NCBI GenBank assembly: GCA_028279365.1
Contig: JANQNX010000016.1
Span: forward strand, 82,017 to 146,016
Reading direction: 5' to 3'
Source of the DNA: Gammaproteobacteria bacterium
GTDB lineage: Bacteria; Pseudomonadota; Gammaproteobacteria; Eutrophobiales; Eutrophobiaceae
Length of the DNA: 64,000 nucleotides
Shown here: positions 1-64,000 of the stretch, piece after piece
How the letters are laid out: every line of letters begins with the position of its first letter
How positions within the stretch are numbered: the stretch's first letter is position 1
Translations under genes and position numbers: made by a program
The notes under the pieces: model-generated
The model's database searches: none
What the model was told of the DNA's origin: nothing
Seen by the model: the letters and a program-made list of their open reading frames with translations, nothing else

Positions 1-1759
1 CCGTGTCATCCTGGTCAAGCTTGCCGATCGTTTGCATAACATGCGCACTATCGATGTATTAAAACCGGAAAAGCGTCGGCGTATCGCGCGCGAGACGCTT
101 GAGGTTTATGCACCTATCGCATTACGACTTGGCGTCAATACCATCAGACTGGAATTAGAAGAATTGGGTTTTGCCACACTCTACCCGATGCGCCATCGCA
201 TACTTTCAGAACAAATCAACAAGGCGCGCGGTAACCGTAAAGAAGTCATTAGCAAGATCCGCACGTCATTAAAACGACGTATGCGCCAGGAAAAAATTCC
301 CGGACAAATAATGGGTAGAGAGAAACATCTTTATGGCATCTATCAAAAGATGCGTGAACAGCATTTATCTTTCTCCGAGGTGTATGACGTCTATGCCTTT
401 CGAATTATTGTTGATGAGTTTGATACCTGCTATCGCGCTGTTGGTACCGTGCATAATATGTACAAACCGGTACCGGGTAAATTTAAAGACTATATTGCTA
501 TTCCTAAAGCAAACGGTTACCAGTCTCTGCATACAGTGTTATTCGGACCGTATGGCGTACCGATTGAGATACAAATTAGAACCCGGGAGATGAATGACGT
601 AGCGGAAGTGGGTATCGCCGCACACTGGTTATATAAATCGGAAGGTAAAAAGTCCGGCACTAAAGAACGCGGCTCGGATCGCAGCAGCGCTCATCGACGC
701 GCACGTGAATGGTTACGTAATATTGTCGAGATGAACAAAACCGCCGGTAATCCGAAAGAGTTTTTCGAAAATGTAAAAATCGATCTGTTCCCGGATGAAG
801 CCTATGTGTTTACCCCCAAGGGCAAGATCATGGAATTGCCGATGGGTTCTACTGCAGTCGATTTTGCCTACGCGATTCATACCGACGTCGGTAATCACTG
901 CGTCGGGGCCCGCATTAACCGAAAGTTGGCACCGCTGGGTACGGTATTATCAACGGGTGATACGGTCAGGATTATCACCGCTGAAAGCGGTCGCCCTAAC
1001 CCTGCCTGGTTGAATTACGTGGTAACCGCCAAGGCACGAACACAGATTCGTCATTACCTGAAAAACCTGCAAAACAGTGAAGCTATCGCACTCGGCAAAC
1101 GTCTATTAAACCGTGAACTGGAACCGTTTGACATTACTTTTCAAGACATCCCTGAAAAAGACATGCAGCGTTTGATTAGCGAAAACAAGGAAGAATCAGC
1201 CGATGACTTTTTTGCTTCGATTGGACTGGGTAACAAAATGGCACCGTTAATTGCGAGGCAAGTGGTATCGCTGGAACAATTAAGCAGCGTGCAGGAAAAA
1301 AGAGAAAAGTATGATGAACATATTCCTCTCATCATCAGCGGTACCGAAGGCATGGTCGTGACCTTACCCAAATGTTGTTACCCAATCCCGGGCGATCCAA
1401 TACATGGCTATGTTTCATCAGGCAGAGGCATCGTGATTCACCGTCAAAACTGCAAGAATATCGTCGACTTTCGAAACCAACAGGAAAAATGGGTACAGGT
1501 CGAATGGGAAAAAGATATTGATCGCGACTTCAGCGTTAAGATATCCATGAGTGTAAAAAATCAGCGTGGTGTTTTGGCAACGGTCGCTGCCACTATTGCC
1601 GATGCTAATGCAAATATTGTACATGTTGATATGGCCGATAGTGATGATCTCTATACCGCCTTGCGCTTCACCATTGAAGTGAATAACAGAGTGCACCTGG
1701 CGCAGGTGTTACGAAAAGTCCGACTATTAAAAAGTATCTCGCAACTCACTCGTATGTAA
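1..1759 (+). CDS. spoT: Bifunctional (p)ppGpp synthetase/hydrolase, C-terminal ~580 aa (5' end lies outside window)
   Basis: Reading frame is open to base 1 (RVILVKLADRLHNMRTIDVL = end of HD domain). It is followed by the RelA/SpoT synthetase region (YQSLHTVLFGPYGVPIEIQIRT), a TGS domain and a C-terminal ACT domain. recG lies nearby as in spoT-recG loci. SpoT vs RelA not fully distinguishable by eye. Confidence 0.85.
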   Translation, partial: RVILVKLADRLHNMRTIDVLKPEKRRRIARETLEVYAPIALRLGVNTIRLELEELGFATLYPMRHRILSEQINKARGNRKEVISKIRTSLKRRMRQEKIPGQIMGREKHLYGIYQKMREQHLSFSEVYDVYAFRIIVDEFDTCYRAVGTVHNMYKPVPGKFKDYIAIPKANGYQSLHTVLFGPYGVPIEIQIRTREMNDVAEVGIAAHWLYKSEGKKSGTKERGSDRSSAHRRAREWLRNIVEMNKTAGNPKEFFENVKIDLFPDEAYVFTPKGKIMELPMGSTAVDFAYAIHTDVGNHCVGARINRKLAPLGTVLSTGDTVRIITAESGRPNPAWLNYVVTAKARTQIRHYLKNLQNSEAIALGKRLLNRELEPFDITFQDIPEKDMQRLISENKEESADDFFASIGLGNKMAPLIARQVVSLEQLSSVQEKREKYDEHIPLIISGTEGMVVTLPKCCYPIPGDPIHGYVSSGRGIVIHRQNCKNIVDFRNQQEKWVQVEWEKDIDRDFSVKISMSVKNQRGVLATVAATIADANANIVHVDMADSDDLYTALRFTIEVNNRVHLAQVLRKVRLLKSISQLTRM

Positions 1760-1786
1760 TTTTTGATTCCAGACAGGGGAAAACTA

Positions 1787-2167
1787 ATGGATAAACAAAT
1801 CATATCAACAAGTAAGGCACCACAAGCAATCGGTACCTATTCTCAAGCGGTTAAGGTTGGCAATACTGTCTATCTATCCGGGCAAATACCGCTGATGCCT
1901 GACACGATGGAATTGATTGAGGGTGATATGCGCGCCCAGATTACCCGAGTGTTCGATAATTTAACTGCCGTCGCCGAGGCCGCAGGCGGGACGTTGGCAG
2001 ATATCAGCAAGCTCAATATCTTTCTCACCGACTTATCTCACTTTCCGCTTGTTAATGAAATCATGGCTGATTATTTTAGCGAACCCTATCCTGCCCGTGC
2101 CGCTGTCGGTGTAGCCAGCTTGCCCAAAGCTGCGCAGGTAGAAATGGACGCCATCATGACGCTGTGA
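1787..2167 (+). CDS. ridA: RidA/YjgF-family reactive enamine/imine deaminase
   Basis: 126-aa product with typical RidA signature ([24 protein letters not shown] ... [21 protein letters not shown]). ATG at 1787 is preceded by AGGGGA RBS. ORF-track start 1763 is likely upstream of the true start. Confidence 0.8.
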
Positions 2168-2179
2168 GATCTGTCATTT

Positions 2180-4276
2180 TTGACTAAGCTAGCACAGCGG
2201 AGTCTTAATGACCCCGTTACCGAATTAAAAGGTGTCGCCAACGCATTATCAGAAAAGCTGGCGCGACTTGGTATCAGTAGAATTCAGGATCTGCTGTTCC
2301 ACCTGCCTTATCGATACATTGATCGTACCCGCCTGACCCCAATGGGCTCGCTACTCGCCGGACATGATGCCTATGTTCAGGGTGAAATAGAATTAAGCCA
2401 GATAAAATATGGCAGACGACGCTCGCTGTTATGCCAGATCAGCGACGGTACCGGTTCATTATTATTACGTTTTTTCTATTTTTCCAAACAACAGCAACAG
2501 TCAATGCAGCAAGGCAGATTATTACGCTGTTATGGTCAGGTCAGGCGCGGCCCGTCATCGCTGGAGATGGTACATCCGGAATATAGAATGATTCATGCTG
2601 ACCATGTTGAAGGACTGGAAGAACAATTGACCGCGGTGTATCCAGCGACAGAAGGCTTACAACAGAATCGCTTGAGAAAATTAATTGACCAGGCACTGTA
2701 TGCCTTACAATCCGACGCATCAGATTTAAATGAGCTCTTACCTGACAACATATTAAACGATCAGCAACTGCCCACATTAAGAGATGCACTGGAATATGTG
2801 CATCGCCCGCCACCGGATGCAAATACAGAGCTATTACTTGAAAACCGTCATCCGGCTCAATTGCGACTTGCCTATGAAGAATTACTGGCGCATCAGCTAA
2901 GTTTACAAGAACTGAGAAAAGAACTGCGTAAAGAACAATCGCCGCGGTTTGCTCAAAGTGAGACACTGACTCCAGCATTTTTAAAGCAGCTGCCTTTTCA
3001 ATTAACTAATGCACAACAGCGTGCATCCGCAACCATTGCTAAGGATATGAACAATTCAATGGCAATGCTAAGACTGGTTCAGGGCGATGTTGGATCGGGT
3101 AAAACTGTTGTCGCCGCATTGGCAAGCTTGCAGGCCATAGAGGCCAGTTATCAGGTCGCCATCATGAGTCCGACTGAACTGTTGGCCGAGCAACACTTTG
3201 CCAATTTTAAAAACTGGTTTGAACCACTCAACATCCAGGTGCATTTCCTCACCGGAAAATTGAAAAAGTCAGAACGCACGGCAACCCTGGAAAAACTGGA
3301 GATGGAACAGCCGCTGGTTGTTATCGGTACCCATGCCCTGTTTCAGGAATCGGTTAACTTTAACAAGCTGGGTCTGGTTATCATTGATGAGCAACATCGA
3401 TTTGGTGTGCATCAACGTCTGGCACTGATGGAAAAAGGCCGGCATCGCAATGAATACCCACATCAATTAATTATGACAGCAACGCCCATCCCTCGAACCT
3501 TAACCATGACGGCCTATGCAGATCTTGATCACACCATCATTGATGAGCTGCCACCCAACCGGCAGGCTGTTAACACCAGCGTTATCTCAAACCAACGACG
3601 CGACGAAATTATCGAACGGATAGAAAATGTTTGTCAGCAGCAACGTCAGGTTTACTGGGTGTGTACATTAATCGAGGAGTCGGAAAACCTTCAATGCGAA
3701 ACGGCAACAGATACCTATAATACCCTCAGCGAAAGGCTGGACTCAGTCACGACCGGCCTGATACATGGCCGCATGAAAAATGAAGAAAAGGAAACCATCA
3801 TGCGGCGCTTTAAGCAGGGCGAGATTGATCTACTCGTGGCGACAACGGTCATTGAAGTCGGTGTTGATGTACCCAATGCCAGCCTGATGATCATAGAAAA
3901 TGCCGAGCGTCTTGGCCTATCGCAGCTACACCAACTGCGCGGCCGTGTTGGACGCGGTAATATACAAAGCGACTGTATATTGATGTACCAGTCACCACTT
4001 GGCGATCTTGCCAAACAACGGCTCGAGGCATTAAGAAACAGCAATGACGGTTTTTATATCGCGGAAAAAGATTTGGCGTTACGCGGCCCGGGTGAAGTCC
4101 TCGGTACAAGGCAAGCCGGTATTCCTGAGTTACGGGTGGCAAACCTGTTACGCGATGCGCATCTTTTACCCGATATTCAGGACATCGCAAAAATTATGCT
4201 TAAAGATTATCCCGAACAGGTAGAATTATTAATTCGTCGATGGCTAGGCAATAGCATGGACTATAGCAATGTTTGA
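2180..4276 (+). CDS. recG: ATP-dependent DNA helicase RecG
   Basis: 698 aa. Wedge domain, then helicase motifs GDVGSGKT, DEQHRFGV, TATPIPRT, and C-terminal LRGRVGRG. Confidence 0.9.
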   Translation: MTKLAQRSLNDPVTELKGVANALSEKLARLGISRIQDLLFHLPYRYIDRTRLTPMGSLLAGHDAYVQGEIELSQIKYGRRRSLLCQISDGTGSLLLRFFYFSKQQQQSMQQGRLLRCYGQVRRGPSSLEMVHPEYRMIHADHVEGLEEQLTAVYPATEGLQQNRLRKLIDQALYALQSDASDLNELLPDNILNDQQLPTLRDALEYVHRPPPDANTELLLENRHPAQLRLAYEELLAHQLSLQELRKELRKEQSPRFAQSETLTPAFLKQLPFQLTNAQQRASATIAKDMNNSMAMLRLVQGDVGSGKTVVAALASLQAIEASYQVAIMSPTELLAEQHFANFKNWFEPLNIQVHFLTGKLKKSERTATLEKLEMEQPLVVIGTHALFQESVNFNKLGLVIIDEQHRFGVHQRLALMEKGRHRNEYPHQLIMTATPIPRTLTMTAYADLDHTIIDELPPNRQAVNTSVISNQRRDEIIERIENVCQQQRQVYWVCTLIEESENLQCETATDTYNTLSERLDSVTTGLIHGRMKNEEKETIMRRFKQGEIDLLVATTVIEVGVDVPNASLMIIENAERLGLSQLHQLRGRVGRGNIQSDCILMYQSPLGDLAKQRLEALRNSNDGFYIAEKDLALRGPGEVLGTRQAGIPELRVANLLRDAHLLPDIQDIAKIMLKDYPEQVELLIRRWLGNSMDYSNV

Positions 4277-4297
4277 TCAAACAAGCGGAACTAACAA

Positions 4298-4852
4298 TTG
4301 ATCCTTAACTGGCAAAATCAGTCTTCGGCATCGGAACAGATAAAGGATAAAAAATTACATCCTTATATCTTTCATGAAGCATCACTAACCAAACTGATAC
4401 AGGAATCATGTATTGGAGAATTCAGTATTGCCATCCACTCGACCGGTTGGGGTAAGGCAATGCCTGAAGAAATGGAACTGCTCGATGTCAATCAGGATGA
4501 ACCGATATTTGTCCGTGAGTCGTGGTTGAAGTCAGATAATGTCAATCTGGTGTTTGCGCGCAGTATTATTCCGGGGCAAAGCCTGGATGGCAGTCTCAGC
4601 AGACTAACTGATTTGGGCGACCGTCCACTTGGCGAAGTATTATTTGCCGAACCAAGCTGTGAACGTGCCGCCATGCGTTTTGCCAGACTGGATGAATCCT
4701 GCGATCTGTATCAACACATCGCACCGGAGCTCGATAACAAAGATGATATCTGGGTCAGACAATCGCTATTTAAAATCGAACACAAACCTTTATTGATATT
4801 GGAAATATTTTTACCCATCATCTCAAGATGCATGAAACAATCGAACAGTTAA
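4298..4852 (+). CDS. ubiC: Probable chorismate-pyruvate lyase (UbiC-like)
   Basis: 184-aa protein immediately upstream of and overlapping ubiA (ubiCA arrangement). Called from size and context rather than strong motifs. Confidence 0.5.
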   Translation: MILNWQNQSSASEQIKDKKLHPYIFHEASLTKLIQESCIGEFSIAIHSTGWGKAMPEEMELLDVNQDEPIFVRESWLKSDNVNLVFARSIIPGQSLDGSLSRLTDLGDRPLGEVLFAEPSCERAAMRFARLDESCDLYQHIAPELDNKDDIWVRQSLFKIEHKPLLILEIFLPIISRCMKQSNS

Positions 4853-5808
4853 TTGCTTCTGGCAAACTCACTGCCAATAAACTCCACCAACGCTTGTCAC
4901 TTATCGTTCAAAAATTGATAGTGAATGCGAAGTCTCGCTGGCCTTCAATCAAACTCAGACTGCAACGCTATGCATTACTGATTCGTCTGGATAGACCGAT
5001 TGGTATCCTGTTGTTGTTATGGCCGACACTGTGGGGCTTATGGATTGCGGCAGAAGGACTACCTGATCTCTATGTGTTATTTGTATTTACGCTCGGCGTC
5101 ATACTGATGCGCTCTGCCGGTTGTGTATTAAATGATATCGCCGATCGTCGCTACGATCCGATGGTGACAAGAACCAAACACCGGCCCTTGGCCAGTGGTG
5201 AAGTCAGTGCCAAAGAAGCGTTGGTACTCGCCCTGGTCATTATAGCAATCGCCTTTTTGCTGGTGCTGACCATGAATACACTGACCATTCAGCTGGCATT
5301 CGTAGCAGTCGGATTAGCCGGGATCTATCCCTTCATGAAACGCTATACCTATCTGCCGCAATTTTTCCTGGGCCTGGCCTTTGGCTGGTCAATACCGATG
5401 GCCTTTGCTGCACAAACCAATGCTATCCCACAATTAGCCTGGGTATTGCTAATCGCCAACGTACTGTGGTCGGTGGTGTATGATACGATGTACGCCATGG
5501 TAGATCGCGAAGACGATGTAAAAATCGGGGTGAAATCCACGGCCATTCTGTTTGATGATGCTGATAGATTCATCATCGGCGTTATTCAGATATTGGTATT
5601 AACCACGCTGATTATGGCGGGCAGACAGGCAGAGCTGGGCAAACTTTACTACCTGGGTTTATCGATCGGGGCATTATTTTTTGTTTATCAATTGCACTTA
5701 ATATGGCATCGTGAACCGAAAAAGTGTATGCAGGCCTTTCAAAACAATAACTGGTTCGGTCTTAGCGTATTTATCGGAATCATGTTTGATTACTTATTCA
5801 AATCATAA
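4828..5808 (+). CDS. ubiA: 4-hydroxybenzoate polyprenyltransferase
   Basis: UbiA prenyltransferase signature LNDIADRRYDPMVTRTKHRPLASGEVS with multiple TM helices. True start may be downstream of 4828, e.g. a GTG near 4922; the ORF track uses the longest frame. Confidence 0.85.
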   Translation: MHETIEQLIASGKLTANKLHQRLSLIVQKLIVNAKSRWPSIKLRLQRYALLIRLDRPIGILLLLWPTLWGLWIAAEGLPDLYVLFVFTLGVILMRSAGCVLNDIADRRYDPMVTRTKHRPLASGEVSAKEALVLALVIIAIAFLLVLTMNTLTIQLAFVAVGLAGIYPFMKRYTYLPQFFLGLAFGWSIPMAFAAQTNAIPQLAWVLLIANVLWSVVYDTMYAMVDREDDVKIGVKSTAILFDDADRFIIGVIQILVLTTLIMAGRQAELGKLYYLGLSIGALFFVYQLHLIWHREPKKCMQAFQNNNWFGLSVFIGIMFDYLFKS

Positions 5809-6683
5809 TGCTTCATAAACACTTACCACTTATTTGCCTGCTAGTTAGTTTTCATACTAACGCTGAGGAGATTGAAGTCAGGAATGAATGCCAACGTATC
5901 GGTAATAAACTCGGCAGCGTCAGCGTTAGCGATTGCTTGAATATCGGCCTGTCGACCAGTGATGGCTATTCAACCCAACAGGCACCAATACTGATTAAAG
6001 AATACCCGCCACTCAGCCGTCGCAGTCCGCTTGGTAAAGTTTTATTGATCGGTGGTATTCATGGTGACGAATACTCCTCTGTTAGTATTGTGTTTAAGTG
6101 GATGCGTACATTAAACACCTATCATTCAGGTTTGTTCCACTGGCACATCGTACCGCTCCTCAATCCTGATGGTCTGTTACGGAGAAAGTCGCAACGCGTC
6201 AATGCAAACGAGGTTGATTTAAATCGCAACTTCCCAATGGAAGACTGGGAAAATACCGCGTTAAAGCATTGGAAAAACTATACCGGTAGCAATCCACGTT
6301 ATTACCCCGGCGAAGCGCCGCTCAGTGAAAATGAATCAAGCTGGCTGGTAAAACATATCGACGAATTTCAACCGGACGTGATTGTTGCTGTTCATGCGCC
6401 GCATGGTGTGATTGACTATGACGGCCCCCGAAACGGGCCTTACAAACTGGGCCGATTGTACCTGAACCTGCTTGGTACTTATCCCGGTTCGTTAGGAAAC
6501 TATGCCGGCATCCAACGACAAATTCCGGTCGTCACGATTGAACTACCTTATGCTGGCATTATGCCGACCAACGACGAAATCAACAGTATCTGGCGAGATA
6601 TGGTCAGATGGTTAAGTGAAAATATTACCGAAGAGGCGTACAACCAGTCTCACGACATCGATCAGGACGCGGCACCCTCATAA
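5808..6683 (+). CDS. Secreted M14-family zinc carboxypeptidase (MpaA / murein-peptide amidase-like)
   Basis: Signal peptide. GGIHGDEYSS (HxxE zinc ligand), NANEVDLNRNFP motif, downstream HAPHG. Start overlaps ubiA stop (ATAATG). Confidence 0.7.
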   Translation: MLHKHLPLICLLVSFHTNAEEIEVRNECQRIGNKLGSVSVSDCLNIGLSTSDGYSTQQAPILIKEYPPLSRRSPLGKVLLIGGIHGDEYSSVSIVFKWMRTLNTYHSGLFHWHIVPLLNPDGLLRRKSQRVNANEVDLNRNFPMEDWENTALKHWKNYTGSNPRYYPGEAPLSENESSWLVKHIDEFQPDVIVAVHAPHGVIDYDGPRNGPYKLGRLYLNLLGTYPGSLGNYAGIQRQIPVVTIELPYAGIMPTNDEINSIWRDMVRWLSENITEEAYNQSHDIDQDAAPS

Positions 6684-7885
6684 ATAATCCGCCACTGACC
6701 GTCGTCTTCCAGCCGCCAATACTGGCGCTTGGTAAACCGTCTTTTAAAGTTATCGCTTTTATAATCCTGCACGAAGGTCACTACCATTAATTGCTCCTGT
6801 TCACCGGGATACAAAAACATACTGGTGTCAGACAATTCTACCTTAATGAACTTCTTGGATGGATTAACGCGCTTTTTATATTTCACCCAGGACTCATAAT
6901 CTTTACCGAGTCCGGAGTAGTCTGTTGAGTAGTGACTGAGATAACGTGTTACGTCTTTGCTTTCCCAGTCTTTACGCCATTGTTCAACATAGATTTCCAA
7001 CGCATGCTGACGTTTTTTCCAGTCAGCAACGCTAATCCAGTCGATTGATTCGGTAATAATCACCGGTGTTTCACCGTGATGAATAAACGGCGCTAGCGTA
7101 TTCAGATCGTTGTTACTAACAATGACACAGCCATTACTATCACGCGGCGGACGACTGAATGTACTACTTGGCGTACCGTGTAACCAGATGCCATAGCCAG
7201 TGCGCCCATGTCGCCTGTCCCAGGTATTAGGATAATTGATAGGAAAGGCACCATCACCATACAAGTCGGGTAATTCTTCCGGCTGGATAAAACCGGTAAC
7301 AAAATAGACGCCTACCGGGGTTTTTTGATCGCCCTCAACAAATTTGCGCGTTCCGTTTTTACCAATCGTGACATAAAAGTCCTGAATCAGTTTTGGCACT
7401 CCCTGCTGGTTCTTAAACAGAAACAGTCTCGAACGCGATGAGTCGACAACAATCACATGGTCTTGTTTGTTATCGAGTTGAACCAGTGATGCTGGCACCT
7501 TGCTTTTATCAACCGAGGAACGATGAAAATTCCAGCGCGCCTGAACTTCATCCCGCAACTGACTAATGGTTTCAAAAGAGGCATTGGGGATGTTGCCAAA
7601 ATCAGTGATCGCTTGTGATTTTGCCAATAGCATATCGGCATACATTAGCTGCGCTGCCTTAAAATCCGGGTTCGCAGTGACAAGCTTTCTGAGATCTTGC
7701 ATTGCCGCAACCGTATTATCTTTACTGATATGATCGAGGGCACTGATCAGCAGTCCTTCTGAATAATTGGAAAGGCCCTGTTTTGAGGTCGCTTTAGAGA
7801 GTAGGTCAGCCGCCTGAGCGCTTTGGATGGTCAGGTAAAAAATAAATGAAACGAGAAATAATGCGTGCTTTGAACTCATTTTCAA
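6662..7885 (-). CDS. Secreted L,D-transpeptidase (YkuD domain) with N-terminal TPR-like region and C-terminal NTF2-like domain
   Basis: Signal peptide. YkuD catalytic motif LHGTPSSTFSRPPRDSNGCVIV with the conserved His, Gly and Cys. C-terminal domain is homologous to the C-terminus of the adjacent TPR protein. Confidence 0.75.
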   Translation of the reverse strand: MKMSSKHALFLVSFIFYLTIQSAQAADLLSKATSKQGLSNYSEGLLISALDHISKDNTVAAMQDLRKLVTANPDFKAAQLMYADMLLAKSQAITDFGNIPNASFETISQLRDEVQARWNFHRSSVDKSKVPASLVQLDNKQDHVIVVDSSRSRLFLFKNQQGVPKLIQDFYVTIGKNGTRKFVEGDQKTPVGVYFVTGFIQPEELPDLYGDGAFPINYPNTWDRRHGRTGYGIWLHGTPSSTFSRPPRDSNGCVIVSNNDLNTLAPFIHHGETPVIITESIDWISVADWKKRQHALEIYVEQWRKDWESKDVTRYLSHYSTDYSGLGKDYESWVKYKKRVNPSKKFIKVELSDTSMFLYPGEQEQLMVVTFVQDYKSDNFKRRFTKRQYWRLEDDGQWRIIYEGAAS

Positions 7886-7909
7886 TTTATGAATTATCGA
7901 TAGCTGTAA

Positions 7910-8947
7910 TTATCGTACTCTTTCCTGTGTAATCAACCATTTATCATCGACTTTTCGCATCAACAGCTCTTTTCTTACCTGATCGCCATAGGTATTGGAT
8001 TGATAACGCTGGTTAAAACGAACTTCGGCATATTCGCTGCCGTGAATATTAATCTTGATATTGGATAAGGTGATTTTGATATAAGCCGGTTTTTTTAAAC
8101 GCACTTGCCTATCCACTTCCCAGGCCTCGCGACTGAGGTTTTTAGGCGGGATAAACTCCCGTGCATAAAAACTTAAGTAGCCAGCTACATCCTGCGCGGA
8201 CCATGCATTCGCCCAATCATTGACAGTATCCTCGACAGCTTGACGTGTGTTGGCCAATTCATCCTCTGCTGCACTGGCCCCAGGTGCGGCTTCAGCATCA
8301 GCCTTGGCGACAGGGGGCTCAGTCTTTGGTTTTTCTTTTGCCGGGATAACGATCAATTCAGGCTCTGTGACTACAACCGGCTTTTTTTGTTGAACGGGTT
8401 TGGGTGTTTCCACTGCCACCGGTGCAGATTGCGGCTGTGGTTCTGAAATAAGTTCATTCACTAACGATAACTTTGCCCTTGCAGTCGTATTACCGGTATC
8501 GAGTTCCAGCGCCTGGTTGTAAGCACGGCTGGCCATTTTCGCGTAGATATCACCTAGATTTTCATGTGCAGTGGCATAACTGGGATGAGTATTAATGGCA
8601 CTCTTTAAGGCATCTTCTGCCTGGTTATATTTACCTTGTGCTGCATAAACGACAGCGAGGTTGTTATACGGCTCAGGTAATTCAGGGTTGTCTTTGGTTA
8701 GCTGTACGAACACCTGCTCCGCATCACCCAGGCGATCCATACGTGTCAGGATTAACCCTTTAATGAAATTTAATTTAATATCAGACTGTTCACGACTAAT
8801 ACCCTCGTCAGCCAGTTTCAAGGCTTCGTTCAGTTTGTTTTGTTTTACCAGCGACTGAATATCACTATATATGTCAGCGCTGGCATGATTCGATATGAAC
8901 AGTAGAGAGCACAAGAATATCGTATGTAGAATTTTATTCAGCATCAT
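7910..8947 (-). CDS. Secreted TPR-repeat protein with Pro-rich linker and NTF2-like C-terminal domain
   Basis: Signal peptide, about 3 TPR repeats, a PKPVQQKKPVVVTEPE linker, and a C-terminal domain alignable with the C-terminus of the 6662..7885 product (W..W..DV..YLS.Y ... IK..LS ... W.I). Confidence 0.6.
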   Translation of the reverse strand: MMLNKILHTIFLCSLLFISNHASADIYSDIQSLVKQNKLNEALKLADEGISREQSDIKLNFIKGLILTRMDRLGDAEQVFVQLTKDNPELPEPYNNLAVVYAAQGKYNQAEDALKSAINTHPSYATAHENLGDIYAKMASRAYNQALELDTGNTTARAKLSLVNELISEPQPQSAPVAVETPKPVQQKKPVVVTEPELIVIPAKEKPKTEPPVAKADAEAAPGASAAEDELANTRQAVEDTVNDWANAWSAQDVAGYLSFYAREFIPPKNLSREAWEVDRQVRLKKPAYIKITLSNIKINIHGSEYAEVRFNQRYQSNTYGDQVRKELLMRKVDDKWLITQERVR

Positions 8948-9009
8948 GGATTTCCATAAGTTAGTTTGTTGGTCTGCTAAATCAATTCCCTATGAATAAA
9001 CAATTCAAT

Positions 9010-9083
9010 TGGAGCCCCGAGAGGGAATCGAACCCCCAATAGATGATTACAAATCATCGGTTATACCATTTAACTATCGGGGC
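9010..9083 (-). tRNA. tRNA-Thr (anticodon UGU)
   Basis: Reverse complement folds as a cloverleaf: acceptor GCCCCGA/TCGGGGC, D-arm GTTA-AATGGTA-TAAC, anticodon stem GATGA/TCATC with loop TTTGTAA (anticodon TGT), T-arm GGGGG-TTCGATT-CCCTC, and 3' CCA encoded. Confidence 0.8.
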
Positions 9084-9145
9084 AATTCCCGTTCTAGCCT
9101 GACTTTTTACAAAACAGAACTCGTCTGGCTCAAAATCGGCATATT

Positions 9146-9982
9146 CTAAGGATTTCCCGATGCCATAGCAATTTCGTTGCAAGCGACCGGCACAGCATTA
9201 AATCTGGCTGGGAAGCCGGTAAACAAGTCATTCACATAAGTGGAATTCTGCACGATCATAACATCAAACCAGCGTATCTGCTTTCCGTTTGAGTAAGGTA
9301 CAACAACTGGTTGATAACCTTTCGCCTTTATCTCATTCAAGCGGCGGTTAACTGATGCCTGACTGGAAAACACACCGAGCGAGACGGCATTGAGTAAATC
9401 GCCGGTATTAATCAAGCGCAGATCGTTGACACCTTGTTGCTTCAGATCGCGCATTGCGGCTTCGGCGTCTTGTCTTGATTTTTGCGGCGCCAGATAGACC
9501 CAAAATAGCTGCTTGCCATCTTCTGTAGTGAGACGCTCAGTGTACTTAATGGCACGATTATCCAACCAGCTGGACATCAGTTCAGACTCATTACTATCCG
9601 GGATCGGTCCATAGGTATAACAAACTACCTGCTGTTGTTGTTCTTCAAACGTATCCTCGCCAGGTTCAGCAAATGTCTGTTGCAATACACTATTGTCAAT
9701 TTGCATCATCGATGAATCAGCCAATAAGGTATCTATCATCTTTTCTGTATTTGGATTAAGTTCGATTGGCAACACCGGGTTGGATTGATCGGCATCGCTT
9801 AGCATGGCTTGTCGCGAAGCGGGTTTTTGATCGAGTTCGGCAATCAATGCAAGTTGTTTCGTACCCGGCGGGATTATAATTGAGTTTCTCAAACTCGCTC
9901 GTTCAATCTTCGCGCCGCGGTCTATTTCCCAACCAAGGTAAGCGACATTAGCGATTAACAATAAAATAAATAACCACTTCAT
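9146..9982 (-). CDS. SPOR-domain cell-division protein (DedD/FtsN-like, two C-terminal SPOR repeats)
   Basis: N-terminal TM anchor. C-terminal region matches the SPOR fold (AVSLGVFSSQASVNRRLNEIKAKGYQPVVV). Last gene of a birA-coaX operon. Confidence 0.6.
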   Translation of the reverse strand: MKWLFILLLIANVAYLGWEIDRGAKIERASLRNSIIIPPGTKQLALIAELDQKPASRQAMLSDADQSNPVLPIELNPNTEKMIDTLLADSSMMQIDNSVLQQTFAEPGEDTFEEQQQQVVCYTYGPIPDSNESELMSSWLDNRAIKYTERLTTEDGKQLFWVYLAPQKSRQDAEAAMRDLKQQGVNDLRLINTGDLLNAVSLGVFSSQASVNRRLNEIKAKGYQPVVVPYSNGKQIRWFDVMIVQNSTYVNDLFTGFPARFNAVPVACNEIAMASGNP

Positions 9983-10725
9983 GTCTGATCCTTATGAAGC
10001 AGGCTGAGTCCACGCAATACCAACTGCGGATCGCACTCATGTGGATAGCTTATATGCTGGCTTAAGCGCTGGGTATAGCCGCCGGTTAATACACATGTCA
10101 CCGGGCTGGAAACGGCCTGTTTAAAATCGATAATGGCATGTTCAATGCTCGACACCAATGCCAGGCAGGCACCGTTAGCGATGGCTGCCTGCGTGTTATT
10201 GGCCGGTTTTGCTGAAAAAGAATCGGTCACATCCACCTTGATTTGAGTCGTGCCTCCGATCAGCGATCGTTGCAGTAAATGATTCCCGGGTAAGATATAG
10301 CCGCCCCTGTGTTTGCCACTCGATTCAATAAAATCAATCGTCAATGCTGTACCACAATCAATCACACAAAGATTGGTATTATGTTTTTCCCAGGCCGCGA
10401 CCATCGCTAACCATCGGTCAACCCCCATGCTGGTAAAATCGTCATAGCCGTTTTGTAATTGTTTATACTCTGCACAGACACCCGCCTGCCAGATATCGCA
10501 TTGCCAGACTTTATCAACCACCTGATAAAGCCGGTTAAGTATCTCTTCACCGGCCACGTTCGCGACCAGCACGCGAGTAAGCCTGAGTGCAGGAGAAATA
10601 TGTTCCTGTATTTTTTCTACGAAATTATCAGGCTCGTAGACAAACCAGTTCGCTTTATCGAACACATGTTGATCTTCTATCGCCCAGTTAATACTGGAAT
10701 TACCGATATCAAGTAGTAAGTTCAT
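9979..10725 (-). CDS. coaX: Type III pantothenate kinase
   Basis: MNLLLDIGNSSINWA N-terminus and the GGY... acetate/sugar kinase fold typical of CoaX. Overlaps birA stop. Confidence 0.85.
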   Translation of the reverse strand: MNLLLDIGNSSINWAIEDQHVFDKANWFVYEPDNFVEKIQEHISPALRLTRVLVANVAGEEILNRLYQVVDKVWQCDIWQAGVCAEYKQLQNGYDDFTSMGVDRWLAMVAAWEKHNTNLCVIDCGTALTIDFIESSGKHRGGYILPGNHLLQRSLIGGTTQIKVDVTDSFSAKPANNTQAAIANGACLALVSSIEHAIIDFKQAVSSPVTCVLTGGYTQRLSQHISYPHECDPQLVLRGLSLLHKDQT

Positions 10726-11702
10726 ATCCCCACCATGACGCTCACCTCACCTGACAGGTAGCGCTTTATTTCACCCTGATGCTCAATCAACAGTCGGCCT
10801 TGCTCATCGATGCCTTGTAAGTTGCCTGTAATACTTGAATCTGGTAATTGCAGCGTCGCCTTTTTCCCGTGACAACAATCATAATTACGCCATTCATCCA
10901 GCATTGCCGTTGTATCAGCCGCCGTTGTCATCGACAAGGCTTCAATTAACTGGTTAATCAACATGGCAATGATCACATTACGCGACAAGCGGGTTTCAGT
11001 CTGTTGACAAATATCAGTGATCGGCTGTGCAACGTTTTCTGCAATATTATCTGACATGTCATAGTTTAAACCGATACCAATTACCATCGATAACGGCCCA
11101 CCTGCTTCACCTTTCATCTCCAGCAATACACCACCCAGTTTTTTTCCATCTACCAGAATATCATTTGGCCATTTCAATCCGGCATCGGTAATACCGATTT
11201 CATGCAGGGTTCTGATAATCGCAACACCGGTCACCAGTGACATGATGCTGGTAAAATTGTTTGCGACTTCGACCTTCCAGCTCATCGAAAGATAAATACC
11301 ACTGGCAACAGGTGACAACCAGCTATTGTTTCTTCTGCCTTTGCCTTCGTTTTGATACTCTGCAAGTAACACAATGACGTTTGAGGCATCATGCGTTAAT
11401 ACGCGTGACAGTTCATCATTGGTTGAACCTGTTTCAAATAATATGTTTATTTCACAAGCCTGTGCTTTCGCATGTGAACCCAATAAGTCTTTAATCTGTT
11501 TTTGATCCAGTAATTCAATCTTTTTTTGTAATTGATAACCGCGACCATGTTTGGCATCAATAACCAGTCCCATTTGTTCTATCTTCTTTATCGATTTATT
11601 GATGGCAACACGCGTGACACCCAACTGTTGGGCAAGGGTTTCTCCCGAATGACACTCAGCATCACTCAGGATAGCCAGTAATTGTAAGATTTTTTGCTTC
11701 AT
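10722..11702 (-). CDS. birA: Bifunctional biotin-[acetyl-CoA-carboxylase] ligase / bio operon repressor
   Basis: N-terminal wHTH (SGETLAQQLGVTRVAINKSIKKIE), BPL catalytic core (GKGRRNNSW), and C-terminal SH3-like domain. Confidence 0.85.
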   Translation of the reverse strand: MKQKILQLLAILSDAECHSGETLAQQLGVTRVAINKSIKKIEQMGLVIDAKHGRGYQLQKKIELLDQKQIKDLLGSHAKAQACEINILFETGSTNDELSRVLTHDASNVIVLLAEYQNEGKGRRNNSWLSPVASGIYLSMSWKVEVANNFTSIMSLVTGVAIIRTLHEIGITDAGLKWPNDILVDGKKLGGVLLEMKGEAGGPLSMVIGIGLNYDMSDNIAENVAQPITDICQQTETRLSRNVIIAMLINQLIEALSMTTAADTTAMLDEWRNYDCCHGKKATLQLPDSSITGNLQGIDEQGRLLIEHQGEIKRYLSGEVSVMVGI

Positions 11703-11747
11703 GACATGCAGCCTGAGGCAGGCAACAGTTGCTTAGTGATCGATAGT

Positions 11748-11765
11748 AGACATTAATTAATGTCT
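11748..11765. repeat. Perfect 18-bp palindrome AGACATTAATTAATGTCT between the VWA-FHA gene and birA
   Basis: Read directly in sequence: 9+9 perfect inverted repeat, AT-rich, no downstream U-tract. Confidence 0.6.
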
Positions 11766-11777
11766 GGCGCTGCTGTA

Positions 11778-13574
11778 TCAGATATCTTCTTTGCGAAGGG
11801 TAACATCATCGTCAACGCCACCATCACCGGAAATATCATCGTCCAGCATGATGGTCTCATCTTCTGAATCCGCATCGTCATCTTCTTCCAGGACAAAGTC
11901 GGGCTCTGCGTCAGTCGTATCATTGTCAGGCAGCTCACGAATCACCGTATCTTCCTCATCCGGGTCCGGTTCATACAAGTCAGACAAATCACCATCCGGT
12001 TCAGTAGGGCCGGTTAAGTCAAAATCCATATCTGCTGCAGCGGCCTGTTTGATCTCATCATCATTCAGCTCATTATCACCGCCACGTAACTGTGTTGCTT
12101 CTTCAGATTCATCTGCTCCGGGCTGGGCGGCAAAGACGGTATTGGATATCACTGTCATACCGCTGTCTTCCATTTCCGGCATGATGAAATCAAACTCACA
12201 ACGATGTAGCCTGATTTTGTCACCATGCTTCAAACGCACTTCGGTTTTTACCGGTTCCTCATTCACGAATGTTCCGTTGATACTTCCCTGATCAATAATC
12301 CAGAATGAATAATCCTTGTATTCAATCAAGGCGTGTCGACGACCGATAGTTGATTCATTCACAACGATATAATCCAGATGCTCCGTGTCCTGTCCTGCGA
12401 CCCGACCAAACATGGTGGGTTTTTTGCCCAGCTTATGTGTTTGTTTATCGGTCTTACCGGTTAAGTCATTAATATAGGCTTCCTGGATGACTTGTTGTTC
12501 ACCTGCCTTTAATTCTTTACTACGACGTATCAGTAATATCAGGATGCCCAACAATGTCAGTGTCAGGATGATCGCAGCGGCAATGATAATCATCGAACGA
12601 ATGCGTTCTTCCTCGCCCATCGTTTGCGCCGGAACTTCAATGATCACTGGGGCCGGAGGCGGTTGCACAACAGGCGCCGGTGCCTCAATGATCACCTGTT
12701 TAATCGGTGCAGGGGCGACTTCAGGTTCAGGTGGTGTGATTAAAATGTCATTAATTTGTTTAAACACACTCTGAATTTTCTCGGCTTTCAGGGCACGATA
12801 ATATTCACCATTGGTATTTTGCGCTATCGACTGGATTAACTGGAAATCGGCCTGCTCCGTGAATGCAATCGCGAAAATCTTAATGTCATTATCCGCCGCA
12901 TCGGGTGCCAGATCCTCTCGCAGCCATTTTGCTTTTTCCAGATCTTTATTAGCATCACCAGTATCAACAATGCCATCCGTCATAAATATGATCGACTTTT
13001 GTGCGTCCTCGCGGGCATTGGTTTTTAACTCATAAATCGCTCGCTCGATTCCCGCCGGGCTATCGGTAAACAAGCCTTTGTAATTAATATCATTCAGGCT
13101 GTTGAGAATTAATTCACGATTGGCAAACGTGGCATCGGTTAAAGGTACAGGTAAGGAAACCGACTGGTCAAAAATAACAATCCCAACCCGGGTATTCTCG
13201 CTTTGTAAGCTGATGAACTCGCGAACGGCACTGCCAACCAGAAATTTCGGATCGTTCTTTTTCATGCTGCCGGAATTATCCAGCACCAGAAACACATCGT
13301 TGATCACTTCCTCTGCAGCGACGGCTTCCTCTGGTATTACCTCAACCGGGACAACATCCTGTAACGTGGAGGTATCCGTGTCCGGTTCGGACTCGAGTAA
13401 CTCTTCGACCAATGCAGGTTCACTGTCTTCTGCCAGGATCTCGGCTTCGAGTGATTCAATATCATCAGTAAATTGAAAATCGTCTATTTGCTGAGGCGAT
13501 TCATCGACTAATTGACCCGCAAAACTGCTGGAAAATGAGGCAATAAGGGCGAGATATAGCAGTTTTTTCAGCAT
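11778..13574 (-). CDS. Bitopic membrane protein: signal peptide, periplasmic VWA domain, single TM helix, cytoplasmic FHA domain, poly-acidic termini
   Basis: VWA with MIDAS-type DNSGS (DVFLVLDNSGSMKKND ... IIFMTDGIVDTGD). PAPV repeats then TM helix MIIIAAAIILTLTLLGILILLI. FHA domain (GRVAGQDTEHLDYIVVNESTIGRRHALIEY ... GSINGTFVNEEPV). Asp/Glu-rich tails. Confidence 0.7.
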   Translation of the reverse strand: MLKKLLYLALIASFSSSFAGQLVDESPQQIDDFQFTDDIESLEAEILAEDSEPALVEELLESEPDTDTSTLQDVVPVEVIPEEAVAAEEVINDVFLVLDNSGSMKKNDPKFLVGSAVREFISLQSENTRVGIVIFDQSVSLPVPLTDATFANRELILNSLNDINYKGLFTDSPAGIERAIYELKTNAREDAQKSIIFMTDGIVDTGDANKDLEKAKWLREDLAPDAADNDIKIFAIAFTEQADFQLIQSIAQNTNGEYYRALKAEKIQSVFKQINDILITPPEPEVAPAPIKQVIIEAPAPVVQPPPAPVIIEVPAQTMGEEERIRSMIIIAAAIILTLTLLGILILLIRRSKELKAGEQQVIQEAYINDLTGKTDKQTHKLGKKPTMFGRVAGQDTEHLDYIVVNESTIGRRHALIEYKDYSFWIIDQGSINGTFVNEEPVKTEVRLKHGDKIRLHRCEFDFIMPEMEDSGMTVISNTVFAAQPGADESEEATQLRGGDNELNDDEIKQAAAADMDFDLTGPTEPDGDLSDLYEPDPDEEDTVIRELPDNDTTDAEPDFVLEEDDDADSEDETIMLDDDISGDGGVDDDVTLRKEDI

Positions 13575-13670
13575 GGATATGTCGGTATTTGTGATTGTTT
13601 GACAGATAAGCGCCGTATTATATGTGTTAACGGCAAGATACCAAACTGTTTTACTAAGAAAATCAGGCCA

Positions 13671-14519
13671 CTAACTGTCAGTTTCAGTCGCCACCGGTTT
13701 GTCAGGTGTGTTGCTCCATTCGCTCCAGGAACCGGCATATAATTTTGCAACACCCAGCCCTGCATGACACATAGCCAGGATATTATGACAAGCGGTTACG
13801 CCTGAACCACAATACACTACGGTCTGCTCCACACTGTTATTACTAAGTAATTCGGAAAATCCCTGGTTAAGCTCGGCTTTTGGCTTGAATTGTCCATTTT
13901 CCTGCAGATTGTCTTTCCAGAAACGGTTAATCGCACCGGGAATGTGACCGGCGACAGGATCAATCGGTTCTATCTCGCCTCGATAGCGCGGTGGTTCTCT
14001 GGAATCGATAATCAACTCATAATCAGATACATCATCAATATTGACCACCTGATCCGCCAAGGCCTGTGACTGAAATTGTGTTGCTGACACCGATTCGGCC
14101 TGCCTGTCGGCTTGGCTGGAAGTGGGAAGCTTTTGATCCAACCAGGCCTGCCAGCCTCCATCCAATACCGCCACAGATTGATGCCGCATATGCTGGCACA
14201 TCCACCACATTCTGGCGGCAAAGGCGCCAAAACTATCATCATAGACCACAACCTGAGTATCCTGACCAATACCCGCACGGCTGAATAAACGATTCATTTC
14301 GGCCTCGGTTGGTAAGGGATGACGACCACGGTTTGTGATTGGTGGACCGCTAAGATCATCATGCACGTCGAGATAAATCGCAGCCGGAATATGCCCAGTT
14401 TGATAAGCCAATCGACCTGCAGTCTTGTCCATCAAATCATAACGACAGTCAATAATGCGCAGATCCGGATCGGACAAGCGACCGTGTAATTCTTCACAAC
14501 TGATAAGGGTAGTAAACAT
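13671..14519 (-). CDS. sseA: 3-mercaptopyruvate / thiosulfate sulfurtransferase (tandem rhodanese)
   Basis: Two rhodanese domains. Active-site CGSGVTAC in the second domain. Confidence 0.8.
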   Translation of the reverse strand: MFTTLISCEELHGRLSDPDLRIIDCRYDLMDKTAGRLAYQTGHIPAAIYLDVHDDLSGPPITNRGRHPLPTEAEMNRLFSRAGIGQDTQVVVYDDSFGAFAARMWWMCQHMRHQSVAVLDGGWQAWLDQKLPTSSQADRQAESVSATQFQSQALADQVVNIDDVSDYELIIDSREPPRYRGEIEPIDPVAGHIPGAINRFWKDNLQENGQFKPKAELNQGFSELLSNNSVEQTVVYCGSGVTACHNILAMCHAGLGVAKLYAGSWSEWSNTPDKPVATETDS

Positions 14520-14560
14520 GACAAACTCTATTTATCAAAGAGTCAGTATAATGAAGAGCC

Positions 14561-15622
14561 ATGGTCGTATCTATAAGAGTTGTCATCATTGCTGCTTCAC
14601 TATTTTGTTTAAGCGGCTGTACTACCATCAGCTACTATTCGCAATCGGTTACCGGACAGCTAGAAATTTTTAGTAAGCAACAACCCATCGCGGAGATATT
14701 GGATCAAGAAAACCTGCCTGACAATACGCGACAAAAATTACAGACCGCTATCGCAATTCGGGAGTTCTCAATAAATACATTACTGCTGCCAGACAACGAT
14801 AGCTACCGACACTATGCTGATCTTGGCCGACGCTATGTTATCTGGAACGTGTTTGCCACGCCTGAGTTTTCCTTAGAACCTTTGCAATGGTGTTTCTTGA
14901 TTGTCGGCTGCCTGAGTTATCGCGGCTATTTCAAATATGAAGATGCTTACCTATTGCAACAAAAGCTCATTCAAAATAACAATGATACTTATGTTGGCGG
15001 GGTAGCCGCCTATTCGACACTGGGTTGGTTTGACGATCCGATACTTAGCACAATGCTCAACTGGGACACGATCTATCTTGCCCGGGTAATATTTCATGAA
15101 TTGGCGCATCAACAACTTTACGTTAGCAACGACACGATGTTTAACGAATCGTATGCCGAGACAGTGGCCAGAATAGGATTGGAAAGATGGTTACAGGATA
15201 AACCGGAAGTGATAGACAAATACATGACAGAGCAGGACAGAGACGAAAAAGTGGTAGCGCTGGTCATCGACTATCGCGACAAACTGAATCAGCTGTATAC
15301 CTCAAACCATGACAAGACCCTACTCAGGCAGGGTAAACAGCGATTATTTACTGAGTTAAAAACTGACTATCAGCGTTTGAGTCAAGGCTGGCAAAATCGA
15401 AAATACGATAATTGGTTTATCGATGATTTGAACAATGCGAAACTAATGACACTGGTAACTTACAAAGAGTATGTTGATGACTTTTACCAGATTTATCTCG
15501 ATTTAGGGAAGAATTTGTCGCAATTCTATGACACCATACAGAATATGGCAGCCTGTCAGGCTGAGCAAAGGCGTGCGATCCTGAAAAAACGAGATGTTGA
15601 GTTTTACTGTCAAAATAAATAG
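14561..15622 (+). CDS. Predicted aminopeptidase-family lipoprotein (HExxH)
   Basis: Lipobox LSGC after signal peptide. HELAHQ metal-binding motif. Family assignment from memory of predicted-aminopeptidase lipoproteins. Confidence 0.55.
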   Translation: MVVSIRVVIIAASLFCLSGCTTISYYSQSVTGQLEIFSKQQPIAEILDQENLPDNTRQKLQTAIAIREFSINTLLLPDNDSYRHYADLGRRYVIWNVFATPEFSLEPLQWCFLIVGCLSYRGYFKYEDAYLLQQKLIQNNNDTYVGGVAAYSTLGWFDDPILSTMLNWDTIYLARVIFHELAHQQLYVSNDTMFNESYAETVARIGLERWLQDKPEVIDKYMTEQDRDEKVVALVIDYRDKLNQLYTSNHDKTLLRQGKQRLFTELKTDYQRLSQGWQNRKYDNWFIDDLNNAKLMTLVTYKEYVDDFYQIYLDLGKNLSQFYDTIQNMAACQAEQRRAILKKRDVEFYCQNK

Positions 15623-15799
15623 TAGATAATGTGTATTAAAACTGTCCTGATCATCAGTTTTTACGATAATAAATGAGCAGCTTTTTAACCATAATGCGAA
15701 ACAGTTCACAGGAAGATAATCAGTTGTCAGGTAGCGTACGCATCAAGTTTGCTTTACATAATTTATTCCAATTTAGTCGTTTCAACACACACAATTAGC

Positions 15800-16675
15800 A
15801 TGTTAAATAAATTTTTTGCCAAACCGATCGAGATCACTGTAGGTGAACAAACCCTGAAGTTTTCCTCACTCGCCGATTTTGAATTCTGTCTTGCTGGCAG
15901 AACCTCGGTGCCATCACGCAAAATTACCGAGATGGTGAAATTTTCGACTGACGAGCTAAAAAAAGAAGCACGCACAATTAAAAGTATTGAAAAACGCTTT
16001 GTCAGTATTCTTTCCAAATCGATCGAGGATGCCGAAAGCATCAACCGGGCGTTAAGAGAATTAGACCCACAAATTTTTTCTCAGGATAATAGCTGGCGCA
16101 TGATCATCAGTTCATTGCATGAAGGTGATGAACAACTCAACCCATTCCGTCGCGTCGCGCTGGTCAAGTACATGCAATACCTGTCCTCACGCCAGGAGAT
16201 AATCAAATACCTTTACTCTGAAAAAACCAAAGGTAAAAAAGCAGGCTCAGAAAAAGCAGAAGAAGGCGGCAGCTTTAAAGACACCTTGATGTTGGAAAAC
16301 ACGGTGTTTGAGCCAAGTTCTGAAGGGGGTCAAGCAATCGATATCGAACGCATGTTAAAAGGTGAAAATGTCACCATCATGCTCAAGTCCGGCAAAGATA
16401 TTGATATTTACCTGTCCAAACATCATTGCAAAATTGTCCCAGGCAAAGTGAATAAATTCATCGACCAGGATCAGCGCAGTTATGATTTGAAAGTCGGGAG
16501 AAATACCATTGGGCGCGATGCATCAAACGACATCATGATCGATCCCAAACTACGCGACGTATCGCGCACGCATCTGGTAATAGAATTGGATAACGATAAT
16601 ATTATTTATATGACAGATTTTTCTTCGCATGGCACATCGCTCCCATCGAAGTACCTGGATAGCCAGAGCTTTTAA
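15800..16675 (+). CDS. FHA-domain protein (C-terminal FHA, uncharacterised N-terminal region)
   Basis: C-terminal FHA motif (YDLKVGRNTIGRDASNDIMIDPKLRDVSRTHLVIEL ... HGTSL). Start chosen at ATG 15800; the ORF-track frame opens at 15749. Confidence 0.55.
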   Translation: MLNKFFAKPIEITVGEQTLKFSSLADFEFCLAGRTSVPSRKITEMVKFSTDELKKEARTIKSIEKRFVSILSKSIEDAESINRALRELDPQIFSQDNSWRMIISSLHEGDEQLNPFRRVALVKYMQYLSSRQEIIKYLYSEKTKGKKAGSEKAEEGGSFKDTLMLENTVFEPSSEGGQAIDIERMLKGENVTIMLKSGKDIDIYLSKHHCKIVPGKVNKFIDQDQRSYDLKVGRNTIGRDASNDIMIDPKLRDVSRTHLVIELDNDNIIYMTDFSSHGTSLPSKYLDSQSF

Positions 16676-16676
16676 A

Positions 16677-17033
16677 TTACTTACCGAATATTCCCTTTAT
16701 CTTACCCATAATGCCTTCGTCTGCCTTTTTCTTGGCGGCGTTAGCGCGGGCAATGTCGGCCTTGCTCATGCCTGATTGAGCACCTGAACCACTGGAACCG
16801 GTGACTGTTCTGCCAGTTAACAATGCCTCGACCCGCTGGGCCGCAGTTGGACCTACCTTACGTTTCACCTTATTGATAATGTAATCATTATCGTACTCTT
16901 TCTCTTTCAGCTCCGTTAATACATCTTTAACGACGGTATCTTCCTTGGTTTTTTTCAGTGCGACATAAAGACTCTCGAGTAAACTCTCTGACCACATGGT
17001 TTTTATTTCGGTCATTTCAGGCTTATCTGCCAT
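16677..17033 (-). CDS. Hypothetical Lys/Ala-rich small protein
   Basis: ORF only. Convergent with the FHA gene. Start uncertain (ORF-track 17048). Confidence 0.35.
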   Translation of the reverse strand: MADKPEMTEIKTMWSESLLESLYVALKKTKEDTVVKDVLTELKEKEYDNDYIINKVKRKVGPTAAQRVEALLTGRTVTGSSGSGAQSGMSKADIARANAAKKKADEGIMGKIKGIFGK

Positions 17034-17226
17034 CGCTCTGCTCCACATCGTATTATCAATGACTTATTATCGATTGTTGCAGGGAAAATAACAAATCATC
17101 ATTAATATCAACGGCTTCATGCGCGTGTAATATCGTTATAAATACTTGATCTATATAGTCGCTTTCGATTCTGTTAGTATTTTTTCAATAAACTCAAACG
17201 ATTTCATCTCCATCACCGAACCAGAA

Positions 17227-17958
17227 ATGAATAGCAATAACTTTGATTACCAGCAGCAGGCCAAACAGTTCGCAGACGAGTCGCCGCGTTCGATTATAAA
17301 ACTGGCGCTGGATTCCTTTGAAAATATCGCTATTTCTTTTAGCGGTGCTGAGGATGTGGTGTTGATCGATCTTGCTGTAAAAATACGATCAGACATTAAT
17401 GTATTCTGCCTGGACACGGGACGGCTTCATGCAGAAACCTATCGTTTTATTGAAACGGTGAGGGAACATTATCAAATCGACATCGATATTCTATCGCCGC
17501 CAACAGAAATCTTGCAGGAGTTTGTCAAAAACAAGGGCTTATTCAGCTTTTATCAAGATGGCCATACTGAATGCTGCGGGATTCGTAAAGTTCTGCCGTT
17601 GAAGAAAAAACTGGCAGAGCTGGATGCATGGATCACCGGCCAGCGAAAAGATCAAAGTCCAGATACCCGTAATGCAGTGCCGGTTATTCAGAAAGACAAC
17701 GCCTTTTCGACGGCAGAAAAAACCATGATTAAATTTAATCCCTTGGCTAACTGGAGCTCGACCATGGTCTGGGAATACATCACGGTCAATAATGTCCCAT
17801 TCAATCCTTTACATGAACGTGGCTATATCAGTATCGGCTGTGAACCTTGTACCAGGCCGGTATTACCTAACCAACATGAACGTCAGGGACGTTGGTGGTG
17901 GGAAGAAGCCACACAAAAAGAATGTGGCTTACACGCCGATAATATGAAGGAAAAATAA
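17227..17958 (+). CDS. cysH: Thioredoxin-dependent adenylyl-sulfate (APS/PAPS) reductase
   Basis: PAPS-reductase fold. CC...C ([13 protein letters not shown]) plus C-terminal CEPC and ECGLH motifs typical of Fe-S APS reductases. ATG at 17227. Confidence 0.8.
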
Positions 17959-17960
17959 CC

Positions 17961-18293
17961 ATGAACATTACCCTGGTAAAAAAAATACTCGCAGACGGCA
18001 CACCCTGTCGAAAATGTGCTGAGGTTCAGGAACGTCTTCAGAAAGAGGGGTATATCAACAGCATCGACAGAACTGTCATTGCTGATGAGCGCGACCCTGA
18101 CAGCGAAGGTATGCAGCTGGCTAAACAGTACCAGGCAGAGCGGGCGCCGTTTTTCATTGTTGAGCATGATAATGATGAAACGACGATTTATACTGTGTAT
18201 TTGAAATTTGTTAATGAAGTATTAAAACAAGCAACCTCTGAAACTGATACTGCTAAAGAAATGCTGGAAAACCACGACCTGGATTTTCTATAA
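17961..18293 (+). CDS. Thioredoxin/glutaredoxin-fold small protein (CxxC = CRKC), co-operonic with cysH
   Basis: Starts 3 nt after cysH stop. CRKC dithiol and beta-alpha-beta topology suggested by sequence. Function inferred from context. Confidence 0.45.
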   Translation: MNITLVKKILADGTPCRKCAEVQERLQKEGYINSIDRTVIADERDPDSEGMQLAKQYQAERAPFFIVEHDNDETTIYTVYLKFVNEVLKQATSETDTAKEMLENHDLDFL

Positions 18294-18304
18294 CAATTTA
18301 ATAA

Positions 18305-19297
<993 letters not shown>

Positions 19298-19402
19298 TTA
19301 GTTATAAAAATATACATAATAATTCTTTTTATGAATACTTTTATATCGCTACATTAGCCTGCCCAAAATTCTGAAAGATCAAACAAATCGTAAATAACAG
19401 CT

Positions 19403-20185
19403 ATGGATCCCCTCTTTATCCTCTCCGGCTTTATCGTCGGCTTCGTGGTTGGCATGACTGGCGTTGGCGGCGGCTCACTAATGACACCGATATTGGTGCT
19501 GGGTTTTGGGATCAAACCGGCCATCGCAGTCGGTACCGACCTGCTCTATGCGGCGATGACAAAATCCGGTGGCGTCTTTGTGCATCACAAGCATGGAAAT
19601 ATTCAATGGCGCATCGTCAGCTTGCTCGCGACCGGCAGTATTCCTGCGAGCCTACTCGCAGTGATGTATCTCAAACACCTGGATACAAAGGGCGTAAATT
19701 ACGATCACGTCATCATGACAACACTGAGCGTTGCACTAATTCTGACAGCCGTGTTTTTATTATTACGCAGTTCCATTAAGTCATTCAGTCGACATGAAAA
19801 ATTCGATTTCCTTAAGATCATTCACCGGCGCTATCGTAAACATATTACTATTTTTGCAGGGGCATTGATTGGACTGCTGGTCACCATTTCTTCTGTTGGC
19901 GCTGGTGTCATCGGCGCTGCCTTTTTATTCTTTCTTTACCCTGAACTCAAGACCATCAAAATTGCCGCCACCGATCTGGCTCACGCCGTTCCCATTACCG
20001 CGATTGCCGGACTGGGACACGCACATATCGGTACCGTGGATTACATATTGCTGATAAGCCTGTTGATCGGTTCTCTACCCGGCATCTATCTGGGCAGTCA
20101 CTTTGGAACGGCTCTGCCTGAAAAAGTGATGCGACCCTTATTAGCCACACTACTTTTATTAATTGGTGTTAAGTTAGCCATCTAA
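19403..20185 (+). CDS. TSUP (TauE/SafE) family sulfite/anion exporter
   Basis: About 8 TM helices in two internal repeats with Gly-rich motifs typical of TSUP. Confidence 0.7.
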   Translation: MDPLFILSGFIVGFVVGMTGVGGGSLMTPILVLGFGIKPAIAVGTDLLYAAMTKSGGVFVHHKHGNIQWRIVSLLATGSIPASLLAVMYLKHLDTKGVNYDHVIMTTLSVALILTAVFLLLRSSIKSFSRHEKFDFLKIIHRRYRKHITIFAGALIGLLVTISSVGAGVIGAAFLFFLYPELKTIKIAATDLAHAVPITAIAGLGHAHIGTVDYILLISLLIGSLPGIYLGSHFGTALPEKVMRPLLATLLLLIGVKLAI

Positions 20186-20190
20186 TGAAA

Positions 20191-20219
20191 AAACCCTGCT
20201 TGAGTTTGCAGGGTTTTTG
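20191..20219. terminator. Rho-independent terminator (AAACCCTGC-ttgagtt-GCAGGGTTTTT)
   Basis: GC-rich 9-bp stem followed by a T-run, between convergent genes. Confidence 0.7.
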
Positions 20220-20242
20220 TCGTGAGATTTGCGTTAGTTAAG

Positions 20243-20461
20243 CTAGTGTTCCTTGTACTCCTCAATCAATTTTGACATTCGATCCTTTAACTGTAGTTTT
20301 TCTTTTTTCATATTTTCAAGTTCGAACTCATCAACACTGATATTACCTTCATGCACATCTTTGACTGTTTTCTTCAAATCGTCATGCTTATCAAATAATC
20401 GTCTAAAGTTGCTGTTCTCATTTAATAAGTGTGAAACTATTTCTTGATCGTGAGCAAACAT
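20243..20461 (-). CDS. DUF465 (YdcH-like) small protein
   Basis: 72 aa with heptad-like FRRLFDKHDDLKKTV pattern characteristic of YdcH family. Confidence 0.5.
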   Translation of the reverse strand: MFAHDQEIVSHLLNENSNFRRLFDKHDDLKKTVKDVHEGNISVDEFELENMKKEKLQLKDRMSKLIEEYKEH

Positions 20462-20707
20462 AATGTCTCCCTAGTTGAGTTAATCTTGAACTAATTTACG
20501 TCCTTATTTTTACTGGCTAACACAGTTAAATTTAGACTATCCAGTGACGCTTCGCCAGTAATATATTTCGGCTTGAAAAATACAGACTATAGTCATAACT
20601 CATTGTAAAACCAGGATATTTTTACAATGATAAAAAGGGAGTTTTTTTGCCTTTTAGTACTCTAATATAGTGAAAATGTAACTAAAATAATGTGATAGGG
20701 TGCTTAC

Positions 20708-21652
20708 ATGATAATGCCCGCTAAAAAACGATTACAACTTGGCTTGTCTGTTTTTTTACCGTTGTTACACAGCGTGAGTTTAGCTACTGACTTTAATATC
20801 ACCGAATTTCAGCCGGGCATATTTGTTCATCAAGGCCAGCATGTCAGCTTCGAACATGAAAATCGTGACGATATTGCCAACATTGGTTTTATCGAAGGTG
20901 ATGACTGTATCGCCGTGATTGATACTGGCGGCTCAATCGATATTGGCAAAAAACTAAAACACGCAATCGAAACCATTTCAAAAAAACCTGTCTGTTATGT
21001 GATCAATACGCACGTGCATTTCGATCATGTGTTGGGTAATTATGCATTTGTTAATAACGATACAAAATTTGTTGGTCACAAAATGCTGAAAGACGCCATG
21101 GTGGCTAGCACCGAGTTTTTTCTGGATGAATATGCCAATGAACTAGGTAGTAGCAAACAAACGGAAGATACAAAAAACTTAATCGTACTGCCTGATGTAT
21201 TAGTTGAAGACACACTTGAGATTGATCTTGGCAATCGCAAATTGACCTTAACTGCTCATAAAATAGCACATTCACGCAACGATCTAAGCATACTGGATCA
21301 ACAAACCGGGACATTATGGTTATCCGATCTATTGTTCGTGGATCGTATCCCGGCAATTGAAGGCAAGCTCAAAGGCTGGCTCAGCGTGCTTGATGAAATT
21401 AAGGCCTTGGAACCGAATCATGTCATTCCCGGCCATGGAAACCTGGCACTGTCGGTTGACAAGGCAATGGCGCTGCAACATGCCTATTTAATGGAGGTTC
21501 TCACCGAAACACGCAGCATGATCCAGGACGGCGCGTTCATGGAGGACGTCATTGATAAAGTCGGGCAGGAGACAAAAACACAATGGATTTTGCATGAACA
21601 ACATCATAAACGTAACATCAGCAATGCATTTGTTGAACTGGAGTGGGAGTAG
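20708..21652 (+). CDS. Secreted MBL-fold metallo-hydrolase
   Basis: Signal peptide. HVHFDH (HxHxDH) zinc motif plus downstream His/Asp ligands. Confidence 0.7.
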   Translation: MIMPAKKRLQLGLSVFLPLLHSVSLATDFNITEFQPGIFVHQGQHVSFEHENRDDIANIGFIEGDDCIAVIDTGGSIDIGKKLKHAIETISKKPVCYVINTHVHFDHVLGNYAFVNNDTKFVGHKMLKDAMVASTEFFLDEYANELGSSKQTEDTKNLIVLPDVLVEDTLEIDLGNRKLTLTAHKIAHSRNDLSILDQQTGTLWLSDLLFVDRIPAIEGKLKGWLSVLDEIKALEPNHVIPGHGNLALSVDKAMALQHAYLMEVLTETRSMIQDGAFMEDVIDKVGQETKTQWILHEQHHKRNISNAFVELEWE

Positions 21653-21690
21653 GTTTACCCTGCTATTAAACTAATACTGATCACAAACCT

Positions 21691-22029
21691 ATGCCAAATT
21701 ACGACTATTTTTGCGAAGCAAACGGTGAAACAGTAGAAGTCCACCATGACATTCACACCACGCTGAAGACCTGGGGGGAACTCTGTTTTGCTGCTCAACA
21801 TCCACTGGGTGAAACTGAATTTACCGCGCCGATCAGAAAAGTCATTCGACCAGTCGGTATTAATATCCCGATCAGCAACAGTCGATTAAAAGAAGTAGGA
21901 TTTACCAAATTGGTAAAACGTGACGACGGCGTTTACGAGAACGTGACTGCGCAGGATGGAGAAAAGAAATACATGCAGGCCGGTGATGCGACATCAGTCC
22001 CACATTTACATAAAAAGATTTCCAGCTAG
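21691..22029 (+). CDS. Hypothetical protein
   Basis: ORF only. Confidence 0.3.
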   Translation: MPNYDYFCEANGETVEVHHDIHTTLKTWGELCFAAQHPLGETEFTAPIRKVIRPVGINIPISNSRLKEVGFTKLVKRDDGVYENVTAQDGEKKYMQAGDATSVPHLHKKISS

Positions 22030-22079
22030 GCATTGCCTGACACTATGATCCTTGGAAACTTAACGTGAGGATTCGATAA

Positions 22080-22634
22080 ATGAGAGGACTTTTTTCAGCA
22101 CCTCTGATGATTCTATTACTCAGTGTGACTCAGTTAATCTACGCCGAAGATGAAAGCTATAAACAGGATACCGTCATCGATGATGCCGCCGAATTTTTTG
22201 GAACCGGCACAGAAGGCCTAGGCGAAGTGGTGGAAAAAATTTTTAAGGATCATGGGCAACCGAATGCCATTATCAAAGGCGAAGAAGCCAGCGGCGCATT
22301 AGGCGTCGGGGCACGCTATGGCAATGGCACATTAACAACAAAAGACGGTGTTAACACAGAAGTACATTGGACCGGTCCCTCCATTGGCTTTGATGCCGGT
22401 GCCAACGCTTCCAAGGTTTATGTATTGGTCTATCATCTGCCTAACACCGATGCGTTATTCCAGCGTTTCCCGGCGATAGATGGTAGCCTGTATTTTATTG
22501 GTGGTATCAGCGCTAATTATCATCAATCCGATAACATCATACTCGCACCAATGCGCCTTGGCGCAGGTTTAAGGGCCGGGGTCAATGTCGGCTATATGAA
22601 GTACACTCGGGAAAAAACCTGGAACCCATTCTGA
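22080..22634 (+). CDS. Secreted DUF1134-family protein
   Basis: Signal peptide. Gly-rich beta-rich sequence resembling DUF1134/EipA family. Confidence 0.45.
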   Translation: MRGLFSAPLMILLLSVTQLIYAEDESYKQDTVIDDAAEFFGTGTEGLGEVVEKIFKDHGQPNAIIKGEEASGALGVGARYGNGTLTTKDGVNTEVHWTGPSIGFDAGANASKVYVLVYHLPNTDALFQRFPAIDGSLYFIGGISANYHQSDNIILAPMRLGAGLRAGVNVGYMKYTREKTWNPF

Positions 22635-22796
22635 TCGATTAACAGAAAATTGACTTTTGCCAAAAAGCTGATCATTTCTCGGTCAGTGCAGAAGCAATTA
22701 CCTGGACAATTCCACAACAGTAGTCGTTTTGACTGCGCCAGATTTACCGAATTGCTAATATCCATCCAATATTAACCAGGTAATCGGTTTAGCCAC

Positions 22797-23702
22797 ATGA
22801 AATTATTTAAGATCAGTCTGGCATTATTAATTCTATCTGTCTCTTCAGGCACTAAAGCGTTTGACGCCTCATACAACCCTCCAGGTGATATCTACTTAAT
22901 GTTTGGCGCATTTCGCATGTATATCCAATGTGAGGGACAAGGTGATATCCCGGTCATTATTGAAACCGGTATTGGTGATACGCTTGCCAACTGGTTACCG
23001 GTCCAGGATAGCCTCGCCAAACATACCAAGGTATGTGTTTATGATCGGGCCGGCAATGGTTTAAGCGATCCCGGCCCGGGTCCAAGAACTGCCTCGCAGA
23101 TTAGCTACGAATTACACGCCTTATTGGAAAAAGCCAAGGTCAAAGGCCCTTATATTATTGTTGGCCATTCTTTTGGCGGTTATGTAGCACAATTTTTTGC
23201 ACGAGCTTATCCGGATGATACCGCAGGAGTGGTATTGGTTGATTCGTCTCATCCCGATCAGATTGAACGCCTCGCAGAACTGGACAAAATGCCGAATAAA
23301 CCGAAACAAAATGTCGGCGGCTATAAATTCGAGGATGAATCCTTACTCACTTATGATCAAAAATACTGGAAACATCTCAACGCACAACGAAAATCTGTCT
23401 GGACGCAAATGGATGAACTAGGCAGCTTCAAGGACAGTGCTAGAGAACTCAAGCGAATCAAACAAGCCTTACCACCAGTTCCCCTGGCGGTACTGACCAG
23501 AGGTATCAGCCAGTTACCTGACATCCCCGGCGTAAAGTCATTGGAAACAGAATGGCAAGAGATGCAAAAGGAACTGGCAACGCTTAACAACAAGGGATGG
23601 CAGGTGATAGTAGAAAACAGCGGCCACAGTATTCATCAAGAAGCACCAGAAGCAGTCATCGACAATACACTGAAGGTACTTGAAATCGCCAGCCGAAAGT
23701 AG
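22797..23702 (+). CDS. Secreted alpha/beta-hydrolase (lipase/esterase-like)
   Basis: Signal peptide. Nucleophile elbow GHSFGG. No CxxCH motifs, so it is not pufC. Confidence 0.7.
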   Translation: MKLFKISLALLILSVSSGTKAFDASYNPPGDIYLMFGAFRMYIQCEGQGDIPVIIETGIGDTLANWLPVQDSLAKHTKVCVYDRAGNGLSDPGPGPRTASQISYELHALLEKAKVKGPYIIVGHSFGGYVAQFFARAYPDDTAGVVLVDSSHPDQIERLAELDKMPNKPKQNVGGYKFEDESLLTYDQKYWKHLNAQRKSVWTQMDELGSFKDSARELKRIKQALPPVPLAVLTRGISQLPDIPGVKSLETEWQEMQKELATLNNKGWQVIVENSGHSIHQEAPEAVIDNTLKVLEIASRK

Positions 23703-23720
23703 CCGTTTTCAAAAATAAAA

Positions 23721-23750
23721 AACCTCCTGATAGCAACATCAGGAGGTTAA
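23721..23750. terminator. Bidirectional rho-independent terminator ending the puf operon (CCTCCTGAT-agcaac-ATCAGGAGG)
   Basis: Perfect 9-bp stem flanked by A-run and T-run. Lies between the convergent pufM and hydrolase genes. Confidence 0.8.
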
Positions 23751-23778
23751 TTTTATAGCTGATTATTTTAGAGAAGGA

Positions 23779-24705
23779 TTAACCCGGGTATCCCAGGCCG
23801 TGTTTCACACCCCAAACAAACCAGTTATCAACGACTGTACCTGACAACAGGATTCCAATACCGCCGGTTAAGGTACATAAAATGGCACACCACCATGCCC
23901 AACGGTGGATAGATTCCATGCTGGCATTAAAGCCCATCGTCCAACGCCAGAACAGTCCCGCTCTTTCCGATGCTGTACCTCGGTCAACGATTTGTTCAAC
24001 CTCTCTATCACCGCCATAACGACTGACGGCAAGAATGGTTGCCGCATGCATGGCAAACAACAAAACAGAGCCATACAAGAATGTAATTGAAAGCATATGG
24101 AATGGGTTATAGAACAAATTACCATGCCTGATAGAAAAGTAATTGGTCCAATCCAGATGAGAAAAAATACCAAACGGTACTGCCTCACTAAAACTTCCCA
24201 TCAATACCGGACGAATGAAACCCAATACCAGATACAGCCAAATGGCTGAAGCAAATGCCCAGGCAACATGGGTACCCATACCCAGAGTCTTGGCCCGGGT
24301 ATACATACGAACCCACCATAGCAATATCGACATTGTCAGAAAGAAACCGGCCATCAACCACCAACCGCCTTCATTCATCGGTGGCCAACTCAAACCATGT
24401 TCTGGTAAAGGTGGGTTCAATGAAAGCCAGGGCAATTGTCGAATAAACTCAACCGGATCCCAGCCAACCGAAGCCCACATATTAAGTCCGATTATTTCAA
24501 ACGCGATGAACCCGCAAATTAATGAAGCCAGTCCGGTAGTGCCCAGATAAATAGGCCCTATCTGAGCGTCCCCGATTTTACCCATCCAGTAGGAAAAGAA
24601 CGTCGAGTCTTTTAATCTATCCCAGATACTACCCTCGACCGCTACCCCTTCATAGGCAGGGCCATGGACCTGAACTTTCGAAAAAATATTTTGATATTCA
24701 ATCAT
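23779..24705 (-). CDS. pufM: Photosynthetic reaction centre subunit M
   Basis: N-terminus [16 protein letters not shown]. 5 TM helices. Conserved His ligands. Confidence 0.92.
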
Positions 24706-24724
24706 TTTATTATCCTCCCCGTTC

Positions 24725-25549
24725 TTACCAAATTGGCAGATTCAACCAGTATTGATCCCACCATTCTGGCCAACCCCTGGTCCATAAGGTTCCTGAAATA
24801 ACAATACAGAGCGCACTAAAGAAACCGGCAGACAATGCCAAAAATAAACCTAAACGATGAATGCCGAGCGTGCCGATAGAATAAAAAATCGTATCTCTGA
24901 AAAACGTGTTCTCATGTTCCGCGCCTTTGACAACTTTGCCCTTACCAGGATTCACAGCGGAAAGTATCGCACCGCCATGCATTGCCAATGCTAACGTGGT
25001 AGCAAAGAATAAACTCGCTGCGATCATATGCACCGGATTGTAATGAAAGTTCACATAGGCATAACCGACTTCTCCCACCCAATCCAGGTGGCGCATGATC
25101 CCGTAGGGGAATGCGTATCCCCAGGCACCCATCCATATCGGTCGTATTACTTCAAGAGACAGATACGCGAGTATGGCAAAACTAAAGGCAAAGGGTACAT
25201 GCAAGCCGATTCCCAGCTTGCGACTTATCTCCACTTCCCTCAGTGCCCAGGAAACAAATGCCCCAGTCGCGCATATTGTGATTAATTGCCATAACCCGCC
25301 TTCATTCAGCGGGGCAAACGCCAGACCATAACTGACATCAGGCGGAGCAATATTAATTTGCCACAGATTCCATGTCGGTCCTTGTGAGGCACCCCAAATA
25401 ATCAAAACAGTACCGAGTACAGCAAAAAATATCGTACTGACTCCAAAGATACCGACGTAAAAAGGCCCTGCCCAAAAGTCGAAAAGATCTCCTCCTAGCA
25501 GTGTCCCTCCTCGAACCCGATACTTCCTTTCGAATGTCAACATAGCCAT
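24725..25549 (-). CDS. pufL: Photosynthetic reaction centre subunit L
   Basis: N-terminus [26 protein letters not shown], canonical for PufL. Confidence 0.92.
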
Positions 25550-25646
25550 AAGTATGCCCCTCTAAAAATATCTCATTTGAAAACTATTCGCCGCATAATT
25601 ACTGATTCCGAAAAACTCTCAAAATAAAAAATTCATTATTTAGATT

Positions 25647-25740
25647 GGTAAACGTCAGTTTTAAAAACCAACGTTTACCAACACTTCCTACAACAAAGGA
25701 AGGGTGCACCGGTACTTGTAATAAATTGCAAGTAACCGGT
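25647..25740 (-). promoter_or_regulatory. pufA-pufL intercistronic stem-loops (mRNA stability/processing element)
   Basis: Inverted repeats GGTAAACG...CGTTTACC (25647-25679) and ACCGGTACTTG...CAAGTAACCGGT (25708-25740) in the 210-nt pufA-pufL gap. Confidence 0.6.
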
Positions 25741-25760
25741 AACACCACTACCAGAGCACA

Positions 25761-25967
25761 TCACTTTCGCACTTGTGCAATTTGCATTTCATTGCTCAAG
25801 ACTGCGTTGTTCGCTGCCATTGATGTGTCTGCTCCTTCATTTAACCAGCTGCCATAACGTGGCGTACTAAGCTGGACAAAATGATTAATCATAACCATCA
25901 AGAATGCGAACAAGCCGATAGCAATTAATGCACGGCGAGGATCATAAAGCATCCATATTTTCCACAT
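25761..25967 (-). CDS. pufA: Light-harvesting complex 1 alpha subunit
   Basis: MWKIWMLYDPRRALIAIGLFAFLMVMINHF with the conserved His. ATG 25967 is preceded by a GGAGGG SD. ORF-track start 25982 is a TTG. Confidence 0.8.
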   Translation of the reverse strand: MWKIWMLYDPRRALIAIGLFAFLMVMINHFVQLSTPRYGSWLNEGADTSMAANNAVLSNEMQIAQVRK

Positions 25968-26008
25968 ATACAAGCCCTCCAATATTAATTAAGTCTGTTT
26001 AACACCCA

Positions 26009-26158
26009 TTAGAACCAGGGGCGCCAACTCCAGACAAGTAAATGAGCAACTAACGTAATGCCCACAAAGATTAAAAAGCTAGTAACGAAAGCTTTATGAA
26101 ACTCTTTTGCTTCATTGGCAGACAATCCTGACAATGAACCTCCAGTATCATTACTCAT
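26009..26158 (-). CDS. pufB: Light-harvesting complex 1 beta subunit (49 aa; not in ORF track because under 60 aa)
   Basis: Hand translation MSNDTGGSLSGLSANEAKEFHKAFVTSFLIFVGITLVAHLLVWSWRPWF. Carries the EAKEFH and HxxxW(x)RPW LH-beta signatures and an AGGAGG SD 9 nt upstream. Confidence 0.85.
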   Translation of the reverse strand: MSNDTGGSLSGLSANEAKEFHKAFVTSFLIFVGITLVAHLLVWSWRPWF

Positions 26159-26287
26159 TGGTAATAACCTCCTTTAAAAAACAGCCAAAATGGCCTTTAC
26201 CGTGAAAACCCTCACGGCAGGGTTGATTGGGCAACAACACCCAACCATTTTTTCACCCGAAACATCCGGATAAAAAAATCTCTTCTG

Positions 26288-26605
26288 CTATGCCATAAAA
26301 GCGAAAGGCACAATCGTATTTGCGGCCGCTTTCGCTTCACCTATGACAGAGCGTTTAACTGTTGTTCCGGTTATTTTGTTACGCCATTTGGTCGGGATAA
26401 TACGTCCGGCTAATGCGACCATCAGGAATAACATAAAGCAGACGACATACAGCAAACGAAACTGTCGTGCTTCCCGAATATTCACTTCATTTATCTGGCT
26501 ATGACTCATTGTTGTCATCGCTGAACCCTCCCCATCGAGGTATGTATTACTGGTATTGTTATGACAATTCTCTATCAATTCAGTGGAACTTAAGGTTGAA
26601 CTCAT
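26288..26605 (-). CDS. pufQ: PufQ-like small membrane protein (Bchl-biosynthesis/puf operon accessory)
   Basis: Position between bchZ and pufB as in the Rhodobacter pufQBALM operon. Single TM helix ([17 protein letters not shown]). 105 aa is longer than the classical 74-aa PufQ. Confidence 0.5.
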
Positions 26606-28059
26606 GCTGCCTGCCCCTGTTTGAATGAACTTGAAATTTGCGCAACTCGTTCTGCGGTAATGCGTGTTTCACCTGCACTGCGTGCTTCCCGTTCAATGGC
26701 ATCACGCAAACGTTTTGCTGCCGAGATCCGAACCAGCACCGGCTGTGCTTCGATCACTTTCTCCAGTACCTGATTGGCATCAACATCCCATGGCAACTCT
26801 TCATGCAAACGGGATGGAGTCGCATCAACCTTATCAAGCTCGGTACCGAGTGGAAGAATATTGAACAAGGCGTCAAACAAGGCATTACAGACTTCCTGTA
26901 TCAAATAGGTTGCGCCGGCATAACCCATAAATGGCGTGCCGGTATGACGCCTGACAATGGCACCAGGAAGTGATGCCGGAATATACACTGCCTTGGAACC
27001 AATCTCGGCCAGGTACATACGCTCGTTGTAACTGCCGAACATGATCAGCGGCGTTTTTTCCTGGACTGCTTTTCTGACTGCATCGTTATCCGGCTTGACA
27101 CCAGAGCAACGCGAGAAAGAAAAATTGCAAGGTAAGCCCATCTCGGTTTCAAGAAAGTTCTTTAAACCACGGGTATAGGTTTCATTCGCAACCACCGCGA
27201 AACTGGCCGTACCAAAAAAGTCCTGAGTCACGGAACGCCATAGATCCCAAACCGGTTTGATAGTGGTATGTTTTTCCTGCTCAATAAATGGTTCAGGATC
27301 AAGTTCAAGCAACTCACCTAACTTGCGCAAGAATTTTGTTGTGCTGTGTAATCCTATCGGTGCCTGTAAATAGGGTTTATCTAATGACTCACATAACAAA
27401 CGGCCATACTCACGGTACATACAGACATTGACATCGGCATTTACCAGATTAGGAATATCGCTAATATGTGTACTCAACGGAAACACCATATTGATTTCAG
27501 CACCGATACCTTCGACTAAGCGCCGTATCTCTGCCAAGTCAGACCAGGTATTAAAATACCCGTAACTAGGACCAATAATATTGACTCGTGGCTTGTCATC
27601 GGCCGATCGTTTTTTCTCTTTCGGCAGCTTGCCGCGCTTCATTCCATACTCAGTCCACAACCAGTTCATCGCACGATTGGCACTTTGCCATTGATCTTCA
27701 TCAATGGTTCTTGGAAGAAAGCGTTTAATACCTGTACCTTCCGGTGTCACACCGCCACCAATCATCTCTGCAATCGAACCGGTAACAACAACACTCGGCA
27801 TATCCGGGTTCAGGGTTTGGTGCGCGCGCTTCATCGCGCCTTCCGTTCCATGTTGACCTAACTCTTCTTCTGCAAGTCCGGTTACCACAATGGGCAACTC
27901 GTGCGGAGGTAAGGCATCGGTGTAATGCAACACCGATGTCACCGGTAAGTTTTCACAACCGACGGGGCCATCGATAATGACTTGCAGCCCTTTGACTGAG
28001 GTAAACACATAAACAGAACCCCAATATCCCCCGGCGCGATCATGATCGATTACTAACAT
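26602..28059 (-). CDS. bchZ: Chlorophyllide a reductase subunit Z
   Basis: [39 protein letters not shown]; NifK/BchB-like. Confidence 0.9.
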
Positions 28060-29675
28060 CAGCAGACGGCTCCCGGGACAGTAGTGGTTGATTTATTTTT
28101 GCTAGGCATAATCGAACGTTTCTTTGGTGCCGTAGGCATCTTTTCCCACACTCCGGCTTTATCACCGTTACCGACATCAGCAAAAAATTCTTTCATCGTG
28201 TCGAAGCGTTCTTTGTTTGCCAGGGCTGCATTAATAACTTGCGCTAACGAACCAGCACCGGCGGGCCCCATTAATGGCCTGGCCGAAATCAGGTTAGTGA
28301 AATACAAGGACGGAATCGCAAGCTCTTTGGCTTTTTGAACAACTGGTGTCGTACCAATCGCAAGATCGGGTTTTACATCCTGCATGGCTGCCAGGTCTTG
28401 TTCGAGTGAAGCACGATATTGAATATGCACACCCTTTGCCTCCAGCCACTCGCGATCCGGATCAGACCAGCGCGTTTTAGGACAGGCTGTACCGACGTAT
28501 GGCACCTCGGCGCCACTTTCAATCAGTAAACGCGCGACTAATAATTCTGATCCTTCATAACCGGTTAGGGTAATACGACCTTTAATTGGCATTGCCGCCA
28601 GGCTTTCAGAAATCGCCTTTAATAATGCATTTTTATTAGCGTCGACTTTTTTACGCGCAACGCCACAGGCTTCGCCTATCGCATCCAACCATGCAGCAGT
28701 TCCGTCATGCCCAACCGGTGCGGAACCGACGATGTTTCTACCAGCGGCTTCAAACTCTCGATATACACTGGTATAGAAAGGGTGAATTGCTGCTACCGCG
28801 TTACAGTCCAGTGCAGCATAAAGTTCTCGCCATTCACGGGTTGGTACAACTGGTCCGGTTGCCAATCCCATTGGTTGCAACATCATATTGATACCGATCG
28901 GATCAGCAGGAAACATCTCACCCACCAAGGTAACGGTATCTCTTTTTTCAGCTTGATCACGTGGCGCCATCACCGGCCCCTGCTCTGCTTCGGTGCGGGC
29001 ATAGTTCAGCATCGCTCCGGCTAACACATCTTTCGCTTCTGCATGCGTGGGAATACCAAAGCCAGGCACATCAATACCGATAATGCGCACACCGTTAATT
29101 TGTTTCGGTAATAATTTCAATGGCACACCAGATGCCGTCGGCACACATAGGTTGGTCACAACAATCGCATCATAATCCTGCGGATCGGCAAGTTTATAAA
29201 CTGCCTCGCGAATATCTTCGAACAATTTACCGGTGACCAGCGTTTCAGAATCGAACGGTACATAACCAACCGTTCTTCTTGCACCATAGAAATGCGAGGT
29301 AAACGTCAAGCCATAGACACAACAGGCAGAACCGGATAACACTGTGGCAGTTCGACGCATACGCAAGCCAACTCGAAGTGATCCAAAGGCTGGACACATA
29401 CTCTGTGGTTGGTCATGTGGGCCAGTCGGATAATCTTTAGCATACTGTTCAAGTGTCTCGCTCTTACCAGCTGCTGCGGCCGCTTCTCTCATCTTTTCAG
29501 CGCCACTGTGACAGCCAATGCCATCAGTCTGCGTAGCAGCAACATTAATGCTTTCGTCTGCGGTCTCTACTCTATTGTCAGTCTCGATATCCAAATTATT
29601 TCTTCTGTTATTAACGTTTAAACACTGTCGTAAATGACTTCGAGTGATGGTTTGTTTATTTCTGCCTTGCCACAC
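28059..29675 (-). CDS. bchY: Chlorophyllide a reductase subunit Y
   Basis: NifD/BchN-like with Cys cluster ligands. Position between bchX and bchZ. Start may be internal to the ORF. Confidence 0.9.
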
Positions 29676-30673
29676 ATGTCTTCCTGCGTTGCCGGCTCTA
29701 ATACAACGTCTCTACCCACATCTTCACCATTGAATAGATCAAGTAGTTCATCTTGCGATAAGGGGTTTGGTTGAACAGGCGGCGCACTGGTCACATTCTC
29801 AGACAGGCCTTCGAATAGTTCACCCCACTCACCACCAGGCTTACCAATGATTTCGTAGTTGGCACTCTTGCGACGAATATCTTCATCAGCCGGGATCGCT
29901 GCCAATACAGGGATACCAACAGCTTTGGCAAATGCAGTGGCTTCGCCAGTTCCGTCATCTTTGTTGATCACCATACCGGCAACACCAACATTGCCACCAA
30001 GCTTGCGAAAGTATTCCACTGCGGAACAGACGTTGTTGGCGACATATAGCGATTGCAGATCATTGGAACCAACCACAATCACTTTCTGACACATGTCACG
30101 TGCGATGGGTAAGCCAAAGCCACCACAAACCACGTCCCCCAGAAAATCCAGTAACACATAGTCAAAGTCCCAGTCATGAAAACCGAGTTTTTCCAATGTT
30201 TCAAAACCATGAATAATGCCGCGACCGCCGCAACCGCGTCCGACTTCAGGGCCACCTAACTCCATCGCATAAACACCATCGCGTTTGAAACAGACGTCAC
30301 CAATCTTGACTTCATCACCGGCTTCTTTTTTCTTTGAAGAGGTTTCAATAATCGCGGGACAGGCTTTGCCACCAAACAATAAAGAGGTGGTATCACTTTT
30401 GGGGTCACAACCTATTAATAAGGTTTTCTTGTTTTGTTGTGCCATCATGTAAGACAAATTGGACAGTGTGAAACTTTTGCCGATACCGCCCTTTCCATAA
30501 ATCGCGATAATCTGGGTTTCCTTGGTAGGTGCCGCAGTGGATACCGGATCCGGATCGATTGCCGCTTCAGCTCGAAGCGCTTCAGAATTTTTATATAGCT
30601 GTACCGGTTCAGCCGAAGTCGTTACACCAACAGTCATGAGCAATTTCTCCAATCCAGAATCATTTTCAAACAA
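29618..30673 (-). CDS. bchX: Chlorophyllide a reductase iron protein subunit X
   Basis: NifH-like. [20 protein letters not shown]-loop and CDPKSDTT motif. Confidence 0.9.
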   Translation of the reverse strand: MFENDSGLEKLLMTVGVTTSAEPVQLYKNSEALRAEAAIDPDPVSTAAPTKETQIIAIYGKGGIGKSFTLSNLSYMMAQQNKKTLLIGCDPKSDTTSLLFGGKACPAIIETSSKKKEAGDEVKIGDVCFKRDGVYAMELGGPEVGRGCGGRGIIHGFETLEKLGFHDWDFDYVLLDFLGDVVCGGFGLPIARDMCQKVIVVGSNDLQSLYVANNVCSAVEYFRKLGGNVGVAGMVINKDDGTGEATAFAKAVGIPVLAAIPADEDIRRKSANYEIIGKPGGEWGELFEGLSENVTSAPPVQPNPLSQDELLDLFNGEDVGRDVVLEPATQEDMCGKAEINKPSLEVIYDSV

Positions 30674-31575
30674 GCAGGATCGCTAAAGGCAGTTTCATAA
30701 GCACTGTCTGCCTCACTGGCTTGCTGACGATGTGTAATCAGATCAGCAAGTGATAATTTATTTGTGCTAATTAATTTATTAATGGCGGCGAGGTCAGCCG
30801 GCTGCCATTCGGCAGCGACACGCAATGTCACTTCTCGCATAAATGCAGGGGCAAACAAAAACGATAAGGCTTCAGAGTAAAAACCGGCGAGCACAATCTC
30901 GCCATTTTTCGCAAGGCGTCCGATAAGTTTATCCAATAAATTTGAGTCACCGCTGACGTCATAGATACGTTGATAGTCATGACGGTCATCGTCTGCGGGA
31001 TCAATGACATCGTAACCATACGCACCACTGCGTCTATCAGCGTTGGTCTCCCACACCACCGGCGCGCTATCACCGAGGCAGACAGCAATGCGTGCTAACA
31101 GGCGACCTAATACACCATGACCGATGATCAAATCCGGTTGTTTTTCAGGTTTGCCTTGACTGGCGTGATAGGCTGTTGCGGCTAGCGCAAGCAATACACC
31201 ATTTTCAGATAAGGAATCATCAATCGGAATTATGCGTTCTTGGGAGACTACAACTCTGGAAGCGGCACCGCCGAATAGACCGCGAACTTCCCCGTAACAA
31301 TTCGCGCCGGGAACAAATACCGTATCACCTACATTAAGTGTTTCGCTGTCACCTGCATCGGTGACGTGGCCCACTGATTCATATCCGGGAACCAGTGGAT
31401 AACCCATTCCGGGAAACGAGGGCATTTGTCCGAACCAGAGCAAGCGCTCGGTACCGGTACTGATTCCACTCCAGTCTATATCTACTGTCACATCCCCCTC
31501 TCCTGGTGGTACCAATTCCAGCTCTTTTAGCGCTATGCGCTCTGGCTGTTCGAGTACCACTGCTAATGTGTTCAT
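30634..31575 (-). CDS. bchC: 2-desacetyl-2-hydroxyethyl bacteriochlorophyllide a dehydrogenase
   Basis: MDR/zinc-ADH fold. Position upstream of bchXYZ. Confidence 0.85.
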   Translation of the reverse strand: MNTLAVVLEQPERIALKELELVPPGEGDVTVDIDWSGISTGTERLLWFGQMPSFPGMGYPLVPGYESVGHVTDAGDSETLNVGDTVFVPGANCYGEVRGLFGGAASRVVVSQERIIPIDDSLSENGVLLALAATAYHASQGKPEKQPDLIIGHGVLGRLLARIAVCLGDSAPVVWETNADRRSGAYGYDVIDPADDDRHDYQRIYDVSGDSNLLDKLIGRLAKNGEIVLAGFYSEALSFLFAPAFMREVTLRVAAEWQPADLAAINKLISTNKLSLADLITHRQQASEADSAYETAFSDPACLKMILDWRNCS

Positions 31576-31627
31576 TAACTAACCAACCATACTTCTATTT
31601 ATGTCAAAGATACTTGTCCACATAGTA

Positions 31628-31671
31628 TGTAAATTAAACCTTACAAATAAAGTTGTCAAGTAATATTTACA
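31628..31671. promoter_or_regulatory. Two TGT-N12-ACA palindromes (PpsR/CrtJ-type operator) upstream of bchC
   Basis: TGTAAATTAAACCTTACA (31628-31645) and TGTCAAGTAATATTTACA (31654-31671), 26 bp apart, in the crtF-bchC gap. Confidence 0.7.
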
Positions 31672-31672
31672 G

Positions 31673-32791
31673 TTATGTCGAAGCGATGACAAGGCTGGTC
31701 TGCAGCGGAATCAAGGTCGGAATGATCTGTTGCGAGCGGAAGCCGGCCATGTCTAACATTTCAAACAAACGTTCCGCTGTTCGGGGCTTGCCGCGGCCCA
31801 TTGCCAAAAAGTAAAAACCAAAATACGCGTCCGCCATGGCACCCGTTTCCTTAAGCCCGGACATGGGTTCAGCAATAATCAACTTGCCATTGCCTTTCAA
31901 TGCCTGCCGCGCTGATTTCAGCAATGTCATCACTGCGTCATCATTATGATCATGAACAATCCTGACCAGCGAGATCACATCCGCACCATCAGGTAACGCA
32001 TCACTCAAAAAACTTCCCCCGTGAATCGATACACGATCCGATAAACCGGCTTTTTCAAATTCCTGTTTTGCTTGTACGGATACCGCAGGTAAATCAAATA
32101 GCTTTAACTTTAGATGCGGGTATTGATTAGCGACCTTTCTTAGAAAGGTCCCATCACCGCCACCCACATCAAGCAGGCAGCTATTGTCAGAAAAGGAATA
32201 GGCCTCAAGAATTTGCTCAGCCACCAGCGGCTGAGATGAAGACATGAGATGGGTATAAGGTTTTATTTTCTCGCTATCCTGTTCGGATACCGATTTGTCA
32301 TCGATGTAACTCCAATATTGCTGCAGCTGGGTTTCCTTAAGCTCACCTCTCATTAATGCCAATGGGTCTTCGAGGTCACGATAAAACATACTGTGATGTT
32401 CAATCATCGCCATCACGCCTTCATTACCCAATAGTGCGGCACCATGAATACCTAACCCATATTTATCCTCTCGCAAACTGAGTAACTCCAACGCCACAGC
32501 TGCATCGAGCAAGCGCTGCATGGCTTCGTCAGGGATGTTGAGTGTTGTAGCGAGTTGATTTGCCGTATAGGTCTGCTGTTTCAGTAGTTGCAACAGATTC
32601 AGTCGCACGCATGCAAGCAATACCTGCGAATAGACAAATCCTGCACAGAGATCAAATAAGTCTTTAGCCCGTCGTCGTGCAAGCGGCCGCGTTATCGGAA
32701 ATTTTGCCGCCCAATGCTGAAAGCTCGGACTGGTCAGTAGATGATCTCTAAAGGAGTAGAACTTATTGCACAACGCTTCCCATATCTGCAT
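31673..32791 (-). CDS. crtF: Carotenoid O-methyltransferase (demethylspheroidene/hydroxyneurosporene O-MT)
   Basis: Class I SAM-MT with dimerisation domain and LLDVGGGDGTFL SAM motif. Position crtE-crtF-bchC. Confidence 0.75.
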   Translation of the reverse strand: MQIWEALCNKFYSFRDHLLTSPSFQHWAAKFPITRPLARRRAKDLFDLCAGFVYSQVLLACVRLNLLQLLKQQTYTANQLATTLNIPDEAMQRLLDAAVALELLSLREDKYGLGIHGAALLGNEGVMAMIEHHSMFYRDLEDPLALMRGELKETQLQQYWSYIDDKSVSEQDSEKIKPYTHLMSSSQPLVAEQILEAYSFSDNSCLLDVGGGDGTFLRKVANQYPHLKLKLFDLPAVSVQAKQEFEKAGLSDRVSIHGGSFLSDALPDGADVISLVRIVHDHNDDAVMTLLKSARQALKGNGKLIIAEPMSGLKETGAMADAYFGFYFLAMGRGKPRTAERLFEMLDMAGFRSQQIIPTLIPLQTSLVIAST

Positions 32792-32843
32792 AGCAATGCT
32801 GTGCTAGCGCATTAATAAATTTCGCCGGGCAAACCCGCGACGT

Positions 32844-33719
32844 TTATGCCGCACTTCTGATAATTTCTTTTGGTAGGAAACGCTCTGACTCTTGCAGCAT
32901 ATGCATCTTTAACGCGTCGGCTCCGGGACACTCAGGGATAGAATCAACCGCTTGTTGCATCAGCGATTTAAACCGTTTGATGGCTCCGGCCAAACCCAGT
33001 TCCTGGCACGCACTGGGACGACCCAATGCGGCATCCTGTCCGGTTGGTTTACCCATCTTTTCCGGATCACCGGCAACGTCGCGAATATCATCCGCAACCT
33101 GATAGGCCTCGCCAATGCAATCGCCAAGTTCACGCCAGTCTTCTGGTTCATAACCGGCAGCAGCGGCACCAGCCATGGTAGCGGCCGAAAATAATGCGCC
33201 GGTCTTGGCGCGTTGGTATTTTGCTAATGAAACAGTGGGTTCAGACTCCCAGGCCTGACCGGCACAAATACCATTTGGCGCACCGACTGAATCGCTGATG
33301 ATCTTGAGTAAGTGACAAAGTCGAGCAGGTTGCCCATTAGTATGGCGAGCTAGCACCTGAAACGCCAATACAATTAATGCGTCCCCGGTTAACACTGCCA
33401 ATGGTTCACCAAACTTTCGATGTACCGATGCTTTACCACGACGGGTTGCTGCATTGTCAAAACAGGGTAAATCGTCATGAATCAATGATGCACAGTGCAG
33501 TAGCTCAATCGCAATCGCAGCGGCGTTCGTGACATCACAATCATCTTCCTTACAGGCAATGGCGACTGCCATGCATAGCTTGGGTCGAATCCGGGCACCA
33601 CCGGAAAATACAGTATAATCAATGGCTTCGGCTAACTTAGCGGGACAATCAGGCGTATTCGAGACAGAAACAGCATCAATAAGACTATCGTTTATTCTTT
33701 TTATCGTATCCATACTCAT
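32844..33719 (-). CDS. crtE: Geranylgeranyl diphosphate synthase
   Basis: Polyprenyl synthase motifs LIHDDLPCFDNAATRRGK and DDIRD. Start set at MSMDTIK (ATG 33719); the ORF-track N-terminal extension is Cys-rich and unlikely. Confidence 0.8.
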   Translation of the reverse strand: MSMDTIKRINDSLIDAVSVSNTPDCPAKLAEAIDYTVFSGGARIRPKLCMAVAIACKEDDCDVTNAAAIAIELLHCASLIHDDLPCFDNAATRRGKASVHRKFGEPLAVLTGDALIVLAFQVLARHTNGQPARLCHLLKIISDSVGAPNGICAGQAWESEPTVSLAKYQRAKTGALFSAATMAGAAAAGYEPEDWRELGDCIGEAYQVADDIRDVAGDPEKMGKPTGQDAALGRPSACQELGLAGAIKRFKSLMQQAVDSIPECPGADALKMHMLQESERFLPKEIIRSAA

Positions 33720-33729
33720 ACCCCCAGAG

Positions 33730-33783
33730 TGTAAATTTAGACTGACACATAGATACAGTTTCTTATGTAAGCTAATATAGACA
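33730..33783. promoter_or_regulatory. Two TGT-N12-ACA palindromes (PpsR/CrtJ-type) in the divergent crtE/crtD promoter region
   Basis: TGTAAATTTAGACTGACA (33730-33747) and TGTAAGCTAATATAGACA (33766-33783). Confidence 0.7.
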
Positions 33784-33827
33784 CATGTACAGCCTAAGTC
33801 AATTTGATCTGAGCAATCACCACTAAC

Positions 33828-35330
33828 ATGTCCGAACAACAAGCTATTGTGATTGGTGGAGGTATCGGTGGTTTGAGTGCGGCAGTCGAACTGGCCGCCT
33901 CGGGACAAACGGTTACGCTACTGGAAAAGTGTCCCCAGGCCGGTGGCAAAATGCGCGAAGTCAATGTGCAGAATAAATTGATCGATTCCGGGCCAACCGT
34001 GTTCACCATGCGCCAGGTATTTGAGGATATTTTTCATATTGCAGGTACAGAACTGTCTGATCACATCCAGCTTGATCCGGTGATGATTTTGGCAAGACAT
34101 GCCTGGAGCGAAGAAGAACGGCTGGACTTATTTGCTGACATACAACAATCCGCTGATGCGATTGGTGACTTTTCGGGCAAACATGAAGCACAAAACTATT
34201 TACAGTTTTGTGCAACGGCTAAAAAGATCTATCAGTCCCTGGAAAAACCGTTCATGCTGTCTTCACGACCCTCCCCATTAACACTGACCCGACGTATTGG
34301 TTTGAATAAACCGGTCGAACTCTGGCGCCTGAATCCTTTTGTCACTTTGTGGAAAACACTTGAAAAACAATTTAGCGATAACCGTATTCAACAATTGTTT
34401 GGTCGTTACTCAACATACATGGGTTCCTCCCCTTACCTGGCACCGGCAACCTTAATGTTAATCGCACATGTTGAGCAGGATGGTGTCTGGACTGTCAGGG
34501 GCGGCATGTATCGATTAGTAGAAGCATTGATCTCAGTGGCAAAAAAACTTGGCGTCAAATTTCGATACGATGCAAACGTCAATGAAATCGTGGTTCATAA
34601 AAATGCCGTTGCCGCCGTCTCACTTGAGTCCGGTGAATCATTTCAAACTTCATCAGTAGTGTTAAATGCTGATGTGAGTGCACTGGCATCAGGTCAGTTT
34701 GGTGACACGATCAAAAAGTATGTACCGCCGATCAAACCGGATGAACGTTCACTGTCCGCAATCACCTGGTCGTTAAATACCACGACACATGGATTTCCGC
34801 TTGTCAGACATAATGTTTTTTTTGGTGATGATTATGCCAGTGAGTTTGATGATATCTTTACTAAAAAAACGTTTCCGAACAAACCAACCGTGTATGTTTG
34901 TGCCCAGGATCGCCATGATCAAACACAGCTTGGGCAAAATGAAAAAGAACGTTTGTTTTGTTTGATTAATGCGCCGGCAAAAGGTGATAAACATCAATTT
35001 AGCGAAAGCGAAATTAATAGCATTGAACAACGTGGGTTTGATTTAATGAAACGCTGCGGTTTTCATATTAATCGTGAACAGGATAACGCTGTGATTACCA
35101 CACCAGCAGAGTTTGAAAAATTATTTCCCACCACAGGTGGGGCATTATACGGCAGGGCCTCACATGGTTGGCTGGCTTCATTTAAGCGTCCCGGCTCACG
35201 CACCAGTGTCAATGGCCTTTATCTGGCTGGCGGTAGCGTACATCCCGGTGCGGGTATTCCAATGGCAGCGATATCCGGCAGGCTGGCCGCGACTAGCGTA
35301 ATTGAAGATAGCTTATCAGCAAAAAAATAA
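33828..35330 (+). CDS. crtD: Carotenoid 3,4-desaturase (hydroxyneurosporene/methoxyneurosporene desaturase)
   Basis: FAD-binding IVIGGGIGGLSAA. Phytoene-desaturase-family C-terminus. Position divergent from crtE, followed by crtC. Confidence 0.75.
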   Translation: MSEQQAIVIGGGIGGLSAAVELAASGQTVTLLEKCPQAGGKMREVNVQNKLIDSGPTVFTMRQVFEDIFHIAGTELSDHIQLDPVMILARHAWSEEERLDLFADIQQSADAIGDFSGKHEAQNYLQFCATAKKIYQSLEKPFMLSSRPSPLTLTRRIGLNKPVELWRLNPFVTLWKTLEKQFSDNRIQQLFGRYSTYMGSSPYLAPATLMLIAHVEQDGVWTVRGGMYRLVEALISVAKKLGVKFRYDANVNEIVVHKNAVAAVSLESGESFQTSSVVLNADVSALASGQFGDTIKKYVPPIKPDERSLSAITWSLNTTTHGFPLVRHNVFFGDDYASEFDDIFTKKTFPNKPTVYVCAQDRHDQTQLGQNEKERLFCLINAPAKGDKHQFSESEINSIEQRGFDLMKRCGFHINREQDNAVITTPAEFEKLFPTTGGALYGRASHGWLASFKRPGSRTSVNGLYLAGGSVHPGAGIPMAAISGRLAATSVIEDSLSAKK

Positions 35331-35336
35331 TTCCTT

Positions 35337-36272
35337 ATGACGTTTCCCGTGTTTAATCAGGCAGTGCCGGACAATGGTTATATCTGGTGGTACGTTGATG
35401 CGATCAGTGATGATCAGCAATACGCGTTAACGATTATTGCCATGTTGGGTAATGTGTTTTCGCCTTACTATGCGGCATCGAGAAAAAGGAAGCCGAGTAA
35501 CCCGTTGAACTACTGTGCGCTAAATGCCGTGCTCTATAGTAAAAAAAGAAAACGCTGGGCCATGACAGAACGTTCAGAAGCAGCACTGACACGAACTGAA
35601 TACCAGTTGAATATTGGTCCGAGCCAGGTCGAATGGGACGGCAACAAATTAGTCATAAACGTCGACGAAATTACCGTGCCGTTGCCTTCAAAATTAAAAG
35701 GCAAGATTACAATTCATCCATCTTCGATGGTCACGCAAACGGAACAGCTCGATAAAAATGGCAATCATCTTTGGACGCCTGTTGCACCCTACTCTGCTGC
35801 TGAAATTGATTTTGTTAATCCAGCGCTGAATTGGAAAGGGCAGGCATATTTTGATTCCAATAAAGGTAGCGTGCCACTGGAACAAGACTTTGCTGTTTGG
35901 GACTGGTCAAGAACACGCTTGTCGGATCGAACGGCAATTTTATATGACGTTACCTATTGGGATGGTGATAAAAAAACGCTGGCGATTAATATCGATCAGC
36001 AGGGACAAGTCTCACCATTCGATCCACCAGCAGTGACAATACTCCCGAACACCGGCTGGCAAATTAAACGACAAACACACAGCGATGATGCAAAGGCAAC
36101 AGTTGAGCAAACGCTGGAGGATACGCCATTCTATTCGCGCTCGCTGTTAAATACGCATATGCAGCAGGAACAAGCCATGGCAGTGCACGAGAGTTTATCG
36201 CTAGCAAGATTTCAATCAGCCTGGGTACAATTACTGTTACCGTTCAGAATGCCACGGCGTCGAAGTCAGTAG
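35337..36272 (+). CDS. crtC: Acyclic carotenoid 1,2-hydratase
   Basis: CrtC-family N-terminus (YIWWYVDAISDD ... TIIAMLGNVFSPYY). Confidence 0.75.
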   Translation: MTFPVFNQAVPDNGYIWWYVDAISDDQQYALTIIAMLGNVFSPYYAASRKRKPSNPLNYCALNAVLYSKKRKRWAMTERSEAALTRTEYQLNIGPSQVEWDGNKLVINVDEITVPLPSKLKGKITIHPSSMVTQTEQLDKNGNHLWTPVAPYSAAEIDFVNPALNWKGQAYFDSNKGSVPLEQDFAVWDWSRTRLSDRTAILYDVTYWDGDKKTLAINIDQQGQVSPFDPPAVTILPNTGWQIKRQTHSDDAKATVEQTLEDTPFYSRSLLNTHMQQEQAMAVHESLSLARFQSAWVQLLLPFRMPRRRSQ

Positions 36273-36399
36273 ACTATTCAGTTTCATCAGTGGATTCCTG
36301 CTGGCTTCGATTCAGTCGCAGTAATTCAATCACGCAAAATAAAATAATACCGCCGAAAAACAGCAGAATTTTCAGCATTAATAGCTAAAGGTTGTAACG

Positions 36400-36768
36400 C
36401 TATTTATCTACCGTTACCGGCACGTATTCCACTTCGCGATAAGATGTTGTCAGTGTAATCCAGACCCCATAGCTGGTAAGCGCAAACAACACACCGACTA
36501 AATCAAACAGCGTGAAGTATTGCGTTTTATCCATGACCATATAAAGGATCACAAACAGTATCCCCATTGTGCCCAAACCAAAGCGGATGAGCGGCGGTAA
36601 AAAATCTCCCATCATTTGCATGGAAGGATGGGTCGCCACTGGTTGCATATCCGGATGCTGAGTTTTATAGAACTCTCTACTTTGTATTACTCGCTTACGT
36701 TGATTAAACGCGGAATATAATATCCAGCTACCAGCGACAAATAAGATAATTCCGACCATATATTGCAT
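36400..36768 (-). CDS. Small 3-TM membrane protein downstream of crtB (unknown function)
   Basis: ORF with three hydrophobic helices. It sits where tspO/crtK lies in Rhodobacter but is not TspO-like. Confidence 0.4.
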   Translation of the reverse strand: MQYMVGIILFVAGSWILYSAFNQRKRVIQSREFYKTQHPDMQPVATHPSMQMMGDFLPPLIRFGLGTMGILFVILYMVMDKTQYFTLFDLVGVLFALTSYGVWITLTTSYREVEYVPVTVDK

Positions 36769-36795
36769 GATTGACCTCCTGCAATGTTTCGCTGA

Positions 36796-37857
36796 CTAAT
36801 TAACACTCTCTACCTGAACGATACGATCTTTCTTTTCCAGTCGTTCAAATATATTTATAACATTCAAGAATTGTTCTTTGACGTTCCACCAGGGAATCGG
36901 TTTCCAATTATCTTCATCGTTCAGGACAGAGCCGCTGTTATTAGCCAGCATTGCACTGATCAAAAACCAGGAAGCGTCGTAGTGTTTACATTCATCATGA
37001 CTTTGCAACTTGCCTGACTTGACAACCGAATGCGTTAGTAACACAACTTTGCGTGATGTCGGCACAACCGTACGAGTAGAAACAGAATCCCTGCCTTCTC
37101 TTGATAACTGACAACCGATCTCGCGATAGATGGCAGCGGCGGCCAATATTGCTGGTCGACACGCTCGCGGTAACATTGAAATACCATATTCAGCCTGTTG
37201 ATACAGATCGTCGGCGGTATCTATCACACGCTCAATCACCTTACCCAAAGCAGGACTAAAATGCGGATCCTGTAACCATTCATCCGGATCGATCTGTTCT
37301 TCTCGTAACCATTCGCGGGGTAAATAGAGTCTGCCGTTTTCGGCATCTTCACCCACATCCCGCGCAATATTGGTGAGTTGCATGGCCATACCAAGTTCAC
37401 AGGCTCTGGCAATGGCATCCGCAGAACGCGCACCCATGATCGCTGCCATCATGGCACCCACCGTTCCCGCTACTCGCGCGGAATAATCATGCAAGTCTTC
37501 GATGCTTTCATATTCCTTGCCAATAACATCCCAGGCAAAGCCTTCAAGTAAGCCTTCCGGAAAAGCACGAGGTATTGAGAATTGCTTTACGACGCTGGCA
37601 AAGGCGCGATCTTCCGGATGGATAGAATCCACATTGGAATAGATTTGATTTAATCTTGAATAGAGTTCTGTGAGTGCGGCATGCGGGTCGATAGCGTTGT
37701 CAATCGCATCATCGGCAACACGACAAAAACCGTAAAGTGACGCGGCAGGTTTCCTGATATCCGGCGGTAATAATAATGAAGCAGTATAAAAAGATAATGA
37801 ACCGCCTCGAAGTCGATTCAGACAGACACGAATATCAGTTTGCTGTTCTGTTCCCAT
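36796..37857 (-). CDS. crtB: Phytoene synthase
   Basis: Squalene/phytoene synthase motifs (YCYRVAGTVG-like ARVAGTVGAMM; DxxxD-type regions). Confidence 0.85.
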   Translation of the reverse strand: MGTEQQTDIRVCLNRLRGGSLSFYTASLLLPPDIRKPAASLYGFCRVADDAIDNAIDPHAALTELYSRLNQIYSNVDSIHPEDRAFASVVKQFSIPRAFPEGLLEGFAWDVIGKEYESIEDLHDYSARVAGTVGAMMAAIMGARSADAIARACELGMAMQLTNIARDVGEDAENGRLYLPREWLREEQIDPDEWLQDPHFSPALGKVIERVIDTADDLYQQAEYGISMLPRACRPAILAAAAIYREIGCQLSREGRDSVSTRTVVPTSRKVVLLTHSVVKSGKLQSHDECKHYDASWFLISAMLANNSGSVLNDEDNWKPIPWWNVKEQFLNVINIFERLEKKDRIVQVESVN

Positions 37858-37942
37858 ACCACCGCCTTTTACTCACCAGCAATGACCTGCTAGCGGCCTC
37901 TTTTTAAATATAACTGCATGATTTTATTGTACTAATATGCAG

Positions 37943-37985
37943 TGTAAATATAATGATACACTCTAATTGTAACAATATATTGACA
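37943..37985. promoter_or_regulatory. Two TGT-N12-ACA palindromes (PpsR/CrtJ-type) between crtB and the divergent ATP-grasp gene
   Basis: TGTAAATATAATGATACA (37943-37960) and TGTAACAATATATTGACA (37968-37985), 25 bp apart. Confidence 0.7.
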
Positions 37986-38028
37986 CTAATTGCACGCGTT
38001 ATTCGATCCCATTAACGGAAGCTAAAAT

Positions 38029-39159
38029 ATGACAACACATGTACTGTTAACTTTGGGGCGCATGCCGAAAGGGCTAGACCTTGCTCGCGGCTTCGCCGCA
38101 GCAGGTTGTGACGTCTATGTCGCCGATCCGCATGCGAATCATATTTCGCGCTATTCCAATTCCGTAAAAGAATGCTTCACCGTAACAGCACCGAATGACT
38201 CGGCAGATGATTTCGTAGATGACTTACTTAATATTGTTAAAGACAAGGCGATTGATATCGTCGTGCCTATTTCAGAAGAATCGGTTTACACCGCCAAACT
38301 AAAAGTCAGGCTACCAGAACACGTCATATTTTTCGGACCCGGTTTTGATGTCGCGCGTCGACTGCACGATAAATATGAATTTAATCGTTATTTAGTAGAG
38401 TTAAATTTACCGGCGCCGGAAACTGCATTATTAGGCACCGATGAAGCCAATGAACTGGTGCAGCAACACGATGTTATCGTCAAACCCATTCACGCTTCAG
38501 CCGGCATCGATATCATCACCGTAAATCAAGGTGATAGTTTACCCTCAGCGACCAACCGCCCTTCTCTTGTGCAACAACAATTACGTGGCAGATTGTTAAC
38601 CAGTTTATCGGTGGCAAAAGATGGACAGTGTTTACAGACCGGCATCTACGAAGGGCGTATCTTCACCGGTAGCGTTGCCATTGCCTTTGAACGTGTTAAT
38701 GATGCTGAAGTCGTTCAAGAGTTTGCGAAACGGTTTATTGAAGATAGTCATTACACCGGATTTATTTCATTCGATGTGTTTATTGAAAATGATAACAACG
38801 CCTATGCGATTGAATGTAATCCAAGGCTTACCAGCGGCATTCATTTATTTAATACAACGGATGTTGCCAGGGCCATTATGAGTGAGGCAGTGCATCCAGA
38901 AATCGCTTTACGTGAAAGGCTCTCTTTTCAACACTTTTGGCCAGCCTTAGGGACAACAGAGATGTCATTAATCAAAGGAGGTCCGTTTAAACATAACCTG
39001 AAGCACTTTTTAAAAAGCTCAGATGTGACCTGGTCTCGACACGATATCAAACCCTTTTTAATGATGAATTTTTGTTCTGGCGAGATTTTAAAAAAATATT
39101 TCTTTGACAAGATGTCACTGGGTGAAGCAAGTATTACCGATATCGAATGGCGCGAATAA
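38029..39159 (+). CDS. ATP-grasp family carboxylate-amine ligase (unknown substrate)
   Basis: ATP-grasp fold features: Rossmann-like N-terminus, central KPxxxSAG-type region, and C-terminal E-C-N-P-R metal/ATP motif (AIECNPRLTSGIHLF). Confidence 0.6.
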   Translation: MTTHVLLTLGRMPKGLDLARGFAAAGCDVYVADPHANHISRYSNSVKECFTVTAPNDSADDFVDDLLNIVKDKAIDIVVPISEESVYTAKLKVRLPEHVIFFGPGFDVARRLHDKYEFNRYLVELNLPAPETALLGTDEANELVQQHDVIVKPIHASAGIDIITVNQGDSLPSATNRPSLVQQQLRGRLLTSLSVAKDGQCLQTGIYEGRIFTGSVAIAFERVNDAEVVQEFAKRFIEDSHYTGFISFDVFIENDNNAYAIECNPRLTSGIHLFNTTDVARAIMSEAVHPEIALRERLSFQHFWPALGTTEMSLIKGGPFKHNLKHFLKSSDVTWSRHDIKPFLMMNFCSGEILKKYFFDKMSLGEASITDIEWRE

Positions 39160-40539
39160 TTACTGACGTTTTTTCACTCGACATTGAATCTCATGCTTGG
39201 GTCGCGTTGTGAGTCTGGCAACCGGCTTCACTTTTTCTTTATCGAACAATTCAAAATCAAACGCACGAACAATTGACGCGAGGATTAAGGTACTTTCAAT
39301 CTGTGCGAACGTCGCACCGGCGCAGACTCTCGGGCCTTGTCCGAAGGGAATATAGCTTCCTCTGACTATGTTTCCCTCTCGTTCCTGACTAAAACGATCC
39401 GGATCAAACAGTTCCGGTTCATCCCAAAGTTTTCTATGCCGATGAATCGCCCACGGTGCAATCATAATCATCGCGCCGCGTTTAATCTTCTGTTTCCCTA
39501 TCTTGCAACTCTCGGCAGCGACTCTGGGGATAAACGTTAGCGGCGGATACAACCGTAAGGTTTCGCGAAACACATTACGCGTATAAGGCAACTTTTTAAT
39601 ATCATCAAAGCCAATCTTGTTTTCGCCAACAGCCTGATCCACTTCATCGCGAATGCGCTGTGCCACCTCCGGTCTTGATGCAATAATAAAAAACGCCCAG
39701 GTTAAGACACTAGCCGTCGTCTCATGCCCAGCGAGAAAAAACACGCCTAACTGATCGATCAATTCATCCCGGGTAAACCCTTCACCGGTGTTTTCATCGC
39801 GCGCATCGACAACGGCGCGAGCCAGGCCATCTGCCGCTGCTTCATTAACAATCGATTCATCAATTAATACGCCCAGCTGTTCGCGAATACGTTTACATGC
39901 TGCCAACACTTCATCGGTTTGTTTGATATCGCTCCAGGCCTTACCAAATATCAATTGCGATAGCTTGACGTTAGACACACTGCGCTCAAATAAAGAGAAA
40001 CTTTCAAAGACATCCATCGCTACGTCGGATTCCAATGATTTGGAAAACATCGTGCGACAGATAATATCGGCCGTCAGATGGCTCATAGAAAAATCCAGCG
40101 AGAAGGTTTCACCTGATTCACTACGTTTTGTCAGCGTGTCTTGAAACTGATCGACTGCAGCCTGCATAGCATGAAAGGCATTCCCCAAACGGATAAAGGA
40201 AAACGCCGGTTCCACCATCTTGCGTTGGCGCTGCCAGGTTTCACCATCAGACACAAATAAAGAATCCCCGACCAACGGCGCCAACGCGCCTTTCATCAAA
40301 TCATTCTTTGGAAAAATATCAATCGCATCCGTCATCACATGGCGCGTGTATTCCGGTTTATTGACAATAATGATCGAGCGACGTGAATAGCCGAGCGTGC
40401 CGATATCGACTTCATAGGCGTCCTTCGGTAGCAGGCTCAGCAAATCGCCTTCACCACTGGCAATACTGCGCACCAATCCCATTAGTGGTGATAGTGGTTT
40501 CGGGCAAGGCGGCCGGAATAATGACTCAGCTGCGTTCAA
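39160..40539 (-). CDS. Cytochrome P450 monooxygenase
   Basis: Heme-ligand loop FGQGPRVCAGATFA. I-helix AGHETT. K-helix ETLRLYPP (ExxR). Confidence 0.9.
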   Translation of the reverse strand: MNAAESLFRPPCPKPLSPLMGLVRSIASGEGDLLSLLPKDAYEVDIGTLGYSRRSIIIVNKPEYTRHVMTDAIDIFPKNDLMKGALAPLVGDSLFVSDGETWQRQRKMVEPAFSFIRLGNAFHAMQAAVDQFQDTLTKRSESGETFSLDFSMSHLTADIICRTMFSKSLESDVAMDVFESFSLFERSVSNVKLSQLIFGKAWSDIKQTDEVLAACKRIREQLGVLIDESIVNEAAADGLARAVVDARDENTGEGFTRDELIDQLGVFFLAGHETTASVLTWAFFIIASRPEVAQRIRDEVDQAVGENKIGFDDIKKLPYTRNVFRETLRLYPPLTFIPRVAAESCKIGKQKIKRGAMIMIAPWAIHRHRKLWDEPELFDPDRFSQEREGNIVRGSYIPFGQGPRVCAGATFAQIESTLILASIVRAFDFELFDKEKVKPVARLTTRPKHEIQCRVKKRQ

Positions 40540-40599
40540 CTTAGCTCCTGATTATTTTTATCTTAAGGTCTGTACACTCAGCCATAACTTAGCAATACT

Positions 40600-41331
40600 T
40601 TGACTATGTTCATAGTGCACGCGTTTGAGACTCTTGTCATGATGCATATCGTGACGGGCAGTGTCGGCCTTGTGAGTTTATGGATACCGCTGCTGACTAA
40701 AAAAGGGAATAAACTGCATAAAAAAAGCGGCCTGATCTTTGTTTATTCCATGCTGGCAACCGGTACGATTGCAACCGGTATCAGTACCTGTACTCTACTC
40801 GCACCCGTGGACACGCATCCACATTTACTCAATCACCCTGACTTTGGTGATGGGCAAACAATCAGAGTGATCTTCGGCTGGATGATGCTATATCTCGCCT
40901 TCCTGACAATCAACCTCGCCTGGTATGGCTGGCGTTGCGTAACAACGAAAAACGATAGAAAAGCCAACCGCCGATGGGAGCAGAATATCTCTCAAGTCAT
41001 ACTATTAATACTGTCACTCAATGCCATGTACCATGGCTTGGTGAATGATGTGTTGCTGGTCGCCGGGATTTCCTTTGTCGGTATTGCCACCGTCGCGACG
41101 AACTTATGGTTTCTCTATAAACCTAAAGCCAAACCTATCGACTGGTTATTGGAACATATTAAAGGATTAGTCGGCGCAGGGATTTCAGTCTACACGGCCT
41201 TTCTTGCATTTGGTGCAGTCAGATTATTACCGGAAGCGGCATTAACACCTTTTCTTTGGTCAATACCTTTAATTACAGGATTAACAATAATTATTTACCA
41301 GCAATATCAAGTAAAACGTAAAACTGCATAA
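40600..41331 (+). CDS. Polytopic membrane protein (6 predicted TM, unknown function)
   Basis: Hydrophobic segments throughout. Divergent from the P450 gene with a 60-bp gap. Confidence 0.45.
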   Translation: MTMFIVHAFETLVMMHIVTGSVGLVSLWIPLLTKKGNKLHKKSGLIFVYSMLATGTIATGISTCTLLAPVDTHPHLLNHPDFGDGQTIRVIFGWMMLYLAFLTINLAWYGWRCVTTKNDRKANRRWEQNISQVILLILSLNAMYHGLVNDVLLVAGISFVGIATVATNLWFLYKPKAKPIDWLLEHIKGLVGAGISVYTAFLAFGAVRLLPEAALTPFLWSIPLITGLTIIIYQQYQVKRKTA

Positions 41332-41373
41332 TATTATGTAAATAGTACTTATATTTTCCAAAAAAATTAGTAA

Positions 41374-43665
41374 ATGGCCGACTACGATTTTAAAGCATTA
41401 TCATTTTGGGAATTCGAGCAAATTTCAAGGGATTTGCTTAGAAATGCGTTAAATATTGATTTTGAATCATTCAAGTCAGGTAAAGATCAAGGCATAGATC
41501 TTAGACATGCATCTGACAATAAAGGGGAAATCATAGCTCAATGCAAACATTATGCTAATTCAACTTATTCGGATCTTAAAAATACAATTAAGAAAGAAAA
41601 AGTTAAAATAGATAAATTAAAACCCAATAGATACATACTAATAACATCGTTAGGTCTGACGACAAAAAACAAAGAAGAAATAAAGTCAATATTAGGTAAA
41701 CACCTTATCTATACAAAAGATATCGTTACAAGAGAGACTCTAAATGGTTGGCTTGTTGATTTTCCGAAAATTGAAAGATCATATATAAAATTATGGGCTA
41801 CTACTGGAGTAGCTTTAAATCAGATTATAAAAAGTCGAATATTCAATTATTCTCTCTCTCAAATTGAAGAATTAGAAACAAAAATTAAGTACTTTGTAAA
41901 AAATCAATCGTTCGACGAATCAATCAAAATATTACAAGCTCAAAAGTTTTGTATTATTGCTGGCATACCCGGAATAGGAAAAACAACATTAGCTGAAATG
42001 CTATTAGTAGATTTTTTACGTCGAGATTTTGAGCCAATAGTAATCACTAGTGATATTGAAGATGCATTTGACGTCTTCGATAAGGATGCAAAGAGAATAT
42101 ATTATTATGACGATTTTCTTGGTCAGACTGGTCTGGAACAAAAATTAAATAAAAACGAAGATGCCAGAATCGTAGAGTTCTGCAAGCTATGTAGAAAAAC
42201 AAAAAACTCTTATTTCATACTAACAACAAGAGAATATATTTTAAATCAGGCAAAGGCCACATATGAGAAACTGGAAAAATCAGGAATAGATAAAAGAAAA
42301 TGTGTGATTGATCTGAAAAGCTATAGTGATCTTGAAAAAAGCAAAGTTCTTTATAATCACATTTACCATAGAAAACTACCTGACAAATATAAAAAAGCTC
42401 TTTTAAAAGATCATGGATATTTAAAAATAATTGATCATAAATCTTTTAATCCTAGAGTCATAGAATGGATGGTAGATTCTGAAATGATTTCAGATATTCC
42501 GCCCGAAGATTACCTAGACAGCTTTATTTATAGATTAAACAATCCTTCTGCAATCTGGTCACATGCATTTAACAATCAAATATCTGACCATGCGAGACAC
42601 TTAGTTATGAGCTTGCTTACGTGTTCTAGATTTGCTTATTTGAGTGATTGTAAAAAGGTGTTTGAGAATTTACGGCATTATTTATCTAATAAGTACAATT
42701 TCGGAATGACTGCAAATGAATTTAATACTGCTTTAAAAGAAGTCGAAGGAAACTTTATTAGCGTAAGTTTAGTAAACAATCAGCAAATCATACATTTCCA
42801 TAACCCTTCTATCATCGATTATGTGTCATATTATTTATCTGAAAATACTGAAATAGTACAAGATATTATTTCTTCGTTTACTCACTTTGATCAATTCATT
42901 AATTTATGGAATATATTTACAAATTTTGAAAAAAACCCATTGCTGCATGAAGATGTTAAAGACATATTTATGTCTTGTTTAGCTAAACATTATGGTACTG
43001 ATGGAATCAATCTTACAAGATATAACAATATTATCGGCAAACCAATTTACGCATATTCATCTTCAAGCATTGAGATCCAAGTCATTATTGCATTGAATCT
43101 TGAACTAGATAACTACAATCACTCTTTTATTCAAAATACAAAAGAAATAGTTGACGATTATTTTACTAACATGGGTATAGAAGTAATTTGGTCACGAGTG
43201 AAGCAATTATTAATTGATCTGGAAAATAAAAAAGAAGAACTGCAACTAAACATAGACAACTATCTTATAAAGTCCGTCAATTTACTATCAGAAAACTTAA
43301 CTCAAATAAATGATTACAAACAGTTAGCAGATATATCTAAAATATCAAATGTAACAAAAGATATTATTGATGAAAAAATACAAATGATTGAACAAGATTT
43401 AATTGCTGGGTTTGAAGATGAAGTCGAATTCCATAGAAATGATAATGATGTAAGTGAATTACAAGATTGTCTTAGTGATATAGAAGATATTGAAATTATA
43501 TTTGATTTTAATTTATATGAACAGAAAGAATATATAGAAACTATTCTTAATGAATTAGGCGATCCAGATGAAATTTATAATGATGAATACAGTAATATAT
43601 CAACTAAATCTAGCACAAACACTAACACTTCTGAGATTATAGATATATTTAATACGCTAGAGTAA
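41374..43665 (+). CDS. Mrr-like PD-(D/E)xK nuclease domain fused to STAND/NACHT-like P-loop NTPase (candidate antiphage protein)
   Basis: N-terminus FEQISRDLLRNALNIDFESFKSGKDQGIDLRHAS ... IIAQCKHY parallels the Mrr catalytic core (GDGGIDL ... QCKRY). Walker A IIAGIPGIGKTT and Walker B IYYYDDFLG. C-terminal helical/repeat region of about 360 aa. Confidence 0.65.
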   Translation: MADYDFKALSFWEFEQISRDLLRNALNIDFESFKSGKDQGIDLRHASDNKGEIIAQCKHYANSTYSDLKNTIKKEKVKIDKLKPNRYILITSLGLTTKNKEEIKSILGKHLIYTKDIVTRETLNGWLVDFPKIERSYIKLWATTGVALNQIIKSRIFNYSLSQIEELETKIKYFVKNQSFDESIKILQAQKFCIIAGIPGIGKTTLAEMLLVDFLRRDFEPIVITSDIEDAFDVFDKDAKRIYYYDDFLGQTGLEQKLNKNEDARIVEFCKLCRKTKNSYFILTTREYILNQAKATYEKLEKSGIDKRKCVIDLKSYSDLEKSKVLYNHIYHRKLPDKYKKALLKDHGYLKIIDHKSFNPRVIEWMVDSEMISDIPPEDYLDSFIYRLNNPSAIWSHAFNNQISDHARHLVMSLLTCSRFAYLSDCKKVFENLRHYLSNKYNFGMTANEFNTALKEVEGNFISVSLVNNQQIIHFHNPSIIDYVSYYLSENTEIVQDIISSFTHFDQFINLWNIFTNFEKNPLLHEDVKDIFMSCLAKHYGTDGINLTRYNNIIGKPIYAYSSSSIEIQVIIALNLELDNYNHSFIQNTKEIVDDYFTNMGIEVIWSRVKQLLIDLENKKEELQLNIDNYLIKSVNLLSENLTQINDYKQLADISKISNVTKDIIDEKIQMIEQDLIAGFEDEVEFHRNDNDVSELQDCLSDIEDIEIIFDFNLYEQKEYIETILNELGDPDEIYNDEYSNISTKSSTNTNTSEIIDIFNTLE

Positions 43666-43909
43666 AGATTTTCATTACCATATTAGCTAATAACTTCTAC
43701 CTCTTTCTCATTTAGCCCCAGTAAGCAGTGTAGCTCATTCGCAAAACCGAGACCCGCTTCGGCATGGATATTAAATATGCTCTACGCCCATCTCTCGTAA
43801 ATCCCCTTTTTAATAAAACCAAAAGGATCAGTATCGATTGAAAAGCAGTTCATTTGATCAAATTGGGAATTTAATTTTTAATCAACGTGTAGCTATCTAT
43901 AGAAAACCA

Positions 43910-44278
43910 TCACTGCCACTGACTAGCATCATTACATCTTGGATCGGATATTATTTTTTTAGATAATGATGCTTCATAAGCGAGGCCAGCGCATTGACCA
44001 ACCTTTGTTCCCCATAGTGTGCCGTCTTTCGGCTGTATCATGACATCAGGGATTTGTTCTTCAACCTCCTTTAAACATATCCGTGTTGCTGATGCGGCGG
44101 CTTCTTCGCATTCAACGGCAGTCACATCAAAACACTGCCTGAAATATTGTTCGGAATTGCAAAACGCGGCGGGTAGTGCGCTCTTCATCCCGGTAATCCA
44201 ATCCTCTTTTTTCACTTCCTGAGAATGAACAGTGATAGAAAACAAAACTAATAAAAATAAGACGATATTTTTCATCAT
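43910..44278 (-). CDS. Small secreted Cys-rich protein (6 Cys) of unknown function
   Basis: Signal peptide MMKNIVLFLLVLFSITVHSQ plus six cysteines in about 100 aa. Confidence 0.4.
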   Translation of the reverse strand: MMKNIVLFLLVLFSITVHSQEVKKEDWITGMKSALPAAFCNSEQYFRQCFDVTAVECEEAAASATRICLKEVEEQIPDVMIQPKDGTLWGTKVGQCAGLAYEASLSKKIISDPRCNDASQWQ

Positions 44279-44326
44279 AGCGAATCCTTCATATTAAGAG
44301 TTATAGTTTAGGAACAGCTCGTTTTG

Positions 44327-45382
44327 TTATTCTCTGACCTTTGGTTCACCTGTCTCAGCATCAATCCTGTCAAGAGATGGTCCCTCATATTGAGCTAAAA
44401 TTAAATCTACAACAGCTTCGCCGTATTTAGCAAACCAGAAGTCCCCCATCTGTTTTAGTTTTTTAATATTTGACTGACTAATATCATCCATGGCGTCATC
44501 AGGTGGATTAGGTAAGCCAGGCTGTTTTTTCATTTCAGTATTAACACGAATATAATTGCCTTGCTTTAAAAGGGTATACGCTTGATAGGCGACAACTCTT
44601 TCATCTGTTAACAAGTCAAGTATATGACCTTTTGTAAACCATTCTAAAGCGCCCCATTTTTGTGACTCTGGACCATTTATTTTTCTGGTGCGATATCCCG
44701 TTCCCACAGACAATACGCGTAAATCCTGAATGTGTTCAGTTGACCAAATCTTGATGGCTTAGGCAATTACACACATTGTAGGATTATTAGCTGTCACCCC
44801 TCCATCCACCAGCCAAAATGCACTCTCAATATTTTTCATTGCTAATTCTTTGGTGGGGAAATAGGTTGGTGCAGCACTGGACGCATCTGCTACCTGCCAA
44901 GACTGTAACTTGCGATGTGTCTTATCGGTTGATTTAATAACGACAGGTTTTCGGCGTTCTATTCCATAGGTTACAACCAAAACATGTTTGTTGTTTGCTA
45001 CATTGCTTAACTTTGCTGAACCCAGTTTCTGTTCCAGTAATTTTGACTTTCCTTTTGCTTCATATTTTGGCGCATTGATACCATCCCATTCAAACCAGCC
45101 TCTATTATCGGAAAATATTTTTTTTGCATTTTGATAGTTATATAGCTTATTAATATCCGCCATCGCCATATCAGTCGTAGCTAATGCAAGCGCGATAATA
45201 CTTCCCGTACTGGTTCCTGCATAAAAATGCACACAATCGCGTAAACTTTTATTATGGTCAGTTTTAAGCTTGTTCTCAACATGAGTAAGAAACTGGGTCG
45301 TAGCAGCTCCGCGTATACCACCGCCATCCAATGAAAGAATTAATTTTGACATATTACCTCCTTGTTTAAATAATCTTAGCAA
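44327..45382 (-). pseudogene. Patatin-like phospholipase interrupted by one in-frame TAA (44759-44761)
   Basis: Upstream part carries the oxyanion hole DGGGIRG, the nucleophile GTSTG and the catalytic DGG. Translation through the stop continues in frame (...PTMCVIA*AIKIWSTEHIQDLRVLSVGTGYR...) into the conserved patatin C-terminus (SVGTG). Both ORFs share frame (starts 45382 and 44713, both 1 mod 3). Confidence 0.7.
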
Positions 45383-45589
45383 TAAGATTTTAAGTGATCG
45401 CCATAATATAACATTGCATAATCAATTTATGGCTTTTCACTAACAGATTAATACTAACTGGTTATAAATCAACTAAATCATCATCGAACTGATGTAAAGT
45501 AATGCCAGTTATATAAACAGAAATTCGGGTTTTTAAATTATGTGCAGTATTAAAATGAGTAAAAATCTTTGCACTATACATAAAAGCAT

Positions 45590-47095
45590 TTACAGAAATA
45601 CATCAGGATCGGGTGCAACTTCATCCAGTATCTTCGCTGATGAAATCACGCCGGGTACGCCGGCACCGGGATGTGTACCGGCACCCACCAAAAACAGATT
45701 TTCCAGTTCTTCGCTTTTATTATGTGGTCGAAACCAGGCGCTTTGTAATAGCTGCGGCTCCAGACCAAACGCGGCACCATTAACCGATAACAAGCGCGTT
45801 TCAAAATCCTTGGGTGTCATGACGAATGATGTGGTCAGATGTTTGCCTAGCTCGGGCAAAACAGTTTGTTCTAATCTCTCTTCAATCGCCTTACGATAGG
45901 TTTCGCTATGCACCTCCCAATCGACGCCGCTTTCCAGATGTGGCACTGGTGATAATACATAAAACGCATCATGCCCTTCCGGCGCCAGACTTTTATCCGT
46001 CGCCGTGGGACGATGTAGATATAAACTAAAATCTTCTGCGAGATGTTTATGTTTAAAGATATCTTTTAATAAGCCTTCATATCTCGGACCAAGCAGGATT
46101 AAGTGGTGGTACACATCGTCATATTGTTTGTCAGTTCCAAAATACCAGACGAATAAACTCATGGAGTAACGCGCACGTTTCAGTTTTTTGGGTTTCCAGC
46201 GTTTTGCCATTCGATTACCAAGTAGATGTTTATAGGTCCAGGCCGAATCGGCATTGGATACAACAATATCCGCGTCTATTTGTTCACCATCTTTCAATTT
46301 TACACCGGTCGCACGGTCCCCTTCATGCGTAATGCACTTCACTTCTGAGTTATATCTAATCTTGCCGCCCAAACCGTCAATCAATCCAACCATGCCTTTT
46401 ACCAAGGACCCCATGCCACCCATGGCATAGTGCACACCAAACTTACGTTCAAGATGCGCAATCAGGCAATAGTAAGCCGTCGTCGTCATCGGATTACCGC
46501 CAATCAATAATGGATGAAAACTAAACACGATTCGTAAAGCCGGATCGGTAAAATAATCACACACAGTTTTAAATACCGTACGATGTCCACCCAGTCTTAC
46601 CAAATCCGGCGCGGTACTTAGAGTAAACGGCAAGCTATGAAACGGTTGCGCGGCCAATTCTTCAAACGCGACTTCGTAAATATCACCACTAAGTTTGATA
46701 AAACGATTGAACCCATCCAGATCGTCGGGGTTAAACTTACAGACTTCTTCGCGCATTTTTTCGATATCGCCGCTATAACTAAACACGCGACCATCATCAA
46801 ACCGAATTTGATAAAACGGCTCCATAGGTATCAACTCGACATCGTCCGAGACTTTCTTGCCGCAGAGTTCCCACAGTTCATCAAACACAAACGGCGCCGT
46901 GACAATCGTTGGGCCGCGATCGAAGATATAACCGTCACGTTCTTCGACAAAGGCGCGACCGCCCGGCGCTTCCAGTCTTTCAATCACGGTGACAGCATAA
47001 CCTCTGGCGCCAAGTCGAATCGCTGCGGCCAAACCGCCAAAGCCGCTACCTATGATGACAGCATGGGCTTTGTTTTTAGAACTTTCATTTCCCAT
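45590..47095 (-). CDS. crtI: Phytoene desaturase
   Basis: N-terminal FAD fold AVIIGSGFGGLAAAIRL ... PGGRAFV and C-terminal CrtI-family signature (GAGTHPGAGVPGV). Confidence 0.88.
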   Translation of the reverse strand: MGNESSKNKAHAVIIGSGFGGLAAAIRLGARGYAVTVIERLEAPGGRAFVEERDGYIFDRGPTIVTAPFVFDELWELCGKKVSDDVELIPMEPFYQIRFDDGRVFSYSGDIEKMREEVCKFNPDDLDGFNRFIKLSGDIYEVAFEELAAQPFHSLPFTLSTAPDLVRLGGHRTVFKTVCDYFTDPALRIVFSFHPLLIGGNPMTTTAYYCLIAHLERKFGVHYAMGGMGSLVKGMVGLIDGLGGKIRYNSEVKCITHEGDRATGVKLKDGEQIDADIVVSNADSAWTYKHLLGNRMAKRWKPKKLKRARYSMSLFVWYFGTDKQYDDVYHHLILLGPRYEGLLKDIFKHKHLAEDFSLYLHRPTATDKSLAPEGHDAFYVLSPVPHLESGVDWEVHSETYRKAIEERLEQTVLPELGKHLTTSFVMTPKDFETRLLSVNGAAFGLEPQLLQSAWFRPHNKSEELENLFLVGAGTHPGAGVPGVISSAKILDEVAPDPDVFL

Positions 47096-47173
47096 AAACG
47101 ACTTTATTATTTCTATTTTTTATCCATTAATACAGTTTTTGTTTTTAAGCGCCAATTTAGTGTTTATATTGTC

Positions 47174-48463
47174 TTATTCAAGATGTTTTACACTCTCTCT
47201 GATACGTCTAATGCCAAATGCAACCGCAATCGCAACTAACGGAATACTCGCTGCTGTGATTATGTAGCCTTTCTCAAGTAACCCGGCACCTTCTGCACCT
47301 TTTGTTAAATAACTGACTAGACCAACAATATAATAAGTAATGGCGGCGATAGATAATCCTTCAACTGTTGTTTGAAGACGAAGCTGTAATTCAGCACGCC
47401 GATTCATTGAGTGCAATACTTTTTGATTTTGTTCACGTCGGGTCATTTCAACGCGAGTTGATAATAATTGTGTTGCTCGAGCCACCCGGGTTGATAAAGA
47501 TTCCTGGCGGTTTGCGACCATTCGGCAGGTGTCTATCGCTGGAACCAGGCGTCGTTCTGTAAACTCACCAAAGGTCTGCAAGCCTCTTATACGTTGTTCG
47601 CGTAATTCCTGGATTCGTCTCTCGACCAACGAGTAATAAGCGTTGGCAGCGCTAAACCGATAGTGATGTTGCGAGTGATGGCTTTCTATCTCTGCTTGTA
47701 GACTGGTTAACCTCTCAAGCAGATTTGACTCTTTTTCTCCTGATTGCGTTAAAGCATGAGTAATCTCAGCCAATTCCTGTTCGCTTTCGTTGACATGAGG
47801 CGATAGTGTTCGTGTCAATGGCAAGGTCAATAAAGCCAGCATACGATAAGTGTCAACCTCGAGTAATCGCTGGATCATTCTGCCCGCCTGTCTGGCTTTC
47901 ATACCGTGGTCTGCCACCCACAAGCGACCAAAACCATTTTCATGAATTTTAAAATCGGTTAAGGCAGTCGCCACACCGCCGTCAATGGCCGACCCTACCA
48001 GCACATTACCGTTAAATCGTTTTTTTGAGAGGCTTTCATAGTCATTTGGTGGGTTTTGTCGACGTACCAATGCCACATTTGTGGCCACCAGTATTCTACC
48101 GGGTAAAGCACTAAGCCAGTCCGGTTCAAGTTGATTAATAATGGGGGAAACAAAGGCATCATCACCAGTCATCGGACTGATAAATAGATAGCGTGTAAAT
48201 TCAGTATGGCGCTCCCACTTCAATCTGAAACTGCCAAAATCTGCACTATGATGTTTAATCTTTAAATGGGGTAGTTTTTGATCGTACTTCTCGGCCAACA
48301 TGGCGACAGGTTCAATATCTTTGATAGATAAATCCCAATCCGTATGCAACGCAATATAGGAAAGTTTTAACGGTGCTTGTAGTGGTTCAGAAGGTCTGGC
48401 ATGTACCTCATTATTTAATTCCAAACGCAGTTCATGATCAGTAGGTAAAGCAATTATCGACAT
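47174..48463 (-). CDS. Conserved hypothetical protein with C-terminal 2-TM anchor (DUF3422-like?), between bchO and crtI
   Basis: ORF with a soluble domain of about 330 aa followed by two hydrophobic helices. Family name uncertain. Confidence 0.4.
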   Translation of the reverse strand: MSIIALPTDHELRLELNNEVHARPSEPLQAPLKLSYIALHTDWDLSIKDIEPVAMLAEKYDQKLPHLKIKHHSADFGSFRLKWERHTEFTRYLFISPMTGDDAFVSPIINQLEPDWLSALPGRILVATNVALVRRQNPPNDYESLSKKRFNGNVLVGSAIDGGVATALTDFKIHENGFGRLWVADHGMKARQAGRMIQRLLEVDTYRMLALLTLPLTRTLSPHVNESEQELAEITHALTQSGEKESNLLERLTSLQAEIESHHSQHHYRFSAANAYYSLVERRIQELREQRIRGLQTFGEFTERRLVPAIDTCRMVANRQESLSTRVARATQLLSTRVEMTRREQNQKVLHSMNRRAELQLRLQTTVEGLSIAAITYYIVGLVSYLTKGAEGAGLLEKGYIITAASIPLVAIAVAFGIRRIRESVKHLE

Positions 48464-48648
48464 AAATGGTTAGCTCAGCCGTAACTCTTATTAAAGAAAG
48501 ACATAAGCTCAGGTATTGAGTCTAGTAGCCAAAATCAACTCAGCCAAACCATTACCAATGATGACCATGAGCCTGTTTATTGTTGGTTTGTTCCTCAGTC
48601 GAAAGACGCATTGCTATGTCTGGCGATGAATACTTAGTAAAACGACGC

Positions 48649-49593
48649 TTAGTACTGTTCCGGTTTACGGACTAAACGGGAAACAATCTGCGCGATCGCT
48701 TCCGGTTTTTCTTCATGCGCAAGATGCCCGGCATCCGGTAATTGGAAACGTCGGCTTTTATTCACAATCCTGATCACTTTTTCGCCATCCGTTGCCGGAA
48801 TCATCTTATCCTTTTCGCCGATCACCATTGCCATCACTGAATCAATATAGGGCATATCTCTGATCAAGGCATGCAAATCCCAATTCGCCATCATTTTTAA
48901 TGTCGCCGCAACGTGGGTGGGATCTCTAAACAAACGGGAATAATATTTCATTCCCTTTTCATCGATGCTTGATCCTGTTCCACTCATTAAACGTAGCACC
49001 GCAGCTTCATTACTGGCGCGCAATGAAAAAAGGCGAGCACTCATGCTGCTTTTGGCAAGCAATTTTGCTAAGGGTGAAAACAGCACACCGGCTACACCAT
49101 CAAACGGCAGAAACGCACCATTAATACTAACTAACCATCTAGGCGTAATGTATTTATTTAATGCCATCTTCGCCAATATCGCTGCACCGGCAGAATGTCC
49201 GGCGACGATAACCGGGCACAGCTTCATTTCTTTCACCAACGCATTCAATGAAGCGGCCATACCAGGTAATGACAGGATGTCATCTGCTGGCGTATCGGTA
49301 AAACCATGCCCGGGAAGATCTGGCGCAATCACGGTAAACTCTCTGGCTAGCAAAGGGCCCAAATCGCGCCAGGTATGCGTTGCCGATCCGGTGCCATGTA
49401 GTAATAATATTTGTGGTCCATGACCGTACTTTTGTACATGCCAATTTATGCCCGCCGCATTGACGAAAATACTGGTCCTGCGATTGGGCCAATCCTTGCC
49501 ATCACTATCCCAATTCAGGCCTGGACTAATGACCGGCTTATTAAGATAAGTCGACTGAAGACTGGGTTTGGTTTGTATAAGATGGGGTCGCAT
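48649..49593 (-). CDS. bchO: Alpha/beta-hydrolase BchO (Mg-chelatase-associated)
   Basis: Alpha/beta-hydrolase with GHSAG nucleophile elbow. Canonical position immediately downstream of bchI-bchD. Confidence 0.7.
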   Translation of the reverse strand: MRPHLIQTKPSLQSTYLNKPVISPGLNWDSDGKDWPNRRTSIFVNAAGINWHVQKYGHGPQILLLHGTGSATHTWRDLGPLLAREFTVIAPDLPGHGFTDTPADDILSLPGMAASLNALVKEMKLCPVIVAGHSAGAAILAKMALNKYITPRWLVSINGAFLPFDGVAGVLFSPLAKLLAKSSMSARLFSLRASNEAAVLRLMSGTGSSIDEKGMKYYSRLFRDPTHVAATLKMMANWDLHALIRDMPYIDSVMAMVIGEKDKMIPATDGEKVIRIVNKSRRFQLPDAGHLAHEEKPEAIAQIVSRLVRKPEQY

Positions 49594-49604
49594 GCGTTAC
49601 ATTC

Positions 49605-51413
49605 TCAGGATGCCAACGCCATCGATTGTTTACTTGACGTATGCGCCAATACCGCTTCAGACAAGTTTTGCGAATTTGCATGCGGCATCGCCAGATATTG
49701 CGCGCCCATTTGTTCGGCAACCTGTTGATTAAACGGTTGCTTACGCGGTGAGGTGTCAATTAACAAACTGGATACATTTTCCATACGCACTTCTTTTGCT
49801 GCTAACAAGGCATCAGTTTCGGCTGTGCTTCTGTCAGCTTCACCCTCTCGATTAATATTAGTTCGACCATCGGTTAATAAAATAATAGTCGGTGTTTCGC
49901 CCTGCTGCTTGATTTGTTGCGCTAATAACAATGCCGCATCAATACCGGATGCTAAGGGTGTTGCGCCACCGCCGGGCAAGCCGGCCAGACTGCGTTTGGC
50001 TCTGACCAGCGATCGCGTTGGCGGCAACAATACCTCAGCCTGCTTTCCGCGAAAGGCAATTAACGCGACCTGATCACGCCGTTGGTAACACTCTGCGAGT
50101 AATAACTCGACCGCACCTTTTGCTTCAGCTAATCGATTTAATGCGGATGAACCGGATGCGTCGACGACAAAGATAGTCGTAGTGACCGTGCGTTGTTTAA
50201 AACGGGCAATACGAAAATCTTCTCGCTGGATATCAATACGCCTGCTATCGCTATTCGTTGTAGAAACATTGTTTCTAATGCGCTGCCAGGGTGCGGCAGC
50301 TCTCAATGTTTCCAGTACATTCAAGCGCGCGCCGTTACCAGGCTCACCTTTTCTCACACCGACTGGCCTACCTCTGACGTCACTGTATTTCAGATTACTG
50401 GAACGGCCTGACTGACTCTTTTGATTGTTCTTGCTTGCAGTACTCTGTAATTTCTCTAACAGTTGCTTTGATAATACCGCTTGCGTTGCTTCAATTAATA
50501 GCTCTTCCAAAGACTGTGGATCGAATTGTTGTTGTTCATTATTCTGTTGCTGTTGGTCTTGTTCAGATTCATTCTGCTCCGGTGTTTGTTCCGGTTGTTG
50601 AGCCTCGGCTTCTTCTTCTATTTCGGCTGGAAGATATAAGGCACGATGTGCATACACCAGTCGACAGGCAAGTAAGGCATTATCTTTACTGACTGTTTGA
50701 TTGCCTTCCAATGCCGCTAGCGCGCGCGCGACGTTTCTGGCTAATAACGGCGCACGTAAAGAGGTGATACCAAAACCCATCGCTGCTGCGCACAGTAACT
50801 CCAGCATATCGTTAGTGATACTGACTGCAGGCAAACATTTTCTTGCCTTGTTCACCGCATGTTTACTGAAAGACCAGTGGGTTGATTCCTGATAGCTGAC
50901 ATTTTCCAGTTCCACATGAAAGGCAAAGCGTTCCTGTAATTTGGACGAAGTCGACTCATCTTCATGAATACCTTCATCCAATGCGATAACTGAAAATTGC
51001 GTGGGTGTTTTGTTTGCCAAGCCATCACGCTCAAGCACAACTTCGCCACAATCCAGACAATTGGCAATTGTCGCGGCCGTGCCAATAGGTAATCGTTCAG
51101 CCATGGAAAGAATAATGATACCGCCGTCCGCTTCTGCCAGGATACCTTTCTCCGCAACCGGTTTACCAGCTGTCAATGTCGCAGGTAGGTCTAACCCTCC
51201 GAGTAAACGACAATCTGAAATATTTAATGGCACACGTTTCCAACAAAAGGACTTGCTGAAATAGTCACGACAGCGCCGCATCCACTCATCCCTGACTGGT
51301 CCGGGTTGTGCTCTGAGATTAATACCCTTAATACCTGTTGGATCAATCGCAAATAGGGTAGCGGCTAGCGCGGCATCTTCCCATGACGTCATTTCTGATG
51401 GATTAAGTTTCAT
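49605..51413 (-). CDS. bchD: Magnesium chelatase subunit D
   Basis: AAA-like N-terminus. Acidic/Gln-Pro-rich linker. C-terminal VWA with MIDAS (FVVDASGSSAL). Confidence 0.88.
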   Translation of the reverse strand: MKLNPSEMTSWEDAALAATLFAIDPTGIKGINLRAQPGPVRDEWMRRCRDYFSKSFCWKRVPLNISDCRLLGGLDLPATLTAGKPVAEKGILAEADGGIIILSMAERLPIGTAATIANCLDCGEVVLERDGLANKTPTQFSVIALDEGIHEDESTSSKLQERFAFHVELENVSYQESTHWSFSKHAVNKARKCLPAVSITNDMLELLCAAAMGFGITSLRAPLLARNVARALAALEGNQTVSKDNALLACRLVYAHRALYLPAEIEEEAEAQQPEQTPEQNESEQDQQQQNNEQQQFDPQSLEELLIEATQAVLSKQLLEKLQSTASKNNQKSQSGRSSNLKYSDVRGRPVGVRKGEPGNGARLNVLETLRAAAPWQRIRNNVSTTNSDSRRIDIQREDFRIARFKQRTVTTTIFVVDASGSSALNRLAEAKGAVELLLAECYQRRDQVALIAFRGKQAEVLLPPTRSLVRAKRSLAGLPGGGATPLASGIDAALLLAQQIKQQGETPTIILLTDGRTNINREGEADRSTAETDALLAAKEVRMENVSSLLIDTSPRKQPFNQQVAEQMGAQYLAMPHANSQNLSEAVLAHTSSKQSMALAS

Positions 51414-52498
51414 TCGCTGAATAAATCCTCAATCGCGCGATCAACCCGTACTCTTGAACTGGCATCATCTAAAGGATTACGACGAAGGCGATGTCCCAGT
51501 GAACAGGCTGCCATTTGTTTTACATGATCTAGCGTAACTGACTGACTGCCTTCATACGCAGCTAATGCACGTGCTGCACGCATCAAGGTTAATTCACCGC
51601 GTAAACCATCAGTGCCCAGGGTCATACAAAGTGTTGATGCCTGTACCAACGTTTCGTCAGGCACATTGACATCGCTTAAGCGTGCCTGGGCCTGCTTGAT
51701 CTTAGTGCGTAGTCTCGCATTTTTATTTTTCCATTGTTCTGCAAACGCCGCTGGATCCTGTTCATAGGCATCGCGCCGTTTCACTACATCAATACGTTGA
51801 CTGACATCAGTCGGCGTTTTGACTTCAACTGAAAGACCATAACGATCCAATAACTGCGGTCTAAGCTCACCCTCTTCCGGGTTACCACTGCCAACCAATA
51901 CAAACCTTGCCGGATGCCTGACGCTTAAACCTTCACGTTCTACGACATTCTCGCCCGATGCGGCGACATCGAGTAATAAATCCACCAGGTGATCTTCAAG
52001 TAGATTCACTTCATCGATATAAAGAAAGCCGCGATGTGCGCGGGCTAATAAACCAGGTTCAAACAGTTTTTCGCCTTTGCTAAGTGCATGTTCCAAATCC
52101 AGTGCACCCACCACTCTGTCTTCGGTTGCACCAAGCGGTAAGTCAACGACAGGTACTGTGACCTGTTTCTTTTTTAATTTAGTTTCTGCGTCGTCATCAA
52201 GGCAACGTTCGCATAAGTGTGCTGGCCGCTGCGGATCACAGTTGTAAGGACAATCTGTAGCGACGTCCATCTTGGGTAATAATGCAGCAAGAGAACGTAT
52301 GGTCGTGGACTTGCCTGTGCCACGATCACCAAAAATAAGGACACCGCCCAAGGTTTGATCAATGGCAGCGCAAATTAATGCTTGTTTAAGTTCTGCCTGA
52401 CCAACGATGGCAGAAAAGGGATATTCAATACGCGCGGTTTGTTTCTTGCGTGCTTGTGTTTCTTTTGTCTTACTTTTTTTTCTGATAGAACTCGTCAC
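51410..52498 (-). CDS. bchI: Magnesium chelatase ATPase subunit I
   Basis: AIVGQAELKQALICAAIDQTLGGVLIFGDRGTGKSTT (AAA+ Walker A) and C-terminal helical bundle. Confidence 0.92.
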   Translation of the reverse strand: MTSSIRKKSKTKETQARKKQTARIEYPFSAIVGQAELKQALICAAIDQTLGGVLIFGDRGTGKSTTIRSLAALLPKMDVATDCPYNCDPQRPAHLCERCLDDDAETKLKKKQVTVPVVDLPLGATEDRVVGALDLEHALSKGEKLFEPGLLARAHRGFLYIDEVNLLEDHLVDLLLDVAASGENVVEREGLSVRHPARFVLVGSGNPEEGELRPQLLDRYGLSVEVKTPTDVSQRIDVVKRRDAYEQDPAAFAEQWKNKNARLRTKIKQAQARLSDVNVPDETLVQASTLCMTLGTDGLRGELTLMRAARALAAYEGSQSVTLDHVKQMAACSLGHRLRRNPLDDASSRVRVDRAIEDLFSE

Positions 52499-53408
52499 TG
52501 CCCGCTTCCCTAATTAAATCTGATCGAAGTTTATTGTTATTAAAATTCATTCTGTGATCAGTGCCAGCTGTTGCGATTGCCTGTTGAGGGAAGCTGCTAT
52601 TTCCAACCAGAAAATAATCATTATTAAAATCCTGCGTGATGACTTTTTTTGAATCACGATAACTCATCCACCAATTCCATAACGCCGTAGCAGGGATAGG
52701 AAGCACCAATAGCCAGTGTTCCAGAATTGCCAACGCTACAATGGTTGCCAATAAACTATATGCCGTCAACAAATAGGCGACTGGCGCAACCAACGCCAGA
52801 TAGACCAGATACATGCAAAACACGGTCAGGATAGTTACCGAAAAAGGAAATAAGAAGTTAATGGTATCTTTCTTCAGGAAACTCTTAAGGTACTGCATAT
52901 GTTCCGGCAGAAACTCCTCGCTCAGATTTCTAACGCCAAGAAACACATTAAGCTTTGCACTCAGCTGCATCAGCCACAGTAACAGATAAGTCCAGGTGCC
53001 GACCTGATTTGTCGCGCCCCAAGTTAGCCCGACGATGAGTATCGCACCTAGAATAATCGCCAACTCATGATAAATATTGACCTGAATCGCATGCTTGAAA
53101 TGTGACCAACCGTGACATCCCTCCTCACAGGCTATTTTTCTGGTGCCAGTGATATAGCCCATGAAATAACTGATCTCTTGCCAGGCCCAGATCAGTAGAC
53201 CGCAAGTGAAAGACAGCAACGCACCATTCGTCGTGGCATCATTTCTCGTTAAGACCAGACCATAGATAGCTATCAGCATAATCACCGTGGCACCCGACAT
53301 ACTGGCGCGGAAGGTATGTCGGGGTAAACCGTCCAGGTAAACAATCAGCCCGGTGCTAAACCACCATAAAAATAGTGCGTAGCCAATCGGAAGGGCAAAT
53401 TCGTACAT
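52470..53408 (-). CDS. puhE: Putative photosynthetic complex assembly membrane protein (PuhE-like)
   Basis: 7-TM integral membrane protein adjacent to acsF, as puhE is in purple-bacterial PGCs. Confidence 0.5.
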   Translation of the reverse strand: MYEFALPIGYALFLWWFSTGLIVYLDGLPRHTFRASMSGATVIMLIAIYGLVLTRNDATTNGALLSFTCGLLIWAWQEISYFMGYITGTRKIACEEGCHGWSHFKHAIQVNIYHELAIILGAILIVGLTWGATNQVGTWTYLLLWLMQLSAKLNVFLGVRNLSEEFLPEHMQYLKSFLKKDTINFLFPFSVTILTVFCMYLVYLALVAPVAYLLTAYSLLATIVALAILEHWLLVLPIPATALWNWWMSYRDSKKVITQDFNNDYFLVGNSSFPQQAIATAGTDHRMNFNNNKLRSDLIREAGSDEFYQKKK

Positions 53409-53427
53409 TAACGATACGTCTCAGCGT

Positions 53428-54522
53428 TTACCAAACAGGAGCCATACGCACCTTTTCAGGTAGCTCATGCGATATTGAAGGCAGAAAATAGATTTTGGCA
53501 AACTGGGTAAAGCCTTTTACTGCACATACCGCACGTTTCAGATTACCCATCACACCACCTTGTTCTCTCGCTGCGGCACTTTCTGCACCAATTTCACGTA
53601 AGCGTTCCATACCTGCAACGAATTTAGGATTATCCAGATCGAGCGATAATGGAAATACCTGTTTTGAGATATCGGTCGTGATCTGAAATACCTGCTTATC
53701 ATATTCGGTTGGATCAAGCCCCATGGCCGAATGCAGTGCCGGACGCGTGTGGTCACGGACATACATGGTGGAAAATACGGCTAGCAAGAAAAACTTAATC
53801 CAGAGTTTGTTGTAGCCTTCCAGTAAGTGTGGATTAGCACGCAGAATTAAGGCGAAGGTTTCGCCATGACGATATTCGTCATTACACCAGCGTTCAAACC
53901 ACAGGAAGATCGGGTGGAAACGATACTCAGGATGTTTTTCCAATTGACGGAAGATACTAATGTAGCGTGCGTAGCCAATCTTCTCTGACAGGTAAACAGA
54001 ATAAAAAATATACTTTGGCTTGAAGTAGGTGTATTTCTTGTTCTTTTTAAGAAATCCCAAATCGACACCCATGCCAAAGTCCTTAAGCGCATGGTTAATA
54101 AAGCCGGCATGGCGGGATTCATCACGCGCCATATACCCCATCAGTTCCTTAATGTCCGGATTGTTCACATTACGTTTAATATCCGCATACAGTACGCAGC
54201 CTGAAAACTCAGAGGTCGCTGAACTGACGAGAAAATCCAGGAACTCTTTTTTCAACTCGGGCGGTAAGGAGTCAATATCAGCTTTAAACTCATCAGTACG
54301 CTCAAAGTGACCGGCATTTTCATCACGACGGTATTCATCCATCATGACATCCCATTCTTCCCGGACTGGGTCGACATCGATTTTATCCATCGCGTCAAAG
54401 TCAGTGGTATAGAAACGCGGCGAAATAATAGTTTCGTTTAATGCGCTCTTTGTCGTTTCTAATGAGATTTTTTCATTCATGACTGCTGTATTCATATACC
54501 TTCTCCTACTAGATTTTGCCAC
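53428..54522 (-). CDS. acsF: Aerobic Mg-protoporphyrin IX monomethyl ester oxidative cyclase
   Basis: Di-iron carboxylate motifs ESRHAGF and DEYRHGE. Length 364 aa. Confidence 0.9.
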
Positions 54523-55006
54523 TTAGCAAATTGACTTCTCTTTCTACTATTATTTGGGAATCACTTGATTCCAGAAATCTTGCAAACGCATCACGATTGG
54601 AAGCACCAAAAGGATCCAAATCGATACTGATATCTGTTGCCGGATCAGTCATCATGACTTTACCGTCTTCTCTTTTAATCAATCGAAAAGGCAGCTCGGG
54701 GCCAATGGAACGAGTCTTTCGATCCCTGACCAGCCCTCTCATCACAACGCGAAGAAAGCCGCCATCATTCCTGCCTACTGTCTGCAACAATTGCCCGCTT
54801 TTTGCAGACATTACATCAACCGAACCGTCGGGCTGATCCACAAAAAACAAATCGATATGTTTGACCACTTTGGATTCTTCAATTTGCGTCTTACCTACAC
54901 CAGTCAGTTGCGAGTAGCCAGCAACGATGATAGAACCAACCATTAAAAAGAGGCCCGCTAATAGCGCCGCTCTAGGAACAGGTTTATTCTCAAAAGGATC
55001 GCTCAT
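54509..55006 (-). CDS. puhC: Photosynthetic complex assembly protein PuhC
   Basis: N-terminal single TM plus periplasmic domain of about 130 aa. Position puhA-puhB-puhC. Confidence 0.6.
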
Positions 55007-55018
55007 GTTATTTCTCCG

Positions 55019-55684
55019 TTATGCTAAAGCAGTCGTTTGCGGTTGATTAAACTTTGATTGCCGCTTCTTATCAGAAACGCCCGCCTTGACAATATTGATC
55101 GAATCCGTGTTTTCATTCGCTAATGCCTGAGTCACGATTTCAGCCACTTGTTTTACTGAATCAACACAACGCAACATCGGTTGCGGTTGTGAATATTTCC
55201 AGGGGCGGATATTTGGCCACAGTAATACGTAAGAGATGCGTTGCTTGTCAGTAATAACAAACGGAATATCTCCACTACCGTCAGGGTAAACCTTCAGCGC
55301 GGCAGACTCGATTTCAGTAAAAGGCAGGTTCAGGTTAATGGTGATGGCAATACCCGAACGAATCACCAGCCTTTTATTGGTCACCGTGTAGCGCGTTGAA
55401 CGTGCAGTAAAAAAGGCAAGAGCAAGGAGTATACTCAACGCCACTGCCGCCATAGCTATCCAGCCGGAGGCTGACATAAAGATCTCATGCATAAACTGAC
55501 CATTGCTTTTCAGCGTTAAGGCCTGGATTAACAAGATTAACAAGCTATAAATGACTACCTTGCGTACATGAAACACCCTTTTTGCCATATTCCACCAATC
55601 AGGCGTCCCCTGCCAAAGTATGGTTTCACCTTTCGGCAATTCCTCCGGCAGTCCATCTGCCGTTTCGTGTTCAAATTCACTCAT
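55019..55684 (-). CDS. puhB: Photosynthetic complex assembly protein PuhB
   Basis: 2-TM membrane protein with bacterial PH-like domain. Position after puhA. Confidence 0.6.
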   Translation of the reverse strand: MSEFEHETADGLPEELPKGETILWQGTPDWWNMAKRVFHVRKVVIYSLLILLIQALTLKSNGQFMHEIFMSASGWIAMAAVALSILLALAFFTARSTRYTVTNKRLVIRSGIAITINLNLPFTEIESAALKVYPDGSGDIPFVITDKQRISYVLLWPNIRPWKYSQPQPMLRCVDSVKQVAEIVTQALANENTDSINIVKAGVSDKKRQSKFNQPQTTALA

Positions 55685-56460
55685 AGCCAGGGTTCCTGTC
55701 TTGCGGGAGTCGCATAAAGGTGACCACCACCGTAGTAAGCCATAATCTTTTCTTCTTCCAGTGATGTAATCTGATCCGGATTCTGTAATTGCGGTACGTT
55801 GGCAAAATGATCCGACATAATAGACACGACGTTCACCTTACTGTTGTAGGTATCCACTCTGGTAAAGTTAAAAGGTAACAAGACTTTTGCACCACCTGAA
55901 TTAAGTTCTACCTCGTAATAGCAGATTTTGGGTTCAGCACGATCCACCCAGATATCGACTACCTTACCCGCTGCTTTATCATCAGCACCGTAAACCGACA
56001 TACCCACAGGGCTCGTATCTCCTTCAGCCACATGCCATTCAGGTTCAACTCTCATTGGAACGATTCTTGGTTTTCCATCCAGGTTAAGCTCTGGCTTGTT
56101 TTCCCTTTGGGCATAAGAGGAAGGACCAACCCCATCCTGCATCGGATCACCAGTAGGACTTAACGGTGCCCCTGGCCAGGGTGCGATTGGTTCTGCTTTT
56201 AATTCACGCGTATCTTTTTCACTTCTAGGCGCGTATTTAACAGAGCCATCTGCCAAGCGAAATTCTTTCGGGCTGGGAATATCAGGAAAACCAACCATCC
56301 GTTTATTCATTTCAGATGGATTGGCCGGGTCTGCTTCCATCGGATATCCCTCACGCTTGTCTTCCTTTCTAAGGTGAAGAATCAGACCAAAGAAAAATAT
56401 CCAGAATACATATAAAAGTATCTGTGCTAAATCGATATAACCGGTTAAGTTGCTACTCAT
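55681..56460 (-). CDS. puhA: Photosynthetic reaction centre subunit H
   Basis: DLAQILLYVFWIFFFGLILHLRKEDKREGYP (single TM plus REGYP motif). Confidence 0.88.
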   Translation of the reverse strand: MSSNLTGYIDLAQILLYVFWIFFFGLILHLRKEDKREGYPMEADPANPSEMNKRMVGFPDIPSPKEFRLADGSVKYAPRSEKDTRELKAEPIAPWPGAPLSPTGDPMQDGVGPSSYAQRENKPELNLDGKPRIVPMRVEPEWHVAEGDTSPVGMSVYGADDKAAGKVVDIWVDRAEPKICYYEVELNSGGAKVLLPFNFTRVDTYNSKVNVVSIMSDHFANVPQLQNPDQITSLEEEKIMAYYGGGHLYATPARQEPWL

Positions 56461-56482
56461 AGTTATCCTCCTCTTTAATAAA

Positions 56483-57919
56483 CTAGCCGGGAAACTCAGC
56501 TAACCCAAACTTCTTACTCGAATTAAAATGTTGCTGGCTGGTATTACCGACCAGTGGCCCAATTGCAATTAATGTGGCGAACAGCAAGGCAATCTCCAGG
56601 TGGTAAACAACGCTATAACCGGTTGCCTCATTTGATAATGCAATACCCAGGTAACCGCTCTCGGCCAGCTTTGAAACGATGTCACGGATAGCCCCGCCAA
56701 AAGCAATACCGGCACCTGCTGCCGTCGCCTGAACCGCACCCCATGCACCTAATGCGAGTCCGGAATATTTACCACTTTTATCCATATTCATGGCTGCGAT
56801 CAGCGTACCCACCGCAAACAAACCGCCACCAAAACCAATTAATGTTGTACCTATTCTGAATACCGTCGCTGAATGTAATGGCTCTGCAAATATCACAGCA
56901 GAAAATGCAAACACGCCAGTTAATGCGCCGAACGCGGCCAGTCGAAATGGATCCATACCTTTTTTCAATGTCCATGCGGCTAAACAAAAGGCGATTAATG
57001 TTCCGCCTGCCAACAAGGCAGTTAATGCCGTTGTTTCACCAACAGACAAATGCAATATCTGCCCACCATAAGGTTCGAGCAAAATATCCTGCATACTAAA
57101 CGCGGCAGTACCTAAACCAATCATGATCAGGAAACGACTGGCCCTGATACCTTGACTAAACTGCCTCCAGGTTTGGAAGAAGTCAGGCTTGGTTTCTTTT
57201 GGCGCAGTCAACTTCGGGTTTCTTGCTTCCTGTTTCCATAGGGCAATCACGTTTAACAACATGGTTGCTACCGCCGCGCCCTGAATAACCTGAATCAGTT
57301 TTATCTGGGTAAAGTCTTTCAATAAGGTGCCAAAACCCAAAGCACTGATCATCATACCTACCAGTAACATCACATAAAGTAATGCAACGACTTGAGGTTT
57401 TGATTCGTCCGTCGCCAGGTCTGTTGCCAATGCCAGCCCTGCAGTTTGTGTCGTATGTAAACCGATTCCTGTTAACAAGAAGGCTAACGCTGCTGCCGAT
57501 TGACCCACCCAGGGTGGCGCAGTGGTATCACCGGAAAGAACGATCAAGGCCATCGGCATAATGGCCAATCCACCAAACTGCAATAAGGAACCAAACCAGA
57601 TGTAAGGTGTTCTGCGCCAACCTAATGCAGACTCATGATTATCTGAACGAAAGCCAAGCAAGACCCGAAATGGTGCAAACAATAAAGGTAAAGAAACCAT
57701 AATCGCCACTAAGGAAGCACTAACGCCTAGCTCTACGATCATGACCCGGTTAAGTGTGCCGTTGAGTAATACCACCGCCATACCCACCGAGACCTGAAAC
57801 ATGGATAATCGAAATAGTTTAAAGAAAGGTAACTCTTGCGACACCGCATCAGCAAACGGCATAAAACGGCTGCCCGTTATGGCTCTGAATCTGGAATACA
57901 TGTTAAGTATAAGATTCAT
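56483..57919 (-). CDS. lhaA: LH1 assembly protein LhaA (PucC/BCD MFS-like family)
   Basis: 12-TM PucC-family protein. ATG at 57919 directly abuts the bchM stop (TAA 57921-57923). Alternative start at 57901. Confidence 0.75.
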   Translation of the reverse strand: MNLILNMYSRFRAITGSRFMPFADAVSQELPFFKLFRLSMFQVSVGMAVVLLNGTLNRVMIVELGVSASLVAIMVSLPLLFAPFRVLLGFRSDNHESALGWRRTPYIWFGSLLQFGGLAIMPMALIVLSGDTTAPPWVGQSAAALAFLLTGIGLHTTQTAGLALATDLATDESKPQVVALLYVMLLVGMMISALGFGTLLKDFTQIKLIQVIQGAAVATMLLNVIALWKQEARNPKLTAPKETKPDFFQTWRQFSQGIRASRFLIMIGLGTAAFSMQDILLEPYGGQILHLSVGETTALTALLAGGTLIAFCLAAWTLKKGMDPFRLAAFGALTGVFAFSAVIFAEPLHSATVFRIGTTLIGFGGGLFAVGTLIAAMNMDKSGKYSGLALGAWGAVQATAAGAGIAFGGAIRDIVSKLAESGYLGIALSNEATGYSVVYHLEIALLFATLIAIGPLVGNTSQQHFNSSKKFGLAEFPG

Positions 57920-57920
57920 A

Positions 57921-63223
<5,303 letters not shown>

Positions 63224-63249
<26 letters not shown>

Positions 63250-64000
63250 CGTATAATGTCTCCACTGATATTTGTTGAATGCCCTGTTGTTGGGCATAGG
63301 TTTCAGTATTCTTTTTCGCTTTACCGCGCACAAAGAAAGGAATCTTCTTCAGTTCTTTTTCTGCGTCAATGGCCCAGCTGACTACCGACTCTGTATTAAC
63401 TGTCGTGGCTTCAGCCGAATCATCCGTACGTAACTCTGCTGCTGAGCCCAGGTGCGAAGGTGCAGTTCCATCATGAAATTCAAAATCATCACGAAACATG
63501 GTTAACAAATGTTCCTCGAGTCCCATCATCAACGGATGCACCCAGGTATCAAAAATAACATTGGCACCTTCAAAACCCATTTGTGGTGAATAGCTGGCAG
63601 GAAAATCCTGTACATGCACTGGAGAAGAGATAACAGCACAGGGCACGCCTAAGCGTTTTGCGATATGGCGTTCCATTTGTGTGCCGAGTACCAACTCGGG
63701 TTCTGCTTCAGCTACACATCGTTCAACTTCCAGATAATCATCAGTAATTAATGCTTTGATACCGTATTGTTCGGCTGCTTCGCGTACATCACGCGCAAAC
63801 TCGCGGCTGTAGGTGCCGAGACCGACAACATCAAATCCTAATTCTTCTTTTGCAATTCGAGCTGCGGCTAAGGCATGGGTTGCATCAGCAAAGATAAACA
63901 CCCGTTTACCGGTCAGATAAGTCGAATCAATCGAACGCGAGTACCATGGCATTCTTGACTGTTCACTATCCAACGCATCACTAACATCAAGATTCGCGAC
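63224..64000 (-). CDS. bchB: Light-independent protochlorophyllide reductase subunit B, C-terminal part (N-terminus beyond window end)
   Basis: BchB C-terminal region. Frame continues to the window edge. Overlaps bchH start by about 26 nt. Confidence 0.85.

Follow-up and report, generated by a model that had tools for sequence, protein, structure and literature searches.

The window analyzed here, a 64,000-nucleotide stretch of a gammaproteobacterial contig, contains part of a photosynthesis gene cluster (PGC) in which genes for an ATP-grasp ligase, a cytochrome P450, and a histidine-rich polytopic membrane protein follow crtB (Table 1). The ATP-grasp gene diverges from crtB across an intergenic region of 171 bp (37858-38028) and converges with the P450 gene, the two stop codons abutting with a spacer of 0; the P450 and membrane protein genes diverge from a 60-bp region of their own (40540-40599). 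An earlier note, written from the sequence alone, had placed these three ORFs, and we recovered the same coordinates, strands, and convergent abutting stops. The crt genes neighboring the trio (crtE, crtF, crtD, crtC, crtB, and crtI) form an acyclic, spirilloxanthin-type pathway, with crtC, crtD, and crtF leading to acyclic end groups.

Table 1. Genes and palindromes of the locus, with positions in the window.
Feature	Position	Strand	Annotation
crtB (phytoene synthase)	36796-37857	-	PF00494 (SQS_PSY) E 2.2e-71; NCBIfam PhytnSynCrtBRhod E 2.9e-109
ATP-grasp ligase, 376 aa	38029-39159	+	PF02655
Cytochrome P450, 459 aa	39160-40539	-	PF00067
Histidine-rich polytopic membrane protein, 243 aa	40600-41331	+	distant DUF2306 relative
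PpsR/CrtJ-type palindrome 1, TGTAAATATAATGATACA	37943-37960	.	exact TGT-N12-ACA
PpsR/CrtJ-type palindrome 2, TGTAACAATATATTGACA	37968-37985	.	exact TGT-N12-ACA; start 25 bp past palindrome 1 start
Second palindrome pair	31628-31671 (starts 31628/31654)	.	upstream of bchC
Third palindrome pair	33730-33783 (starts 33730/33766)	.	crtE/crtD divergent region

The GC content of the trio (0.43-0.48) matches that of the remaining window, in line with its earlier description as host-like, and differs from that of an AT-rich island directly downstream (41.4-43.9 kb; GC 0.27-0.33), which encodes an nSTAND3/Mrr NTPase and carries a patatin-like gene. Assignment of the trio to this island was considered and rejected, as its base composition is host-like and its closest relatives have the trio without the island.

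A scan of species-representative genomes returned at least 593 relatives, and among the best 80 of these a complete trio adjoining crt genes is found in almost every case. The nearest genomes are gammaproteobacterial MAGs (63-66% identity), and a 64%-identical ATP-grasp lies in a matching context, with crtC and crtB diverging from the ATP-grasp, P450, and membrane protein genes. Among the 52 well-flanked loci (at least 3.5 kb on either side), the P450 gene sits beside the ATP-grasp gene in all 52, both partner genes accompany it in 49, and crtB, crtC, crtD, or crtI is near the trio in 48. Retention of the trio beside crtB/crtI in related phototrophs, proposed as a check in the earlier note, is thus strongly borne out. 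Gene order is reshuffled between loci while the trio remains one unit: the arrangement ATP-grasp> P450< membrane> occurs in 35 loci, membrane< P450> ATP-grasp> in 27, and P450< membrane> ATP-grasp> in five. Its place within the PGC also varies, from crtB|crtI in the window to crtF|bchC in locus L020, puhC|crtI-cruF in L089, a Gemmatimonas-like genome, and crtC|crtD in L090, a Myxococcaceae MAG. In Congregibacter variabilis, the trio and crtD alone form a mini-cluster apart from the bch genes.

The trio ranges across Alpha-, Beta-, and Gammaproteobacteria, Gemmatimonadota (Gemmatimonas-type PGCs possess it), and the Myxococcaceae MAG, and its position within PGCs is conserved in independent lineages. 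Its named bearers are mainly known aerobic anoxygenic phototrophs, and they include cultured strains of Congregibacter variabilis, Roseococcus suduntuyensis, and Falsiroseomonas spp. Relative to the window proteins, the median identity of the P450 is 55% and that of the membrane protein 53%, compared with 63% for crtI, 49% for crtD, 46% for crtB, and 44% for crtC; judged by these values, purifying selection on the trio resembles that on core crt enzymes. The view that the three genes make up a functional cassette within the PGC, and are none of its known components, is supported, and a search of the P450, ATP-grasp, PGC, carotenoid, and aerobic-phototroph literature found no description of it. 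The earlier note had called it undescribed for purple-bacterial PGCs; the first part of this statement stands in the literature searched, while the framing is too narrow, as the module extends beyond purple bacteria in the narrow sense to Gemmatimonadota and the Myxococcaceae MAG.

This distribution also bears on whether the three genes are unrelated passengers, brought in by a local insertion like that of the AT-rich island, with the palindromes upstream of crtB serving crtB alone. Such palindromes would be expected at that position anyway, and the evidently foreign island (GC about 0.29) lies directly downstream. The trio nonetheless has host-like GC and stays together in Pseudomonadota, Gemmatimonadota, and the Myxococcaceae MAG, and the island is missing in the closest relatives. 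The passenger reading is already contradicted by synteny, and we give it almost no weight.

The ATP-grasp protein passes the Pfam threshold for ATP-grasp_3 (PF02655; E 3.6e-10, 40.6 bits, cutoff 23.2) and has the three-domain ATP-grasp fold. Residues K152, E262, N264, and R266 are invariant among 26 orthologues and align with the VKPxxG and EINPR motifs of 2pn1, covering the ATP-binding lysine, the E-x-N magnesium ligands, and the catalytic arginine that characterize the superfamily. From these residues, the ATP/Mg site is judged intact, in a fold of the carboxylate-amine-ligase type; its fold neighbors are such ligases (PurD, PurT, PurK, PylC, and BacD). The protein is only 10-18% identical to any solved member of this group of carboxylate-amine/thiol ligases, which also comprises other L-amino-acid ligases, and differs from PurD/PylC/BacD-type enzymes in an extra conserved C-terminal helical region (approximately residues 290-376) with invariant D332, D339, P342, D371, and W374. 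It aligns end to end (model positions 5-382 of 389) with the NCBIfam family PRK06849, an ATP-grasp family labeled 'hypothetical protein', but its score of 245 bits, where the cutoff is 406, puts it outside this equivalog. Paralogues with 26-30% identity along their entire length are borne on plasmids in a context wholly unlike the trio, namely clusters with KAS III, oxidoreductase, MBL, and F390-synthetase genes. An MBL-fold hydrolase beside a Gemmatimonadota ATP-grasp was considered as a counterpart of the one next to the plasmid paralogues and was rejected, since the two have no specific relationship. We know of no ATP-grasp enzyme described in any carotenoid pathway.

The P450 is a clear superfamily member (PF00067; E 2.4e-82, 277.6 bits, threshold 22.8, residues 17-442) and is soluble, without an N-terminal anchor. 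The I-helix motif (A/G)Gx(D/E)T(T/S) is present as AGHETT270, the ExxR motif as ETLR326, and the Cys heme-ligand loop FxxGxRxCxG as FGQGPRVCAG399, together with PDRF380; as read from these motifs, the heme and oxygen-activation elements are all intact. Its best solved relative is CYP97A3 (E 5.9e-53, 32.7% identity over 376 aligned residues), with CYP97C1 also found. As P450 family membership requires at least 40% amino-acid identity, the 32.7% places the protein outside the CYP97 family and relates it to CYP97 at the clan level only. CYP97A3 and CYP97C1, which are plant chloroplast carotene ring hydroxylases, and bacterial carotenoid P450s such as CYP175A1 are heme-thiolate P450s with the canonical I-helix, ExxR, and Cys-loop motifs in common with the window P450, whose gene lies among carotenoid genes. 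The local pathway, however, is acyclic and offers no ionone ring to hydroxylate, and unlike described carotenoid P450s, the window enzyme is encoded in a divergent pair with a DUF2306-like membrane protein and is linked to an ATP-grasp ligase. A bacterial P450 without assigned function (7wzl) scores almost equally to CYP97A3 against the window protein. Clustering of all ORFs from more than 80 loci, aimed at additional conserved neighbors (a ferredoxin, reductase, or transferase, for instance), recognized no redox partner conserved beside the module; the frequent clusters beyond crt and bch that could be placed (e.g., one matching window positions 39788-40144) are antisense to conserved genes, and the remaining ones carried no annotation. 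A P450 also appears in a paper on a Citromicrobium PGC, as a flanking gene only.

The membrane protein, whose gene is divergent from that of the P450 in almost all loci, matches DUF2306 (PF10067) at E 0.004 and 17.8 bits, under the gathering threshold of 31.6, and so lies outside the family as Pfam defines it. Of 23 orthologues, 10 hit DUF2306 at E <= 0.1, the strongest with 1.3e-5, and UniRef labels the Congregibacter variabilis orthologue a DUF2306 protein; by these scores, the window protein is a distant relative of this family at best. Its 1727 homologues are all unnamed or hypothetical, the best 120 of them being 54-87% identical (the window's own sequence excluded). Hydropathy predicts 6-7 membrane segments and the AF2 model has seven long helices (pLDDT 90), which makes the earlier count of six approximately right; structure comparison found no solved relative of the fold. 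H16, H40, H73, and H79 are invariant and H186 nearly so, within a protein that carries the motifs THPHLxxHPDF and EHIKGLVGAGISVYTAF. In the fungal pathway to pramanicin, terminal epoxidation depends on the DUF2306 membrane protein PraC (PMC12895699), and heme binding has been predicted for DUF2306 (bioRxiv 10.64898/2025.12.11.692455). PraC shares with the window protein a polytopic membrane topology and, on the reading proposed below, a setting in which a hydrophobic polyene-like product is tailored, to which the weak DUF2306 match may be added; it differs in being fungal and 393 aa long, whereas the window protein is bacterial, has 243 aa, and scores below the DUF2306 threshold. The four invariant histidines are compatible with the heme binding or oxidative tailoring proposed for DUF2306. 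Because of these histidines and the weak kinship to a family linked to epoxidation and predicted heme binding, the protein probably does more than serve as a passive partner, and its earlier portrayal as a membrane partner needs correcting toward a probably active role.

Both the 171-bp divergent region and its two TGT-N12-ACA palindromes lie where the earlier note had put them. Single sites of this type are not enriched within the window (24 observed vs. 20.5 expected). Closely spaced pairs number 3, with 0.15 expected (P(>=3) = 0.001), and the probability of at least two sites in the 171-bp region is 0.002. The other two pairs, upstream of bchC and in the crtE/crtD region, occupy positions that, as established for Rhodobacter PpsR, are classical PpsR/CrtJ targets. 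In alignments, L005 and L006 have intact palindromes at the same place as palindrome 1 and also keep palindrome 2, which has one mismatch in L001. Palindrome 1 overlaps the -35-like TTTACA of a 10/12 promoter-like site directed at crtB. For palindrome 2, the overlap is with a -10-like hexamer, which belongs to a 9/12 promoter-like site directed at the ATP-grasp gene. Positions 37943-37985 thus present two close palindromes overlapping predicted promoter hexamers, as in the PpsR/CrtJ regulon, and are putative PpsR binding sites. Since the palindromes overlap a bidirectional promoter region shared with crtB, at least the ATP-grasp gene is probably repressed together with the pigment genes through this putative operator region. 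The whole trio does not lie under it: the ATP-grasp gene is the only one of the three with the palindromes in its upstream region, the region between the P450 and membrane protein genes has no exact TGT-N12-ACA site, and the equivalent regions of other loci have one in only 16 of 68 cases. The earlier suggestion of PpsR co-regulation thus finds support at the ATP-grasp/crtB promoter and none at the separate 60-bp region of the other two genes. No ppsR/crtJ gene is found among the annotated ORFs of the window, past whose right end the PGC continues.

Taken together, we favor the reading that the trio is one conserved functional module within the carotenoid portion of the PGC that provides an O2-dependent tailoring branch on acyclic, spirilloxanthin-type carotenoids, and give this inferred function a probability of roughly 60%. 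The earlier note had offered carotenoids, bacteriochlorophyll, and quinones as candidate substrates; carotenoids fit best, because the module accompanies crt genes and the closest solved relatives of the P450, CYP97A3 and CYP97C1, are carotenoid hydroxylases. Alternatively, the module might act on a different lipophile of photosynthetic membranes (a quinone, a membrane lipid, or the tail or a ring substituent of bacteriochlorophyll, for example), its proximity to crt genes then reflecting only how densely PGC genes are packed. It does adjoin bch or puh genes in some lineages (L020 and L089), the surroundings of the distant ATP-grasp paralogues suggest fatty-acyl-type substrates, and in five loci (L010, L037, L064, L069, and L071) the flank available around the trio contains no crt gene. 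We nevertheless consider this unlikely, as crtB, crtC, crtD, crtI, and cruF are the immediate neighbors in 48 of 52 well-flanked loci, in Congregibacter variabilis crtD is the sole pigment gene to have relocated along with the trio, and the best solved relatives of the P450 act on carotenoids. To our knowledge, moreover, enzymes have already been assigned to all steps that lead to bacteriochlorophyll a.

For the carotenoid branch, we infer substrate, reaction order, and product as follows. The soluble CYP97-like P450 would oxidize a carotenoid methyl group to a hydroxymethyl, aldehyde, or carboxylate group. The DUF2306-like protein would act within the bilayer as a second oxidative enzyme, probably heme- or metal-dependent, or alternatively as a partner on the membrane side that hands the P450 its substrate or its electrons. 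The ATP-grasp ligase would activate a carboxylate as an acyl-phosphate and then link it with a partner bearing an amine or hydroxyl group. A carotenoid of a suitable oxidation pattern exists in gemmatoxanthin, which carries 19'-oxo and 16-oic acid groups and is made by cultured Gemmatimonas (PMC8342508), and the methyl-oxidizing enzymes have been called unknown both for gemmatoxanthin (PMC8342508) and for rhodopinal (PMC10604819). It is conceivable, though we hold it only tentatively, that the P450 and a DUF2306-type heme or metal membrane oxygenase are the missing enzymes for cross-conjugated aldehyde/carboxyl carotenoids such as gemmatoxanthin in many aerobic anoxygenic phototrophs, with the ATP-grasp, as the first enzyme of its class in carotenoid chemistry, conjugating the carotenoic acid to give a conjugated carotenoid absent so far from pigment analyses. 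An objection to the proposed branch is that the carboxyl group of isolated gemmatoxanthin is free, so that no known product corresponds to the ATP-grasp step. We know of no amide- or ester-linked carotenoid carboxylate documented for trio-bearing organisms.

The trio could also handle oxidized carotenoid or pigment products, in clearance, repair, or an apocarotenoid-type signal of oxygen-exposed phototrophs. Several groups of aerobic anoxygenic phototrophs reportedly have plain spirilloxanthin as their main carotenoid, which would leave a tailoring branch without an obvious major product. Also in favor are the O2 requirement of the P450 and the prevalence of such phototrophs among the named taxa. 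The conservation of the trio and the putative operator region it shares with the biosynthetic crtB better fit biosynthesis, however, an ATP-consuming ligase would be unusual in a clearance route, and trio-bearing Gemmatimonas-type PGCs accompany a major oxidized antenna carotenoid (PMC8342508, PMC12817894). We regard this role, too, as unlikely.

Within the tailoring reading, a parallel is the spheroidene monooxygenase CrtA, the known O2-dependent enzyme for carotenoid tailoring in PGCs, which in Rhodobacter is under PpsR-type control. CrtA is likewise an O2-dependent heme enzyme that acts on acyclic carotenoids, and its gene lies among the crt genes of the PGC (PMC10604819); it is no P450 (PMC10604819) and acts alone, whereas the window encodes three different proteins including an ATP-dependent ligase. 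Few bacterial gene clusters have been studied as thoroughly as PGCs; even so, this functionally unassigned trio is present in at least several hundred species-level genomes. If it forms a carotenoid tailoring branch, it would supply candidate genes for the methyl oxidations that lead to aldehyde and carboxyl carotenoids (PMC8342508, PMC10604819). The ATP-grasp would then be a new enzyme class for carotenoid biochemistry, and the orphan DUF2306 membrane family would gain a bacterial, genetically tractable setting. As a minor point on this last protein, the public record (P0121, 230 aa) starts 13 codons later than our gene model, and orthologues do span the longer N-terminus.

The genes for an ATP-grasp ligase, a cytochrome P450, and a histidine-rich membrane protein lie together between crtB and crtI, in surroundings that NCBIfam and Pfam annotation identifies as a typical proteobacterial photosynthesis gene cluster (PGC). 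Its left part holds pufML, bchZYXC, crtF, and crtE, all on the minus strand, followed by crtD and crtC on the plus strand; the middle comprises a small membrane ORF, crtB (minus strand), the trio, and an AT-rich island; and the right part, entirely on the minus strand, contains crtI, DUF3422, bchO, bchD, bchI, puhE, acsF, puhCBA, lhaA, bchM, bchL, and bchH. No pufC was seen among window ORFs of at least 150 aa. The crtE/B/I/C/D/F genes near the trio encode an acyclic spirilloxanthin-type pathway. The ORFs of the trio and crtB lie exactly where the earlier note had placed them, with the stop codons of the P450 and ATP-grasp genes abutting, and the host-like GC content it described was recovered as well (0.43-0.48 in the trio, as in the window, against 0.27-0.33 in the neighboring island at 41.4-43.9 kb).

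Features of the window with coordinates, strand, and annotation
Feature	Coordinates	Strand	Annotation
Sulfur assimilation genes	17146-19279		APS/PAPS reductase cysH, regulator cysB; just left of pufM
Quinoprotein-relay metallohydrolase	20708-21652		also left of pufM
crtE, mechanical ORF	32844-33908	-	TTG start; overlaps crtD start by 81 bp
crtD	33828-35330	+	ORF
Predicted membrane protein, 122 aa	36400-36768	-	no family match; between crtC and crtB
crtB	36796-37857	-	SQS_PSY (Pfam)
TGT-N12-ACA palindromes	37943-37960 and 37968-37985		exact; in the crtB/ATP-grasp region
ATP-grasp protein, 376 aa	38029-39159	+	ATP-grasp_3 above threshold (Pfam)
Cytochrome P450, 459 aa	39160-40539	-	p450, E 2.4e-82 (Pfam)
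Polytopic membrane protein, 243 aa	40600-41331	+	sub-threshold DUF2306 match only (Pfam)
AT-rich island	41374-45500		GC 0.27-0.35; between membrane gene and crtI
Mrr_cat + nSTAND3 NTPase, 763 aa	41374-43665		in island
Small ORF	43910-44278		in island; hydrophobic N-terminus resembling a signal peptide
Patatin-like phospholipase	44759-45382 and 44327-44713		in island; apparently split in two ORFs
DUF3422 protein	47174-48463	-	E 1.3e-155; between crtI and bchO

The link to pigment genes drawn in the earlier note is borne out by comparison with related phototrophs. At least 593 relatives emerged from a profile-based scan in which each species was represented by one genome, and the best 80 were examined by tblastn with the window proteins. 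Where at least 3.5 kb flanked the ATP-grasp gene on each side, the P450 gene adjoins it in 52/52 loci; the membrane protein is also present in 49 of these, at least one of crtB, crtC, crtD, and crtI in 48, and the median span of the trio is 3.3 kb. Metagenomic contigs with a 64% identical ATP-grasp homolog show the order crtD-crtC-crtB<>ATP-grasp-P450-membrane gene, then crtI-DUF3422-bchO-bchD-bchI, and lack the AT-rich island. By record names, relatives occur in Gammaproteobacteria (Congregibacter, Steroidobacterales, Acidibacter, and a 'Chromatiaceae' MAG), Alphaproteobacteria (Roseomonas, Falsiroseomonas, Roseococcus, Hyphomonadaceae, Anderseniella, Hyphomicrobium, Sphingomonadales, Caulobacterales, and Salaquimonas), Betaproteobacteria (Methyloversatilis, Burkholderiales, and Usitatibacteraceae), and Gemmatimonadaceae; an additional search added a Myxococcaceae MAG.

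The internal arrangement and the position of the trio vary. The P450 and membrane genes are almost always divergent neighbors, and the ATP-grasp gene is convergent with the P450 gene in 35 loci, downstream of it in 27, and downstream of the membrane gene in five. In one related locus (L020), the trio separates crtF from bchC; in a Gemmatimonas-like genome with the characteristic split puhA (L089), it is flanked by the puh operon and crtI-cruF; and in the Myxococcaceae MAG, crtC and crtD enclose it. Congregibacter variabilis (complete genome; L085, CP136864.1, 7423-12228) has the trio grouped with just crtD, these four genes being surrounded by unrelated ones. In this genus, either the PGC has been split or the carotenoid module has moved. 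The neighbors there are HiPIP, PQQ-dehydrogenase, MFS, and fatty-acid oxidation genes, with no bch or puf context. The trio stays together through repeated rearrangement, nearly always beside crt genes, a synteny that argues strongly for a joint role connected with carotenoids and contradicts the idea that the three genes are unrelated passengers. The link has exceptions: in five loci that carry the trio, the flank available contains no crt gene. The P450, membrane protein, and ATP-grasp protein have median identities to their window counterparts of 55%, 53%, and 38%, respectively, compared with 63% for crtI, 49% for crtD, 46% for crtB, and 44% for crtC, which places trio conservation, as judged from these alignments, within the range of the core crt enzymes.

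The P450 lacks a membrane anchor, and its Cys-ligand loop, I-helix, and ExxR motifs are all intact. Its best-scoring solved sequence is Arabidopsis CYP97A3 (LUT5; E 5.9e-53), with CYP97C1 lower in the list, both being carotenoid ring hydroxylases; the 32.7% identity to CYP97A3 represents clan-level similarity, not family membership, and the uncharacterized bacterial P450 7wzl scores close behind. The ATP-grasp protein (predicted fold with pLDDT 92.5) is probably an active ligase, since its ATP-binding lysine and E-x-N-x-R motif (IECNPRxTSG) are invariant among 26 orthologs. Its alignment to NCBIfam PRK06849 runs the full length, at a score well under the model cutoff. Plasmid paralogs (26-30% identity) lie in KAS III/oxidoreductase/MBL hydrolase/F390-synthetase clusters; for the wider family, hydrophobic acyl substrates are at most hinted at. 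On Pontibacillus and Paraburkholderia plasmids (L086 6031-11255; L087 2793-9273), paralogs of 26-29% identity sit in a recurring cluster of KAS III, ATP-grasp, NAD(P) oxidoreductase, MBL hydrolase, and F390-synthetase-like protein, with or without GNAT, which appears to be another uncharacterized pathway.

The membrane protein has 1727 database homologs, all unnamed. Four of its histidines (H16, H40, H73, and H79) are invariant, and conservation is also high in the motifs THPHLxxHPDF and EHIKGLVGAGISVYTAF. Its AF2 model (pLDDT 90) contains seven long helices, and our search found no solved structural relative of it. DUF2306 is weakly matched by 10 of 23 orthologs, one ortholog being labeled as such in UniRef. 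The DUF2306 protein PraC is required for terminal epoxidation in pramanicin biosynthesis (PMC12895699), and a structure-based screen places DUF2306 among predicted heme-binding families (bioRxiv 10.64898/2025.12.11.692455). The version in the public record (P0121, 230 aa) starts 13 codons downstream of the window ORF (region 40600-40640); TTG 40600 or ATG 40606 is the likelier start, because orthologs cover the longer N-terminus, including an invariant F9.

We propose that the trio forms an O2-dependent branch added to the acyclic spirilloxanthin-type pathway. The P450 would oxidize a methyl group on a carotenoid, perhaps in successive steps as far as the acid; the membrane protein would be either another oxidative enzyme or a partner that serves the soluble P450 from the membrane side; and the ATP-grasp enzyme would activate a carboxylate as an acyl-phosphate and ligate it to an amine or hydroxyl. 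Such a branch fits a gap in the literature: the enzymes that produce the 19'-aldehyde and the 16-carboxyl of gemmatoxanthin, the Gemmatimonas antenna carotenoid, are unknown (PMC8342508), as are genes for rhodopinal, glycosylation, and acylation steps according to a 2023 review (PMC10604819). In Gemmatimonas-type PGCs, the trio lies beside crtI and cruF. Against the proposal, the gemmatoxanthin carboxyl group is free, no conserved redox partner was found near the trio, and the sequence links to CYP97 and DUF2306 are weak. Also counting against it, we know of no conjugated carotenoid from trio-bearing organisms. The trio could possibly act on another lipophilic substrate, such as a quinone, lipid, or bacteriochlorophyll, a reading that accommodates the crt-specific linkage less well, or it may handle oxidized pigments or make an apocarotenoid signal.

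P450s are known in carotenoid pathways; to our knowledge, neither an ATP-grasp ligase nor a DUF2306-like protein is. A full-text literature search, with most subscription journals outside its coverage, returned no description of this combination in a PGC. We regard the trio as probable carotenoid tailoring genes in a pigment cluster, of high practical interest because they are widespread, belong to a heavily studied cluster, and are directly testable in cultured strains. In Gemmatimonadota, an MBL-fold (Lactamase_B_2) hydrolase gene follows the ATP-grasp gene (L007 4718-5806; L089 8437-9435), and L007 has an FAD-dependent (DAO) oxidoreductase upstream as well; the module may have gained them in this lineage only. 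The idea that this is the hydrolase of the plasmid paralog clusters was rejected, since it shows no specific relationship to the MBL proteins there.

The earlier note had further described the cassette as wired to a PpsR-type operator. The 171-bp divergent crtB/ATP-grasp region and its two palindromes are present as stated, and the palindromes overlap promoter-like hexamers that point in both directions. Single TGT-N12-ACA sites show no enrichment across the window (24 versus 20.5 expected), and their count is therefore uninformative by itself. Close pairs are enriched: simulations matched to the local composition give an expected 0.15, and three are observed (P(>=3) = 0.001). Two or more sites would arise by chance in this AT-rich region with P 0.002. 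Of the remaining two pairs, one is upstream of bchC and the other between crtE and crtD, positions at which work on Rhodobacter leads one to expect PpsR/CrtJ operators. crtE probably starts at the internal Met near 33719, so that the pair 33730/33766 falls within a divergent crtE/crtD region. In the two closest relatives (L005 and L006), intact palindromes occupy the position corresponding to the crtB/ATP-grasp pair; the copies in L001 are degenerate. The operator link is supported for the ATP-grasp gene together with crtB but not for the whole cassette, since the P450 and membrane genes have their own 60-bp divergent region with no exact site, and no ppsR gene lies within the window. An exact site is present in 16 of the 68 intergenic regions between P450 and membrane genes from other lineages; the regulatory link is thus recurrent, and not universal at the level of the exact motif.

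Several neighboring genes deserve mention. The non-PGC sulfur and metallohydrolase genes just left of pufM set the left PGC boundary near 23.7 kb. An ORF 69% identical to the 122-aa one occupies the corresponding site in L006, and L001 has only a 41-aa ORF there. DUF3422 orthologs occur in or near the PGC in 13 further loci, making this another conserved PGC-linked gene without known function. The membrane gene/crtI junction is an apparent insertion hotspot, because its contents differ among the closest relatives: nothing in L005, a Na+/H+ exchanger in L001, and another insert of ~3.5 kb in L006. The insert in the window is possibly a defense island.

Follow-up and report, generated by a model that had tools for sequence, protein, structure and literature searches.

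A probably composite patch of accessory genes, with a candidate defence gene, at a convergent junction in a photosynthesis gene cluster

The stretch between crtI and a conserved membrane-protein gene (positions 41332-45589, 4258 bp, of the window, the whole 64,000-nucleotide stretch of DNA that was analysed) is compositionally foreign to the host lineage. Probably, accessory genes from at least two separate arrivals at one permissive junction make it up as a small composite patch. The patch contains a gene for a nuclease-NTPase that is a candidate for phage defence, a short relic of a native antiporter gene, a gene for a small NttA-like protein and a patatin-like phospholipase pseudogene.

Location and composition of the island

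The left edge of the island is the stop codon (41329-41331) of a plus-strand gene encoding a multi-pass membrane protein of 243 aa (40600-41331; GC 0.443, native), for which no significant Pfam family was found. It is followed by a plus-strand spacer of 42 bp (41332-41373, GC 0.14) that precedes the nuclease-NTPase gene and contains no Shine-Dalgarno-like sequence. The right edge is an AT-rich minus-strand spacer of 237 bp (45353-45589, GC 0.27), which extends from the crtI stop codon to the patatin start codon. The native right flank is crtI itself, encoding phytoene desaturase (45590-47095, minus strand; Pfam; GC 0.466). An earlier reading of this DNA, made from the letters only and referred to here as the sequence-only reading, had placed the boundaries correctly to about 10 bp. 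Its identification of CrtI, CrtB, a P450, an ATP-grasp protein, a defence-like NTPase and a secreted Cys-rich ORF was also borne out by Pfam and other searches.

Base composition was referred to 49 genes outside the island (GC 0.459, sd 0.019; GC3 0.450, sd 0.037). The 763-aa ORF at the left of the island lies far from this reference (GC 0.288, z -8.9; GC3 0.221, z -6.2), with a tetranucleotide L1 distance of z = +20 in 2-kb windows and a GC-normalised tetranucleotide correlation of 0.26 (z -11). Both halves of the patatin frame are milder (GC 0.39, z about -3.6; GC3 0.30-0.31, z about -4), and the NttA-like ORF is borderline (GC 0.42, z -2.0; GC3 0.38, z -1.8); tetranucleotide z values for the part holding these two genes reach only about 2.6 (L1) and -2 (GC-normalised). 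The GC drop relative to flanking genes, noticed in the sequence-only reading, is confirmed, and the island falls into three compositional classes.

Four close relatives, with CrtI 75-80% identical, were available for comparison (loci L085, L087, L088 and L090/L091). In all four, an orthologue of the membrane protein (72-86% identical) adjoins the crtI locus. Three of them have crtI next to the membrane-protein gene across a spacer of 14 bp (L087), 16 bp (L088) or 15 bp (L090/L091), and none of the three island genes is present in these loci. This comparison, which the sequence-only reading had suggested as a check, bears it out: the 4.3 kb are specific to the island genome, the junction being near-empty in three independent relatives. 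In L085, a Kef-type antiporter gene occupies the junction, and the spacer between crtI and this kef gene has no similarity to the 237-bp spacer described above. Of the window proteins, five were tested as exact sequences, and each is a singleton at 90% identity.

The same comparison bears on the order of the carotenoid genes. It had been proposed that the insertion split a crtIB unit and left crtI and crtB about 8.5 kb apart; the gap measures 7732 bp, and a trio of membrane-protein, P450 and ATP-grasp genes on alternating strands already lies between crtI and crtB in 4 of 4 close relatives. Contiguous crtIB is absent from the island genome and from these four; it is confined to more distant clusters, where crtB comes immediately after crtI in 50 of 61 informative loci. 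crtI and the membrane-protein gene are convergent; the island is placed between their 3' ends and breaks no operon.

Inside the island, a 115-nt minus-strand segment (43695-43809) matches the 3' end of the Kef-type Na+/H+ antiporter gene of L085, both by blastn (78% identity over 116 nt with L085 13073-13188, E 2.8e-22) and by tblastn (81% identity with Kef residues 513-539, E 1.8e-8). It covers about the last 38 codons of kef, its frame is shifted by a 2-nt deletion, and stop codons lie upstream. Judged by these alignments, the segment is the remnant of an earlier occupant of the junction, parting two foreign segments: a gene of GC 0.29 on one side and a milder segment of GC about 0.39-0.42 on the other. 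A native relic in mid-island and the strongly differing composition of the two parts speak against the single insertion that the sequence-only reading had assumed.

Genes carried by the island

The plus-strand gene at 41374-43665 encodes a protein of 763 aa with an N-terminal Mrr-type PD-(D/E)xK nuclease (Pfam Mrr_cat, 2.7e-6, residues 9-108), a central nSTAND3 P-loop NTPase (Pfam nSTAND3, 7.5e-53, residues 174-332) and a C-terminal helical sensor region. It matches over its full length the PADLOC profile PDC-S73, a computational phage-defence candidate family, with an E-value of 3.6e-156 and 520 bits, residues 1-759 being aligned to profile positions 1-749 of 752. In an alignment of 41 homologues, the nuclease residues D42, Q56 and K58, which form the D...QxK motif, show no variation and E15 almost none; Walker A (G197-K203, with G197, P199, G200, G202 and K203) and Walker B (D246/D247) are likewise invariant. 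The C-terminal region is variable, the consensus being undefined for most alignment columns from about residue 500. An AF2 model (pLDDT 83.9), in which the C-terminal part is mostly helical, gave as top Foldseek matches EfAvs5 (9jap, E 4.5e-8), Avs4 (8dgf, second, E 2.8e-7), an AVAST5 filament (9nc9) and human SAMD9, with TM-scores that are low (0.19-0.27) despite E-values down to 4.5e-8. At the sequence level, no PDB chain matched the protein and none of the PADLOC AVAST models did so at E <= 0.01. Pfam found no SIR2 domain. With neither the SIR2 NADase effector nor the AVAST type 5 model match of Avs5, the protein has only the nSTAND3 core and the general fold in common with it.

The best homologue of this protein is only 48% identical, and the same two Pfam domains recur in more than 100 homologues among the matches listed. 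The homologues are solitary genes whose surroundings include toxin-antitoxin genes, AAA_21 ATPases, a kinase, a WYL regulator and HsdM, and their GC is likewise below that of their flanks. The family is found on 54 plasmids, of which 31 are conjugative, as well as in 3 phage records; a literature search found no published demonstration of phage defence by any PDC-S73 member. On its profile match and domain layout, we consider the gene a single-gene defence candidate of family PDC-S73, its product being probably an abortive-infection sensor. As a putative Avs-like STAND immune sensor, and on the analogy of Avs proteins, it would bind a phage protein through the variable C-terminal domain; nucleotide-dependent oligomerisation of the nSTAND3 module would come next, and the N-terminal Mrr-type nuclease would then cut DNA, aborting the infection.

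The patatin-like phospholipase gene (44327-45352, minus strand; Pfam Patatin, PF01734, 3.4e-24) would encode 341 aa if uninterrupted; its frame is broken by one in-frame TAA (44759-44761, codon 198). The sequence-only reading had called the gene disrupted, which holds insofar as it is inactivated, and the cause is a single nonsense change with no frameshift or other disruption. By a GAA-to-TAA change, the stop replaces a near-invariant Glu (IAEA). The remainder of the gene is intact and retains its catalytic motifs, GTSTG and DGG; upstream of the gene is a strong ribosome-binding site, GGAGG. Because of the TAA at codon 198 the gene is taken as a pseudogene, unless the TAA is a sequencing or consensus error, which is possible; inactivated by this change, patatin is unlikely to be under selection in this genome.

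Homologues with an intact frame of 341 aa share 81-82% identity with this protein, and the family is unusually well conserved across marine Gammaproteobacteria (64-82% identity). The homologues lie in four different, unrelated neighbourhoods, none of them beside photosynthesis genes, and no link of patatin to defence was found in any context examined. PADLOC models of CBASS phospholipase effectors match the N-terminal half (E 9.8e-46); NCBIfam CBASS_lipase scores 164.2 bits, below its cut-off of 200. No CD-NTase (cyclase) gene was found in the window or in three neighbourhoods of homologues at 80-81% identity (L080, L081-L084 and L089). A CBASS effector was accordingly rejected as an identity for this protein, on the sub-cut-off score and the lack of an adjacent cyclase gene. 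It is an orphan member of a family that is conserved among marine Gammaproteobacteria.

The third gene (43910-44278, minus strand) encodes a small protein of 122 aa that matches Pfam NttA (PF24275, 8.7e-14; 52.1 bits, the gathering score being 27) and, in the PDB, Legionella pneumophila NttA (6xtt, E 1.3e-4). It has six Cys and, by reading of the sequence, a signal-peptide-like N-terminus. The patatin and NttA-like genes are on the strand of crtI and downstream of it. The half of the island that they form is only mildly atypical, and a move within the same genome is possible for it, since patatin has its best named relatives in marine members of what is probably the class of the host, the Gammaproteobacteria.

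Proposed history and rival explanations

We propose that an ancestor of the island genome carried a Kef-type antiporter gene at the junction of crtI and the membrane-protein gene. In one event (A), a segment of about 1.8 kb with the patatin and NttA-like genes would have replaced 1.5 kb at the 5' end of kef together with the spacer upstream of it, leaving only the 115-nt 3' relic. In another (B), a very AT-rich single-gene cassette of about 2.4 kb, to which we assign the 42-bp spacer, would have entered the short spacer between the stop codons of kef and the membrane-protein gene. Patatin would later have been inactivated by the single GAA-to-TAA change. The order, timing and breakpoints of the two events rest on one kef-bearing comparator, L085, because no relative with CrtI identity above about 80% was found in any collection searched. 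With all ORFs of at least 60 aa in 41332-45589 accounted for, there is no integrase or transposase ORF in or beside the island, as the sequence-only reading had noted. The direct-repeat search that it suggested at the compositional boundaries gave no significant direct or inverted repeats flanking the island. Neither a tRNA nor an Rfam match was found in or beside the island, the sole tRNA found being at 9010-9083. Since neither event left a recombinase or repeats, we infer illegitimate or micro-homology recombination of transferred DNA.

Another history, that of the sequence-only reading, is a single-step mobile element of 4.3 kb that split a crtIB operon and left CATAATAT(T/A)A target-site duplications. 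The entire stretch is indeed missing from three relatives, its GC is lowered throughout, and the motif occurs twice, near both ends. The two sites, which had been put near 41333 and 45415, lie at 41327-41336 and 45402-45411, and two sites against 0.62 expected were equalled in 3 of 100 shuffles. The first CATAATATTA site shares bases with the stop codon of the native flanking gene and the second is about 180 bp inside the island, within the 237-bp spacer. On these grounds (chance-level count and the placement of both sites) CATAATAT(T/A)A was rejected as a credible target-site duplication. The element would also have to hold a native-gene relic in its middle and two halves that are compositionally far apart; it would lack terminal repeats, integrase and transposase, and the split of crtIB was already there in the host lineage. 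We therefore regard a single element as very improbable. Slightly less so, yet still improbable, is an ancestral region deleted in the relatives, with low GC due to gene-specific bias or relaxed selection. Such a history would account for kef being common to this genome and L085, so that the content of the junction is partly ancestral, for the near-native composition of the NttA-like gene, and for marine Gammaproteobacteria as the closest named relatives of patatin. It needs, however, three independent relatives each to have lost the region cleanly, with a spacer of 14-16 bp left behind. The GC3 of 0.22 (z -6.2) and tetranucleotide z of -11 of the NTPase gene are not explicable by protein composition, its nearest homologue, at 48% identity, is in unrelated contexts, and the patatin homologues are scattered over unrelated neighbourhoods.

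We give almost no credence to an assembly artefact in which foreign reads were wrongly joined into the contig. All of the DNA comes from one contig of 169 kb, no duplicate of which was found in any collection, and metagenome bins are sometimes chimeric; but both flanks continue the same syntenic cluster in correct order and orientation, the two foreign parts are separated by a kef relic that fits the lineage, and a chimera would have to be misjoined four times within 4.3 kb. Equally hard to credit is a cooperation of the three genes with the carotenoid and photosynthesis genes, for example a lipase and a secreted protein remodelling the photosynthetic membrane. The position inside the cluster and the shared strand of patatin and the NttA-like gene downstream of crtI speak for such cooperation. 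Against it, the genes are missing from all related clusters, patatin is inactivated and its homologues never adjoin photosynthesis genes, and the NTPase family is associated with plasmids and with defence islands. A composite patch acquired in at least two arrivals is thus the history that we prefer.

Significance and comparison with known systems

The patch is an ordinary kind of accessory-gene insertion and leaves the current view of defence islands and photosynthesis clusters unchanged. It is a case of foreign genes accumulating in a conserved cluster without damage, at a junction of convergent genes, where one cargo replaces another and a datable relic is left. It also brings to light a further uncharacterised nuclease-STAND defence candidate; the source is a marine phototroph lineage of uncultured type, for which no close relative has been sequenced. 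For annotators, crtI and crtB are normally apart in this host lineage, and CBASS effector is the wrong label for the patatin gene. A broader view, to which we give somewhat less than even weight, is that the nuclease-NTPase belongs to a working, uncharacterised Avs family (an Mrr-type nuclease on an nSTAND3/SAMD9-like core, sensing a phage protein) and, jointly, that the junction is a recurrent cargo slot. If true, the core of Avs5, Avs6 and Avs9 would also occur with a DNA nuclease effector. Photosynthesis gene clusters are themselves thought to transfer horizontally, so defence genes could travel with phototrophy if the slot is recurrent.

Like classical genomic islands and integrative elements, the patch has an atypical composition, is missing from relatives and carries defence and accessory cargo; unlike them, it has no integrase, tRNA target or flanking repeats, is very small, and would have been built up around a native-gene relic in two or more separate steps. 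The patatin shares with CapV, the cGAMP-activated CBASS phospholipase, the patatin fold and the GxSxG and DGG motifs. CapV structures are its best PDB sequence matches (1e-27), with plant patatin almost equal (7.6e-25). It differs from CapV in its premature stop, in having no neighbouring cyclase gene, in the unusually strong conservation of its family and in its CBASS_lipase score below cut-off. The NttA-like protein is similar in size to L. pneumophila NttA, a type II secretion substrate, and aligns with it (6xtt), also at the conserved Cys positions, although it is a remote relative from a free-living phototroph.

With PDC-S73, the 763-aa gene has in common the full-length HMM match and its stand-alone state, the homologues being in defence-island-like settings, whereas it is itself inside a photosynthesis gene cluster, outside any defence island, and 48% identical to its nearest relative. 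Avs5 carries nSTAND3 (doi 10.1101/2025.07.08.663546), and the SAMD9-like Avs5, Avs6 and Avs9 families differ mainly in the effector domain (PMC12680541, PMC13581612). The 763-aa protein shares their effector-NTPase-sensor layout, and with Avs5 the nSTAND3 module; its effector is an Mrr-type PD-(D/E)xK nuclease, in contrast to SIR2, PNP and AlbA_2, respectively. Avs4 senses the phage portal. At about 1,540 aa, Avs4 (8dgf) is about twice as long as the 763-aa protein and its sensor differs, but it too fuses an N-terminal nuclease effector (Mrr-like in Avs4) to a STAND NTPase, and the same mode of action, ligand-induced oligomerisation leading to nuclease activation, would be expected for the 763-aa protein.

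Gene order at the crtI/membrane-gene junction

In the window, crtB (36796-37857, minus strand) and crtI (45590-47095, minus strand) are separated by 7732 bp. From the crtB side, this interval holds an ATP-grasp gene (38029-39159, plus), a P450 gene (39160-40539, minus), a gene for a 243-aa membrane protein (40600-41331, plus), a 763-aa ORF (41374-43665, plus), a 122-aa NttA-like ORF (minus) and a patatin gene (minus), the last three lying in the island at 41332-45589. The photosynthesis cluster begins at about 23779 with pufM, and positions 1-11702 carry ordinary chromosome genes (spoT, recG, ubiC, ubiA, coaX, birA and a tRNA-Thr), in an order that presumably points to a gammaproteobacterial chromosome rather than a plasmid.

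With about 15 billion sequences clustered at 90% identity, the five window proteins tested, CrtI and the 763-aa NTPase among them, are singletons, so no close genome exists in the collections searched. Scans of genome and metagenome contigs with CrtI returned clusters at 53-63% identity and, additionally, one 2-kb metagenome contig (L051) with a crtI 81% identical and no downstream DNA; the end of this contig (1886-2062) is an inverted copy of part of crtI, probably an assembly artefact. Close relatives, with CrtI at 75-80% identity, were obtained solely by protein search followed by contig look-ups. Among the 61 distant clusters with enough downstream DNA, crtB directly follows crtI in 50, a convergent crtD does so in 5, and 6 have some other arrangement. 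The sequence-only reading that crtI and crtB normally form a contiguous unit thus holds in general, but not in this lineage, where three genes intervene in the close relatives. L087 (NCBI MAG GCA_039028675.1; CrtI 79%) has the order bchI-bchD-bchO-crtI, membrane-protein gene on the opposite strand, P450, ATP-grasp and crtB, and the same order is found in L088 (CrtI 75%) and L090/L091 (CrtI 80%; L090 from the sample of GCA_013332635.1). The window trio is orthologous to that of the relatives (membrane protein 72-86%, P450 72-77%, ATP-grasp 60-66% identity), while CrtB identity to them is lower, at 47-56%. As all four close relatives have this trio between their crtI and crtB, the split is ancestral to the lineage and was not made by the island, contrary to what had been proposed.

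The junction between crtI and the membrane-protein gene measures 14 bp in L087, 16 bp in L088 and 15 bp in L090/L091, and in L085/L086 (CrtI 80%; L085 from sample ERR1739697) it holds, on the crtI strand, a gene for a 539-aa Kef-type antiporter (Na_H_Exchanger plus TrkA_N), followed by 26 bp. None of the three island genes is present at any of these loci. The segment 41332-45589 therefore occupies a site at which three relatives have no gene and a fourth has different cargo. The L085 kef gene (11572-13191) is native for its contig (GC 0.543 versus about 0.52), so this slot takes ordinary as well as foreign-looking genes. Where two genes converge, an insertion disrupts neither a promoter nor an operon, which plausibly explains why the site is variable.

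The crtC/crtB convergent junction (523 bp) holds a 122-aa membrane ORF (36400-36768, minus) of native composition, whereas in the relatives it measures 140-150 bp, with 41-47-aa ORFs and no homologue of that ORF; here, on a smaller scale, a convergent junction has again been filled in a lineage-specific way. Between bchO and crtI, the window has a DUF3422 gene (47174-48463, minus), found at the same place in L085/L086, L090/L091, L051 and an alphaproteobacterial cluster (L005, 56% identity) and missing from L087 and L088, so that it appears to be a recurring yet optional cluster-associated gene. The trio also adjoins crtI and crtD in a cluster at 63% identity (L001). Our literature search found no paper on a P450/ATP-grasp module in photosynthesis clusters; the trio could be an unrecognised carotenoid-tailoring module and, although outside the present finding, may merit more attention than the island.

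Composition and origin of the island

The low GC noticed in the sequence-only reading was confirmed by GC bins, per-gene values and tetranucleotides. GC in 1-kb bins lies between 0.40 and 0.50 along the window and falls to 0.30-0.33 at 41001-44000; the single exception outside the island (20001-21000, 0.374) lies outside the photosynthesis cluster, over a 520-bp intergenic region (20186-20707) that has a TauE-family gene on one side and a metallo-beta-lactamase-fold gene on the other. In a 400-bp profile the fall begins at about 41200, reaches a minimum of 0.24-0.31 until about 43800, and is followed by values of 0.32-0.42 up to 45600. Against 49 non-island genes (GC 0.459, sd 0.019; GC3 0.450, sd 0.037), the 763-aa ORF has a GC of 0.288 and a GC3 of 0.221 (z -8.9 and -6.2), the patatin halves 0.39 and 0.30-0.31 (z about -3.6 and -4) and the NttA-like ORF 0.42 and 0.38 (z -2.0 and -1.8). 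Tetranucleotides in 2-kb windows behave in the same way, with an L1 distance of z = +20 and a GC-normalised correlation of 0.26 (z -11) for the 763-aa gene, versus merely z about 2.6 and -2 for the patatin/NttA half. The anomaly is real but varies along the island.

Searching with the L085 Kef protein, we found a match within the 244-bp spacer between the 763-aa and NttA-like genes. Kef residues 513-539 align to window 43775-43695 on the minus strand (81% identity, E 1.8e-8), residues 501-511 align just upstream in a different frame, and in nucleotide sequence window 43808-43695 is 78% identical to L085 13073-13188 over 116 nt (E 2.8e-22). A 2-nt deletion is visible in the alignment, and stop codons lie upstream of the relic; it reads ...KGDLREMGVEH / FNIHAEAGLGFANELHCLLGLNEKEVEV, and the L085 protein ...ADLKELGVEHTFNIYAEAGLGFANELHCFLDLNGKEAE*. 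The relic lies on the crtI strand, as kef does in L085, which implies that in the ancestor of this genome crtI was followed by kef and, in convergent orientation, by the membrane-protein gene. The island is composite, built by two separate changes. In one, a patatin/NttA-like segment (about 43813-45589) replaced the 5' 1.5 kb of kef together with the crtI-kef spacer. In the other, the 763-aa gene, accompanied by only some 42 bp on its upstream side and about 25-30 bp on its downstream side, entered the short stretch that separated the stop codons of kef and the membrane-protein gene (41332 to about 43690). As no recombinase or repeats remain from either event, we infer illegitimate or micro-homology recombination of incoming DNA for both.

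A motif at the island borders had been read as a possible remnant of target-site duplication, and this is unsupported. Copies of CATAATATWA lie at 41327-41336 and 45402-45411, the first being nearly palindromic and so counted on both strands; 0.62 occurrences are expected by chance, and the observed count was reached in 3 of 100 shuffles. The first site shares bases with the TAA that ends the native membrane-protein gene, and the second lies about 180 bp inward of the island edge. A repeat search over 40500-46500 gave no convincing flanking direct or inverted repeats, only short chance-level matches. A 6-bp ATATTA that recurs at the two edges of the NTPase cassette (41331-41336 and 43680-43685) was rejected as a duplication, such matches being expected by chance in DNA so AT-rich. 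The reported absence of an integrase or transposase was borne out, as the island has no recombinase ORF. A tRNA scan found none near it (the nearest is at 9010-9083), Rfam gave no match at E <= 1, a promoter and terminator scan found nothing exceeding background, and folding of the spacer 43660-43915 indicated no structure (z = 0.49). Plasmid and phage DNA searches with the island revealed no donor, the sole match being the patatin gene against a Photobacterium replicon (66%).

Insertion of the whole island as a single mobile element is contradicted by the kef relic inside it, by its heterogeneous composition and by the absence of repeats. That the region is ancestral and was lost in the relatives is unlikely, since it needs three clean deletions and leaves a GC3 of 0.22 unexplained, and misassembly is more improbable still, since the contig would have to be joined wrongly four times around a relic of the kind expected in this lineage. 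A role of the island genes in photosynthesis is unsupported. We thus consider it very probable that the island is a small patch of accessory genes, composite and specific to the lineage, at a variable junction of convergent genes inside the photosynthesis cluster. Of the sequence-only reading, the observation stands, as does the foreign patch, found in the window genome and in none of the relatives; the splitting of crtIB and the target-site duplication do not.

The patatin gene

The patatin gene had been described as disrupted, and indeed one TAA, at 44759-44761, interrupts an otherwise open frame of 352 codons (341 if counted from the ATG of its homologues). At the position of this stop, ten intact homologues have a near-invariant Glu (at least 90%; IAEA), so the simplest change would be GAA to TAA. 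The catalytic motifs GTSTG and DGG are intact. Intact 341-aa homologues are 81-82% identical, and those with a named source, at 64-71%, are chiefly marine Gammaproteobacteria (Halioxenophilus, Microbulbifer, Teredinibacter, Alteromonas, Paraglaciecola, Vibrio, Photobacterium). In three neighbourhoods (L080, L081-L084 and L089) the homologues stand alone amid ordinary metabolic genes, with no cyclase gene beside them and no NttA-like gene either, so that patatin and NttA-like gene are not a conserved pair.

The protein matches PADLOC models of CBASS phospholipase effectors. It scores 164 bits against the NCBI curated CBASS_lipase model (cut-off 200), and in a PDB search plant patatin scores nearly level with CapV. 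A CBASS effector was rejected on these scores, on the homologues and on their neighbourhoods, which make the gene an orphan of a conserved patatin family, apparently inactivated by one nonsense change. Its GC3 of 0.30, under both the host's (0.45) and the homologues' (0.56-0.57), favours a lower-GC donor over a move from elsewhere within the same genome.

The nuclease-STAND gene and known systems

The defence-like NTPase proposed for the island found support in the 763-aa protein, which comprises Mrr_cat (residues 9-108) and nSTAND3 (residues 174-332, E 7.5e-53) domains and matches the PADLOC candidate PDC-S73 along its entire length (E 3.6e-156). The two Pfam domains are shared by more than 4,400 homologues from many phyla, the nearest being 48% identical. 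In 41 aligned homologues the Mrr catalytic residues D42, Q56 and K58, Walker A (G197-K203) and Walker B (D246/D247) are invariant, and the consensus dissolves beyond about residue 500, as would be expected of a diversifying sensor. Homologues at 46-48% identity are single genes amid MazEF, HicAB and HipA toxin systems, an AAA_21 ATPase, a kinase, a WYL regulator and HsdM, and are likewise below their flanks in GC. Members of the family are also present on 54 plasmids, of which 31 are conjugative, and in 3 phage records. The gene has no recognisable Shine-Dalgarno in its AT-rich leader (ccaaaaaaattagtaaATG, 41332-41376), which may hint at a donor using such leaders or at poor expression in the host; the patatin and NttA-like genes have the Shine-Dalgarno-like GGAGG and AAGGA.

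A sequence search of the PDB gave nothing useful for this protein, and a fold search alone was informative. With an AlphaFold model (pLDDT 83.9), the closest folds were EfAvs5 (9jap, E 4.5e-8), portal-bound Avs4 (8dgf), the AVAST5 filament (9nc9) and human SAMD9, with TM-scores of 0.19-0.27, low values that are frequent for multi-domain proteins in differing conformations. Taken with the domains, motifs and neighbourhoods, this fold makes an Avs mechanism the best-supported one, with an activity that we infer from these features: the sensor would bind a phage protein, NTP-dependent oligomerisation would follow, and nuclease activation and then abortive infection would be the last steps. The main cargo of the island is thus a candidate Avs-like nuclease-STAND defence gene. 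Our literature search returned nothing relevant on PDC-S73 and no paper testing it.

Each island protein can be set beside a known system. The 122-aa protein resembles Legionella NttA in its Pfam match (52 bits, cut-off 27) and its match to structure 6xtt (E 1.3e-4). The patatin resembles CapV of CBASS in its PADLOC match, but falls under the curated cut-off and has homologues without a cyclase. In Avs5 proteins a SIR2 effector precedes nSTAND3 (doi 10.1101/2025.07.08.663546); their sensor groups with SAMD9, and SAMD9-like families differ by effector, with SIR2 in Avs5, PNP in Avs6 and AlbA_2 in Avs9 (PMC13581612, PMC12680541). The 763-aa protein shares nSTAND3 and the fold match with Avs5, whereas its putative effector is of the Mrr type instead of SIR2.

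Follow-up and report, generated by a model that had tools for sequence, protein, structure and literature searches.

A divergent PDC-S73 protein joining an Mrr-type nuclease to an nSTAND3 NTPase: a probable Avs-like antiviral receptor in a bacterial photosynthesis gene cluster

A gene lying in a low-GC insert of a 64,000-nucleotide stretch of a gammaproteobacterial contig (hereafter the window) probably specifies an Avs-like STAND receptor, a member of the PDC-S73 family that would act against viruses as one self-sufficient polypeptide and cut DNA when triggered. An earlier note on this DNA had proposed a 763-aa product, and the ORF call agrees: the frame opens with ATG, runs for 763 codons plus the stop and constitutes a complete gene.

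41374..43665, + strand: complete gene with the order Mrr_cat, nSTAND3, variable C-terminal region; PDC-S73 family (ORF, Pfam, PADLOC)

The chance of a 763-codon open frame at the gene's base composition is ~10^-30.6, and the remaining five frames of the same interval contain 42 to 104 stops each. All the motifs quoted in the earlier note were found in place, those of the nuclease (FE at aa 14-15, GKDQGIDL at aa 36-43, QCKHY at aa 56-60) as well as those of the NTPase (GIPGIGKTT at aa 197-205, YYYDDF at aa 243-248). They are not chance look-alikes, because their residues are invariant or near-invariant across a family alignment of 65 sequences with a mean identity of ~37%: D38, G40, D42, Q56, K58, G197, P199, G200, G202, K203, D247 and T284-T285-R286 are present in 65/65 sequences, a sign of active sites kept under selection.

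The protein was identified through the PADLOC-DB v2 model of PDC-S73 (PDLC05079), which covers it from one end to the other (520 bits, E 3.6e-156; aa 1-759 aligned to profile positions 1-749 of 752) and which also recognizes 45/45 relatives tested. The description of the protein as undescribed can thus not be kept, since the family carries a name in PADLOC and nSTAND3 is a named Pfam entry that occurs also in the characterized Avs5. Because the family is already catalogued, the gene represents a new divergent member (its nearest relative is 48-49% identical) and does not define a novel type of system. PDC is PADLOC's 'phage defence candidate', a status of computational candidate only; no published experimental test of PDC-S73 was found, and the name is absent from searchable papers. 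PADLOC-DB v2 includes models for AVAST I-V (Avs1-5), PD-lambda-4 (Avs8) and possibly bNACHT. The AVAST/Avs and PD-lambda-4 models gave no match to the protein at E <= 1 and none in the 45 relatives at E <= 1e-3, and no PADLOC-DB defence family other than PDC-S73 was matched over the full length. Relatives are named "nSTAND3 domain-containing NTPase" at NCBI or publicly annotated as 'restriction endonuclease', and Pfam finds both Mrr_cat and nSTAND3 in 45/45 relatives tested. The same architecture forms ~2,200 clusters at 50% identity, which are spread over numerous phyla and occur on plasmids and in a small number of phages; a set of 185,579 species-representative genomes yielded 457 occurrences of the family.

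The N-terminal part carries the predicted effector:

41374..41853, + strand: Mrr-type PD-(D/E)xK nuclease domain, aa 1-160 (HMM, conserved residues, fold)
41416-41418, + strand: predicted catalytic E15, present in 64/65 sequences
41497-41499, + strand: predicted catalytic D42, 65/65 sequences
41539-41547, + strand: predicted catalytic Q56-C-K58, with Q56 and K58 in 65/65 sequences

The Mrr-like character suspected for this region was confirmed by Pfam Mrr_cat (PF04471; aa 9-108, 27.9 bits for a cutoff of 21; matched at E <= 1e-3 in 45/45 relatives), by the conserved residues and by the predicted model, in which aa 1-160 show the alpha-beta-beta-beta-alpha-beta arrangement of restriction endonuclease-like folds. 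Following what is published on the Mrr family, we take the glutamate of helix 1, the aspartate and the QxK element to be catalytic; D38 is likewise invariant in the 65 sequences. The same 160 residues match two PADLOC models of short-Argonaute systems, Aga_TIR-PNTD1-PNTD2 (E 9.6e-43) and Aga_REase-TIR-PNTD1-PNTD2 (E 4.5e-30), and these matches far outscore the generic Mrr_cat match, as they do in 45/45 relatives. The presence of an Mrr_cat domain, the public annotation of some relatives and the type I methyltransferase, GmrSD and ResIII helicase genes which adjoin some of them would also suit an NTP-dependent Mrr or type IV restriction enzyme, whose P-loop would power or license cleavage and whose C-terminus would directly recognize DNA or modifications on it, with no sensing of phage proteins. 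We hold this reading to be improbable. The E. coli Mrr-like type IV enzymes carry an Mrr_N winged-helix DNA-binding domain upstream of Mrr_cat, whereas here Mrr_cat begins at aa 9 and Mrr_N gave no Pfam match at E <= 1; neither Mrr_N nor any other DNA-reader domain was detected by Pfam in the query or its 45 relatives, and a methyltransferase partner is not conserved over the 80 loci compared.

The NTPase that follows also argues against a restriction enzyme, as it is of STAND type (nSTAND3, TTR motif, winged helix, and a fold matching Avs5, SAMD9, Avs4 and NLRs) and not of McrB or helicase type:

41893..42369, + strand: nSTAND3 nucleotide-binding domain (NBD), aa 174-332 (Pfam nSTAND3, invariant columns)
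41962-41985, + strand: Walker A, G197-T204
42100-42114, + strand: Walker B, Y243-D247
42223-42231, + strand: sensor-1 motif T284-T285-R286, invariant in 65 sequences
42370..42903, + strand: helical domain (HD) and winged-helix domain (WHD) of the NOD module, aa 333-510 (AF2 secondary structure, conservation)

Pfam nSTAND3 (PF20720) covers aa 174-332 with E 7.5e-53 and 178.8 bits for a cutoff of 27.2, over model positions 1-155 of 155, and the GxPGxGKT, hhhDD and TTR motifs are invariant in the 65-sequence alignment. In EfAvs5, ZAR1 and Apaf-1, the arginine of TTR senses the gamma-phosphate of ATP (PMC11897194). Downstream, the likeness to the domain description of EfAvs5 suggests that aa 333-510 form the helical and winged-helix domains (the wing being a beta-hairpin at aa 462-475, after which a conserved F-H-N-P-S-x-x-D occupies aa 475-482), so that the succession NBD, helical domain, winged-helix domain characteristic of the NOD of STAND NTPases is reproduced. 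The top Foldseek matches are SAMD9, Avs5, Avs4, RPP1 and Apaf-1. The earlier designation as STAND/NACHT-like therefore stands for its first half, through nSTAND3, TTR, the NBD-HD-WHD order and the folds, and falls for its second: NACHT gave no Pfam match at E <= 1, while an NPHP3_N match on the P-loop stayed below threshold (17.7 bits for a cutoff of 24.8). The bNACHT/NACHT clade is defined by a NACHT NTPase, whereas this protein belongs to nSTAND3. A housekeeping AAA+ identity was considered and ruled out by nSTAND3, TTR, the NBD-HD-WHD order and the STAND-type Foldseek matches.

The remainder of the protein had been described as a repeat or helical region of about 360 aa. Its first ~180 aa (aa 333-510) are in fact the conserved NOD part just described and no repeats were recognized, but a variable helical part of ~250 aa does exist:

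42904..43569, + strand: fast-evolving, mainly helical C-terminal region, putative sensor, aa 511-732 (divergence, AF2 model)
43570..43662, + strand: disordered linker and terminal helix, aa 733-763 (pLDDT, column counts)

On average, relatives are 16% identical to the query in aa 511-732, compared with 48-54% in the nuclease and NBD. BLAST detects the C-terminal region in only the ~20 closest relatives and loses it in 90 others whose first 510 aa are 41-47% identical. The C-terminus thus evolves like a sensor, as had been proposed, and such extreme divergence fits a protein arms race better than the reading of a DNA mark by a restriction enzyme. Similarity in the C- and N-terminal parts showed no clear discordance indicative of sensor shuffling (Spearman 0.18, p 0.08), only steep divergence. 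Within aa 511-732 the predicted structure has a single beta-hairpin pair at aa 547-561; Pfam found no TPR, Sel1, LRR or WD40 repeats in 45/45 members. Against PDB folds, aa 336-763 gave no significant match, and the C-terminus modelled alone (pLDDT 87.4) had as best, non-significant neighbours 9nc9_D (Avs5, E 0.07) and SAMD9 (E 0.13), with TM ~0.2. Because this model has no significant PDB neighbour, its fold offers no basis for proposing a trigger; the ligand is most likely a protein, although no structural relative indicates it. The linker (aa 733-749, pLDDT < 50 in AF2) is strongly acidic in most relatives (median 30% D+E) and leads to a helix whose motif I755-x-S-[ML]-F759-x-[TS]-L762 is near-invariant (I 60/65, F 63/65, L 57/65). 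This helix reaches pLDDT ~76-80 in the full-length model versus ~44-56 when the N-terminal half is omitted, a comparison confounded by a difference in alignment depth, and so gives a weak hint that the tail may dock on the N-terminal half. We regard it as possible, though doubtful, that PDC-S73 is a distinct, unnamed Avs family whose compact, ~250-aa non-TPR sensor answers to a trigger unlike those of the characterized Avs families and whose tail is a family-specific regulatory element, either an autoinhibitory latch on the nuclease/NBD or an assembly element like the C-terminal tail of EfAvs5, which is required for filament bundling.

The genomic surroundings of the relatives were then compared with those of defence genes. 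Over 80 loci, the 644 neighbouring proteins comprise 554 singletons and the largest cluster occurs in 6 loci; PDC-S73 is a single-gene system without obligate partner. Defence and mobile-element genes surround these relatives, as a defence-island association would have it: Shedu SduA, AriA/OLD ATPases, IetA/IetS, PDC-S05 and PDC-S06, in some loci type I methyltransferase, GmrSD and ResIII helicases, together with integrases, resolvases, transposases and the toxin-antitoxin genes HicAB and HipA. Relatives were found on 54 plasmids (31 conjugative) and in 3 phage records, including a temperate Clostridium phage, tractable hosts such as Pseudomonas, Paenibacillus, Rhizobium and Agrobacterium being among the carriers, and the gene has a lower GC than its flanks in 66/72 loci of the family. 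Such plasmids, phage and toxin-antitoxin, integrase and transposase neighbours could also belong to an addiction module or a weapon in conflicts between mobile elements, serving plasmid or island competition or stabilization and triggered by rival elements or host stress instead of phage. Genuine antiphage genes typically show these features too, however; phage-defence families dominate the neighbours and the characterized Avs relatives all respond to phage proteins, which leaves this alternative a small share of the probability.

In the window itself, the gene is found in another setting:

41332..45589, no strand: low-GC insert of 4,258 bp, 32.7% GC, absent from three related contigs
43910..44278, - strand: NttA-like secreted protein of 122 aa, third insert gene, no defence-family match
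44327..45382, - strand: CapV-like patatin phospholipase (CBASS effector type), a separate neighbour gene, with an in-frame TAA at 44759-44761

The low-GC island estimated by eye at ~32% is therefore real. In the three related contigs without the insert, the DUF2306 gene and crtI are 15 nt apart; the flanks are photosynthesis and carotenoid genes, the insert sitting inside the photosynthesis gene cluster. The gene was horizontally acquired and, with 28.8% GC compared to 45.3% for the remainder of the 64-kb window, has not been ameliorated, its GC being 16.5 points below the host. No convincing direct or inverted repeats, tRNA, integrase or Rfam element were found at the insert boundaries. The gene in this window lies outside a classical defence island and its sole defence-type neighbour is broken; the locus may be seen as a small defence islet within a photosynthesis gene cluster, in a host which homologues of the neighbouring gene suggest to be a marine, phototrophic member of the Gammaproteobacteria. 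The CBASS-type patatin effector in the same insert has been counted in favour of the antiviral reading. The in-frame stop of this CapV-like gene, the lack of a CD-NTase partner for it at this locus, the GC deficit and the upstream region of the PDC-S73 gene, where neither an own promoter nor a Shine-Dalgarno was recognized (promoter and terminator scans did no better than on shuffled controls), would fit a recent, unexpressed or decaying copy without present function. This is unlikely given that the frame is intact over its 763 codons despite the chance value reported above, that the family HMM is matched end to end and that every invariant residue is kept. Expression may occur by read-through from the DUF2306 gene.

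For the antiviral receptor, which remains our preferred reading, the following scenario can be proposed by analogy with characterized STAND proteins. In the uninfected cell the protein would be an autoinhibited monomer with a nucleotide in the nSTAND3 pocket. When a trigger of phage origin, most probably a protein, binds aa 511-732, the NOD (NBD-HD-WHD, aa 174-510) would be freed for ATP-dependent oligomerization, into a tetramer as for Avs3, Avs4 and Avs7 or a filament as for Avs5. This assembly would gather the Mrr-type nuclease domains into active dimers or tetramers, and the presumably indiscriminate cutting of DNA would stop the phage, the cell being probably killed or arrested (abortive infection).

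The combination of a nuclease effector, a STAND switch and a sensor, which the earlier note had recognized, is supported by the domains, the folds and the C-terminal divergence, and it finds parallels in several known systems. When PDB sequences were searched with the protein alone or with the family profile, nothing beyond noise at the level of P-loops or coiled coils came up, and Avs4, Avs5 and SAMD9 were not recovered; because the family profile misses them by sequence, the analogy with these three proteins rests on fold and Pfam family. Avs5 (SIR2-STAND; EfAvs5 9jap, PaAvs5 9nc9) shares nSTAND3 and TTR with the PDC-S73 protein, PF20720 having been reported in PaAvs5, and has the same order of effector, NOD and C-terminal sensor at a similar size (~770-830 aa versus 763 aa). 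Its effector is a SIR2 NADase and its output NAD+ depletion, whereas the PDC-S73 protein has an Mrr nuclease with no SIR2 match and its output would be DNA cleavage. In Avs5, Walker A, Walker B and the sensor are needed for defence, and activation proceeds by assembly. SAMD9 (9zjs_B) is the top Foldseek match with E 1.3e-7 and low TM-scores of 0.16-0.20, and published work groups the sensor and NOD of Avs5 with SAMD9. The effectors of SAMD9/9L and Avs6/Avs9 are AlbA_2 or PNP and not Mrr, and SAMD9 and Avs9 exceed 1,300 aa.

Mrr nuclease and STAND are paired in Avs4 and Avs8A. Avs4 (8dgf, Foldseek E 3e-7) carries, as here, an Mrr-type nuclease N-terminal to its STAND NTPase, but binds the portal protein through a long TPR sensor; the PDC-S73 protein has no TPR, no Avs4 HMM match and another NTPase family, and, as had been noted, is much shorter, with about half of the 1,534 aa of 8dgf and the size of an Avs5. 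The best functional precedent is Avs8A (PD-lambda-4A), likewise an Mrr nuclease with a P-loop STAND NTPase, for which experiments demonstrated dsDNA cleavage that depends on ligand, Mg2+ and ATP (PMC12236752). Avs8 is a two-gene operon (Avs8A, Avs8B) sensing the HK97-fold capsid protein, whereas PDC-S73 has no conserved partner. The discovery is incremental, given a well-established class and logic and a family that is already catalogued; if tested, PDC-S73 would join the validated set as a widespread compact Avs-type receptor, with a size of ~765 aa tractable for structural work. Finally, a subclade of the SPARTA short Argonautes (clade S2A) contains an Mrr-TIR-APAZ fusion (PMC9097488). The Mrr domain of these proteins resembles aa 1-160 of the present protein, whereas the remainder bears no relation to them, neither TIR nor APAZ nor an Argonaute partner being present here. 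To our knowledge, the role of the Mrr domain in Mrr-TIR-APAZ systems has never been tested. Since aa 1-160 match the SPARTA Mrr models, one nuclease cassette appears in two kinds of immune sensor, STAND and short Argonaute, and illustrates the shuffling of effectors among immune systems.

The gene at 41374-43665 on the + strand encodes a 763-aa product, and the open reading frame claimed by the earlier note is genuine: since the probability of a stop is 0.088 per codon at the gene's base composition (40% A, 31% T), 763 open codons would arise by chance with a probability of ~10^-30.6, and the five other frames contain 42-104 stops. The quoted motifs were all recovered at their places, FE at aa 14-15, GKDQGIDL at aa 36-43 and QCKHY at aa 56-60 for the nuclease, GIPGIGKTT at aa 197-205 and YYYDDF at aa 243-248 for the NTPase, and the AT-rich character was borne out by a GC content of 28.8% for the gene against 45.3% for the remainder of the window.

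The same note had called the protein undescribed, a claim refuted by an end-to-end match (E 3.6e-156; aa 1-759 aligned to positions 1-749 of the 752-position profile) to PDC-S73 (PDLC05079), a 'phage defence candidate' family already catalogued in PADLOC-DB v2.0.0. All of the 45 relatives tested matched this profile, and none of them matched an Avs/AVAST (antiviral STAND), PD-lambda-4 (Avs8) or bNACHT model of that database, which presumably includes Avs/AVAST and PD-lambda-4 models and possibly bNACHT. Some relatives are named 'nSTAND3 domain-containing NTPase' or 'restriction endonuclease' in NCBI/UniRef. PDC entries in PADLOC are computational candidates (PMC11514479), the term PDC-S73 is absent from the searchable literature, and our literature searches found no experimentally tested Mrr-nSTAND3 protein; a recent survey described 589 STAND clades, 198 of them defence-associated, with Avs7-24 characterised (Lee et al. 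2026, PMC13581612). When 1.84 billion 50%-identity cluster representatives were scanned exhaustively with HMMER, 2,223 relatives passed E <= 1e-30 and 3,963 passed E <= 1e-3, almost all of the matches listed being 740-800 aa long. With one genome per species, 457 relatives were found in 185,579 species, from Acidobacteriota, Proteobacteria, Planctomycetota, Firmicutes, Bacteroidota, Cyanobacteria/Melainabacteria, Verrucomicrobiota, Nitrospirota, Chlorobiota and others. The nearest relatives of the window's protein are only 48-49% identical to it, and it is an outlier within the family. The STAND protein is a divergent new member of a catalogued candidate family.

Pfam upheld the Mrr-like N-terminus, with Mrr_cat on aa 9-108 above its cutoff (27.9 against 21 bits; E 2.7e-6). 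The label 'STAND/NACHT-like' stood for its first half, nSTAND3 covering aa 174-332 over the full model (E 7.5e-53), and fell for the second, the search finding no NACHT, NB-ARC or repeat family. When the protein was aligned with 64 homologues (31-47% identical to the query), the nuclease residues D38, G40, D42, Q56 and K58 were invariant and E15 was kept in 64/65 sequences; the set includes the Glu of helix 1, the Asp and the QxK that make up the Mrr constellation. Also invariant were G197, P199, G200, G202 and K203 of Walker A, D247 of Walker B, T284-T285-R286, N328-H329, P360-R361 and the motif F-H-N-P-S-x-x-D (aa 475-482); the TTR arginine senses the ATP gamma-phosphate in EfAvs5, ZAR1 and Apaf-1 (PMC11897194). 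The full-length AlphaFold2 model computed from this alignment is of good confidence (mean pLDDT 83.9, pTM 0.70) and presents, in order:

aa 1-110, nuclease core (alpha-beta-beta-alpha-beta), with a helical extension to ~aa 160
P-loop NBD, then a helical domain (HD)
winged-helix domain (WHD), wing at aa 462-475
C-terminal region, mainly helical
aa 733-749, disordered stretch, then a terminal helix

Compared with the PDB by Foldseek, this model best matched human SAMD9 (9zjs_B, E 1.3e-7), EfAvs5 (9jap_A, E 1.3e-7), the AVAST5 filament (9nc9, E 2.5e-7) and Avs4 (8dgf_B, E 3e-7), all with a probability of 1.00, followed by RPP1, Apaf-1 and NLRC4. SAMD9-like families constitute Avs6 and Avs9 (PMC12680541). 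Neither the single protein nor the family profile found Avs4, Avs5 or SAMD9 among the PDB sequences, and the family is distinct in sequence from the solved Avs proteins.

Conservation is distributed unevenly along the protein, as shown by the mean identity to the query:

nuclease, 48%
NBD, 54%
HD/WHD, 38%
aa 511-730, 16%

With BLAST, the last 253 aa could be followed no further than the ~20 closest relatives, where they are 24-30% identical (48-58% for the first 510 aa); they gave no match in 90 other relatives, though the first 510 aa of these are 41-47% identical. No Pfam repeat family was found in 45 PDC-S73 members (0/45), and aa 336-763, when modelled on their own (pLDDT 87.4), had no significant neighbour in the PDB, the best being Avs5 (E 0.07) and SAMD9 (E 0.13). 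Such divergence is the pattern that would be expected of a ligand-binding sensor engaged in an arms race; that the protein is instead an NTP-dependent Mrr-like restriction enzyme reading DNA seems improbable to us. Unlike the hypervariable ~220 aa before it, the extreme C-terminus is conserved family-wide, and it ends in the nearly invariant motif I755-x-S-[ML]-F759-x-[TS]-L762:

43570-43662, +, disordered linker and terminal motif (aa 733-763)

The linker has a median D+E content of 30% across the family. The pLDDT of the terminal helix is higher in the full-length model than in that of the C-terminal half, alignment depths differing between the two, and the models hint that this helix may dock on the nuclease or NBD half.

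The nuclease domain (aa 1-160; 41374-41853) is far better described by Argonaute-associated models than by the generic Mrr_cat (E 2.7e-6): aa 3-159 match the PADLOC models Aga_TIR-PNTD1-PNTD2 (PDLC02400, E 9.6e-43) and Aga_REase-TIR-PNTD1-PNTD2 (PDLC02416, E 4.5e-30), and 45/45 relatives have such matches. Koopal et al. 2022 described a SPARTA subclade with an Mrr domain fused to TIR-APAZ (PMC9097488). Present in both STAND proteins and Mrr-TIR-APAZ, the domain acts as an exchangeable effector module, one Mrr cassette being common to STAND and SPARTA-type systems.

In the window, the gene lies inside a photosynthesis/carotenoid gene cluster:

upstream: CrtC-like gene (by synteny with contig L083), phytoene synthase, ATP-grasp protein, P450, DUF2306 membrane protein
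downstream: crtI, DUF3422, BchO-like hydrolase, Mg-chelatase D and I subunits

In three related contigs (L081, L082, L085), 15 nt separate the DUF2306 gene from crtI, and synteny with the related contigs ends at 41327 and restarts at ~45606-45621; the window therefore carries an insert (41332-45589; 4,258 bp, GC 32.7%) of three genes:

41374-43665, +, STAND gene
43910-44278, -, NttA-like protein of 122 aa with a signal peptide (Pfam NttA, E 8.7e-14)
44327-45382, -, CapV-like patatin phospholipase (PADLOC CBASS 'Effector: Phospholipase', E 9.8e-46)

Because L083 has different cargo there, a Na+/H+ exchanger gene, and the three other contigs none, the DUF2306-crtI gap looks like a cargo hot spot; neither repeats nor a tRNA, an integrase or an Rfam element turned up at the ends of the insert. 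NttA is a Legionella type II secretion substrate, and the NttA-like protein, encoded between the STAND and patatin genes, had no defence-family match. The patatin keeps its GxSxG and DGG catalytic dyad intact but is interrupted by a single in-frame TAA (44759-44761), and neither the insert nor its immediate flanks hold a CD-NTase (cyclase) partner; it is an orphan CBASS effector that is probably decaying, or else the stop is an assembly error. The insert is thus a very small defence islet in partial decay rather than a classical island. A gap of 42 nt separates the start of the STAND gene from the stop of the DUF2306 gene (40600-41331, +), which has the same orientation, and read-through transcription is possible because 41332-41373 shows no obvious promoter, Shine-Dalgarno sequence or terminator; we give little credence to a silent passenger gene in this genome. 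GC already falls over the final ~130 nt of the DUF2306 gene, before the insert. To judge from homologues of the DUF2306 protein, the host is likely to be a marine gammaproteobacterium related to Congregibacter.

No conserved partner gene was found in 80 loci of relatives, where 554 of the 644 neighbour proteins are singletons. In raw counts, 448 PADLOC models are matched at E <= 1e-5 by the 147 immediate neighbours; those that recur or stand out are AriA/OLD-type ATPases, PDC-S05 (RhuM), PDC-S06, IetA/IetS, type I methyltransferase, Shedu SduA, GmrSD, integrases, resolvases and transposases. The gene's GC is below that of its flanks in 66/72 loci (median difference -8.7 points), and the three nearest homologues are also solitary inserts, adjoining toxin-antitoxin genes, AAA_15/21 ATPases or a WYL regulator. 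The family extends to 54 plasmids, of which 31 are conjugative, and to 3 phage records; a role in mobile-element conflict or as an addiction module is nevertheless doubtful. In several genomes another defence gene, IetA/IetS, an AriA/OLD-type ATPase, PDC-S06 or PDC-S05/RhuM, immediately precedes the PDC-S73 gene on its strand:

L049, 6292-9984
L036, 7920-9782
L027, 1149-3452
L063, 1193-2188

Each of these recurs in 2-6 loci; they may have come to lie together in islands by chance or be favoured partners.

The functional logic proposed by the earlier note, a nuclease effector, a STAND switch and a sensor, was judged right, and the mechanism proposed for it draws on characterised systems. Mrr nucleases are paired with STAND in Avs4 and Avs8A, and the latter cleaves dsDNA in a manner dependent on ligand, Mg2+ and ATP (PMC12236752); Avs5 is an nSTAND3 NTPase activated by filament assembly, whose Walker A, Walker B and sensor are all required for defence; Avs7 passes from an autoinhibited monomer to a nuclease tetramer (PMC13581612). 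By analogy with these proteins, the STAND protein most likely works as an abortive-infection system: the variable C-terminus would bind a trigger, the NOD (NBD, HD and WHD; aa 174-510) would oligomerise in an ATP-dependent manner, and the Mrr domains, drawn together, would destroy DNA. It resembles Avs4 and Avs8A in the Mrr effector carried on a STAND protein, and Avs5 in its nSTAND3 NTPase and its size; its architecture comes nearest to an nSTAND3 chassis of Avs5 size fitted with an Mrr effector of the Avs4/Avs8 type.

Follow-up and report, generated by a model that had tools for sequence, protein, structure and literature searches.

The window, by which we mean the whole 64-kb stretch of DNA that was analysed, is a photosynthesis gene cluster that comprises bchCXYZ, crtCDEF, crtB, crtI, a bchO-like gene, bchID, puhE, acsF, puhCBA, and bchMLH. 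An insert within this cluster carries three genes, which encode a patatin-like phospholipase, an NttA-like small secreted protein, and a STAND NTPase (Table 1). The patatin gene is split. The earlier note had reported that two minus-strand open reading frames, 45382-44759 and 44713-44327, lie in the same frame with a single TAA (44761-44759) between them, and the minus-strand sequence between 45600 and 44200 bears this out. The two halves match contiguous parts of one protein family. Translation through the TAA therefore gives one continuous patatin, as had been proposed, but its length is 341 amino acids and not the approximately 351 first given, since the biological start is the ATG at 45352, while the TTG at 45382 is only the mechanical start chosen by the ORF finder. 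This assignment of the start is made because ACAAGGAGGT, with an ATG 3 nt later, is the only upstream feature conserved across 11 homologue loci; the 11 aligned upstream regions have nothing else in common. Counted from this ATG, the premature stop is codon 198. An Rfam E-value scan upstream of the patatin gene found no relevant riboswitch or similar element, and a promoter and terminator scan gave results no better than those for shuffled sequence.

Table 1. Coordinates (positions in the window) of the split patatin gene, its parts, the insert that holds it, and the genes on either side.
Feature	Position	Strand	Remarks
Conserved 243-aa membrane protein, to the left of the insert	40600-41331	+	76-78% identical to the crtI-adjacent gene in loci L017 and L019
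Insert of 4,258 bp with the STAND NTPase, NttA-like, and patatin genes	41332-45589		Between the stop codons of the convergent crtI and membrane-protein genes
STAND NTPase, 763 aa, Mrr_cat nuclease and nSTAND3 domains	41374-43665	+	PADLOC PDC-S73, 3.6e-156, end to end
NttA-like small secreted protein, 122 aa, with signal peptide	43910-44278	-	PF24275, 8.7e-14; 48 bp downstream of the patatin gene
Probably inactivated patatin-like phospholipase gene of the solo CapV/patatin-like family	44327-45352	-	341 codons plus terminal TAA; PF01734, 84.5 bits
Stranded C-terminal piece of the patatin gene	44327-44758	-	143 codons plus terminal stop; SVGTG strand (44710-44696) and DDAMDD motif
Premature TAA, codon 198	44759-44761	-	Ancestral codon GAA (Glu)
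N-terminal fragment of the patatin gene	44762-45352	-	197 codons; holds the oxyanion loop, the nucleophile motif, and the catalytic DGG
Shine-Dalgarno region, ACAAGGAGGT	45356-45365	-	The ATG at 45352-45350 follows after 3 nt
crtI (phytoene desaturase), to the right of the insert	45590-47095	-

All four of the sequence motifs described previously are where they were said to be. GGGIRG (codons 10-15, 45325-45308), GTSTG (codons 46-50, 45217-45203, with Ser48), and DGG (codons 183-185, 44806-44798, with Asp183) precede the stop, and SVGTG (codons 215-219) follows it. The first three align to R21, S58, and D192 of AbCapV, respectively. The repaired protein matches the Pfam Patatin model PF01734 over residues 6-193 (E 1.4e-23) with a score that far exceeds the cut-off of 27.7 bits, and a PADLOC phospholipase model spans residues 5-308. 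In its present state, the gene lacks the uninterrupted reading frame that the complete alpha/beta fold requires, because the TAA at codon 198 removes 144 of the 341 residues.

A search of 5.8 billion proteins yielded thousands of matches, and the best 120 were used for the comparisons that follow. These homologues are 62-82% identical to the repaired protein (the nearest one being 82% identical), are 332-358 amino acids long, and are colinear with it across the stop. In the resulting 121-sequence alignment, every one of the 120 homologues has Glu at the stop column and none is split or interrupted there, and the codon at this column is GAA or GAG in each of 9 homologue genes. It follows that one G>T transversion, from GAA to TAA, produced the lesion. 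The comparison with orthologues that the earlier note proposed thus finds a sense codon throughout, and the opposite pattern, in which all orthologues end at the same place, is not seen, as all 120 run through the stop position. The stop occurs in the window copy alone among the 121 family members, and the 197-residue fragment forms a sequence cluster with a single member. An in-frame stop that stands against a sense codon in all homologues, with both flanks derived from one protein, as here, is a mark of a nonsense pseudogene.

At nine sites in the window, open stretches of 100 or more codons lie on both sides of one stop, and the patatin site is the only one at which both sides come from one protein. 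According to family models, seven of the other eight are ordinary boundaries between unrelated genes, and the eighth (49726-49728, plus strand) lies antisense to bchD. The boundaries checked were those of spoT/ridA/recG, crtD/crtC, puhB/puhC, crtB and a 122-aa ORF, a VWA-FHA protein and a rhodanese, and two complete Cds6_C paralogues. The last of these are adjacent same-frame genes on the minus strand (6662-7885 and 7910-8947), each of which ends in a Cds6_C NTF2-like domain, one having a YkuD L,D-transpeptidase domain and the other TPR repeats; they are tandem paralogues and not a split gene. The split pattern in patatin is not due to chance, given that both halves match one family whose 120 homologues are uninterrupted.

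The earlier note had suggested a fresh nonsense mutation, and the state of the gene agrees with this. Since synonymous sites are saturated (pS 0.7-1.0), dN/dS is uninformative, and we used pN and counts of deviations at conserved columns instead. The window patatin has no private deviations at any of the 127 columns with conservation of at least 95% (78 ahead of the stop and 49 past it), while intact homologues have on average about one in each part. Its pN to the nearest homologues is approximately 0.12 both before and after the stop, which equals that of pairs of intact genes, so there is no excess of substitutions past the stop. The gene has no frameshift and no further stop, and its Shine-Dalgarno sequence is intact. 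Given this lack of further decay, the stop must be either evolutionarily very recent or an artefact. Reassignment of TAA as a sense codon was considered and ruled out, because TAA is an ordinary terminator in the window, where it ends 30 of the 59 long ORFs, the patatin gene among them, and is the commonest terminator.

We compared the surroundings of the patatin gene with loci L017 and L019, which hold the two closest relatives of the flanking crtI (80% and 79% identical, respectively). In L019, the site is empty, with 14 bp between the convergent stop codons (11522-11535), and in L017 the site (11507-13217) holds a Na+/H+ exchanger gene (TrkA_N). Homology to both loci stops at the crtI stop codon on one side, and on the other the membrane protein retains its 76-78% identity to its very end. 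Relative to these loci, patatin and the STAND NTPase lie in one 4.26-kb insert, so the placement of both genes in the same island holds. The junction between crtI and the membrane-protein gene is thus a hotspot for cargo insertion inside the photosynthesis cluster, with different contents in each of the three relatives. The insert encodes no integrase or transposase, and its edges have no flanking repeats, only short chance matches of low identity. GC3 values of 0.32 (patatin), 0.38 (NttA-like gene), and 0.22 (STAND gene) contrast with 0.42-0.49 for the host genes; in other genomes, the GC content of patatin tracks that of its host. We consider it probable that the patatin gene was acquired by horizontal transfer. 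The STAND gene, being extremely AT-rich (28.8% GC, compared with 39.5% for patatin and 45% for the host), looks like a very recent acquisition of a single defence gene.

The neighbours of patatin within the insert do not appear to be its partners. A functional pair of patatin with either the NttA-like or the STAND gene was rejected, because neither neighbour recurs at any homologue locus; the STAND gene, moreover, is on the opposite strand, has its own Mrr-type nuclease domain, and differs from patatin in composition (29% versus 39.5% GC). Outside the insert, genes for a cytochrome P450, an ATP-grasp enzyme, and a membrane protein (243 aa, multi-pass) lie between crtI and crtB in all three related clusters (38029-41331 in the window, 13218-16511 in L017, and 11536-14867 in L019). 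The order in L017 and L019 is crtI, a membrane protein of 243 or 260 aa, P450, ATP-grasp, and crtB. These genes, which are conserved here but unusual as passengers in the carotenoid section, possibly serve a lineage-specific modification of carotenoids or lipids. A DUF3422 protein is encoded between the bchO-like hydrolase and crtI in the window (47174-48463, minus strand) and in L017 (8689-9981), and is absent from L019, which makes it a further variable part of the cluster.

To see what the truncation removes, we used an AlphaFold (AF2) model of the 82%-identical homologue P0001 (pTM 0.84). In this model, residue 198 falls inside a helix (192-202). The part that follows the stop contains two strands (211-217, which is the SVGTG strand, and 267-270), helices within 223-261 (including 235-261), a long helix (293-318), and a C-terminal hairpin (326-340). 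AbCapV, the cryo-EM structure of which has been reported, has S58 and D192 as its catalytic dyad; its helices alpha9-alpha11, all of which lie past D192, build the pocket for the phospholipid, with the dimer interface provided by alpha10 (PMC12480259). Point mutations past D192 in AbCapV, for example at E207 or R279, abolish activity (PMC12480259). The 197-residue product of the window gene still holds every catalytic motif, which counts against a loss of activity. Nevertheless, since it would lack core strands as well as the helices that make up the lipid pocket and the dimer interface, we expect the truncated patatin to be dead: a protein that retains the Ser48/Asp183 dyad but is shorter by 144 residues is very probably inactive or misfolded.

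To place the stop relative to the ligand contacts of AbCapV, we recovered the AbCapV sequence, numbered as in AbCapV itself, by way of an orthologue on an Acinetobacter pittii plasmid and added it to an alignment of the family. [quoted passage not shown] K149 of AbCapV corresponds to Lys140 of the window protein, and Lys at this position, like Glu at the position of E207, is present in 120 of 120 homologues. The remaining contacts have fared differently in these homologues: Val or Ile stands in place of F147, the loop with D159 is deleted, R279 is variable, and T331 and K332, which also contact the ligand, are not conserved. Thus, two of the five essential cGAMP contacts are kept.

Given that an artefact would leave a gene in just this condition, we asked how far the stop itself can be trusted. 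It might be a sequencing or assembly error, or an allele that is not fixed, in an organism that carries GAA and makes an intact, functional 341-aa patatin. The otherwise flawless gene (Shine-Dalgarno sequence, ATG, conserved columns, and equal pN) looks as it would if only one base were wrong, the distance to the nearest patatin leaves no second genome of the lineage for comparison, and an exact DNA search around the stop found no match in metagenome contigs. However, both NCBI and Logan have records that match the 197-aa N-terminal product and the 128-aa C-terminal ORF exactly, and neither has the repaired 341-aa protein; the weight of these two sources is lessened in that they may stem from the same reads, and one 169-kb contig is on record for the fragments. 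Furthermore, the lesion is a base substitution that lies in non-repetitive sequence, ATTGCCTAAGCC, and not a homopolymer indel, the typical error of error-prone platforms, and among the sites checked in the 64-kb window no other gene has an internal TAA or is otherwise broken. We therefore consider an artefact unlikely and the stop probably real. If it is real, the perfectly kept downstream frame might reflect programmed readthrough or recoding that yields full-length patatin at a low, regulated level, which the earlier note had also raised. TAA is the strongest bacterial terminator. A readthrough site would be expected to have a stop that is conserved among orthologues, yet this one occurs in 1 of 121 sequences, and we found no suppressor tRNA within the window and no Rfam element nearby, so that readthrough finds no support here and is almost certainly not the explanation. 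It is also very unlikely that the gene works in split or truncated form, either as the N-terminal fragment alone or together with a C-terminal piece restarted at TTG 44713 or at a GTG two codons downstream. Such an arrangement would fit the position of all catalytic motifs ahead of the stop, the AGGA located 10 nt upstream of TTG 44713, and the lack of decay in the C-terminal part; but these restart signals are weak and non-canonical, a restart would still lose residues 198-213, none of the 120 homologues is split, and the missing part contributes core strands together with the substrate-pocket and dimer helices.

The other question is whether the gene belonged to a defence system. The earlier note had counted it among abortive-infection or CBASS-type effectors, and the locus might accordingly be a degenerate CBASS remnant, that is, a CapV-type effector whose cyclase has been lost and whose stop represents decay or relief from toxicity. 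In favour of this, the protein matches PADLOC CBASS phospholipase models at 1e-60, cGAMP-activated CapV and CapE are among the nearest solved structures, the mutated Glu corresponds to a cGAMP contact of AbCapV with K149 conserved as well, and a defence-type STAND gene adjoins. Against this, no CD-NTase, Cap2, or Cap3 model matches any gene in the insert, no cyclase is encoded in the 64-kb window, and no CD-NTase, Cap2, or Cap3 is found beside patatin in L001, L002, or L004-L016 (about 14 loci), where the neighbours differ each time; a genuine CBASS locus examined as a control, L020, does show the order capV-dncV-cap2-cap3 (capV-dncV-E2-MPN). The score for the NCBIfam equivalog model NF041079 (CBASS_lipase, a cGAMP-activated phospholipase) is 168.7 bits and falls below the cut-off of 200, and F147, D159, and R279 are not conserved. 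By sequence, the nearest solved structures are the cGAMP-activated lipases 9WN1/9KH7 (5e-23), followed by potato patatin 1OXW (5e-18) and AbCapV 8ZR9 (1.5e-15), and by fold the protein is equally close to potato patatin (Foldseek TM 0.68) and AbCapV (0.65). Gene context weighs most heavily against CBASS, and the ligand contacts are kept in part, so that the family may bind a different ligand. We conclude that this patatin resembles CapV in its fold and chemistry without belonging to a CBASS system, and we give the remnant interpretation hardly any credence. An effector-model match in PADLOC, even a strong one, is not proof of a defence system. There is some room, though not much, for a related idea, namely that the solo family of approximately 340-aa proteins consists of orphan CapV-like lipases that would sense a nucleotide messenger through Lys140 and Glu198 without an adjoining cyclase, and that the stop at a ligand-contact Glu reflects selection to disarm a toxic, signal-triggered lipase after it had landed in the photosynthesis cluster beside a STAND defence gene; we regard this as improbable.

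Taken together, it is quite likely that the locus holds a stand-alone patatin-like lipid acyl hydrolase gene that was acquired horizontally and recently became a pseudogene through one nonsense mutation. Horizontal transfer would have brought in the patatin gene, either together with the NttA-like gene and the STAND NTPase gene or close to them, and the cargo would have landed in the variable spot between crtI and the membrane-protein gene in the photosynthesis cluster of an anoxygenic phototrophic proteobacterium. The G>T transversion would then have turned the codon for the invariant Glu198 into TAA, such that translation from the intact Shine-Dalgarno sequence and ATG would end after 197 residues. 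The predicted product would keep the oxyanion loop, the nucleophile, and the catalytic Asp and would lose two strands, the acyl-chain-pocket and dimer helices, and the C-terminal hairpin; with these, patatin activity has presumably been lost. For annotation, it would be right to join the two ORFs under one pseudogene entry rather than list them as two proteins or as a CBASS effector. The event itself is of little weight, being the loss of one accessory gene through a point mutation. More interesting are two by-products of the analysis: the insertion hotspot beside crtI, and a context-free patatin family that has two of the nucleotide-contact residues of CapV.

The closest known relatives are the members of this solo family of approximately 340-aa patatin-like phospholipases, which occur in marine Gammaproteobacteria and Desulfobacterota (for example, in Halioxenophilus, Microbulbifer, Teredinibacter, Alteromonas, Paraglaciecola, Vibrio campbellii, and V. 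splendidus) and are colinear with the window copy over 341 residues at 62-82% identity. They have in common with it the motifs GGGIRG, GTSTG, DGG, SVGTG, DDAMDD, and GPSLDRI, a strong Shine-Dalgarno sequence, and an occurrence as single genes without fixed neighbours. The window copy differs from them in that it alone has a stop at the invariant Glu198 and in that its GC3 is well below that of its host. The family is widespread and strongly conserved, and its neighbourhood is different in every genome examined (L001, L002, and L004-L016); the V. campbellii copy is on a conjugative element near hok/gef.

Potato patatin Pat17 is a plant storage protein and a lipid acyl hydrolase. It is the best structural match to the window patatin (1OXW/4PK9; TM 0.68, E 9e-17), and its sequence matches over residues 5-306. 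Both proteins have an MDD motif near the C-terminus, but they are only approximately 22% identical, and Pat17 has Val rather than Glu at the position of the stop. The CapV-type lipases, which include AbCapV (8ZR9/9JEH; PMC12480259), the 9KH7/9WN1 lipase, and CapE (9IOM), have the same patatin fold (Foldseek TM 0.60-0.66), the same Ser/Asp dyad, and the same oxyanion-loop Arg, and the residues equivalent to K149 and E207 are kept. Their identity to the window patatin is only approximately 26-30%, and the window gene, unlike theirs, has no adjacent CD-NTase, Cap2, or Cap3. VipD, ExoU, and PlpD, which are secreted effectors of Legionella and Pseudomonas, have the patatin catalytic core in common with the window protein but are much weaker structural matches (TM 0.3-0.5), and the window protein lacks a signal peptide, a secretion domain, and a host-activation domain. 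The gene next to the window patatin encodes a member of the NttA-like family, a family of Legionella T2SS substrates.
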